In this document: positions 1 to 64,000 of the stretch, one piece after another
Layout: every line of letters starts with the position of its first letter
Position numbering within the stretch: position 1 is the first letter of the stretch
IMG/VR virus record: IMGVR_UViG_3300032285_001029
Span: 32,001 to 96,000 of that record
DNA length: 64,000 nucleotides
Strand: one strand, 5' to 3'
From: a virus
Position numbers and translations under genes: made by a program
The notes under the pieces: generated by a model
Told to the model about the DNA's origin: nothing
Seen by the model: only the letters and a program-made list of their open reading frames with translations
The model's database searches: none

Positions 1-298
1 GAACAACTACGCAGTGTAGTGGAAGATTACAACTCTCGCTAATCGCTGCACGTATTTGTGTGCTAGTTGCTGGATATGACGTAACTATATCAAATAATGT
101 TACGCTAATATTCTTGTGATCAGGAAAATCTGAGTGATTTTCTGCAATTGGTAAACTTTTTCCAGAACTGCATTTTGCGCATTGAAACTGCGATAATGCT
201 GCCTGAATGTCCTTTGCAGTACACTTGCCATCTGCGATTTTAATCTTAAATTCGTAGATTCTGTGGCTTTCTTGTAAGTACGAGGTAAATGGTTTCAT
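1..298 (-). CDS. Hypothetical protein, runs off the window start; N-terminus resembles a capsid-targeting/prohead-protease-cleaved leader
   Basis: Not in ORF track. ATG at 298 reads MKPFTSYLQESHRIYEFKIKIADGKC... and is open to position 1. AGGA RBS and TAAATA (316-321) lie upstream. Confidence 0.75.
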   Translation of the reverse strand, partial: MKPFTSYLQESHRIYEFKIKIADGKCTAKDIQAALSQFQCAKCSSGKSLPIAENHSDFPDHKNISVTLFDIVTSYPATSTQIRAAISESCNLPLHCVVV

Positions 299-318
299 AA
301 GTCAATCCTATACTATAT

Positions 319-795
319 TTATTTCATATTCTTTAATTTTTCAAGTAGACTGTTGCGATCTGACACAACAAATCCTTCACCATTTACAGTAATACCCTTG
401 TCCTCTGTAACAGCATCTTGATCTAACTTTTGCTTTTTAAGCTGTAAATCGATCATTTTTAGCTTTTTATCGATTTTAGCTGACTTTGCATCTATAGCAT
501 TTTTTAACATTGCACCAGCTACTTCAAAGATTCGAGCACTATATCTTGCTTCTACATTCATACCTAAATCAATTAAATCGTCGTATGCATTCGTAGCTCG
601 CAGGGCTAGTTCATCAAATTCAGCATCTGCTAGATCTCCTAGTCCTTTTACTTGCGGTAAACTGGCTGAAATTTTATCAAATTCTGCCATGTCTCTAAGA
701 AAGGGTTCGGGTTTAGAAGGAGCAGAAGCCTTTTCTTCTGATTTAATAATTTTTTTACTTTCAGGTAAATTGAGTAATTCTTCAAGTTTTTTCAT
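319..795 (-). CDS. Putative terminase small subunit (gp16-like)
   Basis: 158 aa helical protein. RIFEVAGAMLKNAIDAK...IDLQLKKQKL and a C-terminal VVSDRNSLLEKLK resemble the T4-like small terminase pattern. Lies next to gp4. Confidence 0.5.
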   Translation of the reverse strand: MKKLEELLNLPESKKIIKSEEKASAPSKPEPFLRDMAEFDKISASLPQVKGLGDLADAEFDELALRATNAYDDLIDLGMNVEARYSARIFEVAGAMLKNAIDAKSAKIDKKLKMIDLQLKKQKLDQDAVTEDKGITVNGEGFVVSDRNSLLEKLKNMK

Positions 796-818
796 ATGTT
801 TACTTATCTAATCGTGGC

Positions 819-1247
819 CTAGTAGAACATGTCGTTTTCGTTGATTACTCTAAATTTGATACCTTGTTTGCTGCACCAAGCATTTGCACTAGCCCATTTA
901 GCCTGATTCTTTACAAATTGTGCTTGATTATACTTGTTTTTTCCTACACGTTCTAAAATAGTTTGACTAGCAGGCTTAATTTCAATTAGCTCTACGTGCA
1001 TTTTGCCAAATTTATCGGCATATTGAATAAAAAAATCAGGAACGTATACAGTTTGTTTTCCTGTTAAAGGATCTCTATAAGGAATTTGAACAGCTTCGCT
1101 AGCCCATTTATGTACATTCTCATTGGTATCGCAGAATCGCATAAAGCTTAACTCCCAACTACTGCGATATGTGGGAATTTTGGTTCCTACATACTTTTCT
1201 GGACGAGTAATTGTAAATCTGCCTTTTGCGAACTTTCTGCTAGCCAT
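819..1247 (-). CDS. gp4: Head completion nuclease (T4 gp4-like, TnsA-type PD-(D/E)xK fold)
   Basis: KYVG...YRSSWELSFMRFCD...WASE...IPY...YVPDF...IEIKP...NQAKW motifs. Confidence 0.9.
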   Translation of the reverse strand: MASRKFAKGRFTITRPEKYVGTKIPTYRSSWELSFMRFCDTNENVHKWASEAVQIPYRDPLTGKQTVYVPDFFIQYADKFGKMHVELIEIKPASQTILERVGKNKYNQAQFVKNQAKWASANAWCSKQGIKFRVINENDMFY

Positions 1248-1612
1248 TATATAAGAATATTTCGCGATTCGAATGTGTCAACCGTAGGGTTAATTCTGTA
1301 ACCTAATAAACTAGTTTTTTCTCTGTAAGAATTTAAAACCTGAGCTACGACTTGACTTAATTGTATATTTGTTAAGATTTTTAGCGAATCTATAAGAGCC
1401 ATTACATTTACATTATCTAGTCTTGCTTGATTTAATAAGATTATAGATACTGTTCTAGCACTTTCTGTACTAAACCCTTGTTTAATAAAAAATCCAACTA
1501 CTGCATCTATTTGTCCGGCAGGAAAAGATAGCTGATTTTGAAAATATTTGTCAAAAAAATCTTTAACTTCTGTATGTCCAGTTGTTTGAGTTGTAGGTAA
1601 ATTACCGATCAT
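1247..1612 (-). CDS. Hypothetical protein (probably virion-associated)
   Basis: 121 aa ORF, translationally coupled to gp4 (1-nt overlap). Confidence 0.7.
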   Translation of the reverse strand: MIGNLPTTQTTGHTEVKDFFDKYFQNQLSFPAGQIDAVVGFFIKQGFSTESARTVSIILLNQARLDNVNVMALIDSLKILTNIQLSQVVAQVLNSYREKTSLLGYRINPTVDTFESRNILI

Positions 1613-1627
1613 ATTTAGGCCATAAAA

Positions 1628-2611
1628 TTAAATTGGTTTTGCAATCACTGTCGCACCGCTGATACTAGCTGTTGGGAATGCAACATTTGAAATGCCGCTA
1701 ACATTTGATACAAGTGTGTTAGATGTACTAGTAACAATATTGTTTACATTATCTATGACAGTTTTTGTATTTTGATATGTATTAACAGTATCGATTAAAT
1801 TTCCTAAAAAACTAGTAGAATTATCTTTTATTTTAGAAGTAGAAACAAAACTAGCAGGTTGACGTCCGTCTTGATTAATACCCGACAGTGTACTTGGGGT
1901 TTGATCATAATGCTCTAACCCAAATCCTTCAGGTGTGCCGGCAGTAACATTTCCATAACTATAAGATACTGCTTCGTAAGCAATAGTCATATTATTGTCA
2001 TGTACATCGTTGGTACTGTAAGATACTTTGTTATGATTCCAAGCTGTGATAATTGGGTTGTGTAGTTTATAACAGACATATTCATGTCTTGCCATTTGAT
2101 ACATTTTAATATAAGTAAAAAACGGAGTTGTACTACCGTTATCTAAACCGTATGTGCCTGTAGTATATGCAAAACTTCTTGTAGCAGTTCTGTTATATGC
2201 ACCTGGTTTTGTTGCACTTGTAGGATCTGCATAGTAATAACTATAATAATTATTCCATAAATTATTAATTACACCTATGTTGTCATCGTGAAATACTATA
2301 TTCAGTGGTTTATACTCTTGTTTATATTGTATGTTCTTTTTTCTATTGTATTGATTAAGAGTTTCGATTTTAATTTCAAAGTTAGGCAAATCTGCACTTT
2401 TAACTAACATATTAATTTCGTTATTATGTACTTGTCCAAGACTAGGATCTCTAAGTGCAGCTTTGTTCAATCCAAATGCAAGGTGATAACTAAATTTCCA
2501 CTTTGGAGCTAATGCAAATTGCCCGTCAGTAAAGAGTCTAGCTGCATGTTGATAATCATGCAAGACTTGGTTTGATACTTGAGATAAGTTTCTATTAGGT
2601 GTGAATGGCAT
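1628..2611 (-). CDS. Tail-tube-like / baseplate tube initiator (gp19/gp54-like)
   Basis: LVKSADLP...NQYNRK...YKPLNIVFHDD...MTIAYE tube-fold pattern; immediately downstream of the tube gene. Confidence 0.65.
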   Translation of the reverse strand: MPFTPNRNLSQVSNQVLHDYQHAARLFTDGQFALAPKWKFSYHLAFGLNKAALRDPSLGQVHNNEINMLVKSADLPNFEIKIETLNQYNRKKNIQYKQEYKPLNIVFHDDNIGVINNLWNNYYSYYYADPTSATKPGAYNRTATRSFAYTTGTYGLDNGSTTPFFTYIKMYQMARHEYVCYKLHNPIITAWNHNKVSYSTNDVHDNNMTIAYEAVSYSYGNVTAGTPEGFGLEHYDQTPSTLSGINQDGRQPASFVSTSKIKDNSTSFLGNLIDTVNTYQNTKTVIDNVNNIVTSTSNTLVSNVSGISNVAFPTASISGATVIAKPI

Positions 2612-2615
2612 ACCG

Positions 2616-2622
2616 TATTTAT
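2616..2622 (-). promoter_or_regulatory. T4-type late promoter (ATAAATA)
   Basis: ATAAATA 4 nt before the ATG at 2611. Confidence 0.65.
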
Positions 2623-2658
2623 CAATTTAATAAACTGGGTAGTTTATGAAACCCTATT

Positions 2659-2684
2659 AAAAAACCCACCGAAGTGGGTTTTTA
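2659..2684 (-). terminator. Rho-independent terminator with cUUCGg tetraloop
   Basis: Minus strand AAAAACCCAC-TTCG-GTGGGTTTTTT directly after the tube gene stop. Confidence 0.9.
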
Positions 2685-2685
2685 T

Positions 2686-3306
2686 TTAAATACCGCCACC
2701 TGTTGCATTTGTTAATGCAGTTCGAGTCGTCGAAGGTGCTGCACCTCCTGTGACTTCTAAACAATTATCGACTTGTATTGTTAGATCAATAGTTACTGGA
2801 TCCATGGTTGAGTATTTTAGATCACCGTACGCAACGTCTTGTAAATAGCAGCCATAACACTCCCATGTTTCTAAGACATTTGGAGCAAATGCACCGTTAC
2901 CGCCATCTAACATTTCGATACGCATCGTGAACTTGTAATCACCACCACTAGCTGCTGAACTTTGTTCAAAGAAGTCAAATTGTTTTTGGATTTGTTCCCC
3001 GACTAGTTTACTAACTGCTCCAGACACATCGTCTCGAAGTACAACTTTAATTGATCCCCAAGATGGTTTTCCAGCTAAGTTGACTTTTGAGTTGTATACA
3101 TCAATAACTTTATTTTCAAAAGTTACCTTTGGACGACCAGCATCTTGAACTTGTTTGGTCAATTCAGTTGTAGGAGTTGATGTGCCGAAGTTTTCAAAGT
3201 TAATTCTAAAACGATATTTTAACTTCGGCATTAACAAGCCTTGGGTACTAGCACTTTGATCCGATGCTAGTGGTACTGTAAATTTACTTAATGATGAAAT
3301 AGCCAT
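2686..3306 (-). CDS. gp19: Tail tube protein
   Basis: PKLKYRFR...RPKVTFE...AGKPSW...LRDD...WECYGCY...LTIQVD; directly follows the sheath gene. Confidence 0.85.
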   Translation of the reverse strand: MAISSLSKFTVPLASDQSASTQGLLMPKLKYRFRINFENFGTSTPTTELTKQVQDAGRPKVTFENKVIDVYNSKVNLAGKPSWGSIKVVLRDDVSGAVSKLVGEQIQKQFDFFEQSSAASGGDYKFTMRIEMLDGGNGAFAPNVLETWECYGCYLQDVAYGDLKYSTMDPVTIDLTIQVDNCLEVTGGAAPSTTRTALTNATGGGI

Positions 3307-3318
3307 TTTTAAACTCCG

Positions 3319-6300
3319 TTATGCTGTTAATGCAGCAGTTGCACCGCCTAGTTGTGCAATTTCACCAGTATTTCTTAAGCGAATTGGAATATAGATAAAT
3401 TCTGCTGCTTTAACTGGTTCAACAGCAATATCTAAATGCAGTTCGCTCTTGTCAATAGTTGCTGGTGTGTTGTTAACAGTATCACAAACAGTGATAAAGT
3501 CATAAATTGCACGTTGACCTACTAATTCTAATAACAAGGTATCAGCTTGTTGTTTAATTTCATTACGTGTAATTGTATCGTTTGGTTCAAACACATACGG
3601 TTTTGCCAATTGATTAAATATTCGACGTAAGTAAATGACTAAACGTGCAACATTTACTCGATCCAATGAACTAGCTATTAATTGTCGTGTATATTGTCCG
3701 TATGCTACGATTCCTGTACCTGAAATATAGGTAATTGGATTTACATGGATTGAAGCTAGTGTATCCCTTTGCCCAGTGTTTAATGCCACAGATTGAAATT
3801 CACCTTCTGTAGTAATATAACCCGCTGCACTAGCATTAGTAATATGTCCACGGCGTGTACCAGCCGGTGCAAACCAAGGATAACTTACATTATCGCTTAA
3901 AGATATAGTTTTTAACATCATATGACTTGGCGGTACTGCGATATTTCTTCCATTATTGTCAACAGTATAGCCCCATGGGTAATATACACCTAAATACGGA
4001 TCTGTAGTTACCAGACCTGCATCTCCGTCAACTAATGCTTTAGCTTTGTTATTACCCCAGTTGTTTAAAGTTGTTGCATCTGGGGTTAATCGTGCAGGAG
4101 TATCTCCAACAACAAATGCATCTAATCCTCTATCATAATTTAATGCCACTAGTTCTGGGATACATTCAGGATAGCCTGGTGCTGCTAATAAATTAATTAT
4201 TAGACTTTCTTCGTCTCTAATATATTGATTGCTTGTCAACAATGCATTCATTGCTTGTATGACAACTTGTCTTTGAGACTTACGCCCAAATGATCCGGCA
4301 CCATCTTCTTGATTAGCAGCTACACTGACCCAGCGATTCGGGTAATAATCGGACATTGGCTCATCATTGTTGAAACGAGGATTACGATCTAAAACATTTA
4401 CGTAGTTTTTAACATAATGTTTAACGTTATTGCTGCTGCGACGTAAATTGTATAGCATCATGCCACGTGGATATAATGCTGGGTCTGGGCAATCAAAATC
4501 TACAAAATCGCTCGTTAATAAACTAACGATACTTGCAGGATCTGCACCTTGACCGTTTGTATTCCAACGTGCATCATGGAATACAATACCTGATTCAGTT
4601 GTTTGATCCGACTTATCAACTAATACCCATAGTTTAGTTAATGAATTATACTTGTAAAGTACAGGGAAATTTTCTAAATCTCCAGTATCGATCCATAGAT
4701 CGCCAGTTTGTAAGCTAGTACCATCAGACTGTTTAGTTGGTTCTGTTGCTGAAATAATTGGACCGTTTGGATCTGTTTGTACTGTATCATCATTATCATA
4801 ATACGGCGAAGTTAAACTGAGATAACCAACCCATTTTGACCCATCGTTAATCATGATATCTACATCGTGTACATTGCTATCATACCATAATGTCTGATCT
4901 GCAGGTGTTGTAGTAGGTGCACTGCTGCTTGGGATGATAGTTGCCGCATTCCATAAACTAGCAACAAAGTGACCTGTTACACCTTTTGGATCATTGTAAT
5001 AATTGTCAGTTGAATCAACTGCAAATAATGCTGTCAATGGATTACCTGTTCCGTCGACTAAGTTAATTTCGCCACCTTGTTTATGACTAATTGTGATAAC
5101 ATTAGTCGAAGTATTTAGGTTAGTAATTATGTTAGAGTCTACTGGAAGTGCTGCAGTCAATGCTGCTAGAAATGCATTTGCATTTCCTGTAGCAACGCCT
5201 GTTCCTGTAGCTGCTGTAAAGCTGACTTCAATCGGATCTGTCATCGATGCACTGCCTGCATCAGATTCACTAATCATAAATTCGTTACTGCCATTTGCAA
5301 ATGTGCCGTCTCCGATTACTCCGGACACAATACTTGTAGGACCAGATGATGTGCGCTCATAAATTTTGAAGTCGGCCATTTGAGTATTACCTTCGTCGCC
5401 GTTGTATTTGATGTACAATGCGCCTTTGGCAAGATTTAATCCGCCGCCCTTAGGATCAAGTTTTGACAATGCAGTTGTATTATCACTGTATAAATTAGTT
5501 AAGAATGTAGTCCAAGCAGCAGTTGTACTATTATATTTCTTAATAATCCAGTTTGCTCCATAGTTAGGACTAGTTGATTTAACCCAGATACTACCTGTTG
5601 GATAACCGTTTGGATATTGACTGGAAACTCCGTATAAAGGAATTTGTGTATGTGGTTGAATTGTTAACTTAGGAGCCAGATAACTTGCTTCAGCTAGGCC
5701 GACTGCTGCAGCGGCTGTTCCACTTAAAGTAACAGTATTACCTGTTGAAAAGATATTAATAAAACCTTTGATAACTGCTGCTGTGATACCATCACCAGTA
5801 ATAGCTGTAGTATTATTAATTGCACTAACTAGTTCATTTAATGTTGTTGCTGCTTCTACACCGGTTACACTATGACTATTGATAGATAGTGTGTTTGAAT
5901 TCAATGTTACGCTACCGGTTGGTGTTGTTCCTACTGCAGTAGGCCAACTTGCTACCCAGTCAGAAGAACCTACTTCCACCCAAGAACCTGCTGGATGTGC
6001 TACACTACCAGTTTCGGGTTTTTTATACCATAACACATTTAAATCTGTAACAGCAACTAATGCATAACTACCGATTGCTCCGAAACTCTTTGCAGGTGAA
6101 TAATCAGATGCTGAGAAATTATTTACAAGCAGAGTGTCTGTAATTACTGATACTGATTTTACTTTGAATGACTGTCCACCTGATAGTGCGCTCCCGGCTT
6201 GCCATTCAAAGACGCCGTATTGTGAATCAGCAGTATCGAACCAAATAGTACCATCCTCTGGTGATCCGGCTGGAATAGTTGTTGTTTCTTTTAAAGAATT

Positions 6301-6651
6301 TAAATCTACGTCCGCTCTTACGACGTATGCGCGATTGCTTACACCTAATAAACTATAAGCGGCTTGTAAACCATATTCACTAACTTCGCTTGCGTGTACT
6401 GGATTGTTGCTAGCGTCTGTTTGAAAATATGGGACACCGAAGTTATCGCTTAAATCTTTTTGACTTGTTAGCAAATATACCTTTCCTGCATTTTTAGCTA
6501 GTGTACCAGGTGCTATACCTGTTCCGGCAGCATTTGATTTATTTTCTGCTGAAGCTACAATGATTAAAGGTACAGTGCCTGGAGCATTAGCAACGTAAAA
6601 ACTTTCATCTTTAACTGTTACGCTAACACCCGGTGAATTTAATGTGGCCAT
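3319..6651 (-). CDS. gp18: Tail sheath protein, enlarged (~1110 aa)
   Basis: N-terminal LNSPGVSVTVKDES; C-terminal YPWFAPAGTRRG, LDRVNVARL, FEPND, EPVKAAEFIYIP. Start moved from 6723 to ATG 6651, which has a GGAG RBS and lies downstream of the late promoter. Confidence 0.95.
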   Translation of the reverse strand: MATLNSPGVSVTVKDESFYVANAPGTVPLIIVASAENKSNAAGTGIAPGTLAKNAGKVYLLTSQKDLSDNFGVPYFQTDASNNPVHASEVSEYGLQAAYSLLGVSNRAYVVRADVDLNSLKETTTIPAGSPEDGTIWFDTADSQYGVFEWQAGSALSGGQSFKVKSVSVITDTLLVNNFSASDYSPAKSFGAIGSYALVAVTDLNVLWYKKPETGSVAHPAGSWVEVGSSDWVASWPTAVGTTPTGSVTLNSNTLSINSHSVTGVEAATTLNELVSAINNTTAITGDGITAAVIKGFINIFSTGNTVTLSGTAAAAVGLAEASYLAPKLTIQPHTQIPLYGVSSQYPNGYPTGSIWVKSTSPNYGANWIIKKYNSTTAAWTTFLTNLYSDNTTALSKLDPKGGGLNLAKGALYIKYNGDEGNTQMADFKIYERTSSGPTSIVSGVIGDGTFANGSNEFMISESDAGSASMTDPIEVSFTAATGTGVATGNANAFLAALTAALPVDSNIITNLNTSTNVITISHKQGGEINLVDGTGNPLTALFAVDSTDNYYNDPKGVTGHFVASLWNAATIIPSSSAPTTTPADQTLWYDSNVHDVDIMINDGSKWVGYLSLTSPYYDNDDTVQTDPNGPIISATEPTKQSDGTSLQTGDLWIDTGDLENFPVLYKYNSLTKLWVLVDKSDQTTESGIVFHDARWNTNGQGADPASIVSLLTSDFVDFDCPDPALYPRGMMLYNLRRSSNNVKHYVKNYVNVLDRNPRFNNDEPMSDYYPNRWVSVAANQEDGAGSFGRKSQRQVVIQAMNALLTSNQYIRDEESLIINLLAAPGYPECIPELVALNYDRGLDAFVVGDTPARLTPDATTLNNWGNNKAKALVDGDAGLVTTDPYLGVYYPWGYTVDNNGRNIAVPPSHMMLKTISLSDNVSYPWFAPAGTRRGHITNASAAGYITTEGEFQSVALNTGQRDTLASIHVNPITYISGTGIVAYGQYTRQLIASSLDRVNVARLVIYLRRIFNQLAKPYVFEPNDTITRNEIKQQADTLLLELVGQRAIYDFITVCDTVNNTPATIDKSELHLDIAVEPVKAAEFIYIPIRLRNTGEIAQLGGATAALTA

Positions 6652-6683
6652 TCTGTGCTCTCCATGAATACAAATTGTTAATG

Positions 6684-6691
6684 TATTTATA
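6684..6691 (-). promoter_or_regulatory. T4-type late promoter TATAAATA (sheath-tube operon)
   Basis: Exact T4 late consensus 32 nt upstream of the sheath ATG. Confidence 0.85.
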
Positions 6692-6759
6692 GTATTTTGG
6701 GTTTTCCTACGGGTAATAAGCAATCGAAAAGGGATAAAAAAGGTTCAATTAAATACAGT

Positions 6760-7089
6760 ATGAGACCTTTATGTAAATGTGGACGTAGACCTGCTGCTGT
6801 TAACTACTATAAAGAAGGCAAACCATACTACAGAAAACTGTGCGAGGCTTGCCTTAAAGGTAATAGTTCGAATCCAAGATGGCAGCGATCTGGTTATGTT
6901 ATGAAAAATACTTGCGATAAATGCGGGTTTAAATCACCATACCCGGAAGTTTTTGCAGTATTTCATGTAGACGGCGATTTGAATAACTGTAAACTAACTA
7001 ACTTAAAAACAGTCTGTGCTAACTGCCAAAGAACACTACATAGAGATGGTGCTAAGTGGCGTCAGGGAGATCTAGTCCCTGACTTATAA
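6760..7089 (+). CDS. Zn-binding HNH-like protein
   Basis: MRPLCKCG...CEAC...CDKC...VFHVDGDLNNC...NLKTVCANCQR. Start moved to ATG 6760, 4 nt after TAAATA at 6750-6755. Confidence 0.7.
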   Translation: MRPLCKCGRRPAAVNYYKEGKPYYRKLCEACLKGNSSNPRWQRSGYVMKNTCDKCGFKSPYPEVFAVFHVDGDLNNCKLTNLKTVCANCQRTLHRDGAKWRQGDLVPDL

Positions 7090-7723
7090 GTAGTGCATTA
7101 ACCTGATCGTATAGGCTATCTAAATCAGTGTTGTTATCTAATACTGCATCAAACTTACTTCCCACCCATGCTGTTTCGCTATCATGAATATTAAGTTTAG
7201 ACATTCTGTCTTTGGATAAGGCCCATCCTATATATTTTGGTCCGCGATTAACTGCTTGTGCATCTTGATACCAATCAGGCTCGGGGCCACGAACAACACG
7301 GATTACTATGCCTCCGGCATTTTTGATACTCTTAATCTCATTCGGAAATCTACAATCAGATATAACAATATTATCCTGACTGGCACGTAATTTATTTTCT
7401 AAACTGGCAATCCATATATCGTCATGAAACCCTTGTCTGCAGACTTCTGTACCCCAGTATTGTAAAATCCATCTTGGAGTGAGATTAGGCATTTTTAATC
7501 GTTCTGCCCACCATGGATCAACTTGGTCACGCCACTCTCTGCTTTGTTTGGTACGCCCTTCTAGCATAGTGCGATCCCAACCAAAGACTTGACTTACTGC
7601 ATCTTTCAAACTGTTAGCAAAACTTTCTCGTCGAAATCCATGAAAGTTAGTTAAGTAATCAGCGATAGTATCTTTACCGCTACCAATAAATCCACAAATT
7701 CCAATAATGATAGGTTTAGCCAC
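7052..7723 (-). CDS. gp1: Deoxynucleoside monophosphate kinase (T4 gp1-like)
   Basis: IIGICGFIGSGKDT P-loop, SFANSLKD, TPRWILQYWGTE, ISDCRFPNE, HDSE motifs. Confidence 0.92.
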   Translation of the reverse strand: MAKPIIIGICGFIGSGKDTIADYLTNFHGFRRESFANSLKDAVSQVFGWDRTMLEGRTKQSREWRDQVDPWWAERLKMPNLTPRWILQYWGTEVCRQGFHDDIWIASLENKLRASQDNIVISDCRFPNEIKSIKNAGGIVIRVVRGPEPDWYQDAQAVNRGPKYIGWALSKDRMSKLNIHDSETAWVGSKFDAVLDNNTDLDSLYDQVNALLISQGLDLPDAT

Positions 7724-7747
7724 AGGTTATCCTTTGAAGGGTTGTAT

Positions 7748-7776
7748 ATAGTAACACACAAGTTGTAATAATGCAA
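7748..7776 (-). promoter_or_regulatory. Sigma70-type promoter for the dNMP kinase gene
   Basis: Minus strand TTGCAT-17 nt-TACTAT with extended TGn; AAAGGA RBS before the GTG start. Confidence 0.6.
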
Positions 7777-7786
7777 TAACTTTTGA

Positions 7787-8770
7787 TTAGTAGGAAGGAT
7801 ACCACTTTTGTGTACTACTGTCGTAAGTCATTATTAATGCTTTATTTACAACTGCTGTGGTACCTAGTGCAATATTTCCTGCAGTATTAGTGAAGAATAC
7901 GCCTAAAGGAATAAGTGTGATTTGCCCACCGGAAAGTGCAATCAGTGGATGGGGTGTGATAGTATTGATAACTTGTGTGCCGCTGATAAAAGTTATCGGT
8001 GCTGTTGGTGCAATAGTAGGTCCGCTGGATATTGTAGGTGCGGTTGTGCTTGTAGCAAATATTTTATAAACTGCTTGACTGGCAAATGTTATTTTGCCTC
8101 CATTAGCACTGCCAATGTTAACATTAGTAGTGCTAAATGCACCACCACCCGTACCTATATTAATAGTTTTGGTAGCTAACGCAGCTACAGGTCCTGTAGA
8201 AATATTTGTAGTACTAGCAAGAGATCCAACATTCCCTAGCGTTAATGTTAACACACTACCAAATGCTTGAAAAGTCGTAGTACCGTCTATGCTACTATTA
8301 AAGATCGGGTCTGTCGAAGTGATAAAGGTTGTACCAGTACCTGATTGACTAGTAATCGATGTTGTATTACCAACACTGGTTATAACTCCATTTAAATTGG
8401 CATTTGTAGTTACAGTATTAGCATTGCCAGCTAAATCTGCATTAATAGGAGTAGATACTGTTAGTGCTGCCAACGTTCCAACATTAGTTAAACTTGAATT
8501 AACAATTGTTGCTGCTAGCGTATTACCAGTAAGTACATCACCTGACACAGTAATATTAATACTTGCTGATCCGTCAAATCCGATGCCATTAATATAAACA
8601 GGACTAGCTAATTTAGTAGCAGTTGCACTGTTACCTGCTTGAATATATGATGCTAATGCGTCTGTACTGGTCTGTTTGCTTTCAGGTGTGCCACTAATGT
8701 CGGTAACAGCAAATATTTCTGTACCTGTAATAGTAGATAATAATGGTAACTCTGTAAATTTAATTGACAT
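7787..8770 (-). CDS. Fibre-like virion protein (possible collar/whisker)
   Basis: Thr/Gly-rich; GNSATATKLASPVYINGIGFDGSASINI tail-fibre repeat; co-transcribed with the neck gene. Confidence 0.6.
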   Translation of the reverse strand: MSIKFTELPLLSTITGTEIFAVTDISGTPESKQTSTDALASYIQAGNSATATKLASPVYINGIGFDGSASINITVSGDVLTGNTLAATIVNSSLTNVGTLAALTVSTPINADLAGNANTVTTNANLNGVITSVGNTTSITSQSGTGTTFITSTDPIFNSSIDGTTTFQAFGSVLTLTLGNVGSLASTTNISTGPVAALATKTINIGTGGGAFSTTNVNIGSANGGKITFASQAVYKIFATSTTAPTISSGPTIAPTAPITFISGTQVINTITPHPLIALSGGQITLIPLGVFFTNTAGNIALGTTAVVNKALIMTYDSSTQKWYPSY

Positions 8771-8772
8771 GT

Positions 8773-9540
8773 TTAACCAATTACAAATGTATAAGGAATA
8801 CCGCCTGGGATTAAATTATCGAGTTCTTTTTCTAGCTTGTCTATTTCAGCTTGAGCTTCTGTTTTAAGCGCAGAACCGTTCAGTTGTATACCAGCCTGGG
8901 GGCCAGCAATACTTGAAAATTTACTACGTGCTTCACCTAACATCATTTTAGCAGTAGCTAAACTATAGTCGTATAACCATTGTTTTGCATAGATATCGGA
9001 TAGTAAAACAAAGTCAGGACGATAGTTATAAGTTCTTATTAAAATCTGTTCGCCATTTGCAAACGGACGCTGTAATATGGTCAATATGTGATTACTTTGG
9101 CGCCAATTAAATTCAATATAACTACCAAACATACGACCCACTAATTTTTGATATCCTGCAAATAAATCGTAAGTTGCAAGACCGCCCATCATCGTACCAC
9201 TTAATAGATAGGTATTAGTATAAGCTAAGTTAAATGGCTCAAATAGTGTTCCGCCTGATCCAAGTCCTGAGCGAGAGCCGACTGATCGTCTGAACACTTG
9301 ACGAACTTCAACAACTTCATCCGGAAGTCTGTACTCGTTTTGATCTTGTACCAGTTCTAAAAACATGTAAGATTCTTCTACACTATTTGAACTACGCTGT
9401 CTAAATCGATTAATTGCACGAGTTAAGGCTGTTTCTAAGTGTTTAGGATCCAGCTCAACTTCGACCATACCGTCGGCCAGCATAGTTCGTATGTAATCAA
9501 ATACTTTGCTGCGTTCAATCATGCTTGTGTTTTCGGACAT
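8773..9540 (-). CDS. gp13: Neck protein (gp13-like)
   Basis: YIRTMLADGMVEVELD...WLYDYSLATAKMMLGEARSKF...GIQLNG...FVIG. Start set at MSENTS (9540), which has a GGAG RBS. Confidence 0.85.
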   Translation of the reverse strand: MSENTSMIERSKVFDYIRTMLADGMVEVELDPKHLETALTRAINRFRQRSSNSVEESYMFLELVQDQNEYRLPDEVVEVRQVFRRSVGSRSGLGSGGTLFEPFNLAYTNTYLLSGTMMGGLATYDLFAGYQKLVGRMFGSYIEFNWRQSNHILTILQRPFANGEQILIRTYNYRPDFVLLSDIYAKQWLYDYSLATAKMMLGEARSKFSSIAGPQAGIQLNGSALKTEAQAEIDKLEKELDNLIPGGIPYTFVIG

Positions 9541-9556
9541 AATTCGTTCTCCATTC

Positions 9557-9578
9557 ATATTTATCTAGCGATAAATAT
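9557..9578. promoter_or_regulatory. Back-to-back late promoters forming a palindrome
   Basis: ATATTTATC-TAGC-GATAAATAT gives ATAAATA on each strand, pointing at gp13 (minus) and gp14 (plus). Confidence 0.75.
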
Positions 9579-9584
9579 ATGACT

Positions 9585-11060
9585 ATGCCAAGAATTAGCC
9601 TCTATCGCCCGGAAAAGGGCAACGACTATAAGTTTATGGATAAAAACATAAGTGAAATGTTCACTGTGGGTGGTACAGATTTGTACTTTCATAAACTATT
9701 AGGTACTTTGAATCCAACAACTGGCACTGCTGATCAGCCAATTTATGCTAGTCAAAGTGTAACCAACATACAAGATCTGTTATTTTTAGAAAATCGTGAT
9801 AGGAAATACGATCCTGAAATTTACAGAATACGTGGACATTATCAAGTTCAGAATCTAGATTGGAATCTAAGCCAATTTGGACTATTTTTAGAAAATGATA
9901 CGATTAATATGACTATTCATATTAATGATATTATCAGTACTATTGGACGAAAACCTATGAGTGGGGATGTATTTGAATTACCTCACTTGGCTGATTATTA
10001 TGCATTTAACGACTTAGCTTATGCATTACCTAGATATTTTGTTATTACAGATGTTAACAATGCAACCGAAGGTTATAGTCCATCTTGGTTTCCACATTTA
10101 TATAGATTAAAATGTAAAAAAATCACAGACAGTCAACAGTTTGCTGATATTTTAAATCTACAAATGACTGATGCTAACGGAGATCCTGTAGTTGATAGCT
10201 TAGGCAATCCGGTAACAGTTAAAGATTCTATCAGTCAACTAGCTACTAATCTTGCTGTAAATGATGCCGTTGTTGCGCAGGCTGCGGCAGATGCTCCTAA
10301 GAGTGGTTTTGAAACTCGTCAATTTTTTACACTGGCTGTCGATGAGCATGGTAAACCTACTATTAATACGGCAGATGAATATACTAATTTAGATGCTAGT
10401 AACACCGACATAAATGCAAATGACAGTTTAGGTGTTCCGCAAAGAACGGGTTATACAGGTTACCTTGTAGGCGATGGTATTCCTAGTAATGGCTATGCAT
10501 TTGGATTTGGTATACAGTTTCCTGCTAATCCACAAAAGGATGATTTCTTTTTAAGAACAGATTTTTTACCTAACAGACTATTTCAGTTTAATGGTCGTAG
10601 TTGGTCTGTGCTTGAAGATGCAGTACGCATGGATCTAAGTAATACTGATACTAGACAGACGTTAAAAACTAGTTTTATTAATAATACAGATTACATTTAT
10701 AATGATGCAGTAATTCAAACTTATGTTACATATACTGTTGAAGAAATACAAGCTGGTATTAATATAATACGAACTAAAAAACCATATCTTTCAAGTTATC
10801 AAACAGTTCCTTATATATCTTTGAAAATAGATGCATTTAGTTTAAGCTTTGCTATTGATGATTACGATGGCAGTTTAGTAACTTCTTATTTGGATACGAA
10901 TCCTAACAGCAACACTTATAATCAAACATTGATGCAGATTACGCTTCCAGATAGTAAAACATTGCCGTATGCAGGGCAATGGCAAGCGGGGTTATATAAC
11001 AACAGAGAAGCGGTACGTCAGAGTTTAAGTACAGTTTTAAAACCTAAGGCAGATTTCTAA
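9585..11060 (+). CDS. gp14: Neck / head-closure protein (gp14-like) with C-terminal extension
   Basis: IQDLLFLENRDRKY...LSQFGLFL...GRKPMSGDVFELPH...WFPHLYRLKC. Start is 9585 or 9579. Confidence 0.75.
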   Translation: MPRISLYRPEKGNDYKFMDKNISEMFTVGGTDLYFHKLLGTLNPTTGTADQPIYASQSVTNIQDLLFLENRDRKYDPEIYRIRGHYQVQNLDWNLSQFGLFLENDTINMTIHINDIISTIGRKPMSGDVFELPHLADYYAFNDLAYALPRYFVITDVNNATEGYSPSWFPHLYRLKCKKITDSQQFADILNLQMTDANGDPVVDSLGNPVTVKDSISQLATNLAVNDAVVAQAAADAPKSGFETRQFFTLAVDEHGKPTINTADEYTNLDASNTDINANDSLGVPQRTGYTGYLVGDGIPSNGYAFGFGIQFPANPQKDDFFLRTDFLPNRLFQFNGRSWSVLEDAVRMDLSNTDTRQTLKTSFINNTDYIYNDAVIQTYVTYTVEEIQAGINIIRTKKPYLSSYQTVPYISLKIDAFSLSFAIDDYDGSLVTSYLDTNPNSNTYNQTLMQITLPDSKTLPYAGQWQAGLYNNREAVRQSLSTVLKPKADF

Positions 11061-12508
11061 TGCAATATTTTTACGATGGTCAGATAAGGCGATATCTAAC
11101 ACAGACTATACGTGTGTTCAGTAACTTTGTAGTCAAATATGGTGATGGTACACTACATCGTGTGCCAGTGTTATACGGTGATCCAGATCGTCAGGTAGCC
11201 AGTATTATGACGCAGAACAGTGCTTCGACGCTGCCTAGTGCTCCAAGAATAGCAGTTTACATAACTGGATTAGAATTAGATACAAATAGACTGGCTGATC
11301 AAACATTTGTAGGAAAAATGCATATTAGAGAACGCGATGTAGACCCAGCAAGTTCTACATATACGCACGGTCAAGGTCGTAATTATACCGTTGAACGCTT
11401 AATGCCTACTCCCTTTAAATTAACAATGAAGGTAGATATTTGGTCTACAAGTACTGAACAGAAATTACAGATATTGGAGCAGATATTAGTGTTGTTTAAT
11501 CCTAGTTTAGAGATACAAACAACCGATAACTATGTTGATTGGACTAGTTTAAGTGTACTCAATCTTACACAAACTAATTGGTCCAGCAGAAGTGTTCCTG
11601 TTGGCACTGATAGTCCTATAGATATTGCTTCATTAACATTAACTGCACCTATCTTTATTAGTCCTCCAGTTAAGGTTAAGCACTTAGGTGTTATTACAAA
11701 AATTATTACCAGCATTTATAGCCATGCAGAAACAGATAATAATACTTACATAGAAGGTTTAGGTCAGCCGTTAACTAGTCCTGGTACCACTTTTAGTGAT
11801 CTGCTAGACAGACAAGTCGTTACAATAACAGATTATCAGATACAGGTCTTTAACAACCAGGCATTGCTAATGGCTCCAAGCGAAAATACTATTCCACAGG
11901 AACCTAGTCTAGAACCTACAGTAAAATTAGGACCTAGTATAAACTGGGACACTGTGCTCAATCGTTATCCTGGAAAATATATTGCAGGTTCTAGTACAAT
12001 ATATCTATTACAACCTAGTGGTAGTTATATAGTCGGAACTGTAGCAGTTAATCCTACAGATAATACTGTGTTACAAATTGCTTGGGATTTGACAACCTTG
12101 CCCAGTGATACACTAATCGACAGTAATGGCCTAATGTATCCAGACCCAGATTACGGCGCTGGTACACAATACAGATCAAGTCCTGGAAATTTTGATGCTA
12201 TCATTAATCCGTACAATGTATATCCAGGGCATGGAATGACTGATATAGAAGCGGGTGATCGATTCTTAATTGTAGAAGATATTCCTTCAAATGGTTCTGC
12301 TTGGGATGGATTCGTGGCCCTAGCAAACGATATTATCGAATATACTGGTTCTGAATGGCATGTAGTTTTTGCCAGCAGTCAGATTACAGACATGATTGTC
12401 TATCAGACTAATATATACACTGGGATACAGTACATCTGGAATGGTGTAACTTGGTCCAAGAGTTACGAAGGTGAATATAAGGCTGGTCAATGGCAACTGG
12501 AACTGTAA
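11060..12508 (+). CDS. gp15: Tail terminator / sheath stabiliser (gp15-like) with C-terminal extension
   Basis: YFYDGQIRRY...FSNF...VPVLYG...PTPFKL...QKLQILEQILVLFNP. Confidence 0.85.
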   Translation: MQYFYDGQIRRYLTQTIRVFSNFVVKYGDGTLHRVPVLYGDPDRQVASIMTQNSASTLPSAPRIAVYITGLELDTNRLADQTFVGKMHIRERDVDPASSTYTHGQGRNYTVERLMPTPFKLTMKVDIWSTSTEQKLQILEQILVLFNPSLEIQTTDNYVDWTSLSVLNLTQTNWSSRSVPVGTDSPIDIASLTLTAPIFISPPVKVKHLGVITKIITSIYSHAETDNNTYIEGLGQPLTSPGTTFSDLLDRQVVTITDYQIQVFNNQALLMAPSENTIPQEPSLEPTVKLGPSINWDTVLNRYPGKYIAGSSTIYLLQPSGSYIVGTVAVNPTDNTVLQIAWDLTTLPSDTLIDSNGLMYPDPDYGAGTQYRSSPGNFDAIINPYNVYPGHGMTDIEAGDRFLIVEDIPSNGSAWDGFVALANDIIEYTGSEWHVVFASSQITDMIVYQTNIYTGIQYIWNGVTWSKSYEGEYKAGQWQLEL

Positions 12509-12939
12509 CAGATAGAATAGTTTGTAGTGGTGCATTATTTTATGCAAAAACAACTAAACGAGTTTTATTACTGCAAAAGTCTGCAGGTAAACATCAAGGA
12601 ACTTGGGGCTTAGTTGGGGGCACAAACATCGAAGGAGAAACTGCTTGGCAAGGGTTACTTCGAGAAGTTCAAGAAGAAATTGGACAAGTTCCTAAAATTA
12701 TTAAAACTATTCCTTTAGAAACATTTGTTAGTGGAGACAGGGTGTTTCACTTTCACACATATCTCTGCGTTATTTCCGATGAATTTGTTCCTATACTTAG
12801 CGACGAACACATGGGCTGGGCGTGGGCTAGTTTAAATCATGTGCCTAAACCATTACATCAAGGACTGAAAAATAGCTTTACTAATAAGATTATCAAAACA
12901 AAACTTCAAACGATTTTTGATATGCTAGAACTAATCTAG
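12490..12939 (+). CDS. NUDIX hydrolase
   Basis: Nudix box GGTNIEGETAWQGLLREVQEEIG (GX5EX7REUXEEXG). Confidence 0.9.
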   Translation: MATGTVTDRIVCSGALFYAKTTKRVLLLQKSAGKHQGTWGLVGGTNIEGETAWQGLLREVQEEIGQVPKIIKTIPLETFVSGDRVFHFHTYLCVISDEFVPILSDEHMGWAWASLNHVPKPLHQGLKNSFTNKIIKTKLQTIFDMLELI

Positions 12940-12949
12940 CATATCAAAA

Positions 12950-15900
12950 TTATGCAGTTGGAAATAATGTTCTTGGCAATGCAGGTCTATCTGTGCCAAT
13001 GTGTGTCATAACTGCAAGGCTAACTGACTGTGTAGTTCCAGTTATAGAAGTTAAGTTAGCTTGACTACCAGTTGCAATGGCTGCTGCACCAACAGACGCG
13101 GATACAGTCATCGAATATCCATCTAGTGTTTTAATATAGTAAGTAGTACCGCCTCCTACACTACCAAATCCGCCGCTAAAACTAATAGGCTGATTTGGAT
13201 GCAATCTTGTTAGATCACCAGTAAAATAAATTATATAAGTGTCTGAACTTACTAGTGTAATGGTATAAGGATCAAACTGTACCGCTCTAGTTTCATATCG
13301 CGGAAACATTGTAAATCTAAAATCGTGTAAATGTCCGGTCCAACCAGTAACTACAGATTGTGTATAATCTGCCCCTATTGTAAAGTCAGCAGTAGCATAA
13401 TCTAAATCTCCATTTTCAGTAGTTGGGCCTTGTCCGCCTGGATAAGTTCCAGTTCTAGTAGTTGGAAATGCATTGACATATATACCATTAATAAACCAGT
13501 AGAATATACCACCTTTACGCATCATACAAATGTAATCCATAGCTTTGCTAGTAACTGTACTGACTAGATATGTGCTAGGATTATAGTCAAAATATCCTTG
13601 AGTATTAGTGCTAGCTAATCCTGTACCGCCACCAGAAGCTTGCCTAAATCTCCAGTAACCTGTGGGATTAATCTGTGCTGCCATGTTGTTTGCATAGAGC
13701 CAAAGCACATTACCTACGGAAGCATTAATAGCACGACCTCCTGCTGTAGTGTCCATATGATTAACCCAACATTCGACAGTAAAATCTTGATATCGTGTAT
13801 CTGGCCTGAATGCTTGATATTCTTGAGCTGTGAATATTATGTAGTCGGTCTGAACAGTAGTATCATAATTCATAAATGTCATAGTAGAATTAGCACCATA
13901 TCGCTTGGTTCTGTAGTTAGGTCTGCCAGCAGAGCCATAACTATAGTGCGGCCATCTATGACATGCATCGGCAAATGGAAAATGATGATTAACTAACTGT
14001 ACACTATACTGATCATAAGCCCAAAAAGCGGTAGGAATTGTATATGTTGTAGAATCATTATTATATCTAGCTATATTGCTTATTCGGGCTGGGCCTGTTC
14101 TGCTGTCACTGGCAAGTCGATACGTCTGCCAAGTCTTCTGCCCAGGTGTTAGTGTTGTTGCAGTAGCAACTCTGTATCCATTAATAAACATGGCTATCTT
14201 ATTAGTCCTAGTTGGATCCCACACTACAGCTATATGATTGAAGCAATGACTCTTCCAATAGCTAGTCGCATATCCTGTAGTATAAATTCTTTGAACACCG
14301 CTGTTATGTGCAGTCCAAAATTCAAATGTAACATCATTCCAACTATTGCTAGCATTACTACGATCTCTGATAATCCTAAATCCTTCGTGACCTGCTGATG
14401 TAGCTGTATATAAGATTTGAATAGTTTCTGTCGGACTAGCAGGATTACTTATACTAGACCATATCCACATTTCCGCAGTCCATGCGCTGCTCAGTCTAGT
14501 TATAAAACTAAGTTCGTGATATACGCTGTCATTTTGTACAGGACCTGTACTATACCATTCAGAACCGCTGCTAGTAGACCCGTATGCATGTGCATTATAG
14601 TCAAATGGAATGCCACTGTATGGACTCCAAGACTGTATATATGGATTCCAAGCACTGGTGAAATTACCATCAGTTCGTCCGCCTGTATCTATATAATTAT
14701 TAGCAGGACTAGCGTCTCTATAGGTCGGATATTGGGCTGACCATAAACAAACAGTACTAGATGTAACTGGTAAAAATGTTGTAGGTACTTGAAAATATTC
14801 TGGATTAGATGAGCTAGTTCCCGGTCCAGACGCAGTATAAGAACCGTATGCTGCGGTTGTCTTACATACTCTAAAATCGCAGAAAGCGCCATTAAATCGT
14901 CTGCTATAGTCTGTACCTGAGTATTGATCGTTGCCTATGACAATTCTACTATTTTGTGGAGCAGCAAGACTTGCAGTAAATACAACTTCGCTACGCTTAC
15001 GACCATTTACATAGAACGCTAGCATTCCATTGACTCGTTGTAGACAAATGTGTGTCCATACAAAGTGTCGAAGTAATGTGTAATTGTCGAGCAATATTAT
15101 TCTACCAGCATACCAAACTTCAAGTTTACCTTGATAGTTCTGTCTAATAGCAAATTGAGTATCTGTATAGCCAGATCTTAAAGACAGTAGATAATTATAT
15201 GTGGTTGTAAAATATTGAAATTCGTTGAAATTTCTATTGTAACACCAAAATTCCATACTAAAATCGCCAGTACCGAATGTAAAGTTAGTGCCGCTATCAA
15301 CAATACTAATTTTATCTTGACTACTATCTCTATACATAAGTCCACTATGACCGTGGCGATGTGTAGGAGAACCTATTCCGGTACGCAATTCATTGTTTGC
15401 ACGACGTGGAAATACATATCGTGTAGTTCCATAATCGATAAGATAATCAAAAATTCCAGCTGGTAAAGTTGCACCGTTATTGGCAGTAGTTCCAAACATC
15501 ATCCAAGTGTTTGCATCTACGGTCATACTAGTATCTAAGAATGTAACAGCACCACTACTAGGTTCTACAGTTGTACCAAATGGAGTACCTGGCGTATATC
15601 TTGCTGTTCCAGAAACTCTAAGCCCTGCATAATACATGTAAGAGTTAAACTGTGCATTTCTGCTGTTAAGAATGATAGCGTAATCTGTGTTGTTATAGTT
15701 AGTGCTTACTGTACCGGTATATGCAACTGCACCATTTACCCACATACCAAATCCGCTGGCTAGTGTGTTAACTCTGGCAGCTGCCACATGATACCAAGCA
15801 CCTTGTGTCATTGAATTATTAGGGCTTGAGTTAAGACTGGCGTTAACATCCGACCAGCGTAAATATCCGCTGCTATCAATCCAAAAACTCCAACCAGTAC

Positions 15901-17143
15901 CAGATGTATCATTACCAGTACCCTTGCCCATAATTCCACGATTGCTACCGTCATTGACAATCAGATAAACCCAACATTCAACTGTAAATTGACCTGTGCC
16001 GAACTGTAGATTTCTTGCCGGATTAACATCATATACTCTATAATATGGATTACCTTCTTGATGGGGAGCTAAACTATAAGCACCATTACCAGTTAATTTT
16101 GCAGTATTGACTAGGAACGGACTATCAATGATTCGACGAATATACGTTCCGCCTCTTGTAATGGTCAATCCCTGTAATTGATTAGTTACTATAGTATCAT
16201 GATGCGGTTTCAACATGCTTATGCATAATACCGTACCTGTTAATGTCTGACTTAGTGCGGCGGTCGGTGCTGTGAATATACTAGCGCCAACAGTTACACT
16301 AGCTGTTGAATATACTGCAGTATTATTGATTCTAATATCAGTTAGTAATCCCCAGAAACCAGTGGCTGCAGTTCGATCAGCACCTATATATAATGTTTCT
16401 GTTGAAGTATAGTTACCTGAACTTGTACCTACGCCATCTAATACACCATTAATAAAGATACGAAGACCGTTAGTAGCGGTGCTACTACGAACGATAGCTA
16501 CGTGATACCATGTGTCTCTAGATAATGCAGTCGCACCCGTAGTAGTTGTATTGCCTTGTGCATCGTAGTAAAACATGAAATAACCGGAAGTTAGCCCAAT
16601 TACCCATCCATTACCAGAAGTTACGCCTGCTTGATTGCCTTTACCCATAACATAGTGTTGGGTAGCATCTTGTCGCAATCCTTTGTACCAAAATTCTATC
16701 GTGAAATTGCTAGTACCTAGGCGTAAGTTTGCAGTATCAGTTACGTTATAATAGTCGCCTTCATGAAATTTACTAGCCCAGTCTCTGTAGCGTGGACCAA
16801 AATATGTTGTACTTGGATTACGATTATTTGCTTGGGTTGCTAGATATACATCCCAGAAGTTACCTGACTGATCATGTAGTAAACTAGAGTTATACTGTGA
16901 ATCAGTTAAATGAACTAACGTCATGTTTATATACGGGTCTGTTAAACCTGTAGTCTTAGGATCCGTAACACCGCCTACTCTGTTCCACTGTGGTCTAGGA
17001 ACCTCGTATCCGTTAGTTGTATACGATACTTCTGCATCTAGTTTTGACAACATGACGTCGTCGCTGGTATATACGCCACTTCGACTGTAGCTTCTTTGAG
17101 CTAATCTTTTACCAACAACTCCACCGTTTCTTCTTGTACGCAT
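12950..17143 (-). CDS. Multi-LamG/ConA-like lectin-domain virion protein (candidate receptor-binding), paralog B
   Basis: Repeated FTIEFW/FTVECW...WYHVA..R......FINGV...D.R LamG motifs (about 5 domains); collinear with 17559..21707. Confidence 0.8.
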   Translation of the reverse strand: MRTRRNGGVVGKRLAQRSYSRSGVYTSDDVMLSKLDAEVSYTTNGYEVPRPQWNRVGGVTDPKTTGLTDPYINMTLVHLTDSQYNSSLLHDQSGNFWDVYLATQANNRNPSTTYFGPRYRDWASKFHEGDYYNVTDTANLRLGTSNFTIEFWYKGLRQDATQHYVMGKGNQAGVTSGNGWVIGLTSGYFMFYYDAQGNTTTTGATALSRDTWYHVAIVRSSTATNGLRIFINGVLDGVGTSSGNYTSTETLYIGADRTAATGFWGLLTDIRINNTAVYSTASVTVGASIFTAPTAALSQTLTGTVLCISMLKPHHDTIVTNQLQGLTITRGGTYIRRIIDSPFLVNTAKLTGNGAYSLAPHQEGNPYYRVYDVNPARNLQFGTGQFTVECWVYLIVNDGSNRGIMGKGTGNDTSGTGWSFWIDSSGYLRWSDVNASLNSSPNNSMTQGAWYHVAAARVNTLASGFGMWVNGAVAYTGTVSTNYNNTDYAIILNSRNAQFNSYMYYAGLRVSGTARYTPGTPFGTTVEPSSGAVTFLDTSMTVDANTWMMFGTTANNGATLPAGIFDYLIDYGTTRYVFPRRANNELRTGIGSPTHRHGHSGLMYRDSSQDKISIVDSGTNFTFGTGDFSMEFWCYNRNFNEFQYFTTTYNYLLSLRSGYTDTQFAIRQNYQGKLEVWYAGRIILLDNYTLLRHFVWTHICLQRVNGMLAFYVNGRKRSEVVFTASLAAPQNSRIVIGNDQYSGTDYSRRFNGAFCDFRVCKTTAAYGSYTASGPGTSSSNPEYFQVPTTFLPVTSSTVCLWSAQYPTYRDASPANNYIDTGGRTDGNFTSAWNPYIQSWSPYSGIPFDYNAHAYGSTSSGSEWYSTGPVQNDSVYHELSFITRLSSAWTAEMWIWSSISNPASPTETIQILYTATSAGHEGFRIIRDRSNASNSWNDVTFEFWTAHNSGVQRIYTTGYATSYWKSHCFNHIAVVWDPTRTNKIAMFINGYRVATATTLTPGQKTWQTYRLASDSRTGPARISNIARYNNDSTTYTIPTAFWAYDQYSVQLVNHHFPFADACHRWPHYSYGSAGRPNYRTKRYGANSTMTFMNYDTTVQTDYIIFTAQEYQAFRPDTRYQDFTVECWVNHMDTTAGGRAINASVGNVLWLYANNMAAQINPTGYWRFRQASGGGTGLASTNTQGYFDYNPSTYLVSTVTSKAMDYICMMRKGGIFYWFINGIYVNAFPTTRTGTYPGGQGPTTENGDLDYATADFTIGADYTQSVVTGWTGHLHDFRFTMFPRYETRAVQFDPYTITLVSSDTYIIYFTGDLTRLHPNQPISFSGGFGSVGGGTTYYIKTLDGYSMTVSASVGAAAIATGSQANLTSITGTTQSVSLAVMTHIGTDRPALPRTLFPTA

Positions 17144-17146
17144 TGT

Positions 17147-17533
17147 TTATCCTATAATATCATATGTGCAGGTAACAGTAATGGCATTATTTACTGACGA
17201 TTGTATTTGAAATGAGTCACCTTCTTGCAACCATATTTGAATGTCTCGAGCTATCAAGTTAGCTATACTACCATAAGGAATAGTCACAGTATTAAACATA
17301 GTGTAAGTCCCAGCTGTACTTAGCGGGGGTGTAGCTGAGTTGTTGGCTCGAACTAGATATATGGTTACATCTGAACTTGCTGTAGAAGTATTTGTAGCAA
17401 ACATGGAGTTTACTTTATACACTCGATTTGAGCCGGAACTATTTGAAAGAAAAGTAGCAGCACTACTAGTAGCTACTTGGGGTAGTGTTCCTGAATAAAT
17501 TATAGTGCTTAAAACTGTGTTCGGTGCTGACAT
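17147..17533 (-). CDS. Small beta-rich virion adaptor-like protein
   Basis: 128 aa; paralog of 21711..22115 (APN...KVN...N...LQEGDS.Q...TC.Y.II). Confidence 0.7.
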   Translation of the reverse strand: MSAPNTVLSTIIYSGTLPQVATSSAATFLSNSSGSNRVYKVNSMFATNTSTASSDVTIYLVRANNSATPPLSTAGTYTMFNTVTIPYGSIANLIARDIQIWLQEGDSFQIQSSVNNAITVTCTYDIIG

Positions 17534-17548
17534 GACATTTCCTAAACT

Positions 17549-17556
17549 TATTTATA
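17549..17556 (-). promoter_or_regulatory. Late promoter TATAAATA
   Basis: Exact consensus, followed by an AGGA RBS and the ATG at 17533. Confidence 0.8.
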
Positions 17557-17558
17557 AA

Positions 17559-20500
17559 TTAGTAACTTGGGAACAACGCGGTAGGTAATGCAAAGGTATC
17601 TGTTTGTGCATGACACATTGCACTTACTGTTTTATCTTGTGTTGTTGCTACAATCGATTGACCAGTAGTTGTACCTACCTGTACTGGAACTCCGCCTATA
17701 GTTGTAGCCACAGTTAAATTATTATCAAACACATTAGTTATGTAATATGTTGTACTACTTACAATATTACCAAAGTTACTAGCAAAAGTAACAGGTTGAG
17801 TCATTACACACAGATTATTCAAACTAGTAGTTGTTGTTATAATTGCACCACTACTGCTTGACACAGTAAATGTGATAGGAGTAAATCGCTTGGCTCTAGT
17901 TTCATAACGTGCAATTGCACTTACACGGAAATCTTGTATAAATCCTGCCCAGCTAATACCACTTTGACTGTAAGTATCATGAGCAATGTTTATAGTAGTA
18001 GTTCCTGGACTGCTGACATAGTCTGGATGACCTTGATCACCAGTTGTCTGCATACCTGTTCCGAACATGATAAATGCTTCAATACCATTGATATAAAAAT
18101 ACCATTCGCCGCCTCGACGCATTAGTACTAAATGATCAAATGTTCCACTAGTAGTAGTACTTGCATAGTATGTGCTAGGATTGTAATCATATCCAGTACT
18201 ATATGCAGAGTTACCGCTAAATGTTCCATTAGCTGGGTTAGTAGAGTTGCCGTTTAAAAATCTCCAATAGCCGCTGCTGTTAATCATAACAATAAGATTG
18301 TTACTATATTGCCACAATGCTCGACCTTGAGCACCGGTACCAGGTCCGCCAGCTGTGCTGTCCCAGTACATAGCCCAGCATTCCATAGTACAGTCGTTAA
18401 TGCGGAAGTCCATTAAATAATTGTATTGACCCCAGTGCTGTGCTAAAATGCGTTCGCATAATAGGGAAGGATTCTTTTGGCCAAATTTCATACTAGCATT
18501 GCCAAATCGCTTGTATTTGTAACTTGGAAGTACTCCATATTGCATTACACCAACTGCTGCACCTGCTTTGTTAGCAAAAGGTTCATCTACATCAATCAAT
18601 GAATAGGTATACTGATCGTAAGCCCATCGTGTAGTTGGCATTGTATAAGTGCCTGAATCGTTATTATATCGCGCAGTTGTACTAATACGTACTGGGCCTG
18701 TGCCTTGACCAGAGTGCTGCAGTCTGTAGGTATTCCACATTTTTTGCCCTTGTGTAAATGTACCACTAGTAGCAACACGGTATCCGTTAACGAATATAGC
18801 TAGCTTAGAACCTTTAGTATTATCCCAACATACAGCAATATGCCACCATGCATAGCCACTAGCGATATTACGCAGATAGTTACTGCTTGAATACATTCTC
18901 TGAACACCACTATTGTGAGCAGTCCACCATTCAAATGTAATATCACAATAGCTAGCACTGGTATTCGATTGATGAACTATGATACGCCACCCTTCGTGGC
19001 CGCCTGACGTAGCCGTATATAACGAGGCATAGTTATTACCTGGGCCTGGTGCACCAATCTGTGTCATATACACCCAGTGCCAGCATTCAATAGTCCATGG
19101 ATTATGATTAGTTAATCGCGTTATCCAGCTGTAATCGGGGTATGTACTATCACCACGCACTGGACCGTATGCATCCATTCCTCGAGCTGTATCTACAGCC
19201 TGTCCAAACATCTGCTTTGTTCTGTCCCAGTCTTGTATGCCTTGATATGGGCCATAAGAAACTGAGTAAATTTCAAAACTGTATGGGTTAGCTGGATCAT
19301 TAGGTCCACCTGGTTCTACACGTTGTTGTTGACCTGAAGCATCATAAAATCCGGAGTTTAATGCACTTATTAATAATGTACAATTACTGACAGCAGTTAA
19401 CGGATTTCTAGGAACTTCTATATAGTTAGGATTATAGTTGCCGGATGCATATGGTGCAGAACCGTTAACTACCCGAATATCGGAAAATCCGGTAGTTGCT
19501 CCACTGTCAGTTCTATGATTAGAACTATAACAGTTACCAATATAGAATCTACCAGACGGGCAAGTGATAGTTGTTGTATAAATGGTCTCTGCTCGTTTAC
19601 GACCGTTGACATAAATTGCTAGATTACCGTTTACTCGTTGAACAAGAATGTGATTCCAAATATTTGAACCGGAAAAATCTTCCCAAGTTGCTATAATAAT
19701 ATTATTGTTTCCGTGCAGTTCATAACTTTTACGAAAACTTCTTCTTAACCATAAGCCTGCATCACTATAAGCGGCCTGTGTACACCAAAGTGTTCTAAAT
19801 GTAGTATTATCCTGATCTAACCAGTGTGGCATGATCCACATTTCTACGCTAAAGTTATTAGTACTGAATGCAAAATTTGAACCATTCTGTGTAACTACTA
19901 ACTTAGTATTAGTATCTCTGTTTGGAAATGCACTGTGGCCCGTTCTACTGTAAGGATTGTAATTAGTTATAATCTCGCTACTATGTCTTACTGGGGCACA
20001 CCCCGACTGACCTGCATCTCGATAGTGCGATCCTCCATTGGCTGGATCTTGCGTACCAGTTGTTCCGATAAGATAGACGGTATTGGCATCTACAGCCATG
20101 CTACTGTCTTTAAATGTGGACAATTCAACGTTATATGGCGATCCGGAACCGCTGTAGCGACCAGTGTTACTAAGTCTTAAACCGCAAATATATCCATTCC
20201 AGTTAGAGTACTGATTATTTCTGCTATTGCCGATAACCATTGTCTCAGTTCCGGAATAGTCAGTGCTGACTGTACCTTGATAAGTTAAGTTACCATTAAC
20301 ATAAATGTAAAACTGATTAGCGGCAGTACCTACTCTACTAGCAGCAATGTGATACCACCCACCGAATCTAATAGGATTATTAGGGCTGCAATTAATTGCC
20401 TGCGAGGCATCGTCCCAACGAACATATCCGCTACTATCGACCCATAGACTCCACCCACTACCGCTGCTAGTATTACCACTACCTTTTCCAATAATTCCGT

Positions 20501-21707
20501 TATTCTGTCCCTGTTGCAATGAGCTAGTTGATCCGTACACCCAACATTCAACCGTAAATCCGCCAGTACCAAATCGTAAACTAGTATTACCAGTCTGTAC
20601 ATCCCATACCTGCATATAGGCATCTACGTTCCAGAAATTTAAGCTGTGTGCGCCGTTGCCGGTTAATAAAGTTGTTTGATTACTAACGATAGGTGTGGCA
20701 GTTCTGTCTACATACAAGAAAGGACCGTCACGATATCTGAACACATTATTGTTAGTAACAACAGTTCTATTGCCGCCTGCGTTGAATGGAATATCGTCGT
20801 GATGCGGTTTCCCACCACTTTGATAAAATACTGTGTTTGCATCTGAACCAATTGGTCCGCTTGGCATACTAACAGTGCCAGCTACACCTGTTCTAATTCT
20901 AAGATCGTATATACGTCCTTGGAAAGACACTGTAGCACCAGTTGCTGCTGATCGATCTACGCCAACATATAATGGGTTAGTATCTGCAAAGTTTTGACCC
21001 GAAGTACCGGTAATATAGTTTGCACCGCTAGTGACATTATTGCCACAATACAGTGTAGTGCCCGATCGATAAATGTGAATAAAATACCAACGATCACGTT
21101 CTAAAACGGTACCGTTAGTAGTTGTGCTTCCAGTACCGTTAGCATCAAAAAAGAATAGTTGATAAGACGTATTAATACCAATAACCCAACCGGTATTATT
21201 ACCTGCTGTTACGCCAGTACCGGATCCTTTGCCCATAACGTAATACTGATTAGCATCTTGTTTACGTAGTTTGATCCAAAAAGAAATGTCGAAGTTACCA
21301 CTGCCAAAGCGTAAGGCAGCTGCATCACTTACAGTGTAGTAACCATTTTCATAAAAATCACTACACCAGTCAGTATACCGTGGACCAAAATGTGTTGCAA
21401 TCGGCGCTCGTTGATAAGCATTGATCGTTGTATAAGTGTCCCAGTTATTACCAGACTGATCTTTTATTAAATGATTTGCAACATCCGAATCCTGTAGATG
21501 AACTCTAACAGTATTATAATAAGGATCTGTATTTCTAGCCTGAGGCCACGTCATTGGTGGAGTATACTTATGAAATGCATCAACGATCGAGCCTTCATCA
21601 AGTTTACTGCCGACTACATCATCTAGGTTATTAGTTCCAGATCTATTATAGTTCTTAAGATTTAATTTACGTCCAATCAGGCCGCTATTTCTTCTAGTTC
21701 TTGACAT
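17559..21707 (-). CDS. Multi-LamG/ConA-like lectin-domain virion protein, paralog A
   Basis: FTVECW...WYHIAASR...YVNG repeats; N-terminus MSRTRRNSGLIG matches paralog B. Confidence 0.8.
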   Translation of the reverse strand: MSRTRRNSGLIGRKLNLKNYNRSGTNNLDDVVGSKLDEGSIVDAFHKYTPPMTWPQARNTDPYYNTVRVHLQDSDVANHLIKDQSGNNWDTYTTINAYQRAPIATHFGPRYTDWCSDFYENGYYTVSDAAALRFGSGNFDISFWIKLRKQDANQYYVMGKGSGTGVTAGNNTGWVIGINTSYQLFFFDANGTGSTTTNGTVLERDRWYFIHIYRSGTTLYCGNNVTSGANYITGTSGQNFADTNPLYVGVDRSAATGATVSFQGRIYDLRIRTGVAGTVSMPSGPIGSDANTVFYQSGGKPHHDDIPFNAGGNRTVVTNNNVFRYRDGPFLYVDRTATPIVSNQTTLLTGNGAHSLNFWNVDAYMQVWDVQTGNTSLRFGTGGFTVECWVYGSTSSLQQGQNNGIIGKGSGNTSSGSGWSLWVDSSGYVRWDDASQAINCSPNNPIRFGGWYHIAASRVGTAANQFYIYVNGNLTYQGTVSTDYSGTETMVIGNSRNNQYSNWNGYICGLRLSNTGRYSGSGSPYNVELSTFKDSSMAVDANTVYLIGTTGTQDPANGGSHYRDAGQSGCAPVRHSSEIITNYNPYSRTGHSAFPNRDTNTKLVVTQNGSNFAFSTNNFSVEMWIMPHWLDQDNTTFRTLWCTQAAYSDAGLWLRRSFRKSYELHGNNNIIIATWEDFSGSNIWNHILVQRVNGNLAIYVNGRKRAETIYTTTITCPSGRFYIGNCYSSNHRTDSGATTGFSDIRVVNGSAPYASGNYNPNYIEVPRNPLTAVSNCTLLISALNSGFYDASGQQQRVEPGGPNDPANPYSFEIYSVSYGPYQGIQDWDRTKQMFGQAVDTARGMDAYGPVRGDSTYPDYSWITRLTNHNPWTIECWHWVYMTQIGAPGPGNNYASLYTATSGGHEGWRIIVHQSNTSASYCDITFEWWTAHNSGVQRMYSSSNYLRNIASGYAWWHIAVCWDNTKGSKLAIFVNGYRVATSGTFTQGQKMWNTYRLQHSGQGTGPVRISTTARYNNDSGTYTMPTTRWAYDQYTYSLIDVDEPFANKAGAAVGVMQYGVLPSYKYKRFGNASMKFGQKNPSLLCERILAQHWGQYNYLMDFRINDCTMECWAMYWDSTAGGPGTGAQGRALWQYSNNLIVMINSSGYWRFLNGNSTNPANGTFSGNSAYSTGYDYNPSTYYASTTTSGTFDHLVLMRRGGEWYFYINGIEAFIMFGTGMQTTGDQGHPDYVSSPGTTTINIAHDTYSQSGISWAGFIQDFRVSAIARYETRAKRFTPITFTVSSSSGAIITTTTSLNNLCVMTQPVTFASNFGNIVSSTTYYITNVFDNNLTVATTIGGVPVQVGTTTGQSIVATTQDKTVSAMCHAQTDTFALPTALFPSY

Positions 21708-21710
21708 ATA

Positions 21711-22115
21711 TTATGGTAGTGTTGTAGCTTGTGTGATAATTTCGTATGAGCAAGTAGCTTGTAGTGTACTGTTGTTGCTAGCAATTACTTGCAATGAATC
21801 GCCTTCTTGCAGATAGATCGTAGTATCTTTACCAATTAAAATCAACGTTGATTTTTCTGGAACAGTAACAGTATATGCAAGTGCATAAGTACCTGTTGTA
21901 CTAGCCGGAGGACCTGCTGTAGTAACAGTTCTTACCAAGTTTAATGTAATATCATTTGCGTATGCTGAAATGTTAGCTATCATTACCATGTTTACTTTGA
22001 CAAGATAACCCGTAGTTGAACCGTTTGATAAAAGTGTTGCACCGCCTGTTGTAGCTGCTATTGTTTGCGTACCAGCTGTGATTAGGCCAACACTAATAAT
22101 ATTTGGAGCTGCCAT
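21711..22115 (-). CDS. Small beta-rich virion adaptor-like protein
   Basis: 134 aa, MAAPNII...YLQEGDSLQV...CSYEII; AAGGA RBS; ATAAATA at 22139-22145. Confidence 0.7.
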   Translation of the reverse strand: MAAPNIISVGLITAGTQTIAATTGGATLLSNGSTTGYLVKVNMVMIANISAYANDITLNLVRTVTTAGPPASTTGTYALAYTVTVPEKSTLILIGKDTTIYLQEGDSLQVIASNNSTLQATCSYEIITQATTLP

Positions 22116-22141
22116 GTTTTAATTCCTTTAATCTGTAATAT

Positions 22142-22879
22142 TTATCCGCCGAAAACTAACGCCATCGCAATTGCTTTACCGATAGATGTTAATCGACTTG
22201 TATTTTCCCAAATTTGGGTACCATAAATTGCACCGTTTGCAGCAATACCTCCGCCTACCACTAACGCACCAGTTGTTGTGTTAGTTGCGGCCTTAGTACT
22301 AGCAATTGTGAAAACAGCAGCACTTGAGTTACTGCCCATGCTAATCGCAGTTGCGGCACCAAATGCATTCACAGTTGTTGCTGTTGTATTGTAAAGCGTT
22401 TGAGTTGCACTGTTACCGACTACAGTGGGATTGTTTAAAGTTAACGTACCAGAAGTTGCACCAATGTTTAGTGTAGTAGCTGCTGTAAATGCACTAATGC
22501 TAGTAGCGGTTGCAGTTAACAAATTGAAACTAGTATTACTAGTAACTAATTGATCTACGTATGCATTAACACTGCTGCTAATAATATAGTTAGTACCATC
22601 TGATGAAAATGTTATACTTGCCAAACTAGGAACAACTTGTAGAGTTGTTCCGCTGGAGCCTGGACCGACAAAAACACCGCTTGGGGTTTGGAAAGTTACG
22701 TTTCCTCCCGCCGCATTGTAAAATGTCTGCGGAATACCACTATAAAGTGCCGGACTTGGCAAATTAACTTGGTAAGGAGCCGTTCCAGATAACGTCGTTA
22801 AAAGCCCCTGTGTTGGAGCGGAAATTGTTTGCGCTCCAGAAATTGATGTTGTTCCTACAACGGTATTATATCGTGCCAT
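22142..22879 (-). CDS. Fibre-like structural protein
   Basis: T/A/G-rich; TTTGALVVGGGIA fibre motif; C-terminus KAIAMALVFGG; TAAATA at 22909-22914. Confidence 0.65.
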   Translation of the reverse strand: MARYNTVVGTTSISGAQTISAPTQGLLTTLSGTAPYQVNLPSPALYSGIPQTFYNAAGGNVTFQTPSGVFVGPGSSGTTLQVVPSLASITFSSDGTNYIISSSVNAYVDQLVTSNTSFNLLTATATSISAFTAATTLNIGATSGTLTLNNPTVVGNSATQTLYNTTATTVNAFGAATAISMGSNSSAAVFTIASTKAATNTTTGALVVGGGIAANGAIYGTQIWENTSRLTSIGKAIAMALVFGG

Positions 22880-22918
22880 AGTTTCTCTCTTTTTACACTA
22901 TCTTAAGTTATTTACCAA

Positions 22919-23260
22919 TTACGCTGTGCTGGTTTCTATACCATAGACTGTGACATTAATGCCACTAGCCACGCTGGCTTGAACCCACACGTAAGGTGCG
23001 CTGGCTGCACTGGTAACTAGACCAGTTCTTTCAAATACACCTTTGGCCTGTAATACAGTATCGTACTCGATGTATTCTGCTGTTGCTACACCGCCTGCTG
23101 TACTTGCTGTACTAATCGCCACCCTAAATGTTACGCTGCTAGTGGTAGTATTTGTTATACTAACATTGAACACAGAATAATAACCAGATGGTGATGTATA
23201 AACCAAATTGTTTGTGTTGTTTGTAGCTAAAGCTACGTTTCCTAATCTTCCTGTTGCCAT
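22919..23260 (-). CDS. Small beta-rich virion adaptor-like protein
   Basis: 113 aa, MATGRLG...VYT...EYIEYD...FERTGLV...VYGIE; GGAG RBS. Confidence 0.7.
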   Translation of the reverse strand: MATGRLGNVALATNNTNNLVYTSPSGYYSVFNVSITNTTTSSVTFRVAISTASTAGGVATAEYIEYDTVLQAKGVFERTGLVTSAASAPYVWVQASVASGINVTVYGIETSTA

Positions 23261-23275
23261 AGTTTTATTTCTCCA

Positions 23276-26200
23276 TTATCGTTGCATAAAGAATCCCATA
23301 GCGACCGGTGCCCCGTCAATACCGCCTGTGAAATTCATCTTAGCTGTTACTTTTATTTGTCCACCAGATGTAGTACTGATGGTATTACCTGCTACATATA
23401 TAACACCTGCTGTTAACGTGTTAACATTCAATTGACTTTGACCGCCACCAATCTGCGATGTAATATAACTCTTAATTGCCTTTTGTGTTGGAACAATATT
23501 ATCACTGTTAGCAGTAAAATACGGATCTGTTGAGAACTGTGTAATTACTGCACTGGCAACGCCAACACTAACACTACCAAGTTGCAAGCTCTGTAGTCCT
23601 GATAAGTTAAACGCACTAGCGTTCAATGTAGCAGTACCTGTAGCCTGTTGTACTCCAAATAAGTTACCAACGTTGAAGTTACCATCTTGGTCAGTACTTG
23701 TAAAGAATACTCGTCCACCGACATTTGCATAAGTCTGATTTGCAGTGATAGCGGTAGTTGTATCTACATTCGGATAGTTAGTTGTTACTTGATTACCAGT
23801 TCCAATATATAAGAAATCGTGACCTGTTAATCGAACTTGACTATATTTTAATCTTGTTGTAATTGTATCACCATGCGCTGGAGCATTTGCTACACTTAAA
23901 CTTGGATTAATTTGGAATGTAGCTGTATAATTTCCTAAACTTCCTAAAAGATTTGTAACTGATACTAGTTTAAACCAAGTATTTGGAATACTAGCAAACT
24001 GCACATTTGCACCTGCAGTCGGCTGTGAATATAAACCAGATATTGATATAAACGTACTTGGTTGATACAAATCTGAATAACCGTCACCGGATACACTAGC
24101 AACTGCAGCAGTATTAGCTGTTCCTCGATTACTAAATGTTGGATTAGCTAATGCGCCGACACCCATTCTAACTCTTGTTGATGCTGTTTTAACTTTGTTA
24201 GGATCAGTTTGAGTTATAATCGGGCCTGCTCTATAACTAGCTGTCAGCCCAGTTCCTGTTGATAATGAAACTGCTGTTGCACTTCCTGCAGTTGCAGATA
24301 CTTTAAAACTTGTATTAGTAACGATAGTTGATCCAATAACATAATACGTAGTATTAGTAATTAAACCATATGAATCTAAACCAGTAAATTCAATTGGTTG
24401 AGAATCTGCTAAATTTCGTGTACTTGATGTTGTAATAACATTTGTACTGGTAGTAGTTGCTGTAATACTGCCGTAAGGATAACCAGAACCAGGTTCAATC
24501 ATTCTGATTTCAGTAATTGCTCCAGATGCAGCTTTCATTCTACCTTGTGCAGTTGCTCCAGTAAATATGCTAGTTGCCGCTGTTCCACTAGTATTTGCTA
24601 CACTTGCCCACATTGGATAATTGCTAATACTACCAAATACAATGCCTTTCCAGTTGATGCTTCCAGAAAGTGTTCTTAATGTCCAGTTAATTCCGTCTGG
24701 GCTAGTAGCACAGGTACTTGTGCCTTGGGCAATTGCTATGAACAGTCCTTGTCCATATGCAACTCTTGTCCATGTTAAACTTGATGAAAGGATACTTGTT
24801 GTTGCGCCGCTACATGATGGAGCAGCAGTCCATGTTGCGCCTGCACCGTCGATACTGTATGCAACAGCACCACTAGCAGCAAGAGCTACAAATCTTCCAT
24901 TGCCGTAAGCAATGCTGGTCCAAGTTGTACTGGTAGGCATATTTCCACCTGCAGCCCAAACACCTGCGGTATATACTGCGGTAGTCTGAGATCCAGTTGC
25001 TACAGCAACAAATATACTGTTACCAAATGCAACACCGGACCATGTGCCTGCACCTAATGATGTAATTGCTGTAGTAGTCCAAGTATTACCATTAGCTGTA
25101 ATTGATGCTGTTCCTGCACCGCCTACTGCCATCCAAACTGGACCGCCGCCTTGAACACCGAATGTAATATCTGCATAAGTTCCTGCAGGTACGTTACCTG
25201 AACCTGTTGACCAACTACTTCCTAGGTTTGCCAGTGTTTGATATGATGCTGCTGCTCCGCCGCTGGCAGGAACAGCTATGAACTTTGCATTTGTATCTAC
25301 AATAGTTACTGTAGGTTGCGATGTATAACCAGTTCCGCCGTTGTTGCCGACTGCAATACTGGCAACACCATTATTACTTAATGTAGCTGTTGCTGTTGCT
25401 TGATTGCTAGATCCACCGCCTGACACGGTAACTGTAGGTGCAGTTGTGTAATTTTTACCATAAGTGTTAACAGTAATTGATGTAATGATATCGGTTCTTG
25501 CAGCCACAGTTGGTGCTACACCGTACGAGGAACCACCGACAGTTACAGTAACTTGTGTAATTGCACCGTTAAGAACAACGGCTGTTGCTGTGGCACCCGA
25601 TCCACCGCTTACTGCTGTGAATGCGATTGACGGTGATGTTGTATAACCAGCACCGCCGTTAACAACTGTTACGCTAACAACTTGTCCTGCTGTTGCACCA
25701 CTGCCTAATACTGCTGTGAGAACAGCACCACTTCCGCCTAAACCGCCAACAACTGCGGTTGCTGTTGCGCCTTCACCGCCGCCATATTGTATACCCATCC
25801 ATGTAGTATTAGTTACTGCGCCTGCACTACCCCAAGATGTACCATTAGTACTGTATGCGGTAACTGTACCGCTAGTATTAATAGCAACGTATGCACCAGC
25901 ACCAAAAGTTACATCTGTATAAGCTGCACTTGGTACAGTTAATGCTGTACTAGTAAATCCTGGACCTGTATATGTAATACGTGGTTCAATTAAGTATGTT
26001 GTAGTTAAATCTAATGTAGCAGATATTGTAGTTCCAGGAACAACATGATCCCATCCAGCTGCATAGAATGTTACTGACTGAGCCGTAGTAGTTGTAATTG
26101 CAGTAGTTAACGCAGCACCACCACTAGTTGCAGATACATTAAATGTAGTTGCACTAGCAATTGCCTGAACATAATACACTACCCCTGCTGTTAATCCACC

Positions 26201-29200
26201 TACAGTGGTTGCTACATAGAATGGCATAGTTACATACAATGTTGCAGTGCTTGCTACTGTCACTGTACTTGGGCTACCTTGTGTTGTTGCTGTAATTGTT
26301 AATGTAGTAAATGATTCTTTATAAACTGTAGCTACTTTACTACCGTTGCTATATGTTAGTATTGCAGCAGTCTGTCCTACACCTGTACCAGCTGTAATGT
26401 TGATTCGCATGCCAACATAAGCTGTACTTAATGATGTATCTGCAGCACTAACTGTAATACTCACTCTGTCACCAGTCTGTGCTGTACTCGCAGCGGTAAC
26501 ATAACTTGTACCGCCTACGCTAGTTGTAGTAGCATCACCGTTGTCAGTAAGTCTTGTTTCAAACACTGCATTATCACGGAATTCATCGCCGATGGCCGCG
26601 GCATTGTAGCCCGTGCCACTGATAGTATATGCAGCGTTGGAGTAATTAGTACCTGCATTTTGATACTCAAGTCTTAATACTTTATTAGAGCCATCTGTGA
26701 ATACGTTGGTTATGTATGCCTGACTTGCATGATTATTTAATGTTGCATAGATCGGTGTTTCTGTACTATCAACACCTTCGGCGATAACACCATATGTACC
26801 ATATGAGCTATTACCATTAGTAGCACGAATACGTCCACCTAATTCTGCTAGATATCCTGCGTAATTATAGTACGAGAATACAGAAACAGCTTCTACTAAT
26901 GAGTTGTGACCAGTACACCATATACCGATACCATCACTGATAATTGTTGTATAGTCATTAGATACGATACTTCTGTTTCCACCGGCGTGTAATGCACCGT
27001 CTATCTTTTGTCCTATACAACCTGTTCCAAATACAGAAAGATTTTGAGCATAAGGACTTCTTGCGTAAATCCATGCATTGCTATCGTTTGGTCCAAATCC
27101 TGGATCTAAGCTTGCGTAAGCACCAGCTGTTGGACGCTTTGTACCATAACTGTTTGCAGCACTCAATGATCCTGTTAATCCACTTAAGGTCATATTTCTT
27201 AAACCAGTAGCATTTCTTAACAAGAACATGTTGCTTAACAATGATCCGTTTATATCGTTTAAATATAAATCTGCAGTACGTAGACTTCTATAGTTACCTG
27301 GATACTGCATGTCGTAAACAATAGCATCGACCCAGTCTCGTATGTACTGTCGACAGGTTGTTCCACTAAATGAATAACGTACAGTTAGACTTGGACTTGA
27401 AACATTAGATGTAATTGTTACAGCAGTCGTTGATCCTTGCGTTGCAGTTACTGAAAATGCTGTACTTGCTAAATTTGCTGCTAACACGTAGTAAGTTGTA
27501 CCTGTTGTAATACCGCCAGCACTAGTACCTGTGAATACTACAGGATCGCCTGCAACAAAATTATGTGCAGAACTAGTGTTAATTAAATTATTTGTTATCG
27601 CTAAACTACTAACAGTACCACCATAACTTTGAGTGATATAAGCAGATGCTTCATATGCTAAAAATTCTTTATTAGCACGAATAATTTCGGCACCTTTAGT
27701 TGTACTTAATGATGTTGAATAAGTTAATGTACCTGCATACTGAACATTTTGTCCAGATATAAATTGTGTACCGTTAGCATAATAAATGATGTCGTCAATA
27801 ATTGAACTAGCTCTAGCTACTGCTCCTACACCTGCAATTGGTTTGATCTTATTCAATAAGAAATTAATCATACCTAATTCAGCAGTTTTTTGACTTGAAA
27901 TTACAGTCTGTGCAGAAGTATTAGTAAATCCTACAGAGTATGCATAGTATCTTCTTGCTGCGATTGCACTGGCAGCATTACTGCTATAGGTCAAATCGTT
28001 TGCAATTGCAGTTGCAATATATCCAACGTCTCTGCTACAGGTAGCGGAGTTAAATGACAAACTTGGATAATATTTTTGAACCCAAACAACACCATCGGAC
28101 TGAATTTCTGACAAACGTTCTACTACTGCAGCGTATGCCGTATTAAGTAATGTAGTTGCTCCAGCAGAATAAAATGCAACTGCTGTATCGGCTGTACCGT
28201 TGTTAATCCAGTTGACAACATTCGTAACACGATCTTGTGCAAAACTTGCTGCGTTTGCACTACCAGCTGTACCGCCTGTTACTTGTGTATATGTAACCTG
28301 TCCTGCAGGTGCTGACACAGAGCCTTTTGTAATAACAGTGCTAATTTCGGATTTTAATTCATTGTACATTGCAGCCATTGCTGTTTTACACTGCGCTGCA
28401 GTTTGACTTGTGACTTGAATTGTGAATACTGTATAAGAATAATATTCACTACCTGCAATGTTACTTTGGCTGTTACCACCGTAAATCATGTCATAAACAA
28501 TACCGTCTAAAACACGACCAACCATTGCTTTTACATTAGTTGATGTCAATGCTGTTCTAATAGTGCTGTAGTTATTTGATAGATACTGATCACAGTTAGC
28601 TTGTAAGAAATTATAGTTTTGTATAACTTGTTGTGCGCCATATCCATAGCCAGTTGATACACCAGTAGCATTACCAGTAGTTGTGTAAGCAGTGTTTGTT
28701 ACACTAGATGTGTTATAACCAACAGGCCAAGGCATTACTAAACTTGGAACTGAACCAAGTCCACTGTTAACAATGTTGTACATTACTGTTGAATTATTAA
28801 CAGTACTAGCAACTGCGCTGTAGCCATAAGTTACAGTTAGTGTACCGCCAGTTTGACTCGTTAACGTTACTGCTGTACTAGCATCAGCAACTGGTGTTGC
28901 TGTCGTAATGCTAAATGTTCCGCTACTTATTATAGTTTTAACATAGTAAGTAGTTCCCATAGTTATACCAGCACCCGTTGCCATTGTGCCAGTGCCAGAA
29001 AATACTACAGGCATACCAACAGTCAATGCTGAAGTGTCTGCAACTGTAATATATCCAGGGGATCCTGCTGTTACTGCAGATGCACTAAAACTTGGTGATG
29101 CATAACTTCCAGTATCACCTGCTGCTAGTGTTTTAATCTGTGTTTGCGTATTACCGGTTGTTGGAGTAACTGTTGAGTTACTAATTAAATTAGTTAATAC

Positions 29201-32032
29201 AGATTGAATGCGTGTTAACGAGGCCACAGTCTTTGCTTTATCATTAACTAATGCACTGTTTGCTGTTTTTGGTCGAACAACTGTGCTACGTAATTCGTCA
29301 CCAATAACTGCTGTATATGCTGGAACAACCACAGGAAGAACTTCATCATAAGTTCCAGTTTTAACAAATACCGATGTATTCGGTGTAGTTGCCGTAGGAA
29401 TTGCAGCCGTAGAACCTTTACTTAGCCCTGTTGTTACAATTGAGACTAACGATTGTGCTAATGTAGTTGATCCAGTTTCTGCTGTATAACTTGTATTAAT
29501 CTGTTGATATGCTGTATTACCTGCACTAACACCATTTAATGATTGATAATTTACTGGTGCAGTATTTGCAAGCACGTTACCAATAATTATTGATAGATAA
29601 TTTAATGCACCAATAAATTGTGTAACTTGATAACCAACATTGGTATTAACATACGTAGTTCCAGTTGAATCAAAATAAGCGATTGCTGCAGTTACAGTTT
29701 TATAGTTACCATTGTGTCCAATGTCCCAAATTACTGCATCAAGTACTAGTCCTGCATCTCTGGCTATTTCGTTACTTAATGATGTATAGAATGATACTGT
29801 TGCAGTACCAGTGCCGCCGGCTGTTACTGCTGACCCACCATAACTAGCTGCTACTGTAAAACTAGTATCTGGGGAAATTGTTTTTATATAATAAGTTACT
29901 GAATTACTAATAGGATTGCCATTGATTGTTAAACTACCAGTTTGTGAACTAAATCTTACTGGCATACCTACGTTAAGTCCTGCTGTGCTTGCTGTAGTAA
30001 ACGAACTACCACTAGTTCCTGTAACAGATGCTTTATATGTATACGTTACATAGTTATAAGTTTCCTGCATTAAAAACTGTTTATTAATTTTTAATAAAAA
30101 TTGTGCTTGAGGGTTTAAATAGCCATCTTCAACTTGTTTTAATGCATATTTTAATGTTGCCCATGGAACATCAATCGTTGCTCCATTAGTTGGATAAGGG
30201 CTATCTGTTCCGGTAGGGCCTACGAATACTACATCATTAATAAATCCATAATTACCCCATACTGGATATCCGTTAGATACACGTAAAATTTGACCATTTG
30301 TGCCTACTGGAAGTCTTGTAGGACCAGTTGGACCATAATACACCATATCGCCTTGTGTAGTTAAAGTCGATGTCTCTGCTCCTGCTGACAGTAGATTCCA
30401 ATAGAATCCTACAGTGTCATTATCTGGACGATTTGCAGTGATAGATAAGTGTGCTCGTTGACTTATGTAACTGTTAACACCAAATGTTGCAATATCGCCT
30501 TGAACATAGTTTATGCCAGTTGACCAAGTTGCACTGATACCACTGTAAGTAAACAAATTAACAGCACTACCTGATACAGAAGAAACTGTAATAGTAATAT
30601 CATTTGCAGGACTTAGGCCACCGACGTCTGTACCAAGAATCTTGATAATATCATTAGCTGAATAGTTAGATCCATTACTAGTTTTTGTTAATGTATATGT
30701 AGTTCCTGATCTTAATACAGTAAACTGAACACCACTAGCAGCGACGTTGCCTACAGTAACATTAGTAGTAGATACACCTGTGTATGTTTGAGGACTATTG
30801 ACCCACTGCAAACCAGAATTTAATCTTGCCCACACAGTGCTCTTAGGAGGAGCATACTGTGCATAAGTTGCAATTGTTTGCCCGCTTAATGTTGATGAAA
30901 TATCTAATACAGATCCGCCTATTGTTGTGCTTATCTGTATTGTTCCGGATCCAGAAGATCCTGTGACAGCAGTAATATAATAATTAGTTGATCCAGCTAC
31001 ACCAGCAAAACTTGATGCAAATTGTATCATCATGTCTGCTGCTAGTCCTGATACTTCACTAACTGTAATAGTGTCTGCAGATGAATTAGTCGCTGTTGCA
31101 GTTATACTATAAGCAGTTGAGTCTAATATAGAAACATAAGTGTAACCGTGTAAATTAACTACTTTTCCTACGGTATAACTAGTCTGTATGCTCCATTCAC
31201 CTGAATATAACAATCCTTGTGTTAATACAGCCCATTTACTTGTGTCTGTAGGCAGATAGTTTAGATTGTTACTTTTAGCAATGTAAGTATTTCCACCGTA
31301 TGTAACAACATCGCCTTGAATATAGTTCGATGAATTATTCCATTGATTTGCGTATTCAATACCATTAGTGAATATAGCAAACTTGGCTGCATCTATTGTT
31401 GTGCCGGTAGATGTATGATATGTTGTACAAATCCATAAATTCGCACCGTATTTGACAACATCATTGAGTCTATATCTAACCGATGATCCACTCCAAGCCC
31501 CAGCATAATAGACACCAGCATTAAAAACTGTCCAACTTCCTATATCGGATTCTAAACCCGATGCAATTGTTGCAGCAGAAGTATGATAAGTTGAGCAATA
31601 GTAACTGATACCACCGTAGGTTACTATATCTCCTAGATGATAAATGGTGCTTGGTTGCCAATCTCCGGTGTTATAAAATCCTTCTACAAATGTATTCCAT
31701 TTATCTGAATCATCTTCTAGACCTAATGTAGTTGTTGTAGCCGAAGTATGAGCGGTATTACAATAATAAATTATACCGTCATTTTTGACTATATCACCAA
31801 AGTTATATAGTGTTGTAGGTGTCCAATCGCCCCGCCATTGAATACCATCCGAAATAATGCTCCATTTATTAAGATTGAAATCAGTAATGAACAATCCCGC
31901 AGCAACATGACTAATTCTACAAATATAAGTCTTGCCGCCATTAGTAACAACATCATCTACAAGATATTGATTACTTGCAGTCCAATTTCCTTGATATACA
32001 AACTTAATTCTACCTAATAAAAACTCTGCCAT
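23276..32032 (-). CDS. Giant modular virion fibre/adhesin protein (2918 aa), paralog A
   Basis: N-terminal GxW...Y..GD(V/I)V.YGG..Y.C...H repeats (CBM5/12-like), a beta-helix-like core (IGDELRSTVV, NGNSSYG), W..(V/I).(Y/F)GNG.FVA propeller-like repeats and six copies of a TTYYV module; TAAATA at 32056-32061. Confidence 0.8.
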   Translation of the reverse strand: MAEFLLGRIKFVYQGNWTASNQYLVDDVVTNGGKTYICRISHVAAGLFITDFNLNKWSIISDGIQWRGDWTPTTLYNFGDIVKNDGIIYYCNTAHTSATTTTLGLEDDSDKWNTFVEGFYNTGDWQPSTIYHLGDIVTYGGISYYCSTYHTSAATIASGLESDIGSWTVFNAGVYYAGAWSGSSVRYRLNDVVKYGANLWICTTYHTSTGTTIDAAKFAIFTNGIEYANQWNNSSNYIQGDVVTYGGNTYIAKSNNLNYLPTDTSKWAVLTQGLLYSGEWSIQTSYTVGKVVNLHGYTYVSILDSTAYSITATATNSSADTITVSEVSGLAADMMIQFASSFAGVAGSTNYYITAVTGSSGSGTIQISTTIGGSVLDISSTLSGQTIATYAQYAPPKSTVWARLNSGLQWVNSPQTYTGVSTTNVTVGNVAASGVQFTVLRSGTTYTLTKTSNGSNYSANDIIKILGTDVGGLSPANDITITVSSVSGSAVNLFTYSGISATWSTGINYVQGDIATFGVNSYISQRAHLSITANRPDNDTVGFYWNLLSAGAETSTLTTQGDMVYYGPTGPTRLPVGTNGQILRVSNGYPVWGNYGFINDVVFVGPTGTDSPYPTNGATIDVPWATLKYALKQVEDGYLNPQAQFLLKINKQFLMQETYNYVTYTYKASVTGTSGSSFTTASTAGLNVGMPVRFSSQTGSLTINGNPISNSVTYYIKTISPDTSFTVAASYGGSAVTAGGTGTATVSFYTSLSNEIARDAGLVLDAVIWDIGHNGNYKTVTAAIAYFDSTGTTYVNTNVGYQVTQFIGALNYLSIIIGNVLANTAPVNYQSLNGVSAGNTAYQQINTSYTAETGSTTLAQSLVSIVTTGLSKGSTAAIPTATTPNTSVFVKTGTYDEVLPVVVPAYTAVIGDELRSTVVRPKTANSALVNDKAKTVASLTRIQSVLTNLISNSTVTPTTGNTQTQIKTLAAGDTGSYASPSFSASAVTAGSPGYITVADTSALTVGMPVVFSGTGTMATGAGITMGTTYYVKTIISSGTFSITTATPVADASTAVTLTSQTGGTLTVTYGYSAVASTVNNSTVMYNIVNSGLGSVPSLVMPWPVGYNTSSVTNTAYTTTGNATGVSTGYGYGAQQVIQNYNFLQANCDQYLSNNYSTIRTALTSTNVKAMVGRVLDGIVYDMIYGGNSQSNIAGSEYYSYTVFTIQVTSQTAAQCKTAMAAMYNELKSEISTVITKGSVSAPAGQVTYTQVTGGTAGSANAASFAQDRVTNVVNWINNGTADTAVAFYSAGATTLLNTAYAAVVERLSEIQSDGVVWVQKYYPSLSFNSATCSRDVGYIATAIANDLTYSSNAASAIAARRYYAYSVGFTNTSAQTVISSQKTAELGMINFLLNKIKPIAGVGAVARASSIIDDIIYYANGTQFISGQNVQYAGTLTYSTSLSTTKGAEIIRANKEFLAYEASAYITQSYGGTVSSLAITNNLINTSSAHNFVAGDPVVFTGTSAGGITTGTTYYVLAANLASTAFSVTATQGSTTAVTITSNVSSPSLTVRYSFSGTTCRQYIRDWVDAIVYDMQYPGNYRSLRTADLYLNDINGSLLSNMFLLRNATGLRNMTLSGLTGSLSAANSYGTKRPTAGAYASLDPGFGPNDSNAWIYARSPYAQNLSVFGTGCIGQKIDGALHAGGNRSIVSNDYTTIISDGIGIWCTGHNSLVEAVSVFSYYNYAGYLAELGGRIRATNGNSSYGTYGVIAEGVDSTETPIYATLNNHASQAYITNVFTDGSNKVLRLEYQNAGTNYSNAAYTISGTGYNAAAIGDEFRDNAVFETRLTDNGDATTTSVGGTSYVTAASTAQTGDRVSITVSAADTSLSTAYVGMRINITAGTGVGQTAAILTYSNGSKVATVYKESFTTLTITATTQGSPSTVTVASTATLYVTMPFYVATTVGGLTAGVVYYVQAIASATTFNVSATSGGAALTTAITTTTAQSVTFYAAGWDHVVPGTTISATLDLTTTYLIEPRITYTGPGFTSTALTVPSAAYTDVTFGAGAYVAINTSGTVTAYSTNGTSWGSAGAVTNTTWMGIQYGGGEGATATAVVGGLGGSGAVLTAVLGSGATAGQVVSVTVVNGGAGYTTSPSIAFTAVSGGSGATATAVVLNGAITQVTVTVGGSSYGVAPTVAARTDIITSITVNTYGKNYTTAPTVTVSGGGSSNQATATATLSNNGVASIAVGNNGGTGYTSQPTVTIVDTNAKFIAVPASGGAAASYQTLANLGSSWSTGSGNVPAGTYADITFGVQGGGPVWMAVGGAGTASITANGNTWTTTAITSLGAGTWSGVAFGNSIFVAVATGSQTTAVYTAGVWAAGGNMPTSTTWTSIAYGNGRFVALAASGAVAYSIDGAGATWTAAPSCSGATTSILSSSLTWTRVAYGQGLFIAIAQGTSTCATSPDGINWTLRTLSGSINWKGIVFGSISNYPMWASVANTSGTAATSIFTGATAQGRMKAASGAITEIRMIEPGSGYPYGSITATTTSTNVITTSSTRNLADSQPIEFTGLDSYGLITNTTYYVIGSTIVTNTSFKVSATAGSATAVSLSTGTGLTASYRAGPIITQTDPNKVKTASTRVRMGVGALANPTFSNRGTANTAAVASVSGDGYSDLYQPSTFISISGLYSQPTAGANVQFASIPNTWFKLVSVTNLLGSLGNYTATFQINPSLSVANAPAHGDTITTRLKYSQVRLTGHDFLYIGTGNQVTTNYPNVDTTTAITANQTYANVGGRVFFTSTDQDGNFNVGNLFGVQQATGTATLNASAFNLSGLQSLQLGSVSVGVASAVITQFSTDPYFTANSDNIVPTQKAIKSYITSQIGGGQSQLNVNTLTAGVIYVAGNTISTTSGGQIKVTAKMNFTGGIDGAPVAMGFFMQR
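26775..26839. repeat. 65-nt dispersed repeat, copy 1 (copy 2 at 37470-37534)
   Basis: 64/65 nt identical; encodes GGRIRATNGNSSYGTYGVIAEG. Confidence 0.9.
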
Positions 32033-32083
32033 TTTATTTTATTCCTTTGATTTAATATTTACCGTAAATCACTTTTTTTGTTT

Positions 32084-35000
32084 TTAACGATGGAACCAGT
32101 GCTTAGTAAAATATAGCCACGATGATTCATTACCGTCTACTCCTCCAGCTGCTCCTTCAATTGACACTTTATTGGCCATTTTTACCGAACTTCCTGGAAT
32201 TCCTTGTGTAACTGTGCTGGTTATAAGATTCTGACCGCCTAATACCACAGTACCTGCGCTTACTTGATTAGTCACCACATTCGATCCGCCTTGACTTAAT
32301 CTATTAGCAATATATGTTCTAATAGCCTTTTGAGTGACAATAACACTGTCACTATTAGCAATTAAGGTAGGATCAGTGCTAATTTGGCTGATAACTACAC
32401 TTTGACTACCTACTGCAATACCGCCTAATGTTAACGATGTTAAACCAGTTAAACCAAATTGGCTGGCACTTAGTGTTACAATACCCGTAGCCTGTTGTAC
32501 TCCAAAGAAACTACCAACTTTGAAGTTACCATCTTGGTCTGTACTAGTGTAAAACACTCGTCCATAATTTATTTCAACCGTTTGATTCTGTGCTTGCAAA
32601 CTAGTGTCAGCTGGAACATCTGGGTAGCCTGATTGGTATTGATCGCCATACCCTATGTTTAAGAAATCATGTCCAGTTAAGCGAACTTGACTATACTTCT
32701 GTCTAATTACTACACTAATAGCATTTGTAGGAGCTAATGCTGTACTTAATGCTGGATTCAAACCAATTATAGCGGTAACATTCGGTGCTGTACTGTTATT
32801 TAAAACAGTAACACTAGTAATTTTATAAATGTTACTGTTACCATTAATAACTAAATCACTACCAACGGATGGCTGGTACGTCATATTTGATAATATTAAG
32901 TTATAGGAATTTTGATAATCTTCGGAATAGCCAGCACCTGAAGTTGTTATAGTTGTAGTGTTTACATTATAACCTACACCTCTGCTTAAGAATATTGGAT
33001 TTGCTAATGAGCCGTTGCCAATAAGCTGAGATGTCACTGCACTCTGTGTAGAGTTTGTATCATATAATGTTAGAGTTGGGGCTGAAGTATAACCTGATCC
33101 TGGTTCCCATGAGGTAAATCCTGTTACAATACCACTTGTTATTGTTGGTCTAGATTTAGGTTTTGCTCCTGCACTGATGTTAGTTACATAATTGTTGCCA
33201 CCTACTGTAACAAATAATCCAGTATATGAATCGTGACCTAACGTGTATGTCATTACAGGAGTTAAAATTGCTGTAGTTCCTGATAAACTATCAGTTACAA
33301 CAATAGTTGGAGTTTCTGTATATCCAACTCCAGCACCTGTTAATGAGAATCCGCTAACCTGACCGCTTGGATTAATAGTTACCGTAGCCGTTGCCTGTTG
33401 TGTTACAAAAGGACCTCCTCCTGTAAATCTCAATGTAGGTGCTACACTATAGCCCGATCCTGAACTGGTTATAGTTATACCTGTTACAGTTCCATAGTTA
33501 ACTGCAGTGTAACCAAACGCCATTGCAGTATAAGTAAACCCAGTTACAGATCTTTGTTTCCATACAATACCGTCTTCGGTGGTATATGCTAAAATATTTG
33601 CATCACGGATTGCAACAAATACACCTTGCCCGTATTCGATGCTAGTTGCCCTGACAACATACGGTGATTGGACCCATGTAATTCCATCTAAGCTATATGC
33701 AGGTTTTGCATTTGCACCTGATGATACAGCAACAAATCTGCCATTACCATAAGACACACTAGACCAAGTTGTGCTAGATGGTAAACCATTACTAGCGACC
33801 CACGTTTGTCCATCTGTACTATATGCCGATGTTGTTCCACCTGATGCAATAGCTACAAAAGTACCTGCGCCAAACGCTAAACTAGTCCAAGTTGTGCTAG
33901 ATGGTAAACTAGCAGCAGACCAAGATTGACCAAAGTTAGTGCTGTATGCAGCTTTATTACTTGACGCAGCATTATCGATTACAACAAACACACCATTACC
34001 ATATTCTACACTGCCCCAAGTTGCTTGACTAGGTAGTGTAGTTTGTCTCCAACTATCTGTTGGTAATGTTGTATAAAGAGCGGTTGAATTTCCTACACCA
34101 CCACTACTTACTAATACCCAATAACCATTGCCGTAGGCTATTCCAGTCCATGTTGCCACTACTGGAAGAGTGATTGACGACCATGTTTCTGCATCTGTTG
34201 AACCAACCAAGTAGCCTATGCCACTCGGAACACCAATCCAATAACCGTCTCCATATCCAATAGCTGTCATCCCAGCACCTTGTGTTGGAAAACTAGGCAG
34301 TGTCTGTGAGAACGAAGGAGCAGAATAAATCGGTCTTGGTTCAACGTAATACGTTGTGGTAGTGTCTAATAACGTAGCAGCAGTGGTTCCTGGAGTAATA
34401 TGATCCCACCCTGATACAACCATCTGCATACTATCGCCGGATGTCCCTACTGAAACTGCCGTTGATCCGCCTGCCGTTGATGCTAGTGTAATTGTGTTTG
34501 TTCCACCTAATGTAACAGTCTTAATATAATAAGTAGTGCCTGCCGTAATACCGGATATGTAGGATGAATTAAACAATGCTGTAGCAGATCCTTTCGATGA
34601 CACTAACAACGTCTTATTAGGAGTTGTAGTAACAGTCATCGATCCACTGCCTGTAGTTAATGTCAAATCACTACCAGTAGTTTCGACATTTAGATAACCA
34701 GTTGCTGTTGATAACGTAGCTACTGTACCTGTAGTAACTGTTTTTCCTGTCAATGTTCCTGAAGTTTGTGTTGTTAAAGTTACATCGGAACCTGTAGTGT
34801 TTACGGTTACTATAGAACTAGTATTTGCAGTGACTAATGGTAAATCACCGCCGCCTGATGTAGCACTAATCTTGATTGTAGTCGGAGTTAGTATAGCAGA
34901 AATATAGTATACAGTTCCCGAAACAATGTTACCAACAGTTTCACCGTAGAATATAATAGGATTGTTTAGTACAAAATTCAAGGAAGACAGGACAGTGATT

Positions 35001-38000
35001 ATATTAGTACCAGAAGTTGTACCAGTCATTTGTGTTGATAAAATACTTGTACTAACTGTAAATGTTGATCCTGAAGGAATCTTACTTATGTAATACTGTG
35101 TAGTTGTTGACAATCCACTACCTACTAATCCTGTACCACTAAATGTGATAGGATACAAAGGAACTAAACTAGTAGTTGTACTAGTAATATAGTTTGTTGT
35201 ACTAGCGGTTGCAGTACAAGTAATATTTAATATGGCGCTACTTGTTGCAACTTGGAATTGGGTAGAGTTAGGAATGTTAGACACATAATAAATTGTATCT
35301 ACAGATAGACCTCCCATTGTAATTCCTACAAACTTCACAGGATTACCTATAACAAATCCGCTAGTTGATGTACATGTAATTAAGTTTGCACCTACTAGTG
35401 TTGCTGAGGCTATTGTCTGATTTAATGTATTACTAATTGTAATATGTGAACTGTCAGGAATCAAACTAATATAATATTTTGTGTTTAATTGTAAGCCGCC
35501 TATCGCAGTACCTGTAAAAATAATCGGAAATAACGAAACTATGCCAGCTGTCGTTGTTACCGTTAACTGATTACTTACGGCAGTTGTTGCCGAAGCTGTA
35601 GTAGTTGTTGTACCTGACGATATTGTAAAATAATGACTATCCTTTATGTCATTAACATAATAAATTGTTCCTGCGCTAGTTCCGCCTAACGCTGCACCTG
35701 TAAACTGAATTTGCATGTTAGGTTTCATGTATGTCGTAGAATCTGCATACATGTAGCTAGTCCCGGAAACTACATTCATTATCATACTGCCAGTGCCTGT
35801 GACTAAAAATACAGGAGTTCCGTATATCGATGTCGAAACTTGGAAAGTATTTCCTGATATGTTTGTAATATAATAGGTAAAATTGTTAATAACACCGCCA
35901 TACAGTCCGCTATATTCGAACGTGACTGGCATGTTTTGATACAACTGAGTGATATTAGTAGTTGTCATTGTGTTAGTCTGACCACCCGTAACCGAAGTAA
36001 TTACAACGGTTGCTTTGGAAGTAGACGTAACTGTTGCTGAATATACTGTTGGATAGAATGATACCGGCATGTCTGTATACAACAGATTAGTATCAGCCGA
36101 ACTATCTAAATATAATTCATTTGTTGACGATGTGCTACCAGTAATTTTTACTGGATCATATGATTCTTTAGCGACGTAAGCATATCCATTCACATCATCG
36201 TAATAGGAAATTAGTCCGTATTGACCTACTCCTGTACCACTAGTTAAAAATACTCGCAAACCTAAATATGTGCTACTTGCAGCCGTTTCCGATCCGGCCA
36301 ACGTGACATACGATGTGTTTCCGCCTTGTGCATTGTTGCTGCTAGTTTTGTAACCGGCACCACCAACTTGATCTCCTGTACCTGGATCAATAATTCTACT
36401 TTGATAAACTGCACCTGATCTAATTTCATTAGCAACACTTGATACACCGCTACCTGATCCTGTTACTAGAAAGTCTGCGTATGCGCTGTATTTTTGAGTA
36501 TCAGTGCGTAGATAAAACTTAGGTGTTGTTTGATACGGATTATGTTCAATTTGTGGACCATACACATAGTTATATGCAGATACTGCAGTTGCATATCCTG
36601 CAACATAGACGTAGAAGGTACATAAATTATTAAGACCTGATACATCGTAAGTGGTGAAGTAAAGTCTATTCCAACTGTTATTACCTTTAATAATCCCAAC
36701 ATTTAACGGAGTTATTGCACCGGTTAAGGTAGTTGTATAAGTTAAAGCACTTAGATTGTAATCAATTCTTGTTGTGTTAGAACTTACTCCGCTGAATACA
36801 GTTGACAAAGAAACTGTTGATGCTGTACCGGCTTTAACATAAACACTAAATGTGTATTTTTGTTTAACTGTGTTTGGAACTGTCCCTGTTGCACTAGCAA
36901 CTGTAATTGCTCCTGAAACTGCAGTATCTACGTTAATTGTAATATCATGCAGACCTAATAATCCGCCAACTGTATTACCACTAATTAATATCTTATCGCC
37001 AGTATTGTAACCTGAGCCGCCAACTGGACTTCCTGTAATTGCACTAACTACATACCCTGCTGCTGTTACAGAGATAGTAAACGTAGCACCATTGCCTGTA
37101 CCAATAATATTAGAACCACTACGCCCTGTATAAACGTTACCTGAAGGAGTAATGTTGATTGCTTGGTAAATTGATCCAGAGTTGGCTGCTACATTAGTTT
37201 TGGTCAATTGCCATGCATATAGTCCACCAAATGGATCTGTACTATTTTGTAAGTATGTTACATATGAATCGTCGGCCCAACCAGTTGATGTTAAATTGTT
37301 ACTGTTCTTTAATAGATTAAGTACTTGCTGATTGTAAAACTTACCGTTGTTAGAAAACTGATATTTTAAAACTTGAGCACTTAGCCCTTGTACTGTTTGT
37401 AAAGTTGGAGTAACACCGTAGTATCTATTATACGTCACAGCAGTAATTGGTGTTTCGTTAACGTCAAATCCTTCGGCGATAACACCATATGTACCATATG
37501 AGCTGTTACCATTAGTAGCACGAATACGTCCACCATTTTCTGCAAAATAACCAGCATAACCAAAGTAACTGAAAATACTAACAAGTTCAGTTAATGCACC
37601 GGTATTAGTACACCATGCACCGATACCATCATTTATAATATGAGTATAGTCGTTAGCAACAATAGATTTATTACCGCCGTTATGTAAACTACCATCAATT
37701 TTTAATCCTGTGCATCCTTGACCAAATGAACTTACATTTTGAATGTAAGGAGATTTATAAGAGATCCATACAGTAGTATCAGCTGGTCCTGTTCCTGGAT
37801 CTAAACTTACAAATGCACCGCCAGTTGGACGTTGTGTGCCTAACGAGTTAGTAGTTCCTAACGTGCCTAGTAATCCAGACATTGTCATGTTGCGAATGCC
37901 GCTGCCATTTCTCACATAAAACATATTTGAAATAGCATCGCCGCCTATGACTTGAATAAGTCCACTGCCGCCGAGTAATGTCGATGCTGAACCATTTGGG

Positions 38001-39964
38001 GTTGTACTAATTTTAAATTCTGTATTTGAATCGATACTGACAACATAGTAGGTCGTTCCTACAGCTATATTACTAGTTTCAAATGGAACTAATGTCGAAG
38101 AAACATTATTATTTGAAAGTATAAACTGTATAGGTGCATTTAAGTACATGCCTGCAGTAGTGTCGCAGGTAAATTTACTTGTGGCAGCATCGGACGAAAA
38201 AACAAAAGTATTAATTACTCTACTAGGCCTGACTACAGTACTTCTTAATTCATCTCCTACTAATGCAATACTTGCTGGTACAGTTATAGGAAGTTCTTCG
38301 TTGTATGTTCCTGTTTTGATAAAAATAGTAGCAGGTGCTACAGCATTTGCACAAGCATACTTGATAGTACGCCATGGTTGATCCCATGTAACGCCAAATG
38401 TTGGAGTATCTGTTCCTGTTAACGCTACATAATAGACATTAGGACTAGTTAAGATTCTTTGCCAAGAAGGAGTAGTACCGACAGATTGTAATTGATATGT
38501 TTCAGAACCAATTGCTAATGATGTTCTATTATCTGAACCTGTGGTAGAATTATAAAATAAATCACCCTGACTGCGCAGAGCATTTTGTCTTGCATGTAAC
38601 GTATAAACAGTCCAGTAATTATGACTAGTATCTAAATCAGGCGCAGTTGGTGCGGATGAAGTATGTGGGGCTATGCACATGTAACTGGCATTTTGCCATG
38701 TAACTACATCACCAGCTGTATATGTTGTATTTGTTAGCCAGAAATTTTTATGATAAGCGCCAGGTACTAACAATGACCAGTATGTAGAATTAATTCCTGA
38801 AAATGCAATAGTTTGACCATCAGTTAATGCACCGTCAGGCGCTTTGTCTAATATTACTGTATCGGTACTGACAAGTTGCGATATTTTTTGTCCGCCGGCA
38901 AAATTAGTACTGCCGCCGGCTATAAACATACCTGCTGCTAAACTTGTATTATTAGAAAGTTTGATAGTTGTTCCGCTACTACCGGTTGCAGTGTATGTTT
39001 TTGTTATTGTAGTATTATTCGAAGGATTCTGTCCGGTATTATTTGCAATAGCTCTAAACAATCTTCCATTATAATATACGGTATCGCCTACTCTATAAGA
39101 ATAACTTTGACTCCAATTTGAGGTTATAACATTGAAACCAGGTAGTACTACAGTCCAGTTAGCAGAATTATAATCGGGATCAAATCCTAAATTATTATTA
39201 ATGCTGCTTTTCCAAATGTTACCACCGTATGAAACTAAATCATCTAATTGATATTTTGTAGAAATACTCCATGCACCTTCAAATTGTTGAGCAGGAAGCC
39301 AAAGGCTCCATTTTGCTGTTTCGAAAGTACCAATCGACGTATGATGTGTTGTACAAATATATAAATCTGAGTTTAATTTTACAACATCATTTGCTTTATA
39401 TCTTGTGCCGCTGCTAACAAAGTCGCCTTTGTAATCGATACCGTCATAAATTGAAGTCCATTTACCGATGTCTGTTTCAAGCCCGTAAGTAATGCTAACA
39501 TCGCTAGTATGAGTAGTATTACATTGATATACAATACCGCCATATCTTACTACATCGCCCACGCCGTACGCATGATTAGTTTGCCAGCTAGCATGCCATT
39601 TATATCCTTCAACTAGTAATGTAAATTTTGCTACATCTATTACAGTTGAACTAACATGATAGGTATTACAGACATAAACAGCTCCACCGTATTTTACAAC
39701 ATTACCTGGATTATATTGCTGCCCAACATCCCAATCATACTTGTATTGTGTGCCTGCAATGATTTTTTCCCAGTAGTAGAAGTCTACTGCATCAATAGTA
39801 CCTATAGTAATTAAATCAGTACTAAACACACCGGATGTATGTGCAAATTGACATACAAACGCTTGTCCTTCAAATTCTACAACTGTGTCAATAGCATAGA
39901 AAGTGTCGGTTGCCCATGATCCAACATAATTATATCTTAAACTGCTTATTCTAAACTCAGCCAT
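32084..39964 (-). CDS. Giant modular virion fibre/adhesin protein (2626 aa), paralog B
   Basis: Same scaffold as 23276..32032 (MAEF start, GDELRSTVV, GWDH, YSQVRLTGHDFL, TSTDQDGNF) with different inserted modules. Confidence 0.8.
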   Translation of the reverse strand: MAEFRISSLRYNYVGSWATDTFYAIDTVVEFEGQAFVCQFAHTSGVFSTDLITIGTIDAVDFYYWEKIIAGTQYKYDWDVGQQYNPGNVVKYGGAVYVCNTYHVSSTVIDVAKFTLLVEGYKWHASWQTNHAYGVGDVVRYGGIVYQCNTTHTSDVSITYGLETDIGKWTSIYDGIDYKGDFVSSGTRYKANDVVKLNSDLYICTTHHTSIGTFETAKWSLWLPAQQFEGAWSISTKYQLDDLVSYGGNIWKSSINNNLGFDPDYNSANWTVVLPGFNVITSNWSQSYSYRVGDTVYYNGRLFRAIANNTGQNPSNNTTITKTYTATGSSGTTIKLSNNTSLAAGMFIAGGSTNFAGGQKISQLVSTDTVILDKAPDGALTDGQTIAFSGINSTYWSLLVPGAYHKNFWLTNTTYTAGDVVTWQNASYMCIAPHTSSAPTAPDLDTSHNYWTVYTLHARQNALRSQGDLFYNSTTGSDNRTSLAIGSETYQLQSVGTTPSWQRILTSPNVYYVALTGTDTPTFGVTWDQPWRTIKYACANAVAPATIFIKTGTYNEELPITVPASIALVGDELRSTVVRPSRVINTFVFSSDAATSKFTCDTTAGMYLNAPIQFILSNNNVSSTLVPFETSNIAVGTTYYVVSIDSNTEFKISTTPNGSASTLLGGSGLIQVIGGDAISNMFYVRNGSGIRNMTMSGLLGTLGTTNSLGTQRPTGGAFVSLDPGTGPADTTVWISYKSPYIQNVSSFGQGCTGLKIDGSLHNGGNKSIVANDYTHIINDGIGAWCTNTGALTELVSIFSYFGYAGYFAENGGRIRATNGNSSYGTYGVIAEGFDVNETPITAVTYNRYYGVTPTLQTVQGLSAQVLKYQFSNNGKFYNQQVLNLLKNSNNLTSTGWADDSYVTYLQNSTDPFGGLYAWQLTKTNVAANSGSIYQAINITPSGNVYTGRSGSNIIGTGNGATFTISVTAAGYVVSAITGSPVGGSGYNTGDKILISGNTVGGLLGLHDITINVDTAVSGAITVASATGTVPNTVKQKYTFSVYVKAGTASTVSLSTVFSGVSSNTTRIDYNLSALTYTTTLTGAITPLNVGIIKGNNSWNRLYFTTYDVSGLNNLCTFYVYVAGYATAVSAYNYVYGPQIEHNPYQTTPKFYLRTDTQKYSAYADFLVTGSGSGVSSVANEIRSGAVYQSRIIDPGTGDQVGGAGYKTSSNNAQGGNTSYVTLAGSETAASSTYLGLRVFLTSGTGVGQYGLISYYDDVNGYAYVAKESYDPVKITGSTSSTNELYLDSSADTNLLYTDMPVSFYPTVYSATVTSTSKATVVITSVTGGQTNTMTTTNITQLYQNMPVTFEYSGLYGGVINNFTYYITNISGNTFQVSTSIYGTPVFLVTGTGSMIMNVVSGTSYMYADSTTYMKPNMQIQFTGAALGGTSAGTIYYVNDIKDSHYFTISSGTTTTTASATTAVSNQLTVTTTAGIVSLFPIIFTGTAIGGLQLNTKYYISLIPDSSHITISNTLNQTIASATLVGANLITCTSTSGFVIGNPVKFVGITMGGLSVDTIYYVSNIPNSTQFQVATSSAILNITCTATASTTNYITSTTTSLVPLYPITFSGTGLVGSGLSTTTQYYISKIPSGSTFTVSTSILSTQMTGTTSGTNIITVLSSLNFVLNNPIIFYGETVGNIVSGTVYYISAILTPTTIKISATSGGGDLPLVTANTSSIVTVNTTGSDVTLTTQTSGTLTGKTVTTGTVATLSTATGYLNVETTGSDLTLTTGSGSMTVTTTPNKTLLVSSKGSATALFNSSYISGITAGTTYYIKTVTLGGTNTITLASTAGGSTAVSVGTSGDSMQMVVSGWDHITPGTTAATLLDTTTTYYVEPRPIYSAPSFSQTLPSFPTQGAGMTAIGYGDGYWIGVPSGIGYLVGSTDAETWSSITLPVVATWTGIAYGNGYWVLVSSGGVGNSTALYTTLPTDSWRQTTLPSQATWGSVEYGNGVFVVIDNAASSNKAAYSTNFGQSWSAASLPSSTTWTSLAFGAGTFVAIASGGTTSAYSTDGQTWVASNGLPSSTTWSSVSYGNGRFVAVSSGANAKPAYSLDGITWVQSPYVVRATSIEYGQGVFVAIRDANILAYTTEDGIVWKQRSVTGFTYTAMAFGYTAVNYGTVTGITITSSGSGYSVAPTLRFTGGGPFVTQQATATVTINPSGQVSGFSLTGAGVGYTETPTIVVTDSLSGTTAILTPVMTYTLGHDSYTGLFVTVGGNNYVTNISAGAKPKSRPTITSGIVTGFTSWEPGSGYTSAPTLTLYDTNSTQSAVTSQLIGNGSLANPIFLSRGVGYNVNTTTITTSGAGYSEDYQNSYNLILSNMTYQPSVGSDLVINGNSNIYKITSVTVLNNSTAPNVTAIIGLNPALSTALAPTNAISVVIRQKYSQVRLTGHDFLNIGYGDQYQSGYPDVPADTSLQAQNQTVEINYGRVFYTSTDQDGNFKVGSFFGVQQATGIVTLSASQFGLTGLTSLTLGGIAVGSQSVVISQISTDPTLIANSDSVIVTQKAIRTYIANRLSQGGSNVVTNQVSAGTVVLGGQNLITSTVTQGIPGSSVKMANKVSIEGAAGGVDGNESSWLYFTKHWFHR
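37470..37534. repeat. 65-nt dispersed repeat, copy 2
   Basis: 64/65 nt identical to 26775-26839. Confidence 0.9.
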
Positions 39965-39979
39965 TCTATTTTCCTATGC

Positions 39980-40342
39980 TTAACTAGTATAATTGTAAGT
40001 TTGATTTATTCTTGCAACTAATTGACCTTGAGTGTTAACATAATAGTAAACACTTCTGTTGTCCCACCGCCATTGATCAAAATTCAGATTTGGATTAGGT
40101 CTGGTATGGTCAGTGTCTAATCTGCCATCTAAGAAGTCAACGCCCCATTCAAAATTGGCAAAATTATTAGCAGCTACGCCTGCTTTATTTACTGTAACTA
40201 GGTCTTGTGAGGTTAGCTGATCGAGACGTGTAAAATATAAATTTCCGCTACTGTCTCGACGCATTGCATAAAAGTATCTAGGAACTCCGTCCCCTAATAC
40301 TGTGTTTTGATCCAATAAGCCTGCATAAAATGGTGTGGCCAT
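39980..40342 (-). CDS. Hypothetical virion protein
   Basis: 120 aa with RBS, inside the fibre operon. Confidence 0.7.
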   Translation of the reverse strand: MATPFYAGLLDQNTVLGDGVPRYFYAMRRDSSGNLYFTRLDQLTSQDLVTVNKAGVAANNFANFEWGVDFLDGRLDTDHTRPNPNLNFDQWRWDNRSVYYYVNTQGQLVARINQTYNYTS

Positions 40343-40351
40343 AATCTTTCC

Positions 40352-40936
40352 TTATACGATTTCTACATAACTTACAACAGCGTCTAAACCACCGGACCCG
40401 TAACTATATACATTAATTGTAGTGCTAGTTCCTAATACCATACGCTCACCACCATTGACTAATTTTAATACTTGATTCTGAGGTATAATCATTTTATATG
40501 CATAATAAGCAGATGTATTTGAATTTGCATTATCAACTAGTTGTACGTTAACTACTTGTAAATCATCTGTACAGTTAACTAGTGCTAGACCTACAACTGT
40601 TATCTTTGCATTACTTGGACTAGTAAGTAAACTAGTAGTTTTGTTTATAATTCCTGTCATGTTGCCTCCATTGCCTGTTCCAACATTAAACGGAGGACCG
40701 CCTAGACTAGTACTTATAGTAATTTCAGTAGAACTTTCAACAGTAATAATGTAATAAGTTCCTGCAATTAAATTTCCAATAGTTGTGCCCAGTACAATAA
40801 GTTCCATTCCTACAGCTAAACCTGTAGTAGAATCAACAGTTACAATATTTCCTACTTGATTAGTATCTGTAATTGTAATTTCTAAACCAGTAGCACCGAT
40901 ATTTGAACTTAATGCATTTTTAAACGTAGTTGCCAT
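40352..40936 (-). CDS. Small adaptor-like protein carrying an inserted ~80-aa module
   Basis: MATTFKN...[TYY module]...TVVGLALVN...NGGERMVL...DAVVSYVEI. Confidence 0.7.
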   Translation of the reverse strand: MATTFKNALSSNIGATGLEITITDTNQVGNIVTVDSTTGLAVGMELIVLGTTIGNLIAGTYYIITVESSTEITISTSLGGPPFNVGTGNGGNMTGIINKTTSLLTSPSNAKITVVGLALVNCTDDLQVVNVQLVDNANSNTSAYYAYKMIIPQNQVLKLVNGGERMVLGTSTTINVYSYGSGGLDAVVSYVEIV

Positions 40937-40940
40937 TTTT

Positions 40941-42443
40941 TTATCCTAACATTAGTGCCGATTGGACACCGATATCTTGTAATAGTGTTGCGTCGACATT
41001 ACCTCCGCCGCCGCCTCCAGAACCACTACCAACGCCGGTCCATGCAAGCCCATTCCACACTTCCATTTGTTGGATATCTGTGTTAAAACGAGTCATACCA
41101 AGTTCATATATACTTGGTCGATCTGCATTTCCGCCTGCAGGTAATACTACACCATTTTTGCCACCAATTTTAAAGTAGCCGTCGCCGGTACCAGAAATAG
41201 TAGTTATTCCGTCTGTAACTACATTAGTGATAGTGTTGTTATAAAACCTTAAATTACCAATCTTAACTCCGGCATTTCCGCTGGTATTAAATAATAAATC
41301 ATCACCCGATGTTATAGTTGTTATAGTATTGTCGGTAATTCTAATACCGGCTGTTTCAAAAACGGATGTATAAAATTTGCCAGTATCAATGTAGGCCATT
41401 ACTACATTATTAGAATAGAATCTAATTGTATTATCTCCGGCGCCCGGATATAATTCTGGAGTTATGTAAGTATTTCCAGCAACATCCCCAACTCCGCCTA
41501 ATTGTATCCAGTAAGATCCATTGTAACCTTCATAACGAGACATCTCGCTATTATATCGTATCATACCGTAACTGGCTGGATCAGGACGTTGCAGTGTAAT
41601 ACCTACAGGAACTTTAAAGCTAGTAGTAGAATTAATAACTACGCTGCCTGTGCCTTGAGGTTGTAACACAATGTCTTGATCGGGCTGTGTGCTGCTTATT
41701 GTATTGTTGTTAACTTTTAGTTGTTCTAAAATAATACTTCCAGAACCATTTGCAGTAAGAACTATGTTTCCGTTAGTATTTGTACTGATAATACTGTTGC
41801 CGACAATACCGATATTCCCAGTGTAAAAACTAGAAGTAATAATATTATTTGCATATAAGGTATTCCAACGAAGAGTGTTAGAACCTAAACTATAGACGTT
41901 ATCCTGGCTAGGAATAATATCACTAGCTATTTCTGCTGTAAAAACTACATTGTCAGTTGTTTGATTGCCTAACTGAATATCACCATCTGCGGTAATATCG
42001 CCTGTTGCATGTAAACTACCGTTTATTAACGTATCACTTTGAACTTTAAATTGACCAGTTCCTGTAGGATTAATACTAATATCAGTGTTTGTTCCAGATA
42101 CTTCTAACGTGCTATCGTAAATATTCCAAAGTCCTACTTGTAAGCGACCTTGATATACAACAGGATTTGCACCAGACGGAGTTAAATTGATAGTTCCGCT
42201 AGTGCTTGAAATTGTGTTATTGAGAAATGTGAAACTGGATAATGTTGCTTGTGTCGTAACATTAAGATTTGTAGTTCTGGTAGTGCCGTTGACATCTAGG
42301 TCGTATTGAGGAGTTGATGTCTTAATTCCGACACGCAGATTATTAACGTCAAGATAAAGAAGGTCGTCCTCAAAGGCAAGATCTACACCATCACGAAGTA
42401 GATTCGCTTTTAAGAGCGGACCTGTAATACGACCAACAGCCAT
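40941..42443 (-). CDS. Fibre-like structural protein
   Basis: MAVGRITGPLLKANL...; NxI.S...N.DI.L.P.G.G repeats; GMIRYN/GMTRFN motifs; AAGGAG RBS. Confidence 0.75.
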   Translation of the reverse strand: MAVGRITGPLLKANLLRDGVDLAFEDDLLYLDVNNLRVGIKTSTPQYDLDVNGTTRTTNLNVTTQATLSSFTFLNNTISSTSGTINLTPSGANPVVYQGRLQVGLWNIYDSTLEVSGTNTDISINPTGTGQFKVQSDTLINGSLHATGDITADGDIQLGNQTTDNVVFTAEIASDIIPSQDNVYSLGSNTLRWNTLYANNIITSSFYTGNIGIVGNSIISTNTNGNIVLTANGSGSIILEQLKVNNNTISSTQPDQDIVLQPQGTGSVVINSTTSFKVPVGITLQRPDPASYGMIRYNSEMSRYEGYNGSYWIQLGGVGDVAGNTYITPELYPGAGDNTIRFYSNNVVMAYIDTGKFYTSVFETAGIRITDNTITTITSGDDLLFNTSGNAGVKIGNLRFYNNTITNVVTDGITTISGTGDGYFKIGGKNGVVLPAGGNADRPSIYELGMTRFNTDIQQMEVWNGLAWTGVGSGSGGGGGGNVDATLLQDIGVQSALMLG

Positions 42444-42552
42444 CTGCTCTCCTTAATACCCCGTGTTTCACGGTTAACCACCTTGCATTGCGGGTTTACC
42501 ACAGTTTAATATCGCAAAATCTTGGTCTGATTTTTGCTGTAATATTATTTAT
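42444..42552 (-). promoter_or_regulatory. Late promoter plus structured ~100-nt 5' leader
   Basis: ATAAATA at 42546-42552, then a GCAAAAATC/GATTTTGC hairpin, tandem GTGGTWAACC and a CCGTG-AAA-CACGG hairpin before the RBS. Confidence 0.55.
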
Positions 42553-42574
42553 CAGAATCGGAATTTACTGTTGA

Positions 42575-44176
42575 TTACAGGTTGAAAATGAGTGCCCATT
42601 CGGTCATAGTAGAATAGGCAACTACTTCGTCAACTCCTCCACCACCGCCACCACCGCCCATAGTTACCCAAGAATTAGTTTTGGTACTGTAAGCTTCGCC
42701 GGATCCAGTTTCGGTATTAAAACGATATTCCCCATTTTCTGGTGTAAGAGGACGCTCTAATGTTGTTCCAAATGGTAAAACAACACCTTTGCCTGAAAAT
42801 TTTAAATAACCTCGATTGGTGCTGTTAAAAGTTAATGGTTGTGATGTGACACTTATCGTATCGTCTGAAATTGAAACTCCGGATACTATTGTATTTCCAG
42901 CAGGTGTGCTAATAGCAGTATCTGTAGTATTACTAACTATACGTCCAGTAAATGTAGGTCCGCCTAGTTTAGCAGTTATACTATAAAACTTAGTTGTATC
43001 AATGTATGTTTTTACTACATTATTTGTAGCAAATCGAATAGTGTTATCTCCGACATTTACAGTTAATTCTGGTGTAATATACGTGGCACTATTGCTGCTG
43101 TAGACATTGTTTAGACTTACTAGTTGTCCGGCAGGAACATAACCTTCATATCTGTGATAGGTACTATTAAAACGTAACTGCCCGTATTCAGTTAACAGTA
43201 AGTTTGAATTGTTACCTGAAGGTAATTTTACAGATGCAGTTGAATCTACCACAGTTGAACCAGCACCTCTTGGAGAAAGAATTATACTTTTTTCTGTATT
43301 ATTAGCAGGAGAAGCGGCTACATTAGTAATAGTATTTTGATTGAATTTTAAATTAAGAGCAACTATACTGCCGCTGCCATTAGGCGCAAGAATTAAATCT
43401 TGTCCGGCTGTTTTAGTTTGGATAGTATTTGCAACAATTGAAATGTCCGGAAATGTAGTAGTAAAGAAATTAGATACATTTACAGTTAATGATTTCCAAC
43501 GTAAACTAGGAGAACCAATGTCATAACTAGGAAGATTTACACCATCGCTGCTGTATTCTTGAGAATCTTCCGTGATAAAAACGATTCCATCTGCCGCAGC
43601 AAGTGTGCCTGCAGTAACAGGCGCCGGTAACATATTACTAGCTACATGTCCGTTAATTGTAACAGTATCAGTAGTTTCATTTCCAAAATAGATGTTACCA
43701 TCTAATGTAATGTTACCTGTAGCATGAACACCACCAGTAACATACATATCAGAATTTACAATTAATTTTCCAGTACCCGGAGGATCAAAAGTAATGTCAG
43801 TATCTGCAGTTGTGGCTGAGAAATAATTATCACCGATCTCTAAATTGCCAACTCTTACAGCACCTGTAACTGCTATTGTAGGATTACTTGTTTGATCTGG
43901 TCTGATGTATATCTTACCAGAAAGATGCTGAATTGTATTCGAAGATACAACGAAGTTTCCTATAGTAGTAGTTGTATTTGTAGTTAAGGAATCGGATCTA
44001 GTAGTACCGTTTACAAATAATTCTGATGTAGGTGCTGCTGTTTTGATACCTACATAGTTAGGAGTACTGTTGACTTTTAGATAAACAAGATCCGTCTCGA
44101 AAGCTAGATCTACATTATTTCTAACAAGATTTGCGGCTAGTAGTGGGCCACTAATACGCCCTAGTTCGGCGCCCAT
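42575..44176 (-). CDS. Fibre-like structural protein, paralog of 40941..42443
   Basis: GRISGPLLAANLVRNNVDLAFE; same repeat architecture and poly-Gly near the C-terminus. Confidence 0.75.
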   Translation of the reverse strand: MGAELGRISGPLLAANLVRNNVDLAFETDLVYLKVNSTPNYVGIKTAAPTSELFVNGTTRSDSLTTNTTTTIGNFVVSSNTIQHLSGKIYIRPDQTSNPTIAVTGAVRVGNLEIGDNYFSATTADTDITFDPPGTGKLIVNSDMYVTGGVHATGNITLDGNIYFGNETTDTVTINGHVASNMLPAPVTAGTLAAADGIVFITEDSQEYSSDGVNLPSYDIGSPSLRWKSLTVNVSNFFTTTFPDISIVANTIQTKTAGQDLILAPNGSGSIVALNLKFNQNTITNVAASPANNTEKSIILSPRGAGSTVVDSTASVKLPSGNNSNLLLTEYGQLRFNSTYHRYEGYVPAGQLVSLNNVYSSNSATYITPELTVNVGDNTIRFATNNVVKTYIDTTKFYSITAKLGGPTFTGRIVSNTTDTAISTPAGNTIVSGVSISDDTISVTSQPLTFNSTNRGYLKFSGKGVVLPFGTTLERPLTPENGEYRFNTETGSGEAYSTKTNSWVTMGGGGGGGGVDEVVAYSTMTEWALIFNL

Positions 44177-44185
44177 TGACTGTCC

Positions 44186-44980
44186 TTATTTGTCAAACCC
44201 GTGTAAAACTACTACAGGTTTACCTAAAGGAACTGCGGAACTAAATTTAACAAAATATCCAGATCCCGTATTTGTAGAATCTGTTATAGTTAACATTGTT
44301 CCAGAAGAAATTGATGACGTAATAGTTGGCTTATTGATAGTAATACTAGTCAACTGCCCGCTTGTGTTTGTTGTATATGTTAAAATTGCTGTGTTTGATT
44401 GTAAGTATGCACTGCCTGTAACAATTGCACCGGTAATGTCAACTGCAGGATATACAATATATCCTGTAGCAGTTGGATCAAAATTAATAGTAGTTGCACC
44501 AGAACTAGTAATGCCGCTAGTTTTAGGTGTGTATACTTCTCCTGCAATACTAGGGTTTTGTTCAATAGTATAGTTAGTTGTAAATAATTGAATAACATTT
44601 TCAACTAATACAATTAAATTTGCACCAGACCAAGATGTTCCGCTTTGAACAACAGTAGGAGGAGCAGGATTAAGTGGTCCAAAATAAACAGTACTAGCAT
44701 CGCCATAGCCAAGTAATTGTTGTGTAATCGGTGTAGCCTCTTTGAATCGTATGGCCCGCCATGTAGCACTACCTAACGTTGTACCTTGATAAATTTCTAC
44801 CTCAGCTGTACCTGTATTGTATCTCATTTGTCCTAAACTTGGGCTGCTAATAGCTGCCGAACTGTTAGGTAACACCAAACTGTTAGTCGTGTTCATTAGA
44901 ACATCATTGTCAGTGGTTATAGCTACTCGCTTGTCGTAGATCATTCTACGATTTAAAGTTAATGTTTTTAAATATCTCAT
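44186..44980 (-). CDS. Virion structural protein
   Basis: GQMRYNT...EIY motif; IVLVENVIQ...VKFSSAVPLGKPVVVLHGFD. Confidence 0.65.
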   Translation of the reverse strand: MRYLKTLTLNRRMIYDKRVAITTDNDVLMNTTNSLVLPNSSAAISSPSLGQMRYNTGTAEVEIYQGTTLGSATWRAIRFKEATPITQQLLGYGDASTVYFGPLNPAPPTVVQSGTSWSGANLIVLVENVIQLFTTNYTIEQNPSIAGEVYTPKTSGITSSGATTINFDPTATGYIVYPAVDITGAIVTGSAYLQSNTAILTYTTNTSGQLTSITINKPTITSSISSGTMLTITDSTNTGSGYFVKFSSAVPLGKPVVVLHGFDK

Positions 44981-45297
44981 TAGACTGTCAATGTGCTAAC
45001 TGTTGCAGATAAACCTGTAGTAGAACCAACTGCTACGATTGTATCATTATTAGCTAGTACCATTTTTTCTTGGTCAAAACTAACTGTATCCCCAGCTGGT
45101 ACTGATAATGCGCTTACAATCATGTTGCTTGTACCTGGAGTTCCAACAGCTCCTGCATTATTTGATACTGCATACATAGTTAAATTTACATCCGACACAG
45201 AAGTATTGCAAACAATTATAGTTGTTATTGCATTATTTCCTGCACTGGTATAAATTGTTGTGTTGGTTGCTAAAATTGCTGTATTCTTAATTGCCAT
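44980..45297 (-). CDS. Small beta-rich virion adaptor-like protein
   Basis: 105 aa, IYTS...AITTIIVCN...VPAGDT...EKMVLANND. Confidence 0.7.
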   Translation of the reverse strand: MAIKNTAILATNTTIYTSAGNNAITTIIVCNTSVSDVNLTMYAVSNNAGAVGTPGTSNMIVSALSVPAGDTVSFDQEKMVLANNDTIVAVGSTTGLSATVSTLTV

Positions 45298-45306
45298 TTT
45301 ACGTCC

Positions 45307-46512
45307 TTAAAATAATACACTAAACAGCAATGCTCTATTTTTTGAAATTAATTCGTCGCTAGTAATTAGATTAGCAAAAAATATTCCGGTCTTTCCTGTT
45401 CCTGTATAAGTCCCTGTATTACTAGCAGACCAAATTTTTGTTGTGCCACTGATACCTGCACCACCTGCATTATCATCTAATCTTAAAACAGAGTTTACTT
45501 CTACATCACCGCTAGTACTAGTTAAAATTAGATTATTGCTTGTAGAATTTTTTACAGTATTTCCAAATATATTTACATTGTCAACATCTAATCCTGCCGA
45601 TGTTATAGTTGCTCTTTGAGTTTCGCTAATATAAAATGTAGTACTAGTATTGTTAGTAGTTACTCTTGATTTTATTGTACCATTTATATAATAGATCGTA
45701 GATACGTCTGCTATACCAGTAGCGTAACTACCAGCAGCAACATATTGTTCAGTCCATTGTTTTGTAACAAGTGTATTTGGATCTACAATATTAGCTGCAT
45801 ATGATGAGGAATTTGTAATTCTTACAACACTAGCAGAATCTTGCATATCTAATAACAGATCACTTCCACCAGAAGTTATAGTTTCTAATTCTAATCCGCT
45901 TAGTACTTCGTCAGCTGTTTTAAATACCCATGAACCATATACTTCTATATAGTTAACAGTTGCAGTCATCGATCCGCTGCCATTAGAAACATGGAATACA
46001 GAACCGCCTAAAATTGTGCTTACTTGTATTTTACTATTGACGCTGTCTATACTTTTAACATAATAAGTTGCACCATTGACTACACTACCGAAAACTGTTC
46101 CCGTAAACACTATAGTACTACCTGCACTGATTGCAGCAACACTGTTTAGTGTAATCCAATAACCAGTAGCAGTTGTTGCAGTAGCAGTATATGCAGTGGT
46201 AGCTAAATGTGTATGAGGTATAGTTTCTTTAAAAAATAACTGGGCGTTAGAATAATCACCGCGATCGACTTCTATACCCGATTGATAGTTTAAAATTGCA
46301 CTTATACCGGGACCAATCTGTCCATTATTAAGTGTGAATATATTATTGCTAATATTGATATTAGTAGATTCAACATTTGTTGACACACCTTTAACATCAA
46401 GATTACCAAGAATATAAACTGTTCCACCATAGTGCAGATCCAACGTGATGTTGCCATCAGGCTGGACCTGTATTCTATAGTTGTCGTCGTCGACTTTTAA
46501 AACTCTTGTCAT
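45307..46512 (-). CDS. Fibre-like structural protein
   Basis: GNLDVKG...N.F.LN.G...SGIEVDRG motif; inserted TYYV module; C-terminus KNRALLFSVLF. Confidence 0.65.
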   Translation of the reverse strand: MTRVLKVDDDNYRIQVQPDGNITLDLHYGGTVYILGNLDVKGVSTNVESTNINISNNIFTLNNGQIGPGISAILNYQSGIEVDRGDYSNAQLFFKETIPHTHLATTAYTATATTATGYWITLNSVAAISAGSTIVFTGTVFGSVVNGATYYVKSIDSVNSKIQVSTILGGSVFHVSNGSGSMTATVNYIEVYGSWVFKTADEVLSGLELETITSGGSDLLLDMQDSASVVRITNSSSYAANIVDPNTLVTKQWTEQYVAAGSYATGIADVSTIYYINGTIKSRVTTNNTSTTFYISETQRATITSAGLDVDNVNIFGNTVKNSTSNNLILTSTSGDVEVNSVLRLDDNAGGAGISGTTKIWSASNTGTYTGTGKTGIFFANLITSDELISKNRALLFSVLF

Positions 46513-46518
46513 TGTATA

Positions 46519-47811
46519 TTATTGACTTTGTGTAGTTTCTAAACGAACACCGGCTGAATTACTGTCTGGACGGGGAATCTCAGCACCACTGTTACCCCAT
46601 CTTACTAATTGTCCGCGTGGGTACACATTTGGATCAGCAAATATTCCTAGACTTGGATTTTTACGAACTACTATGCACTTATGTGCTGTAACTTTAGTTA
46701 CCCAGTATTCGTGATCGTCATCGTCCCAAGCTGTTAAACTTGCTTGACCTAGTGCTGCAGGAGCGTGTGCATATAATCTTGCACTGACTACACTACCAAC
46801 AGCAGCTTTTAAAATATATGTTCGTGTACCACGTTGTCTAATAACATCAGTATCTCGAACTTGGCCGTTAATATATGATTTGAATAACAAAGTATATCTT
46901 GAACTAGAGCTGCCACCGACATTAGTATCAGTAGTATTCCAATCAAACCCATCGATCGATGCGTTACCTGTTGCAAATGCAATAGTAGTATCTTGGCGTA
47001 CATAACCACGATTACGATTTGCACCTGTTCCATTTAATACATCAATGCTTAATACTCTATATGTTGTGTTGACTGTTAAACCTGTACCTTCTGTAGAAGT
47101 TGTTACAACTGATGTAATATCTCCTGGCAATGCTGTGTAGTTACCACGATTTGTAATGTTAAGTGTTTTAGCAGTCCACTGACCATCTAAATTAATAGTT
47201 AACCCTGCTGCTGCTCCACTGTTTGTAGTTGTTAGTATACCTGTTGGCAATACTGTATAACTACCTGCGTTAGATAATGTTAATTGTGTTACACGGCCAT
47301 AAGGAGCAGTTGTACCACCTGCACCAACATTAAGACCTGTTACTGTAAAAACAGCAGCTTGACTAAACGTACCGCCTTGTACTGTGATTGTGTCGCCGAT
47401 ACCATAACCTTGTGCGCCAGTTCCACCAACGACTACAATGCCTACACCGCCTGGCGTTGAGTATGCACCGTCAAATGTTGTGCTGTTGTTGCCATGTACA
47501 CCTGCTGTTGCAAGAGTATATGTAGCTTGTATTCCTGTTCCACCAGTAGCTGTGATAATGCTAGACATGGTGTAACCTTTGCTGTTTACCTGTTCTTGTG
47601 GAGCTGCTGCGCTAACTTCCATGTGTACACGATAAGTTGCTGCTACCCCAGCTGGCAATTGTGGAGCTGTTATGTTTAGTGCTGGAATAGCAGTATAACC
47701 GCTACCTTTACTGTCGACATAAATGTCAGTGATTGTAATGCCGCCTTCGTTTGGTAATACACCGTTTTCGTTTCTATTACCAAAGTATAATGATTTAATT
47801 GGACGTCCCAT
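46519..47811 (-). CDS. Virion structural/decoration protein (MGRP N-terminus)
   Basis: Start moved from 47880 to ATG 47811, which has an AAGGAG RBS; G-x-G-Y-T repeats; first gene after the capsid terminator. Confidence 0.7.
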   Translation of the reverse strand: MGRPIKSLYFGNRNENGVLPNEGGITITDIYVDSKGSGYTAIPALNITAPQLPAGVAATYRVHMEVSAAAPQEQVNSKGYTMSSIITATGGTGIQATYTLATAGVHGNNSTTFDGAYSTPGGVGIVVVGGTGAQGYGIGDTITVQGGTFSQAAVFTVTGLNVGAGGTTAPYGRVTQLTLSNAGSYTVLPTGILTTTNSGAAAGLTINLDGQWTAKTLNITNRGNYTALPGDITSVVTTSTEGTGLTVNTTYRVLSIDVLNGTGANRNRGYVRQDTTIAFATGNASIDGFDWNTTDTNVGGSSSSRYTLLFKSYINGQVRDTDVIRQRGTRTYILKAAVGSVVSARLYAHAPAALGQASLTAWDDDDHEYWVTKVTAHKCIVVRKNPSLGIFADPNVYPRGQLVRWGNSGAEIPRPDSNSAGVRLETTQSQ

Positions 47812-47907
47812 TTTGTTTTTCTCCTTAAGAAATAATGGCGTTCTAGGCCATACGCGGTTGGATTTCCGCATAAAACTCACACCATGTGAGTCGTTACTAT
47901 GTATTTA
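47812..47907 (-). promoter_or_regulatory. Late promoter plus three-hairpin 5' leader
   Basis: TAAATA at 47902-47907; hairpins ACTCACA/TGTGAGT, TATGCGG/CCGCGTA and ATGGC/GCCAT. Confidence 0.6.
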
Positions 47908-47916
47908 GCTGAGATT

Positions 47917-47941
47917 AAAAAAGGGCACCGAAGTGCCCTTT
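47917..47941 (-). terminator. Rho-independent terminator with cUUCGg tetraloop
   Basis: Minus strand AAAGGGCAC-TTCG-GTGCCCTTTTTT after the major capsid gene. Confidence 0.92.
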
Positions 47942-47966
47942 GAATTGTTTACAAACAAGTAATAAA

Positions 47967-49133
47967 TTACTTGAAAGAAACGTTTTGAATTGCAACTTTA
48001 CCTAGGTAGTCAGCTGCGTTACCTAGAGAAGAAGCTGTGTTTGACAACTCAACATAACCATAACGTGTCATGAATGATACGACTGGTTCGAAAGTTGACG
48101 GATCTAAAACAACACCACTGCTCATTAATGGAATGTATGGGCAATAGAATGCTGCTGCATCGCTCTCACTAGCACCTTTGTAACCGATTAGAACATCGGA
48201 ACCATCTGAGCTATATGTGTTAACGTAGATCTTCATTGCACTGTTCAATGTACCAACAAACTTAGTGTTTGTTGGAGCTTCGAAAGTACCTTCAGTTGTA
48301 CGAGCAAATGCTGATGTTGTTGCGCTCTGTAGAATGGTTAAAGCAAATGGACTTACAACTGCCCAGTTACCTGCGCCACGACGAGTACGTTGAGCGATTA
48401 GGTTAGATACACGATTGATCTGAACAGCTAATGCAGCGTGTTCGTCACCAACGAATGTAGCAGTACCAGAAACTTGAGTTTGGTCAAAAGTTTCAATTGC
48501 TGTACCAGCCAAGCTACTTAGACTTGCTAAGATTTCTTGATCGATTTCAGCAGTAATTTCTTGTGCCAAAGCAGCCATAACTTCTGCTTCGATGTCAATA
48601 CCTTGTTGGGCTTGTGCATCTTGAGCAGCCTCGAATGTCCAACGAGCAGACAATTTACGAGTTTTAGCTTCGACTGTTTGTTTCAAGATTTGAATGCTTA
48701 GTCTATTTCCTGGCAAACCTTCTAGTGTAGCTGTTGAAGCAGCTTTACCAGTCGAGTTATTACCGGAATAGTTCTCAGCAATCTTGAATGGGCTTAATGC
48801 TTCCTCACCTGCTGCAACATTAACTGTTCCAGAAACGGAATCAGCGTAACGTACACGCAGAGTGTGGATTTGACCTACTGGACCTGTCATAGGTTGTACA
48901 CCTAGCAACTCGTTAGCAATAACGGTTGGCATAACACGACGGATCACTGGTAGAATCACGCGATTTAATGTTGCGACGTTGCCGGCAGAAGTGGCTCCAG
49001 CTGTGCTGCTCTCTGATAGATACTTGCGAGTATTATCAAGTGTTACAGACATTACTGATTTTTTAGTGCCTTGTAGGCCTTCTAAAAGTGCATCTTTGGT
49101 TTCTGCCCAACGGCTTGTTAGTAGTTCTGACAT
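47967..49133 (-). CDS. gp23: Major capsid protein
   Basis: LPVIRRVMP...GVQPMTGPVGQI...VEAKTRKLSARWT.EAAQD...EITAEIDQEI...FYCPYIPL...FMTRYG. Confidence 0.97.
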   Translation of the reverse strand: MSELLTSRWAETKDALLEGLQGTKKSVMSVTLDNTRKYLSESSTAGATSAGNVATLNRVILPVIRRVMPTVIANELLGVQPMTGPVGQIHTLRVRYADSVSGTVNVAAGEEALSPFKIAENYSGNNSTGKAASTATLEGLPGNRLSIQILKQTVEAKTRKLSARWTFEAAQDAQAQQGIDIEAEVMAALAQEITAEIDQEILASLSSLAGTAIETFDQTQVSGTATFVGDEHAALAVQINRVSNLIAQRTRRGAGNWAVVSPFALTILQSATTSAFARTTEGTFEAPTNTKFVGTLNSAMKIYVNTYSSDGSDVLIGYKGASESDAAAFYCPYIPLMSSGVVLDPSTFEPVVSFMTRYGYVELSNTASSLGNAADYLGKVAIQNVSFK

Positions 49134-49144
49134 TTAAATTCTCC

Positions 49145-50248
49145 TTAAATTTTTAGTCCAGCAAGGCGTCTAATATCTACGATATTATTGTCATTACCTT
49201 CGCTGCTACGGTTGCTGTTGGAAATTATTTCTTTATTTCCTGTTATTTCTTTAGCCTCTACAAGTGCCTGTCTCTTCTGCGGAGCTTTGCCAGCAACTAC
49301 TGCTGGTAGATACTTTTCAAAACTTTCAGTAAGTTTTGAAGTTTTCACACTCTCCATTAACTCTCCCATGATTTCACGTTGATCCGAACTTAACGGAGCA
49401 AGTAGTTCACTCATGATTGCTTTTCTTTCTTGCGATTCTTTTAGTTTCGCAACTTCTGCTTGTTTACTTTCTAGTATTTGTTTAGCTTCTTCTTCTGCCT
49501 GTTTGGCTTCTTGAATCGCTAAATCTTTCAAGTCTATGACTTTGAGTAATTTTGCAGTTTCTGATTTTTCATTTAGATAGCTACTTTGGTATTCGTTAGC
49601 GAATGCTTCAAATAGTTTTCTTCCGAAATCATTACGACGAGCAGCATCAATATCTTCTTTCAATCCGTGTAGTTCAGAACGTAGTCCTTCACTAACCAAT
49701 TGATCGACTCTAATAGCGGCACGTTTTACAAATTGTTGTTTTGTTTCTTGAAGTTGCTTACGCCCTTCACGAATCAATTTAACCTTAGTTTCTGCTAAGT
49801 CTTTCTTATCTTCATAGAACTCTGCAATTTCACTGGCAAGAGCCTCAATTACGAATTGTTCTAGTTTGCCGAATTTGTTAGCCATCTGCATTTGATCTTC
49901 GTGTAGTTCACGAATTTCAGATGCTAGTTGACGTGTTACAAATGCATTAGCTACATTACTAGCTTCTGCAATTTTCTTAGCGTATTTCACTTTCATTTCT
50001 GATAGTGATTTACGATCTTCTGCGAACTCAACGATTTCTTTGCTTAGTTGATCACTGACCATACGATCAATTGCTTCAACCATAACACTTCTATCATGCT
50101 CATATTTCTGAGCGAACTCTTCGCGCAATTGTGCAGTTGCTAGTTCACGATTCTCATTGATCTTCGATTCCCAAGCTTGCTCAATTGACTCTTTGATGTC
50201 AGCTGAAATCACATTGTTTTCGAATAATTGTTTTAATGCATCCAACAT
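49145..50248 (-). CDS. gp22: Prohead core scaffolding protein
   Basis: Coiled-coil E/K-rich protein between the protease and major capsid genes. Confidence 0.8.
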   Translation of the reverse strand: MLDALKQLFENNVISADIKESIEQAWESKINENRELATAQLREEFAQKYEHDRSVMVEAIDRMVSDQLSKEIVEFAEDRKSLSEMKVKYAKKIAEASNVANAFVTRQLASEIRELHEDQMQMANKFGKLEQFVIEALASEIAEFYEDKKDLAETKVKLIREGRKQLQETKQQFVKRAAIRVDQLVSEGLRSELHGLKEDIDAARRNDFGRKLFEAFANEYQSSYLNEKSETAKLLKVIDLKDLAIQEAKQAEEEAKQILESKQAEVAKLKESQERKAIMSELLAPLSSDQREIMGELMESVKTSKLTESFEKYLPAVVAGKAPQKRQALVEAKEITGNKEIISNSNRSSEGNDNNIVDIRRLAGLKI

Positions 50249-50261
50249 GTGATTCTCCTTA

Positions 50262-50888
50262 TTATTGGAGTTTGCTTATTATTCCTAATAAGCTCTCTTT
50301 GAGATACTTCTGTGCTTTAGGATCATCCTTAACCTCTTGCGCTATACGCAAGGCATTATAACCACCACGACTATTCATCAAGTGTTCATAAATTGGTGTA
50401 GGATATGCTCCTGGAGCACTAGGTTGAGCTACCATATCTACTGTGATAATCTCAAAATCTGATACTTCACCGGAACCGTCCTCACGAACATTCCCGGATC
50501 CGCGACTGGAAACTCCTAACTTAACTCCGCTTTCTAGCATTGTACGGATTAGTTGTCCCATTGGTGTAGGTAAAATTTTCATCTTACCATAACCGTTTGG
50601 ACCGTCCATCCACATATTAACTATCATGTGTGATACACGATCCAAGTTGATTTTTAGGTCGTCTGGATGATCCACCTCTCCAAGTACGCTATAACCATTT
50701 TGAATCTGATCGTTCAGAGTCTTAACAGCCTTGCTAATCTCGCTCACAGGATATACTCTCTGGTTAGCGTTACGGATACCGCCCTGTATACAAATACCAC
50801 TTAGATACAGACTTTTTCCGTCTTTCTCATCACTTTCGATGAGTATTTTAGCTTGGTCGAAACTTAAATTTTCGCGTAAGTGGAGCAT
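50262..50888 (-). CDS. gp21: Prohead protease
   Basis: NANQRVYP, GEVDHP, RVSH, TPMG, GVSSRGSG, DMVAQPSAPGA motifs. Confidence 0.95.
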   Translation of the reverse strand: MLHLRENLSFDQAKILIESDEKDGKSLYLSGICIQGGIRNANQRVYPVSEISKAVKTLNDQIQNGYSVLGEVDHPDDLKINLDRVSHMIVNMWMDGPNGYGKMKILPTPMGQLIRTMLESGVKLGVSSRGSGNVREDGSGEVSDFEIITVDMVAQPSAPGAYPTPIYEHLMNSRGGYNALRIAQEVKDDPKAQKYLKESLLGIISKLQ

Positions 50889-50901
50889 CTATTTGCCCTA
50901 A

Positions 50902-51789
50902 TTAACGAACACGCTTGCCACCGATTAAGCTTGACTTGTCAACGCTTCCGGTGTTCTTTTCGCCAGTACCTGCGCCTACTAGGCCGCCTTCTGCTGGTCC
51001 TTTCTTCTCTGGTCCATGTCCAGGCTCTTTCTTCTTAAACGCTGTTTTACCAGCATTTCCGCCTACTACGTTGATGTTACCAGTGTTCATATCTTGTGTT
51101 TTTGGACTTGCTAAACCACCTTGTGTTCCGCCAGTTCCGCCTTGACCGCCACGAGCGATATTAGCAGTTGTTCCACCCATATTGTTTGGACCAGCTACTG
51201 GACTTTTAGTGTTAGCACCATTGTCACCATGCTTTGGCATAGCTACTTTTTCCAATGTTGAACCTTCGAAAACACCGTGATGTACGTGATGAACTACTTT
51301 ACCACTGCCTTCCATCTCTGGTTCAGCATCCATAGAATCCATTCCATCCATGTTGGTTTCCATTTCCATCTCGTCGTCACCCATGTCGTCCATGCCGCCC
51401 ATGTGATCTTCGCCTTCTTCGCCGGCCATTAGTTGTTCAAATTCTGCTTTTAATTCTTCTAGAGCATCTTCTAGATCCATAACACGATCTTCGATGTCTT
51501 CGTCACCTTCGTCTTCGCTATCGTTGTCTTCAGCGTCATCAACAAAGTCGTCGCCTGCGTCGCCTCCGAAGTCGTCGTCACTACCTTCTTCTTCCTCTTC
51601 GCCTTCTTCTTCCTCTTCTTCCTCTTCGCCTTCTTCTTCTTCTTCGGCGCCGAAGTCGCTTTCTAATAATTCTTCGTAAATTTCACGAGATTTTGCTACT
51701 ACGATGTTATGAAAAATCTCTTCTGCTTTTTCTTGATCTTCATTGATCAAAGCCTCAAGCATGGCTTCAAATTGTGCGCGATCAGTCAT
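50902..51789 (-). CDS. Highly acidic prohead core-like protein
   Basis: E/D-rich tract and Gly-rich basic C-terminus; sits where T4 has gp67/gp68; AGGAG RBS; TAAATA at 51827-51832. Confidence 0.6.
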   Translation of the reverse strand: MTDRAQFEAMLEALINEDQEKAEEIFHNIVVAKSREIYEELLESDFGAEEEEEGEEEEEEEEGEEEEEGSDDDFGGDAGDDFVDDAEDNDSEDEGDEDIEDRVMDLEDALEELKAEFEQLMAGEEGEDHMGGMDDMGDDEMEMETNMDGMDSMDAEPEMEGSGKVVHHVHHGVFEGSTLEKVAMPKHGDNGANTKSPVAGPNNMGGTTANIARGGQGGTGGTQGGLASPKTQDMNTGNINVVGGNAGKTAFKKKEPGHGPEKKGPAEGGLVGAGTGEKNTGSVDKSSLIGGKRVR

Positions 51790-51896
51790 TGTTTATTCTC
51801 CTGTGATATGATACAAGGCTGTAAGATATTTACTATTAACCGATGAAAAGTACCTGAATATGCCGTAAAAACGACATATTTTTTTGAAATTTAAAA

Positions 51897-52145
51897 TTAA
51901 ACAGCACCGACGGGTGCAGGTGGAGGTGTGAAATACATATTATGGATAAAGTCGAGCTCCTGTTCTTGTTCCAAAATATGAGCTTCGCTGGCTTTGCGTA
52001 GCTCGTTTATCTGTTGTAAACTAAGTCTAGTTTTACGTGTATCTGTATTCGAAATTATAGAGTTATCGCGCTGAGGTTCGTATCGCAAATCATTTGCTAC
52101 ACGTCTAGTATCCTGATCAATATAAAATAATTCTCTAAGTATCAT
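51897..52145 (-). CDS. Small hypothetical head-module protein
   Basis: 82 aa, DTRKTRLSLQQINELRK; TATAAATA at 52151-52158 overlaps the portal stop. Confidence 0.7.
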   Translation of the reverse strand: MILRELFYIDQDTRRVANDLRYEPQRDNSIISNTDTRKTRLSLQQINELRKASEAHILEQEQELDFIHNMYFTPPPAPVGAV

Positions 52146-52153
52146 ATCAATAT

Positions 52154-53890
52154 TTATACAACTGGAGCAGTTGGAGCACCCATTGGCACTGCAGGAGCAG
52201 CACCTGCACCCATTTCTCCGGTATCTACTTGATCTTCCATGCCTTCTGGTGCCGATAGATCTTCTGTATCGGTTATATCGCTTTCAAGACCCGCTGCGCT
52301 AATACCTGCACTTCTAAGTTCTCCACTGGCATCTGTGTGTGTTGGGATACCTTTTCCGGATTCCTCACTCCACATGCGTTCGTTTTCTGCAACTTCCTCG
52401 TCTGTTAGGCCTAAAAAGCGTTTTAATGCAAAACGTTTTGACATATATGGAACTGCTTGAATTGTGTTGAAAGTATTAATTCTTTCTGCATCTAGGCTAG
52501 CTTGACGACTGCTAGCAAAGTTTAATGGAGGATTAAAGCGTAATTCAAATAGACTTGAATCTAAATTAAGTCCTTTACCATAGAGATACATTTTAAATTC
52601 TTGGTCAAATACTTCAGTTAGTAGATTCTGTAACCGTTCGCAGTACTTGTTAAAACGCAGTTCTTGAATATAAGCTGTTCCAACACGACCGTCATTATAT
52701 GATGATTGGCTATCATCTGCACCTGTTGGCAGATAGCTGCTAGGAATACGTAAACCACGGAATAATTTGTTAGTAAAAAACTTTAAATCATCAATTTCGC
52801 CAAGATTAGTACCGCCAGGCAATGTGTCAACTTTACTGCCACGACCTTCTGCTGTAGTAGGGAAAAAGTAATCTTCGTTGATACTTAATGGATTATATGC
52901 ACTGTCAATAACGTTTTGTCCGCCGCCAGTTTGACTAGGAATTCTACGCTGATGTATCTCATTCTTAACACGTTCCACAAAGGCCATGGCCATGTGTGCG
53001 GGCATATTACCTACATCAATATGGAACACTCTACGCTCTGGAGCACGTTGAATACGATAGATAATGATAGCATCTTCAAGCAGTTCTTTCTGCTTGTAAG
53101 TTTTAAAAATATCTTCTAATAAACTGTTGCCAAAAGGATATAAGTTGTCTAAACCTTCGCTTAAACTTAGGTGTATAATATGTTTGGCATCGATTGCATG
53201 TTCTGTTTGGCCCAATGTAAATCGTCCGCTAGATCCAGACTGAGGAAATGCAAAACTGCTTGAACCTGTATTTGTTCCTGAAAATCCAGCACCAGCACCA
53301 CTGCTGCCCATCATCTCTTTTGGCTTTAGATTTGGTGTAATCATCGTAGCAACTAAACTATGAAAGTTTGGTGCTAGATCTTTAATTACATATTGCTCTG
53401 GACGTTTGCCATCACTTTCATTAACAATAACTTTTGTAACTTTGCTAGGATCGACATACATCCATTTTTGAGTTTCAGGATCTCGAATAAAAAATGCATC
53501 TCCATATTTAAAAGCATTTCTGAAGATGCGAAATATGCGTGTATCAAACTTTTGTAGTTTGTTCCACTGTTGTAAGTATTCGCCTAATATACGAATTTCA
53601 CTATTAGTTGCTTTGTGTCTCCAATGGACACTAAAGGCAGTTTTGCCATCTTTATTCTTTTGTGTGCAAAATTCAGCTAAGATGTCTAATGCTGCATTAA
53701 CTTCTGGATCGCTGTCCATTGTTTCATACTGCATGTATCTTTCAATTCGATTAGGAGCACCAGCATATACATCCGGCAGATAACTTGAATAGTTTGACTT
53801 AGCAGGACCTGGCTTGCTAGTATTAGCATAGCCACTAATTGGGCTTACATTGCTAGTTTTTACTGGTGAAAAGTATTTTTTCCAAGACAT
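52154..53890 (-). CDS. gp20: Portal protein
   Basis: LLEDAIIIYRIQRAPERRVFHIDVGNMP, EDYFFP, GRGSKVDTLPGG.NLGEIDD, ELRFNKYC.RLQ. Confidence 0.97.
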   Translation of the reverse strand: MSWKKYFSPVKTSNVSPISGYANTSKPGPAKSNYSSYLPDVYAGAPNRIERYMQYETMDSDPEVNAALDILAEFCTQKNKDGKTAFSVHWRHKATNSEIRILGEYLQQWNKLQKFDTRIFRIFRNAFKYGDAFFIRDPETQKWMYVDPSKVTKVIVNESDGKRPEQYVIKDLAPNFHSLVATMITPNLKPKEMMGSSGAGAGFSGTNTGSSSFAFPQSGSSGRFTLGQTEHAIDAKHIIHLSLSEGLDNLYPFGNSLLEDIFKTYKQKELLEDAIIIYRIQRAPERRVFHIDVGNMPAHMAMAFVERVKNEIHQRRIPSQTGGGQNVIDSAYNPLSINEDYFFPTTAEGRGSKVDTLPGGTNLGEIDDLKFFTNKLFRGLRIPSSYLPTGADDSQSSYNDGRVGTAYIQELRFNKYCERLQNLLTEVFDQEFKMYLYGKGLNLDSSLFELRFNPPLNFASSRQASLDAERINTFNTIQAVPYMSKRFALKRFLGLTDEEVAENERMWSEESGKGIPTHTDASGELRSAGISAAGLESDITDTEDLSAPEGMEDQVDTGEMGAGAAPAVPMGAPTAPVV

Positions 53891-53904
53891 TGATTAAATT
53901 ATCC

Positions 53905-55872
53905 TTACATGCCAGTACGACTATTTGAAACTCCAGATGCAACATGTTTTAATTGAGTAACTTGTTTATCTGCAATATTTACTAACTGGCCCATGTATGT
54001 ACTTATCTGCATCATGTGTTGTTTCAAGTCATTAAGGCCGCTATTATTGTCAACTGCGGGCATTTGAATAGTTGGCGCAGGTAACGTAGGCATCGCTGTT
54101 TGAGCTGACGATATTTTGGTAGCAAACGTTTCCATCATAGGCATAAACTGACTCATTGCCGAATTCATTTGTCCTTTAATTTGATTAATATTGATATTCT
54201 TACTTGAATCAAATATTTGAGAAAATTGATCCTTAGTTAGTACAGTTTCGCCTTTATGAACTTTGCCAAAAAAATCATCGGGTTCAAACAGTTGCCCTGT
54301 CATACCTAATGTACCAAGTGCTCTTTCTTGTTTTCCAACATTCCGTGTAACAACTCCTGATCTCTCCTTGGGCGGCACTGCAGCTTTAGGAGCGCCAGGT
54401 GTCTCTCCACTAAGTCCTTTATAAATTTCAGACCAGATGCTTCCTTGCTCTGACATTATGCTCTTGTTAGTATCTAATATTTTTTTCAAATCTGCTTGAT
54501 GATCTCCGGCAAATTTATTAAACTGTTTAAACATAGTGTTAAATTCTACACCTGTATCATAAATTATGTTTTTAGATGCATTAAGTGTACGTTGTAAAGC
54601 AGCATTAGGATCTTCTAATGCTGCTTTTTTCTGCTCAGCAGTTGCTTTTTCTCTCGCTATTCGAGCTTCTTCAGTTGTTTTTATTTCGCCTTGTCTAGCT
54701 GCAGTTATTTGATCATTTAATGCTAAGTTCTTAGTCATACTTTCATTGTACATTTTAAGAATAGCATTACGTTGCTCCTGAGGCATACCTGCATCACCTC
54801 TTGATGCTTGCTGAACTAGTCTTAAAAATTCAGGATTAGTTATTTGTTTATTGTATTCTTCGGTAAACTTAGCTTTGGCTTCTTCGACCCCTACTCCTGA
54901 TTTAACTGCGGCACTGTATTCTTGCAATGCAATCCCAGCAGGACCTAACGCTGTAACTAACTGTGCATCCATTTGATTTGTAATAGCACCGCCAGTTTCT
55001 TGTAAATGCAAACCAAGATCTGTTATAGATTCTCCAAACTGACTCATGTTTGCCATGCTTTGTATTGCTCGCTGTTGTTGATCTTTATCTAATCCTGCTA
55101 AGTAGGCACTTACGTCGGCTTTTGCCAGCTCCTTCTTCAATCCTTCTTCAACTTGTTTCCTACTCATACCTGTTGCTCGGGACAGGTCGTCGATTTGTGT
55201 AGTAAGCATACCAGCCGATTCTATAAGAGCATTTTGTCCTACTGTTGTTCTAGCATCGGCTGCTCGCATACCCATTGTTGAAATTAACAGTGCGCTGTTT
55301 AAATCTTCTGCTGATCCGCCAGCAAGTAAAAATTGATTTCCTAAATCTGATGTTTGAACATTACGAGATAATTCTAAAAATCGTTTTGAACTATCGGATG
55401 CAGTTAGTCCTAGCCCTTGAAGTTGTATAGAATTTTCTTTATTAAATCTAACATAATCGTCCATGGTCATACGAGCACCACTGACAGAAGTTGCAAAGTC
55501 TCCTAAATTGCCACCAAAGTATGCTCCTTGATCTGCAGCTTTACTCAACGAATCATTATAGAGATTAATTACTCCGCCACCTTTTTCCAACGCATTGGCA
55601 AAAACTCCGCCTACTACTGGGATTGCACGTAACGGTTCTGCGACTAGAGAAACAGCATCATTCAGATTGAACGTGCCAATTGTTAATTTTTGAAAAGCAC
55701 CTGTTAAAGCATTAGCTGTACTTGTTACGGGTTTAAATAAATCGTCAATAAATCCAGTAACGCCACCGCCGGAACTTCTACCGCCGCCGGAGCTGCTGCC
55801 ACCGGACGAACCGGATCGCGATTGATCTCTCAAAACTTGTGTTAGTTCTCGTACTTCATCTTCAAGTGCCAT
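53905..55872 (-). CDS. Tape-measure-like / baseplate hub protein
   Basis: 655 aa, helical and A/Q/G-rich; RALGTLG...G.VHKGE.VL motif; divergent from the gp26-like gene. Confidence 0.55.
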   Translation of the reverse strand: MALEDEVRELTQVLRDQSRSGSSGGSSSGGGRSSGGGVTGFIDDLFKPVTSTANALTGAFQKLTIGTFNLNDAVSLVAEPLRAIPVVGGVFANALEKGGGVINLYNDSLSKAADQGAYFGGNLGDFATSVSGARMTMDDYVRFNKENSIQLQGLGLTASDSSKRFLELSRNVQTSDLGNQFLLAGGSAEDLNSALLISTMGMRAADARTTVGQNALIESAGMLTTQIDDLSRATGMSRKQVEEGLKKELAKADVSAYLAGLDKDQQQRAIQSMANMSQFGESITDLGLHLQETGGAITNQMDAQLVTALGPAGIALQEYSAAVKSGVGVEEAKAKFTEEYNKQITNPEFLRLVQQASRGDAGMPQEQRNAILKMYNESMTKNLALNDQITAARQGEIKTTEEARIAREKATAEQKKAALEDPNAALQRTLNASKNIIYDTGVEFNTMFKQFNKFAGDHQADLKKILDTNKSIMSEQGSIWSEIYKGLSGETPGAPKAAVPPKERSGVVTRNVGKQERALGTLGMTGQLFEPDDFFGKVHKGETVLTKDQFSQIFDSSKNININQIKGQMNSAMSQFMPMMETFATKISSAQTAMPTLPAPTIQMPAVDNNSGLNDLKQHMMQISTYMGQLVNIADKQVTQLKHVASGVSNSRTGM

Positions 55873-55896
55873 ATTTTTTAACCTGTAAAAGTAGCA

Positions 55897-55921
55897 TATA
55901 AATAGATACCTATATATTTAT
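55897..55921. promoter_or_regulatory. Overlapping face-to-face late promoters
   Basis: TATAAATA on plus at 55897-55904 (to the gp26-like gene) and ATAAATA on minus at 55915-55921 (to the tape-measure-like gene). Confidence 0.7.
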
Positions 55922-55932
55922 CCGGAGATAAA

Positions 55933-63036: not shown

Positions 63037-64000
63037 ATGCCAGCATTACGTAATAACTCGTCATTTGGTAGTGGCGTAAGCTCGACAATTAATGCAACAT
63101 CGAATATTATTAGCAGTGCGCAAACATCGTTCGCATCAGTTCGAAACTTGAGTAATGCGTTAACTGCAGACGGAAGCGATGTTGCTAGCGTTCTTAGAAG
63201 CTCAGCATTGCCAACAGCAGGCGAAGCAATTGGGGATTTAGGCAGTGCGTTTGCTAGTTTCCTGGGCGGAGACGCTGATCCTAATGATTGGAGAGTACGA
63301 TTAAGCTTACCTACATGGCCTAGTTTTAGGGGAAGTCCTGTTCTTGCACCGTTAAAGGATGCAGGCGGTCTAATTTTCCCCTATACTCCAACAATCACTA
63401 TGAAGTCTGGTGCTACGTATCAACCTCACCAACCCGTGCATACTAATTATCCTTTCCGGGCATATAAAAGTAGTAGTCCTGGTACAGTAGAAATTGTAGC
63501 CCCGATGAACGTAGAAGATCAAACACAAGCTTTATATTGGATAGCAGCAGTCCATTATCTTCGAAGTTTAAGTAAAATGTTCACAGGAGCCGATCCAAAG
63601 GCAGGAAATCCTCCTCCTATTGTCAGACTTAATGGTTACGGCCAATATGTTTTTAAAAATGTACCTGTGGTATTAACTAGTTTTAATTGCACACTTCCAA
63701 ATGATTGTGATTATATTGGAGTAAATGTTCAAGGTAGTTTAGCTGGTGCAATAGCCGATGTTGCAGACTCGTTAAGTGGGTTATTAGGAGGCATCGGTGG
63801 AGTGCCGTCGTTAAAAGATTATGCAGGATTAGCTAATTCGGCAAGTAATATATTAGGTGCGGTTAGTTCTGTTGCTAGTGTAGCAGGAAGTTTAGGTATT
63901 ACAGGATCGACCCCAGCAGGGTTTGCTTATGTTCCCACAAAAAGTCAGTTTACAATTTCACTAGAAGCAACATATAGTAGACAATCTGCTAGAAGCTTTA
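63037..64000 (+). CDS. Baseplate / tube-initiator-like protein (gp48/gp54-like), runs off the window end
   Basis: Not in ORF track. MPALRNN...DWRVRLS...GLIFPYTPTI...HTNYPF...HYLRSLSKMF...GNPPPIVRLNGYG...FKNVPVV. Confidence 0.7.
   Translation, partial: MPALRNNSSFGSGVSSTINATSNIISSAQTSFASVRNLSNALTADGSDVASVLRSSALPTAGEAIGDLGSAFASFLGGDADPNDWRVRLSLPTWPSFRGSPVLAPLKDAGGLIFPYTPTITMKSGATYQPHQPVHTNYPFRAYKSSSPGTVEIVAPMNVEDQTQALYWIAAVHYLRSLSKMFTGADPKAGNPPPIVRLNGYGQYVFKNVPVVLTSFNCTLPNDCDYIGVNVQGSLAGAIADVADSLSGLLGGIGGVPSLKDYAGLANSASNILGAVSSVASVAGSLGITGSTPAGFAYVPTKSQFTISLEATYSRQSARSF

What the first reader, a model, noticed from the sequence alone, without database searches (positions are those of the whole stretch)
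34412..36160. Russian-doll protein: one ~80-aa module inserted into itself up to six levels deep
Seen: between the conserved anchors KES and GWDH, paralog A has one 85-aa module (26057-26311) while paralog B has 583 aa made of seven copies. They are nested, not tandem. Successive copies stop at ...F.(I/V)S and the next begins. The missing C-terminal strands then appear stacked after the innermost complete copy (GSDVTLTTQTSGTLT, GTVATLSTATGYLNV, GSDLTLTTGSGSMTV, PNKTLLVSSKGSATA), followed by the second half of the outermost copy (GITAGTTYYIKTV...). The parse is A[B[C]..[D[E[F[G]]]]]. Inference: an out-and-back chain forming an extendable stalk whose length is set by recursive insertion.
Basis: partly seen in the sequence, partly recalled or inferred. 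Interest (0 to 1): 0.8.

Follow-up and report, generated by a model that had tools for sequence, protein, structure and literature searches.

The report
Self-nested beta-barrel array in phage fibre
A giant virion fibre protein of an uncultured jumbo phage carries seven copies of one small beta-barrel, most of them inserted one inside the next like Russian dolls down to six levels; this is a real and rare architecture, with one solved precedent in cyanobacterial RNA polymerase.

Summary
Residues 1269-1851 of the 2626-aa minus-strand protein (window 34412-36160) contain seven copies of a ~80-aa module. The 2918-aa paralog has a single copy between the same KES and GWDH anchors.

My parse is A[ B, C[D[E[F[G]]]] ]:
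- A is split after its third strand.
- B and G are contiguous.
- C-F stop after strand e, and four ~19-aa hairpins stacked after G supply their missing ends.

Nesting rests on three lines of evidence:
- **Predicted structures.** Two AlphaFold2 models (pLDDT 88 and 92) contain barrels built from distant segments. Structural alignments of 65-72 residues at 2.3-2.9 Å span exactly one truncated copy's start to its predicted returning hairpin.
- **Coupled counts.** Across about 100 homologs, truncated copies and extra hairpins change together (2+2 or 4+4).
- **Mirror order.** By sequence alone, the copies read C,D,E,D,E outward and the hairpins read E,D,E,D,C on the way back.

The seven-module form looks like the five-module form with a two-level unit re-inserted.

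The module is a six-stranded barrel like the E1 FCCH and EF-Tu domain 2 barrels, with no Pfam match.

Function is inferred: a rigid side-arm of adjustable length on the fibre. Its geometry could not be measured.

Closest known analogue: the nested SBHM array (Si3) of cyanobacterial RNA polymerase.

The parts
32084..39964 (-). Gene for the 2626-aa virion fibre protein (P0001) that holds the nested array
   Evidence: ORF, translation. PHROG 9851 'tail fiber protein' at E 1e-136. Pfam CBM_5_12 repeats at the N-terminus.
36038..36160 (-). Outer copy A, first part (strands a-b-c, aa 1269-1309), ending at MPVSFYP
   Evidence: Rejoined with aa 1803-1851, it matches the full-module HMM at 36.5 bits over HMM positions 12-72. 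Strands at model residues 24-30, 35-38 and 52-57.
35765..36037 (-). Copy B (aa 1310-1400), a complete contiguous barrel and first tenant of A's c/d loop
   Evidence: N-half HMM at E 6e-18 plus C-half at E 2e-6. Most PDB barrel matches align to the contiguous model range 69..151; best is Z 8.4, rmsd 2.4 Å, 78 aligned.
35612..35764 (-). Copy C, strands b-e only (aa 1401-1451); level 2, host of D
   Evidence: N-half HMM at E 4e-20. The gap to the next copy is 6 aa. Classified as C-type in 22/22 orthologs.
35426..35611 (-). Copy D, strands a-e only (aa 1452-1513); level 3
   Evidence: N-half HMM at E 9e-20. D-type in 22/22. The equivalent copy in the homolog model forms a barrel spanning 59-61..222.
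35240..35425 (-). Copy E, strands a-e only (aa 1514-1575); level 4
   Evidence: N-half HMM at E 2e-23. Barrel alignment spans model 265..516: 71 aligned, rmsd 2.9 Å (row 44).
35045..35239 (-). Copy F, strands a-e only (aa 1576-1640); level 5; D-type by sequence
   Evidence: N-half HMM at E 2e-16. Barrel alignment spans model 329..497: 67 aligned, rmsd 2.7 Å, 24% identity (row 41). D-type in 21/22.
34796..35044 (-). Copy G (aa 1641-1723), the innermost complete contiguous barrel; level 6; E-type by sequence
   Evidence: HMM hits. Contiguous barrel matches at model 393/394..476/477. E-type in 22/22.
34733..34795 (-). Returning hairpin s1 (aa 1724-1744); closes F
   Evidence: D-type hairpin in 21/22 orthologs. 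It is the end of the F barrel range 329..497. Long strand at model 490-497.
34679..34732 (-). Returning hairpin s2 (aa 1745-1762); closes E
   Evidence: E-type hairpin in 21/22. It is the end of the E barrel range 265..516. Strand at model 506-515.
34625..34678 (-). Returning hairpin s3 (aa 1763-1780); closes D
   Evidence: D-type hairpin in 20/22. Strand at model 524-532. Pairing is inferred from mirror order and from the homolog model.
34559..34624 (-). Returning hairpin s4 (aa 1781-1802); closes C
   Evidence: C-type hairpin in 16/22. Strand at model 542-551. Pairing is inferred; no structural row supports it.
34412..34558 (-). Outer copy A, second part (strands d-e-f-g, aa 1803-1851), running into GWDH
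   Evidence: Rejoins with aa 1269-1309 as a full module. Strands at model 564-570, 576-580 and 598-603.
26057..26311 (-). The single uninterrupted module at the same KES...GWDH position in the 2918-aa paralog (P0002)
   Evidence: The flanks align with P0001 (20/53 and 22/45 identities) around the 85-aa versus 583-aa segments.

Best explanation
The segment is a recursively nested array of one six-stranded beta-barrel module (strands a-e, then an f-g hairpin).

**Architecture.** An outer barrel A sits in the fibre protein at the spot where the paralog has one intact barrel. A's loop between strands c and d carries two tenants: a complete barrel B, and a barrel C. C, D, E and F each have the next barrel inserted between strand e and the closing f-g hairpin. 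The chain therefore runs outward through five half-barrels, completes the innermost barrel G, and returns through four hairpins that close F, E, D and C in that order. It then finishes A.

**Expected mechanics (inferred).** Each pair of neighbouring barrels is joined by two short chain crossings. This should give a stiff multi-barrel side-arm whose two ends re-enter the host protein at one point, so arm length can change without disturbing the rest of the fibre.

**Evolution.** The seven-module form arose from a five-module form when a copy of the two-level unit D[E] was placed inside E.

**Status of each step.**
- Shown: the repeats, the coupled counts and the mirror order.
- Predicted with high confidence: the nested barrels.
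- Inferred, at about 40% confidence each: rigidity, rod shape, tip-to-base folding order, and a role as a spacer or adhesive arm on the virion.
For: - **Repeats.** Six N-half HMM hits at E 6e-18 to 2e-23. The rejoined halves score like contiguous modules.
- **Window protein model.** pLDDT 88, pTM 0.80. Each truncated copy has five strands, and four extra long strands lie at 490-497, 506-515, 524-532 and 542-551.
- **Discontinuous barrels in that model.** Ranges 329..497 (67 aligned, rmsd 2.7 Å) and 265..516 (71 aligned, rmsd 2.9 Å).
- **Independent model.** A five-module homolog at 41-47% identity gives pLDDT 92.3 and pTM 0.88. Three rows span 59-61..222 with 65-72 aligned at rmsd 2.3-2.9 Å.
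- **Second pipeline.** BFVD's own prediction of a 50%-identical UniProt protein superposes on that model at TM 0.95 and rmsd 1.1 Å.
- **Coupled counts.** Homologs with 2 truncated copies have 67-73 aa after the innermost N-part. Those with 4 have 107-111 aa.
- **Mirror order.** Copy types read C,D,E,D,E outward and E,D,E,D,C returning, in 16-22 of 22 orthologs. The nested pairing gives r = 0.83, against r = -0.23 for parallel pairing.
- **Precedent that AlphaFold handles such nests.** For cyanobacterial Si3, the prediction differs from the crystal structure by 1.08 Å (PMC10895346).
Against: - No coordinates, PAE or contact map were available to me. Pairings are read from the first and last aligned residues of structural alignments, not from contacts.
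- No row confirms the C or A barrels.
- All structural evidence is AlphaFold2. There is no experimental structure.
- The two size classes may represent few independent evolutionary events.
- A tree of the flanking regions places seven-module proteins in two or three separate spots, which is unexplained.
- Rod shape, stiffness and function were not tested.
- The tip barrel G is the most conserved copy, which does not fit a fast-evolving receptor-binding tip.
Confidence: 0.82

Rival explanations
1. The region is a tandem array. Each truncated copy folds locally, borrowing the next copy's a-b hairpin as its closing strands. The four hairpins after G form a separate small beta-meander domain.
For: The a-b and f-g hairpins are both Thr-rich and look alike. 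In the related ~32-module proteins (for example P0008), the hairpin after strand e does seem to double as the next copy's first strands.
Against: - Barrel alignments begin at a copy's own a strand and end at a distant hairpin, skipping the inner barrel.
- The hairpins fall into C, D and E types in mirror order.
- The hairpin count tracks the number of truncated copies.
Confidence: 0.08
2. The truncated copies are complemented in parallel order (C with s1, D with s2, E with s3, F with s4), giving a domain-swapped bundle rather than a nest.
For: The counts alone (4 and 4) allow any pairing.
Against: - Parallel pairing gives r = -0.23 between the similarity matrices and ranks 81 of 120.
- s1 is D-type like F, and s4 is C-type like C.
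- The model ranges 329..497 and 265..516 fit F-s1 and E-s2.
Confidence: 0.02
3. The nest is a prediction artefact on a Thr/Ser-rich, low-complexity and largely flexible linker region.
For: The composition is Thr/Ser-rich. BLAST with the low-complexity filter finds nothing in cultured phages.
Against: - Hydrophobic and Gly/Tyr positions are conserved across about 100 homologs at 38-56% identity.
- The HMM E-values are strong.
- pLDDT is 90-96 through the nested part in two models.
- An outside pipeline gives the same fold.
Confidence: 0.03

Closest known systems
Si3 insertion of cyanobacterial RNA polymerase beta' (nested SBHM / hybrid-motif domains)
   Same: One small beta module is repeated about 8 times. 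Several copies are built from distant parts of the chain because later copies are inserted into them. The array is an elongated (150 Å) appendage inserted at one point of a host protein. It is described as a six-level recursive insertion (PMC10895346; PMC13114784).
   Different: The fold is different (SBHM versus a six-stranded FCCH-like barrel), and there is no sequence relation. The host is a cellular enzyme, not a virion protein. In the phage array the insertion site is regular (the e/f loop at every level), and the returning pieces are neat, stackable hairpins in strict mirror order.
E1 FCCH-like / EF-Tu domain 2-like six-stranded barrels used as surface decorations or inserted domains in phage proteins
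   Same: The fold matches:
- UBA1 FCCH 4p22_B: Z 8.4-8.5, rmsd 2.4 Å, 75-76 aligned.
- Phage FCWL1 9jlf_E: Z 8.2-8.4.
- Mystique tail tube 9n71_B: Z 8.3.
- The barrel of the phi92 endosialidase chain 4hiz_A (residues 255-338): Z 7.0-7.1.

FCCH domains face outward on siphophage tail tubes (PMC13576161).
   Different: Those are single copies. Pfam PF16190 does not detect the module by sequence. Z near 8 is at the level the tool flags as possibly just a common arrangement.
Flagellin D0-D3 and birnavirus VP2 base/shell/projection (out-and-back nested domains; from general knowledge)
   Same: The chain runs outward through successive domains and returns, so each domain is made of an N-terminal and a C-terminal piece.
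   Different: In those proteins the nested domains are unrelated folds and there are only 3-4 levels. Here one module is nested in itself.

Membership tests
Recursive (nested) homotypic domain insertion, as in cyanobacterial RNAP Si3 | Several homologous copies of one module in one chain | tested here: met
   Six N-half HMM hits at E 6e-18 to 2e-23, plus the split outer copy.
Recursive (nested) homotypic domain insertion, as in cyanobacterial RNAP Si3 | Copies built from sequence-distant segments with another copy in between | tested here: met
   Met in predicted structures only. Barrel alignments span 329..497 and 265..516 and 59-61..222. There is no experimental structure.
Recursive (nested) homotypic domain insertion, as in cyanobacterial RNAP Si3 | Returning pieces in mirror order of the outgoing pieces | tested here: met
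   Outgoing types C,D,E,D,E; returning types E,D,E,D,C, in 16-22 of 22 orthologs.
Recursive (nested) homotypic domain insertion, as in cyanobacterial RNAP Si3 | SBHM / hybrid-motif fold (needed for homology with Si3 itself) | tested here: inconclusive
   The best fold matches are FCCH / EF-Tu domain 2-type barrels, and no RNAP Si3 chain is among the 50 rows shown. Absence from a list does not exclude it. I treat this as an analogue of Si3, not a member.
Pfam PF16190 E1_FCCH | Sequence match above the curated cut-off (29.5 bits) | tested here: not met
   No hit in P0001 or P0002 at E<=0.1, nor in nine single modules at E<=10. The own-genome scan gives only 13 bits, in other genes.
Pfam PF16190 E1_FCCH | Six-stranded closed antiparallel Greek-key barrel | tested here: met
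   4p22_B residues 215-295: Z 8.4-8.5, rmsd 2.4 Å, 75-76 aligned. DSSP shows six strands per complete copy. An Atlas neighbour cluster carries PF16190 in 73% of its members, score 0.92. This is fold-level similarity only.
PHROG 9851 tail fiber protein (whole protein) | Profile match | tested here: met
   E 1e-136 for P0001 and 7e-132 for P0002. The matched stretches lie outside the nested segment.

The most novel reading that the evidence does not exclude
Nesting depth acts as an evolvable length ruler for a virion side-arm. Whole two-level units can be re-inserted at the tip-most e/f loop, giving quantised, stiff extensions that fold from the tip back to the base. Phages of this group would use depths of 1, 5, 6 or 7 modules to tune the reach of a fibre. 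If so, this would be a general and so far undescribed way for viruses to build rigid rods from a single insertable barrel.
Probability: 0.3. Interest if true: 0.75.

Novelty: new variant of a known kind. Interest (0 to 1): 0.62.

Why it matters
Deep self-nesting of one domain is very rare. The only described and solved case I found is Si3 of cyanobacterial RNA polymerase.

This phage case has several useful features:
- It uses a different fold.
- It has a strikingly regular grammar: the same loop at every level, and hairpins returning in mirror order.
- It offers a natural series of depths: one module in the paralog of the same phage, and five, six or seven in homologs.
- It carries a readable evolutionary trace, the re-insertion of a two-level unit.

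That makes it a clean system for three uses:
- Studying how nested domains fold, and how adjacent homologous domains avoid mispairing.
- Building stiff protein rods whose two ends sit together, so they can be inserted into any loop.
- Improving annotation, because domain callers will report the truncated copies as fragments.

For phage biology, it points to an unannotated barrel family that is used widely in the virion proteins of uncultured jumbo phages.

Tried and rejected
- **Cultured phages.** Megablast and tblastn of the segment and of a single module against 50,697 phage records gave no match, possibly because of the low-complexity filter.
- **IMG/VR.** The search for related loci in viral contigs found no confirmed relative.
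- **PDB by sequence.** The profile search had a best E of 0.11 (a TFIIF motif), which is not significant.
- **Pfam and PHROGs on single modules.** Nothing usable came back.
- **Foldseek of the whole 623-aa model against PDB.** TM scores were about 0.1 (birnavirus VP2 and others), which is meaningless.
- **Hairpin HMM for counting.** Counting hairpins in homologs with a short C-half HMM was too weak and noisy. I replaced it with length bookkeeping and type-specific HMMs.
- **Global alignment of the paralogs with cheap gap extension.** The single module scattered over several copies. Only the flank alignment is informative.
- **Alignment A3.** At 67 full-length rows it was too large for the structure server, so I cut it to 31 rows (A4).
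- **Parsing the ~32-module proteins (P0008-like) as nests by gap length.** This failed. Hairpins there seem to be shared between tandem copies, and the question stays unresolved.
- **Flank tree for the number of gains of the seven-module state.** The result was ambiguous.
Full report
**Where it is**

The window is part of a 141,855-base virus record that CheckV estimates to be 38% complete. Its major capsid protein is 69-72% identical to those of jumbo myoviruses: Sinorhizobium phage Phosso, Vibrio phage 2.275.O and Serratia phage BF.

Two adjacent minus-strand genes encode giant paralogs: P0001 (32084-39964, 2626 aa) and P0002 (23276-32032, 2918 aa). Both match PHROG 9851 'tail fiber protein' (E 1e-136 and 7e-132) and carry N-terminal CBM_5_12 repeats. 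The finding's coordinates correspond exactly to P0001 residues 1269-1851, between KES and GWDH. The paralog has 85 residues between the same anchors.

**The repeats are real**

I describe the module as strands a-b-c-d-e (ending F/I-x-I/V-S) followed by an f-g hairpin. An HMM of the a-e part, built from copies in both paralogs, hits P0001 six times inside the segment at E 6e-18 to 2e-23. It hits P0002 six times as isolated single modules.

- Copies B (1317-1400) and G (1641-1723) are followed by their own f-g hairpin.
- Copies C, D, E and F are followed after only 6-8 residues by the next copy.
- After G come four ~19-aa hairpins (1724-1802).
- Then comes a stretch (1803-1851) that is the d-e-f-g part of a module whose a-b-c part lies at 1269-1309.

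I rejoined these pieces in a script and scored them against an HMM made only from contiguous single modules. All gave full-length matches:

| Copy | Bits |
|---|---|
| A (rejoined) | 36.5 |
| C (rejoined) | 29.9 |
| D (rejoined) | 36.3 |
| E (rejoined) | 55.8 |
| F (rejoined) | 35.4 |
| B (contiguous) | 36.6 |
| G (contiguous) | 50.3 |

The parse is therefore A[ B, C[D[E[F[G]]]] ]: seven copies and six levels. B is a sibling of C rather than a level.

**Predicted structure of the window protein**

I aligned residues 1249-1871 with 23 full-length homologs at 37-56% identity. The AlphaFold2 model has mean pLDDT 88 and pTM 0.80, with 90-96 through the nested part.

DSSP gives six strands for B and G and five strands for each of D-F. 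It also gives four extra long strands at model residues 490-497, 506-515, 524-532 and 542-551, one in each stacked hairpin.

I could not obtain coordinates, so I used the aligned ranges from an all-against-PDB structural search. Most rows match the contiguous barrels B (69..151) and G (394..476). Two rows match a single compact barrel over a long model range:
- 8eci_2: 67 residues, rmsd 2.7 Å, 24% identity, model 329..497.
- 2crv: 71 residues, rmsd 2.9 Å, model 265..516.

These end points coincide within one or two residues with the first strand of F and the end of hairpin s1, and with the first strand of E and the end of hairpin s2. A ~70-residue domain cannot also contain the 80-160 residues in between. 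In the model, these barrels are therefore discontinuous and nested.

**Independent model**

I fetched the gene of a five-module homolog, P0036. I folded its C[D[E]] part (residues 1559-1805) with 30 other five-module proteins as the alignment. The model has pLDDT 92.3 and pTM 0.88.

In the PDB search, three domains aligned over model 59..222, 61..222 and 60..222. These were the Mystique tail-tube domain 9n71_B, 6ywe_C and 1zun_B, with 65-72 residues aligned at rmsd 2.3-2.9 Å. That range runs from D's first strand to D's returning strand and jumps over the contiguous inner barrel at 121-204. In the first search, the same three PDB domains had matched the contiguous copy B.

BFVD's own prediction of a 50%-identical UniProt protein from an uncultured phage superposes on my three-barrel model at TM 0.95 and rmsd 1.1 Å.

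**Sequence-only evidence for nesting**

1. **Coupled counts.** Among about 100 homologs there are two main classes.
   - Four a-e hits (two of them truncated copies), with 67-73 residues between the innermost a-e part and the outer copy's YY motif.
   - Six a-e hits (four of them truncated copies), with 107-111 residues in that interval.

   Each extra truncated copy therefore comes with one extra ~19-aa hairpin.

2. **Mirror order.** HMMs trained on the C, D and E copies and on the C, D and E hairpins of 67 five-module proteins were used to classify the 22 seven-module proteins.
   - Outgoing copies C, D, E, F, G classify as C, D, E, D, E (21-22 of 22).
   - The hairpins after G, in chain order, classify as E, D, E, D, C (16-21 of 22).

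   A mirror order is what a nest gives. A tandem or parallel arrangement would repeat the same order. The correlation of the two similarity matrices is 0.83 for the nested pairing and -0.23 for the parallel one.

The same data show how the deeper form arose. The seven-module array is the five-module array with a copy of the two-level unit D[E] placed inside E.

Other variants also exist:
- P0033 has a full module inserted in B's c/d loop.
- P0093 has an extra complete sibling after B.

**The fold**

The best matches are six-stranded Greek-key barrels:
- UBA1 FCCH domain: Z 8.4-8.5, rmsd 2.4 Å, 75-76 aligned.
- A phage FCWL1 head-to-tail protein: Z 8.2-8.4.
- The Mystique tail-tube outer domain: Z 8.3.
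- The barrel of the phi92 endosialidase chain 4hiz_A (residues 255-338): Z 7.0-7.1.
- EF-Tu domain 2 and its relatives.

FCCH-type barrels are known outward-facing decorations of siphophage tail tubes (PMC13576161). By sequence the module is not a member of Pfam PF16190. The protein atlas places it among unnamed viral clusters, and one neighbour cluster carries PF16190. It is thus an unannotated family with an FCCH-like fold.

The module also occurs once each in the 194-aa and 401-aa proteins of the window, and near the C-ends of the two ~1400-aa LamG proteins.

**How it probably works**

The topology is shown or predicted. The rest of this section is inferred.

- The linkers between a parent's strand e and the child's strand a, and between the child's strand g and the parent's hairpin, are only a few residues long. 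The a and g strands are long (about 10 residues), and pTM is high for the multi-barrel models. Together these suggest a stiff multi-barrel arm.
- Both ends of the arm re-enter the host protein at one point. The arm can therefore lengthen or shorten without changing the rest of the fibre. The paralog pair (1 versus 7 modules) and the homolog classes (5, 6 or 7) show this flexibility.
- G can fold as soon as it is made. F, E, D, C and A can close only as their returning pieces emerge, in that order.
- Whether the arm is a spacer, an adhesive array or a buttress along the fibre is open. The tip barrel is the most conserved copy, which argues against a rapidly changing receptor tip.

**Comparison with what is known**

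The closest known thing is Si3 of cyanobacterial RNA polymerase. It has eight SBHM domains, four of them built from distant segments, forming a 150 Å appendage. AlphaFold agreed with its crystal structure to 1.08 Å (PMC10895346). A 2026 survey of domain insertions singles it out as a six-level recursive insertion (PMC13114784).

The phage array follows the same principle in a different fold and a different kind of protein, and with a more regular grammar. My full-text searches found no description of such nesting in a phage protein.

**Limits**

- All structural evidence is AlphaFold2.
- I had no contact map.
- The C and A barrels rest on sequence evidence only.
- The two depth classes may reflect few evolutionary events.
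- A tree of the flanks scatters the seven-module proteins, which I cannot explain.

Noticed in passing
window 40352-40936 (-), 45307-46512 (-), 12950-17143 (-), 17559-21707 (-): The same barrel module occurs once in the 194-aa protein (E 2e-11) and once in the 401-aa protein (E 2e-8). It also occurs, more weakly, near the C-ends of the two ~1400-aa LamG proteins (E 6e-6 and 2e-5). It behaves as a promiscuous insertable module of this phage's virion proteins.
   Followed up: partly
P0006, P0007, P0008, P0010, P0020 (metagenomic proteins, 2272-2973 aa): These proteins are made almost entirely of about 26-32 copies of the module. In them the hairpin after strand e seems to double as the first strands of the next copy, so they may be tandem or mixed rather than nested. 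I could not resolve their topology.
   Followed up: partly
P0033 (aa ~1745-1840) and P0093 (aa ~1870-1960): Two further ways the array grows. P0033 has a full module inserted into copy B's c/d loop. P0093 has an extra complete sibling module after B.
   Followed up: partly
BFVD entry A0A6J7WSY4 ('Baseplate wedge subunit', uncultured Caudovirales phage): It matches the three-barrel nested model at TMq 0.64 over 284 columns with only 16% identity. This suggests a similar multi-barrel arrangement in an unrelated virion protein.
   Followed up: no
G000:C1:110310-110435 (outside the window; locus L003): A weak FCCH-profile match (13 bits) lies in an open frame of 5149 aa, so the record holds an even larger gene downstream of the window.
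   Followed up: no
window ~33100-34400 (-), P0001 aa ~1860-2290: Directly after GWDH comes a run of ~50-aa repeats with the motif W-x-x-(I/V)-x-Y-G-x-G-x-F-V-A. This looks like a beta-propeller and is present in both paralogs.
   Followed up: no
Flank tree of 83 homologs: Seven-module proteins fall in two or three separate places among five-module proteins, although their arrays are collinear. The cause could be poor resolution, recombination of the array, or repeated gain.
   Followed up: partly
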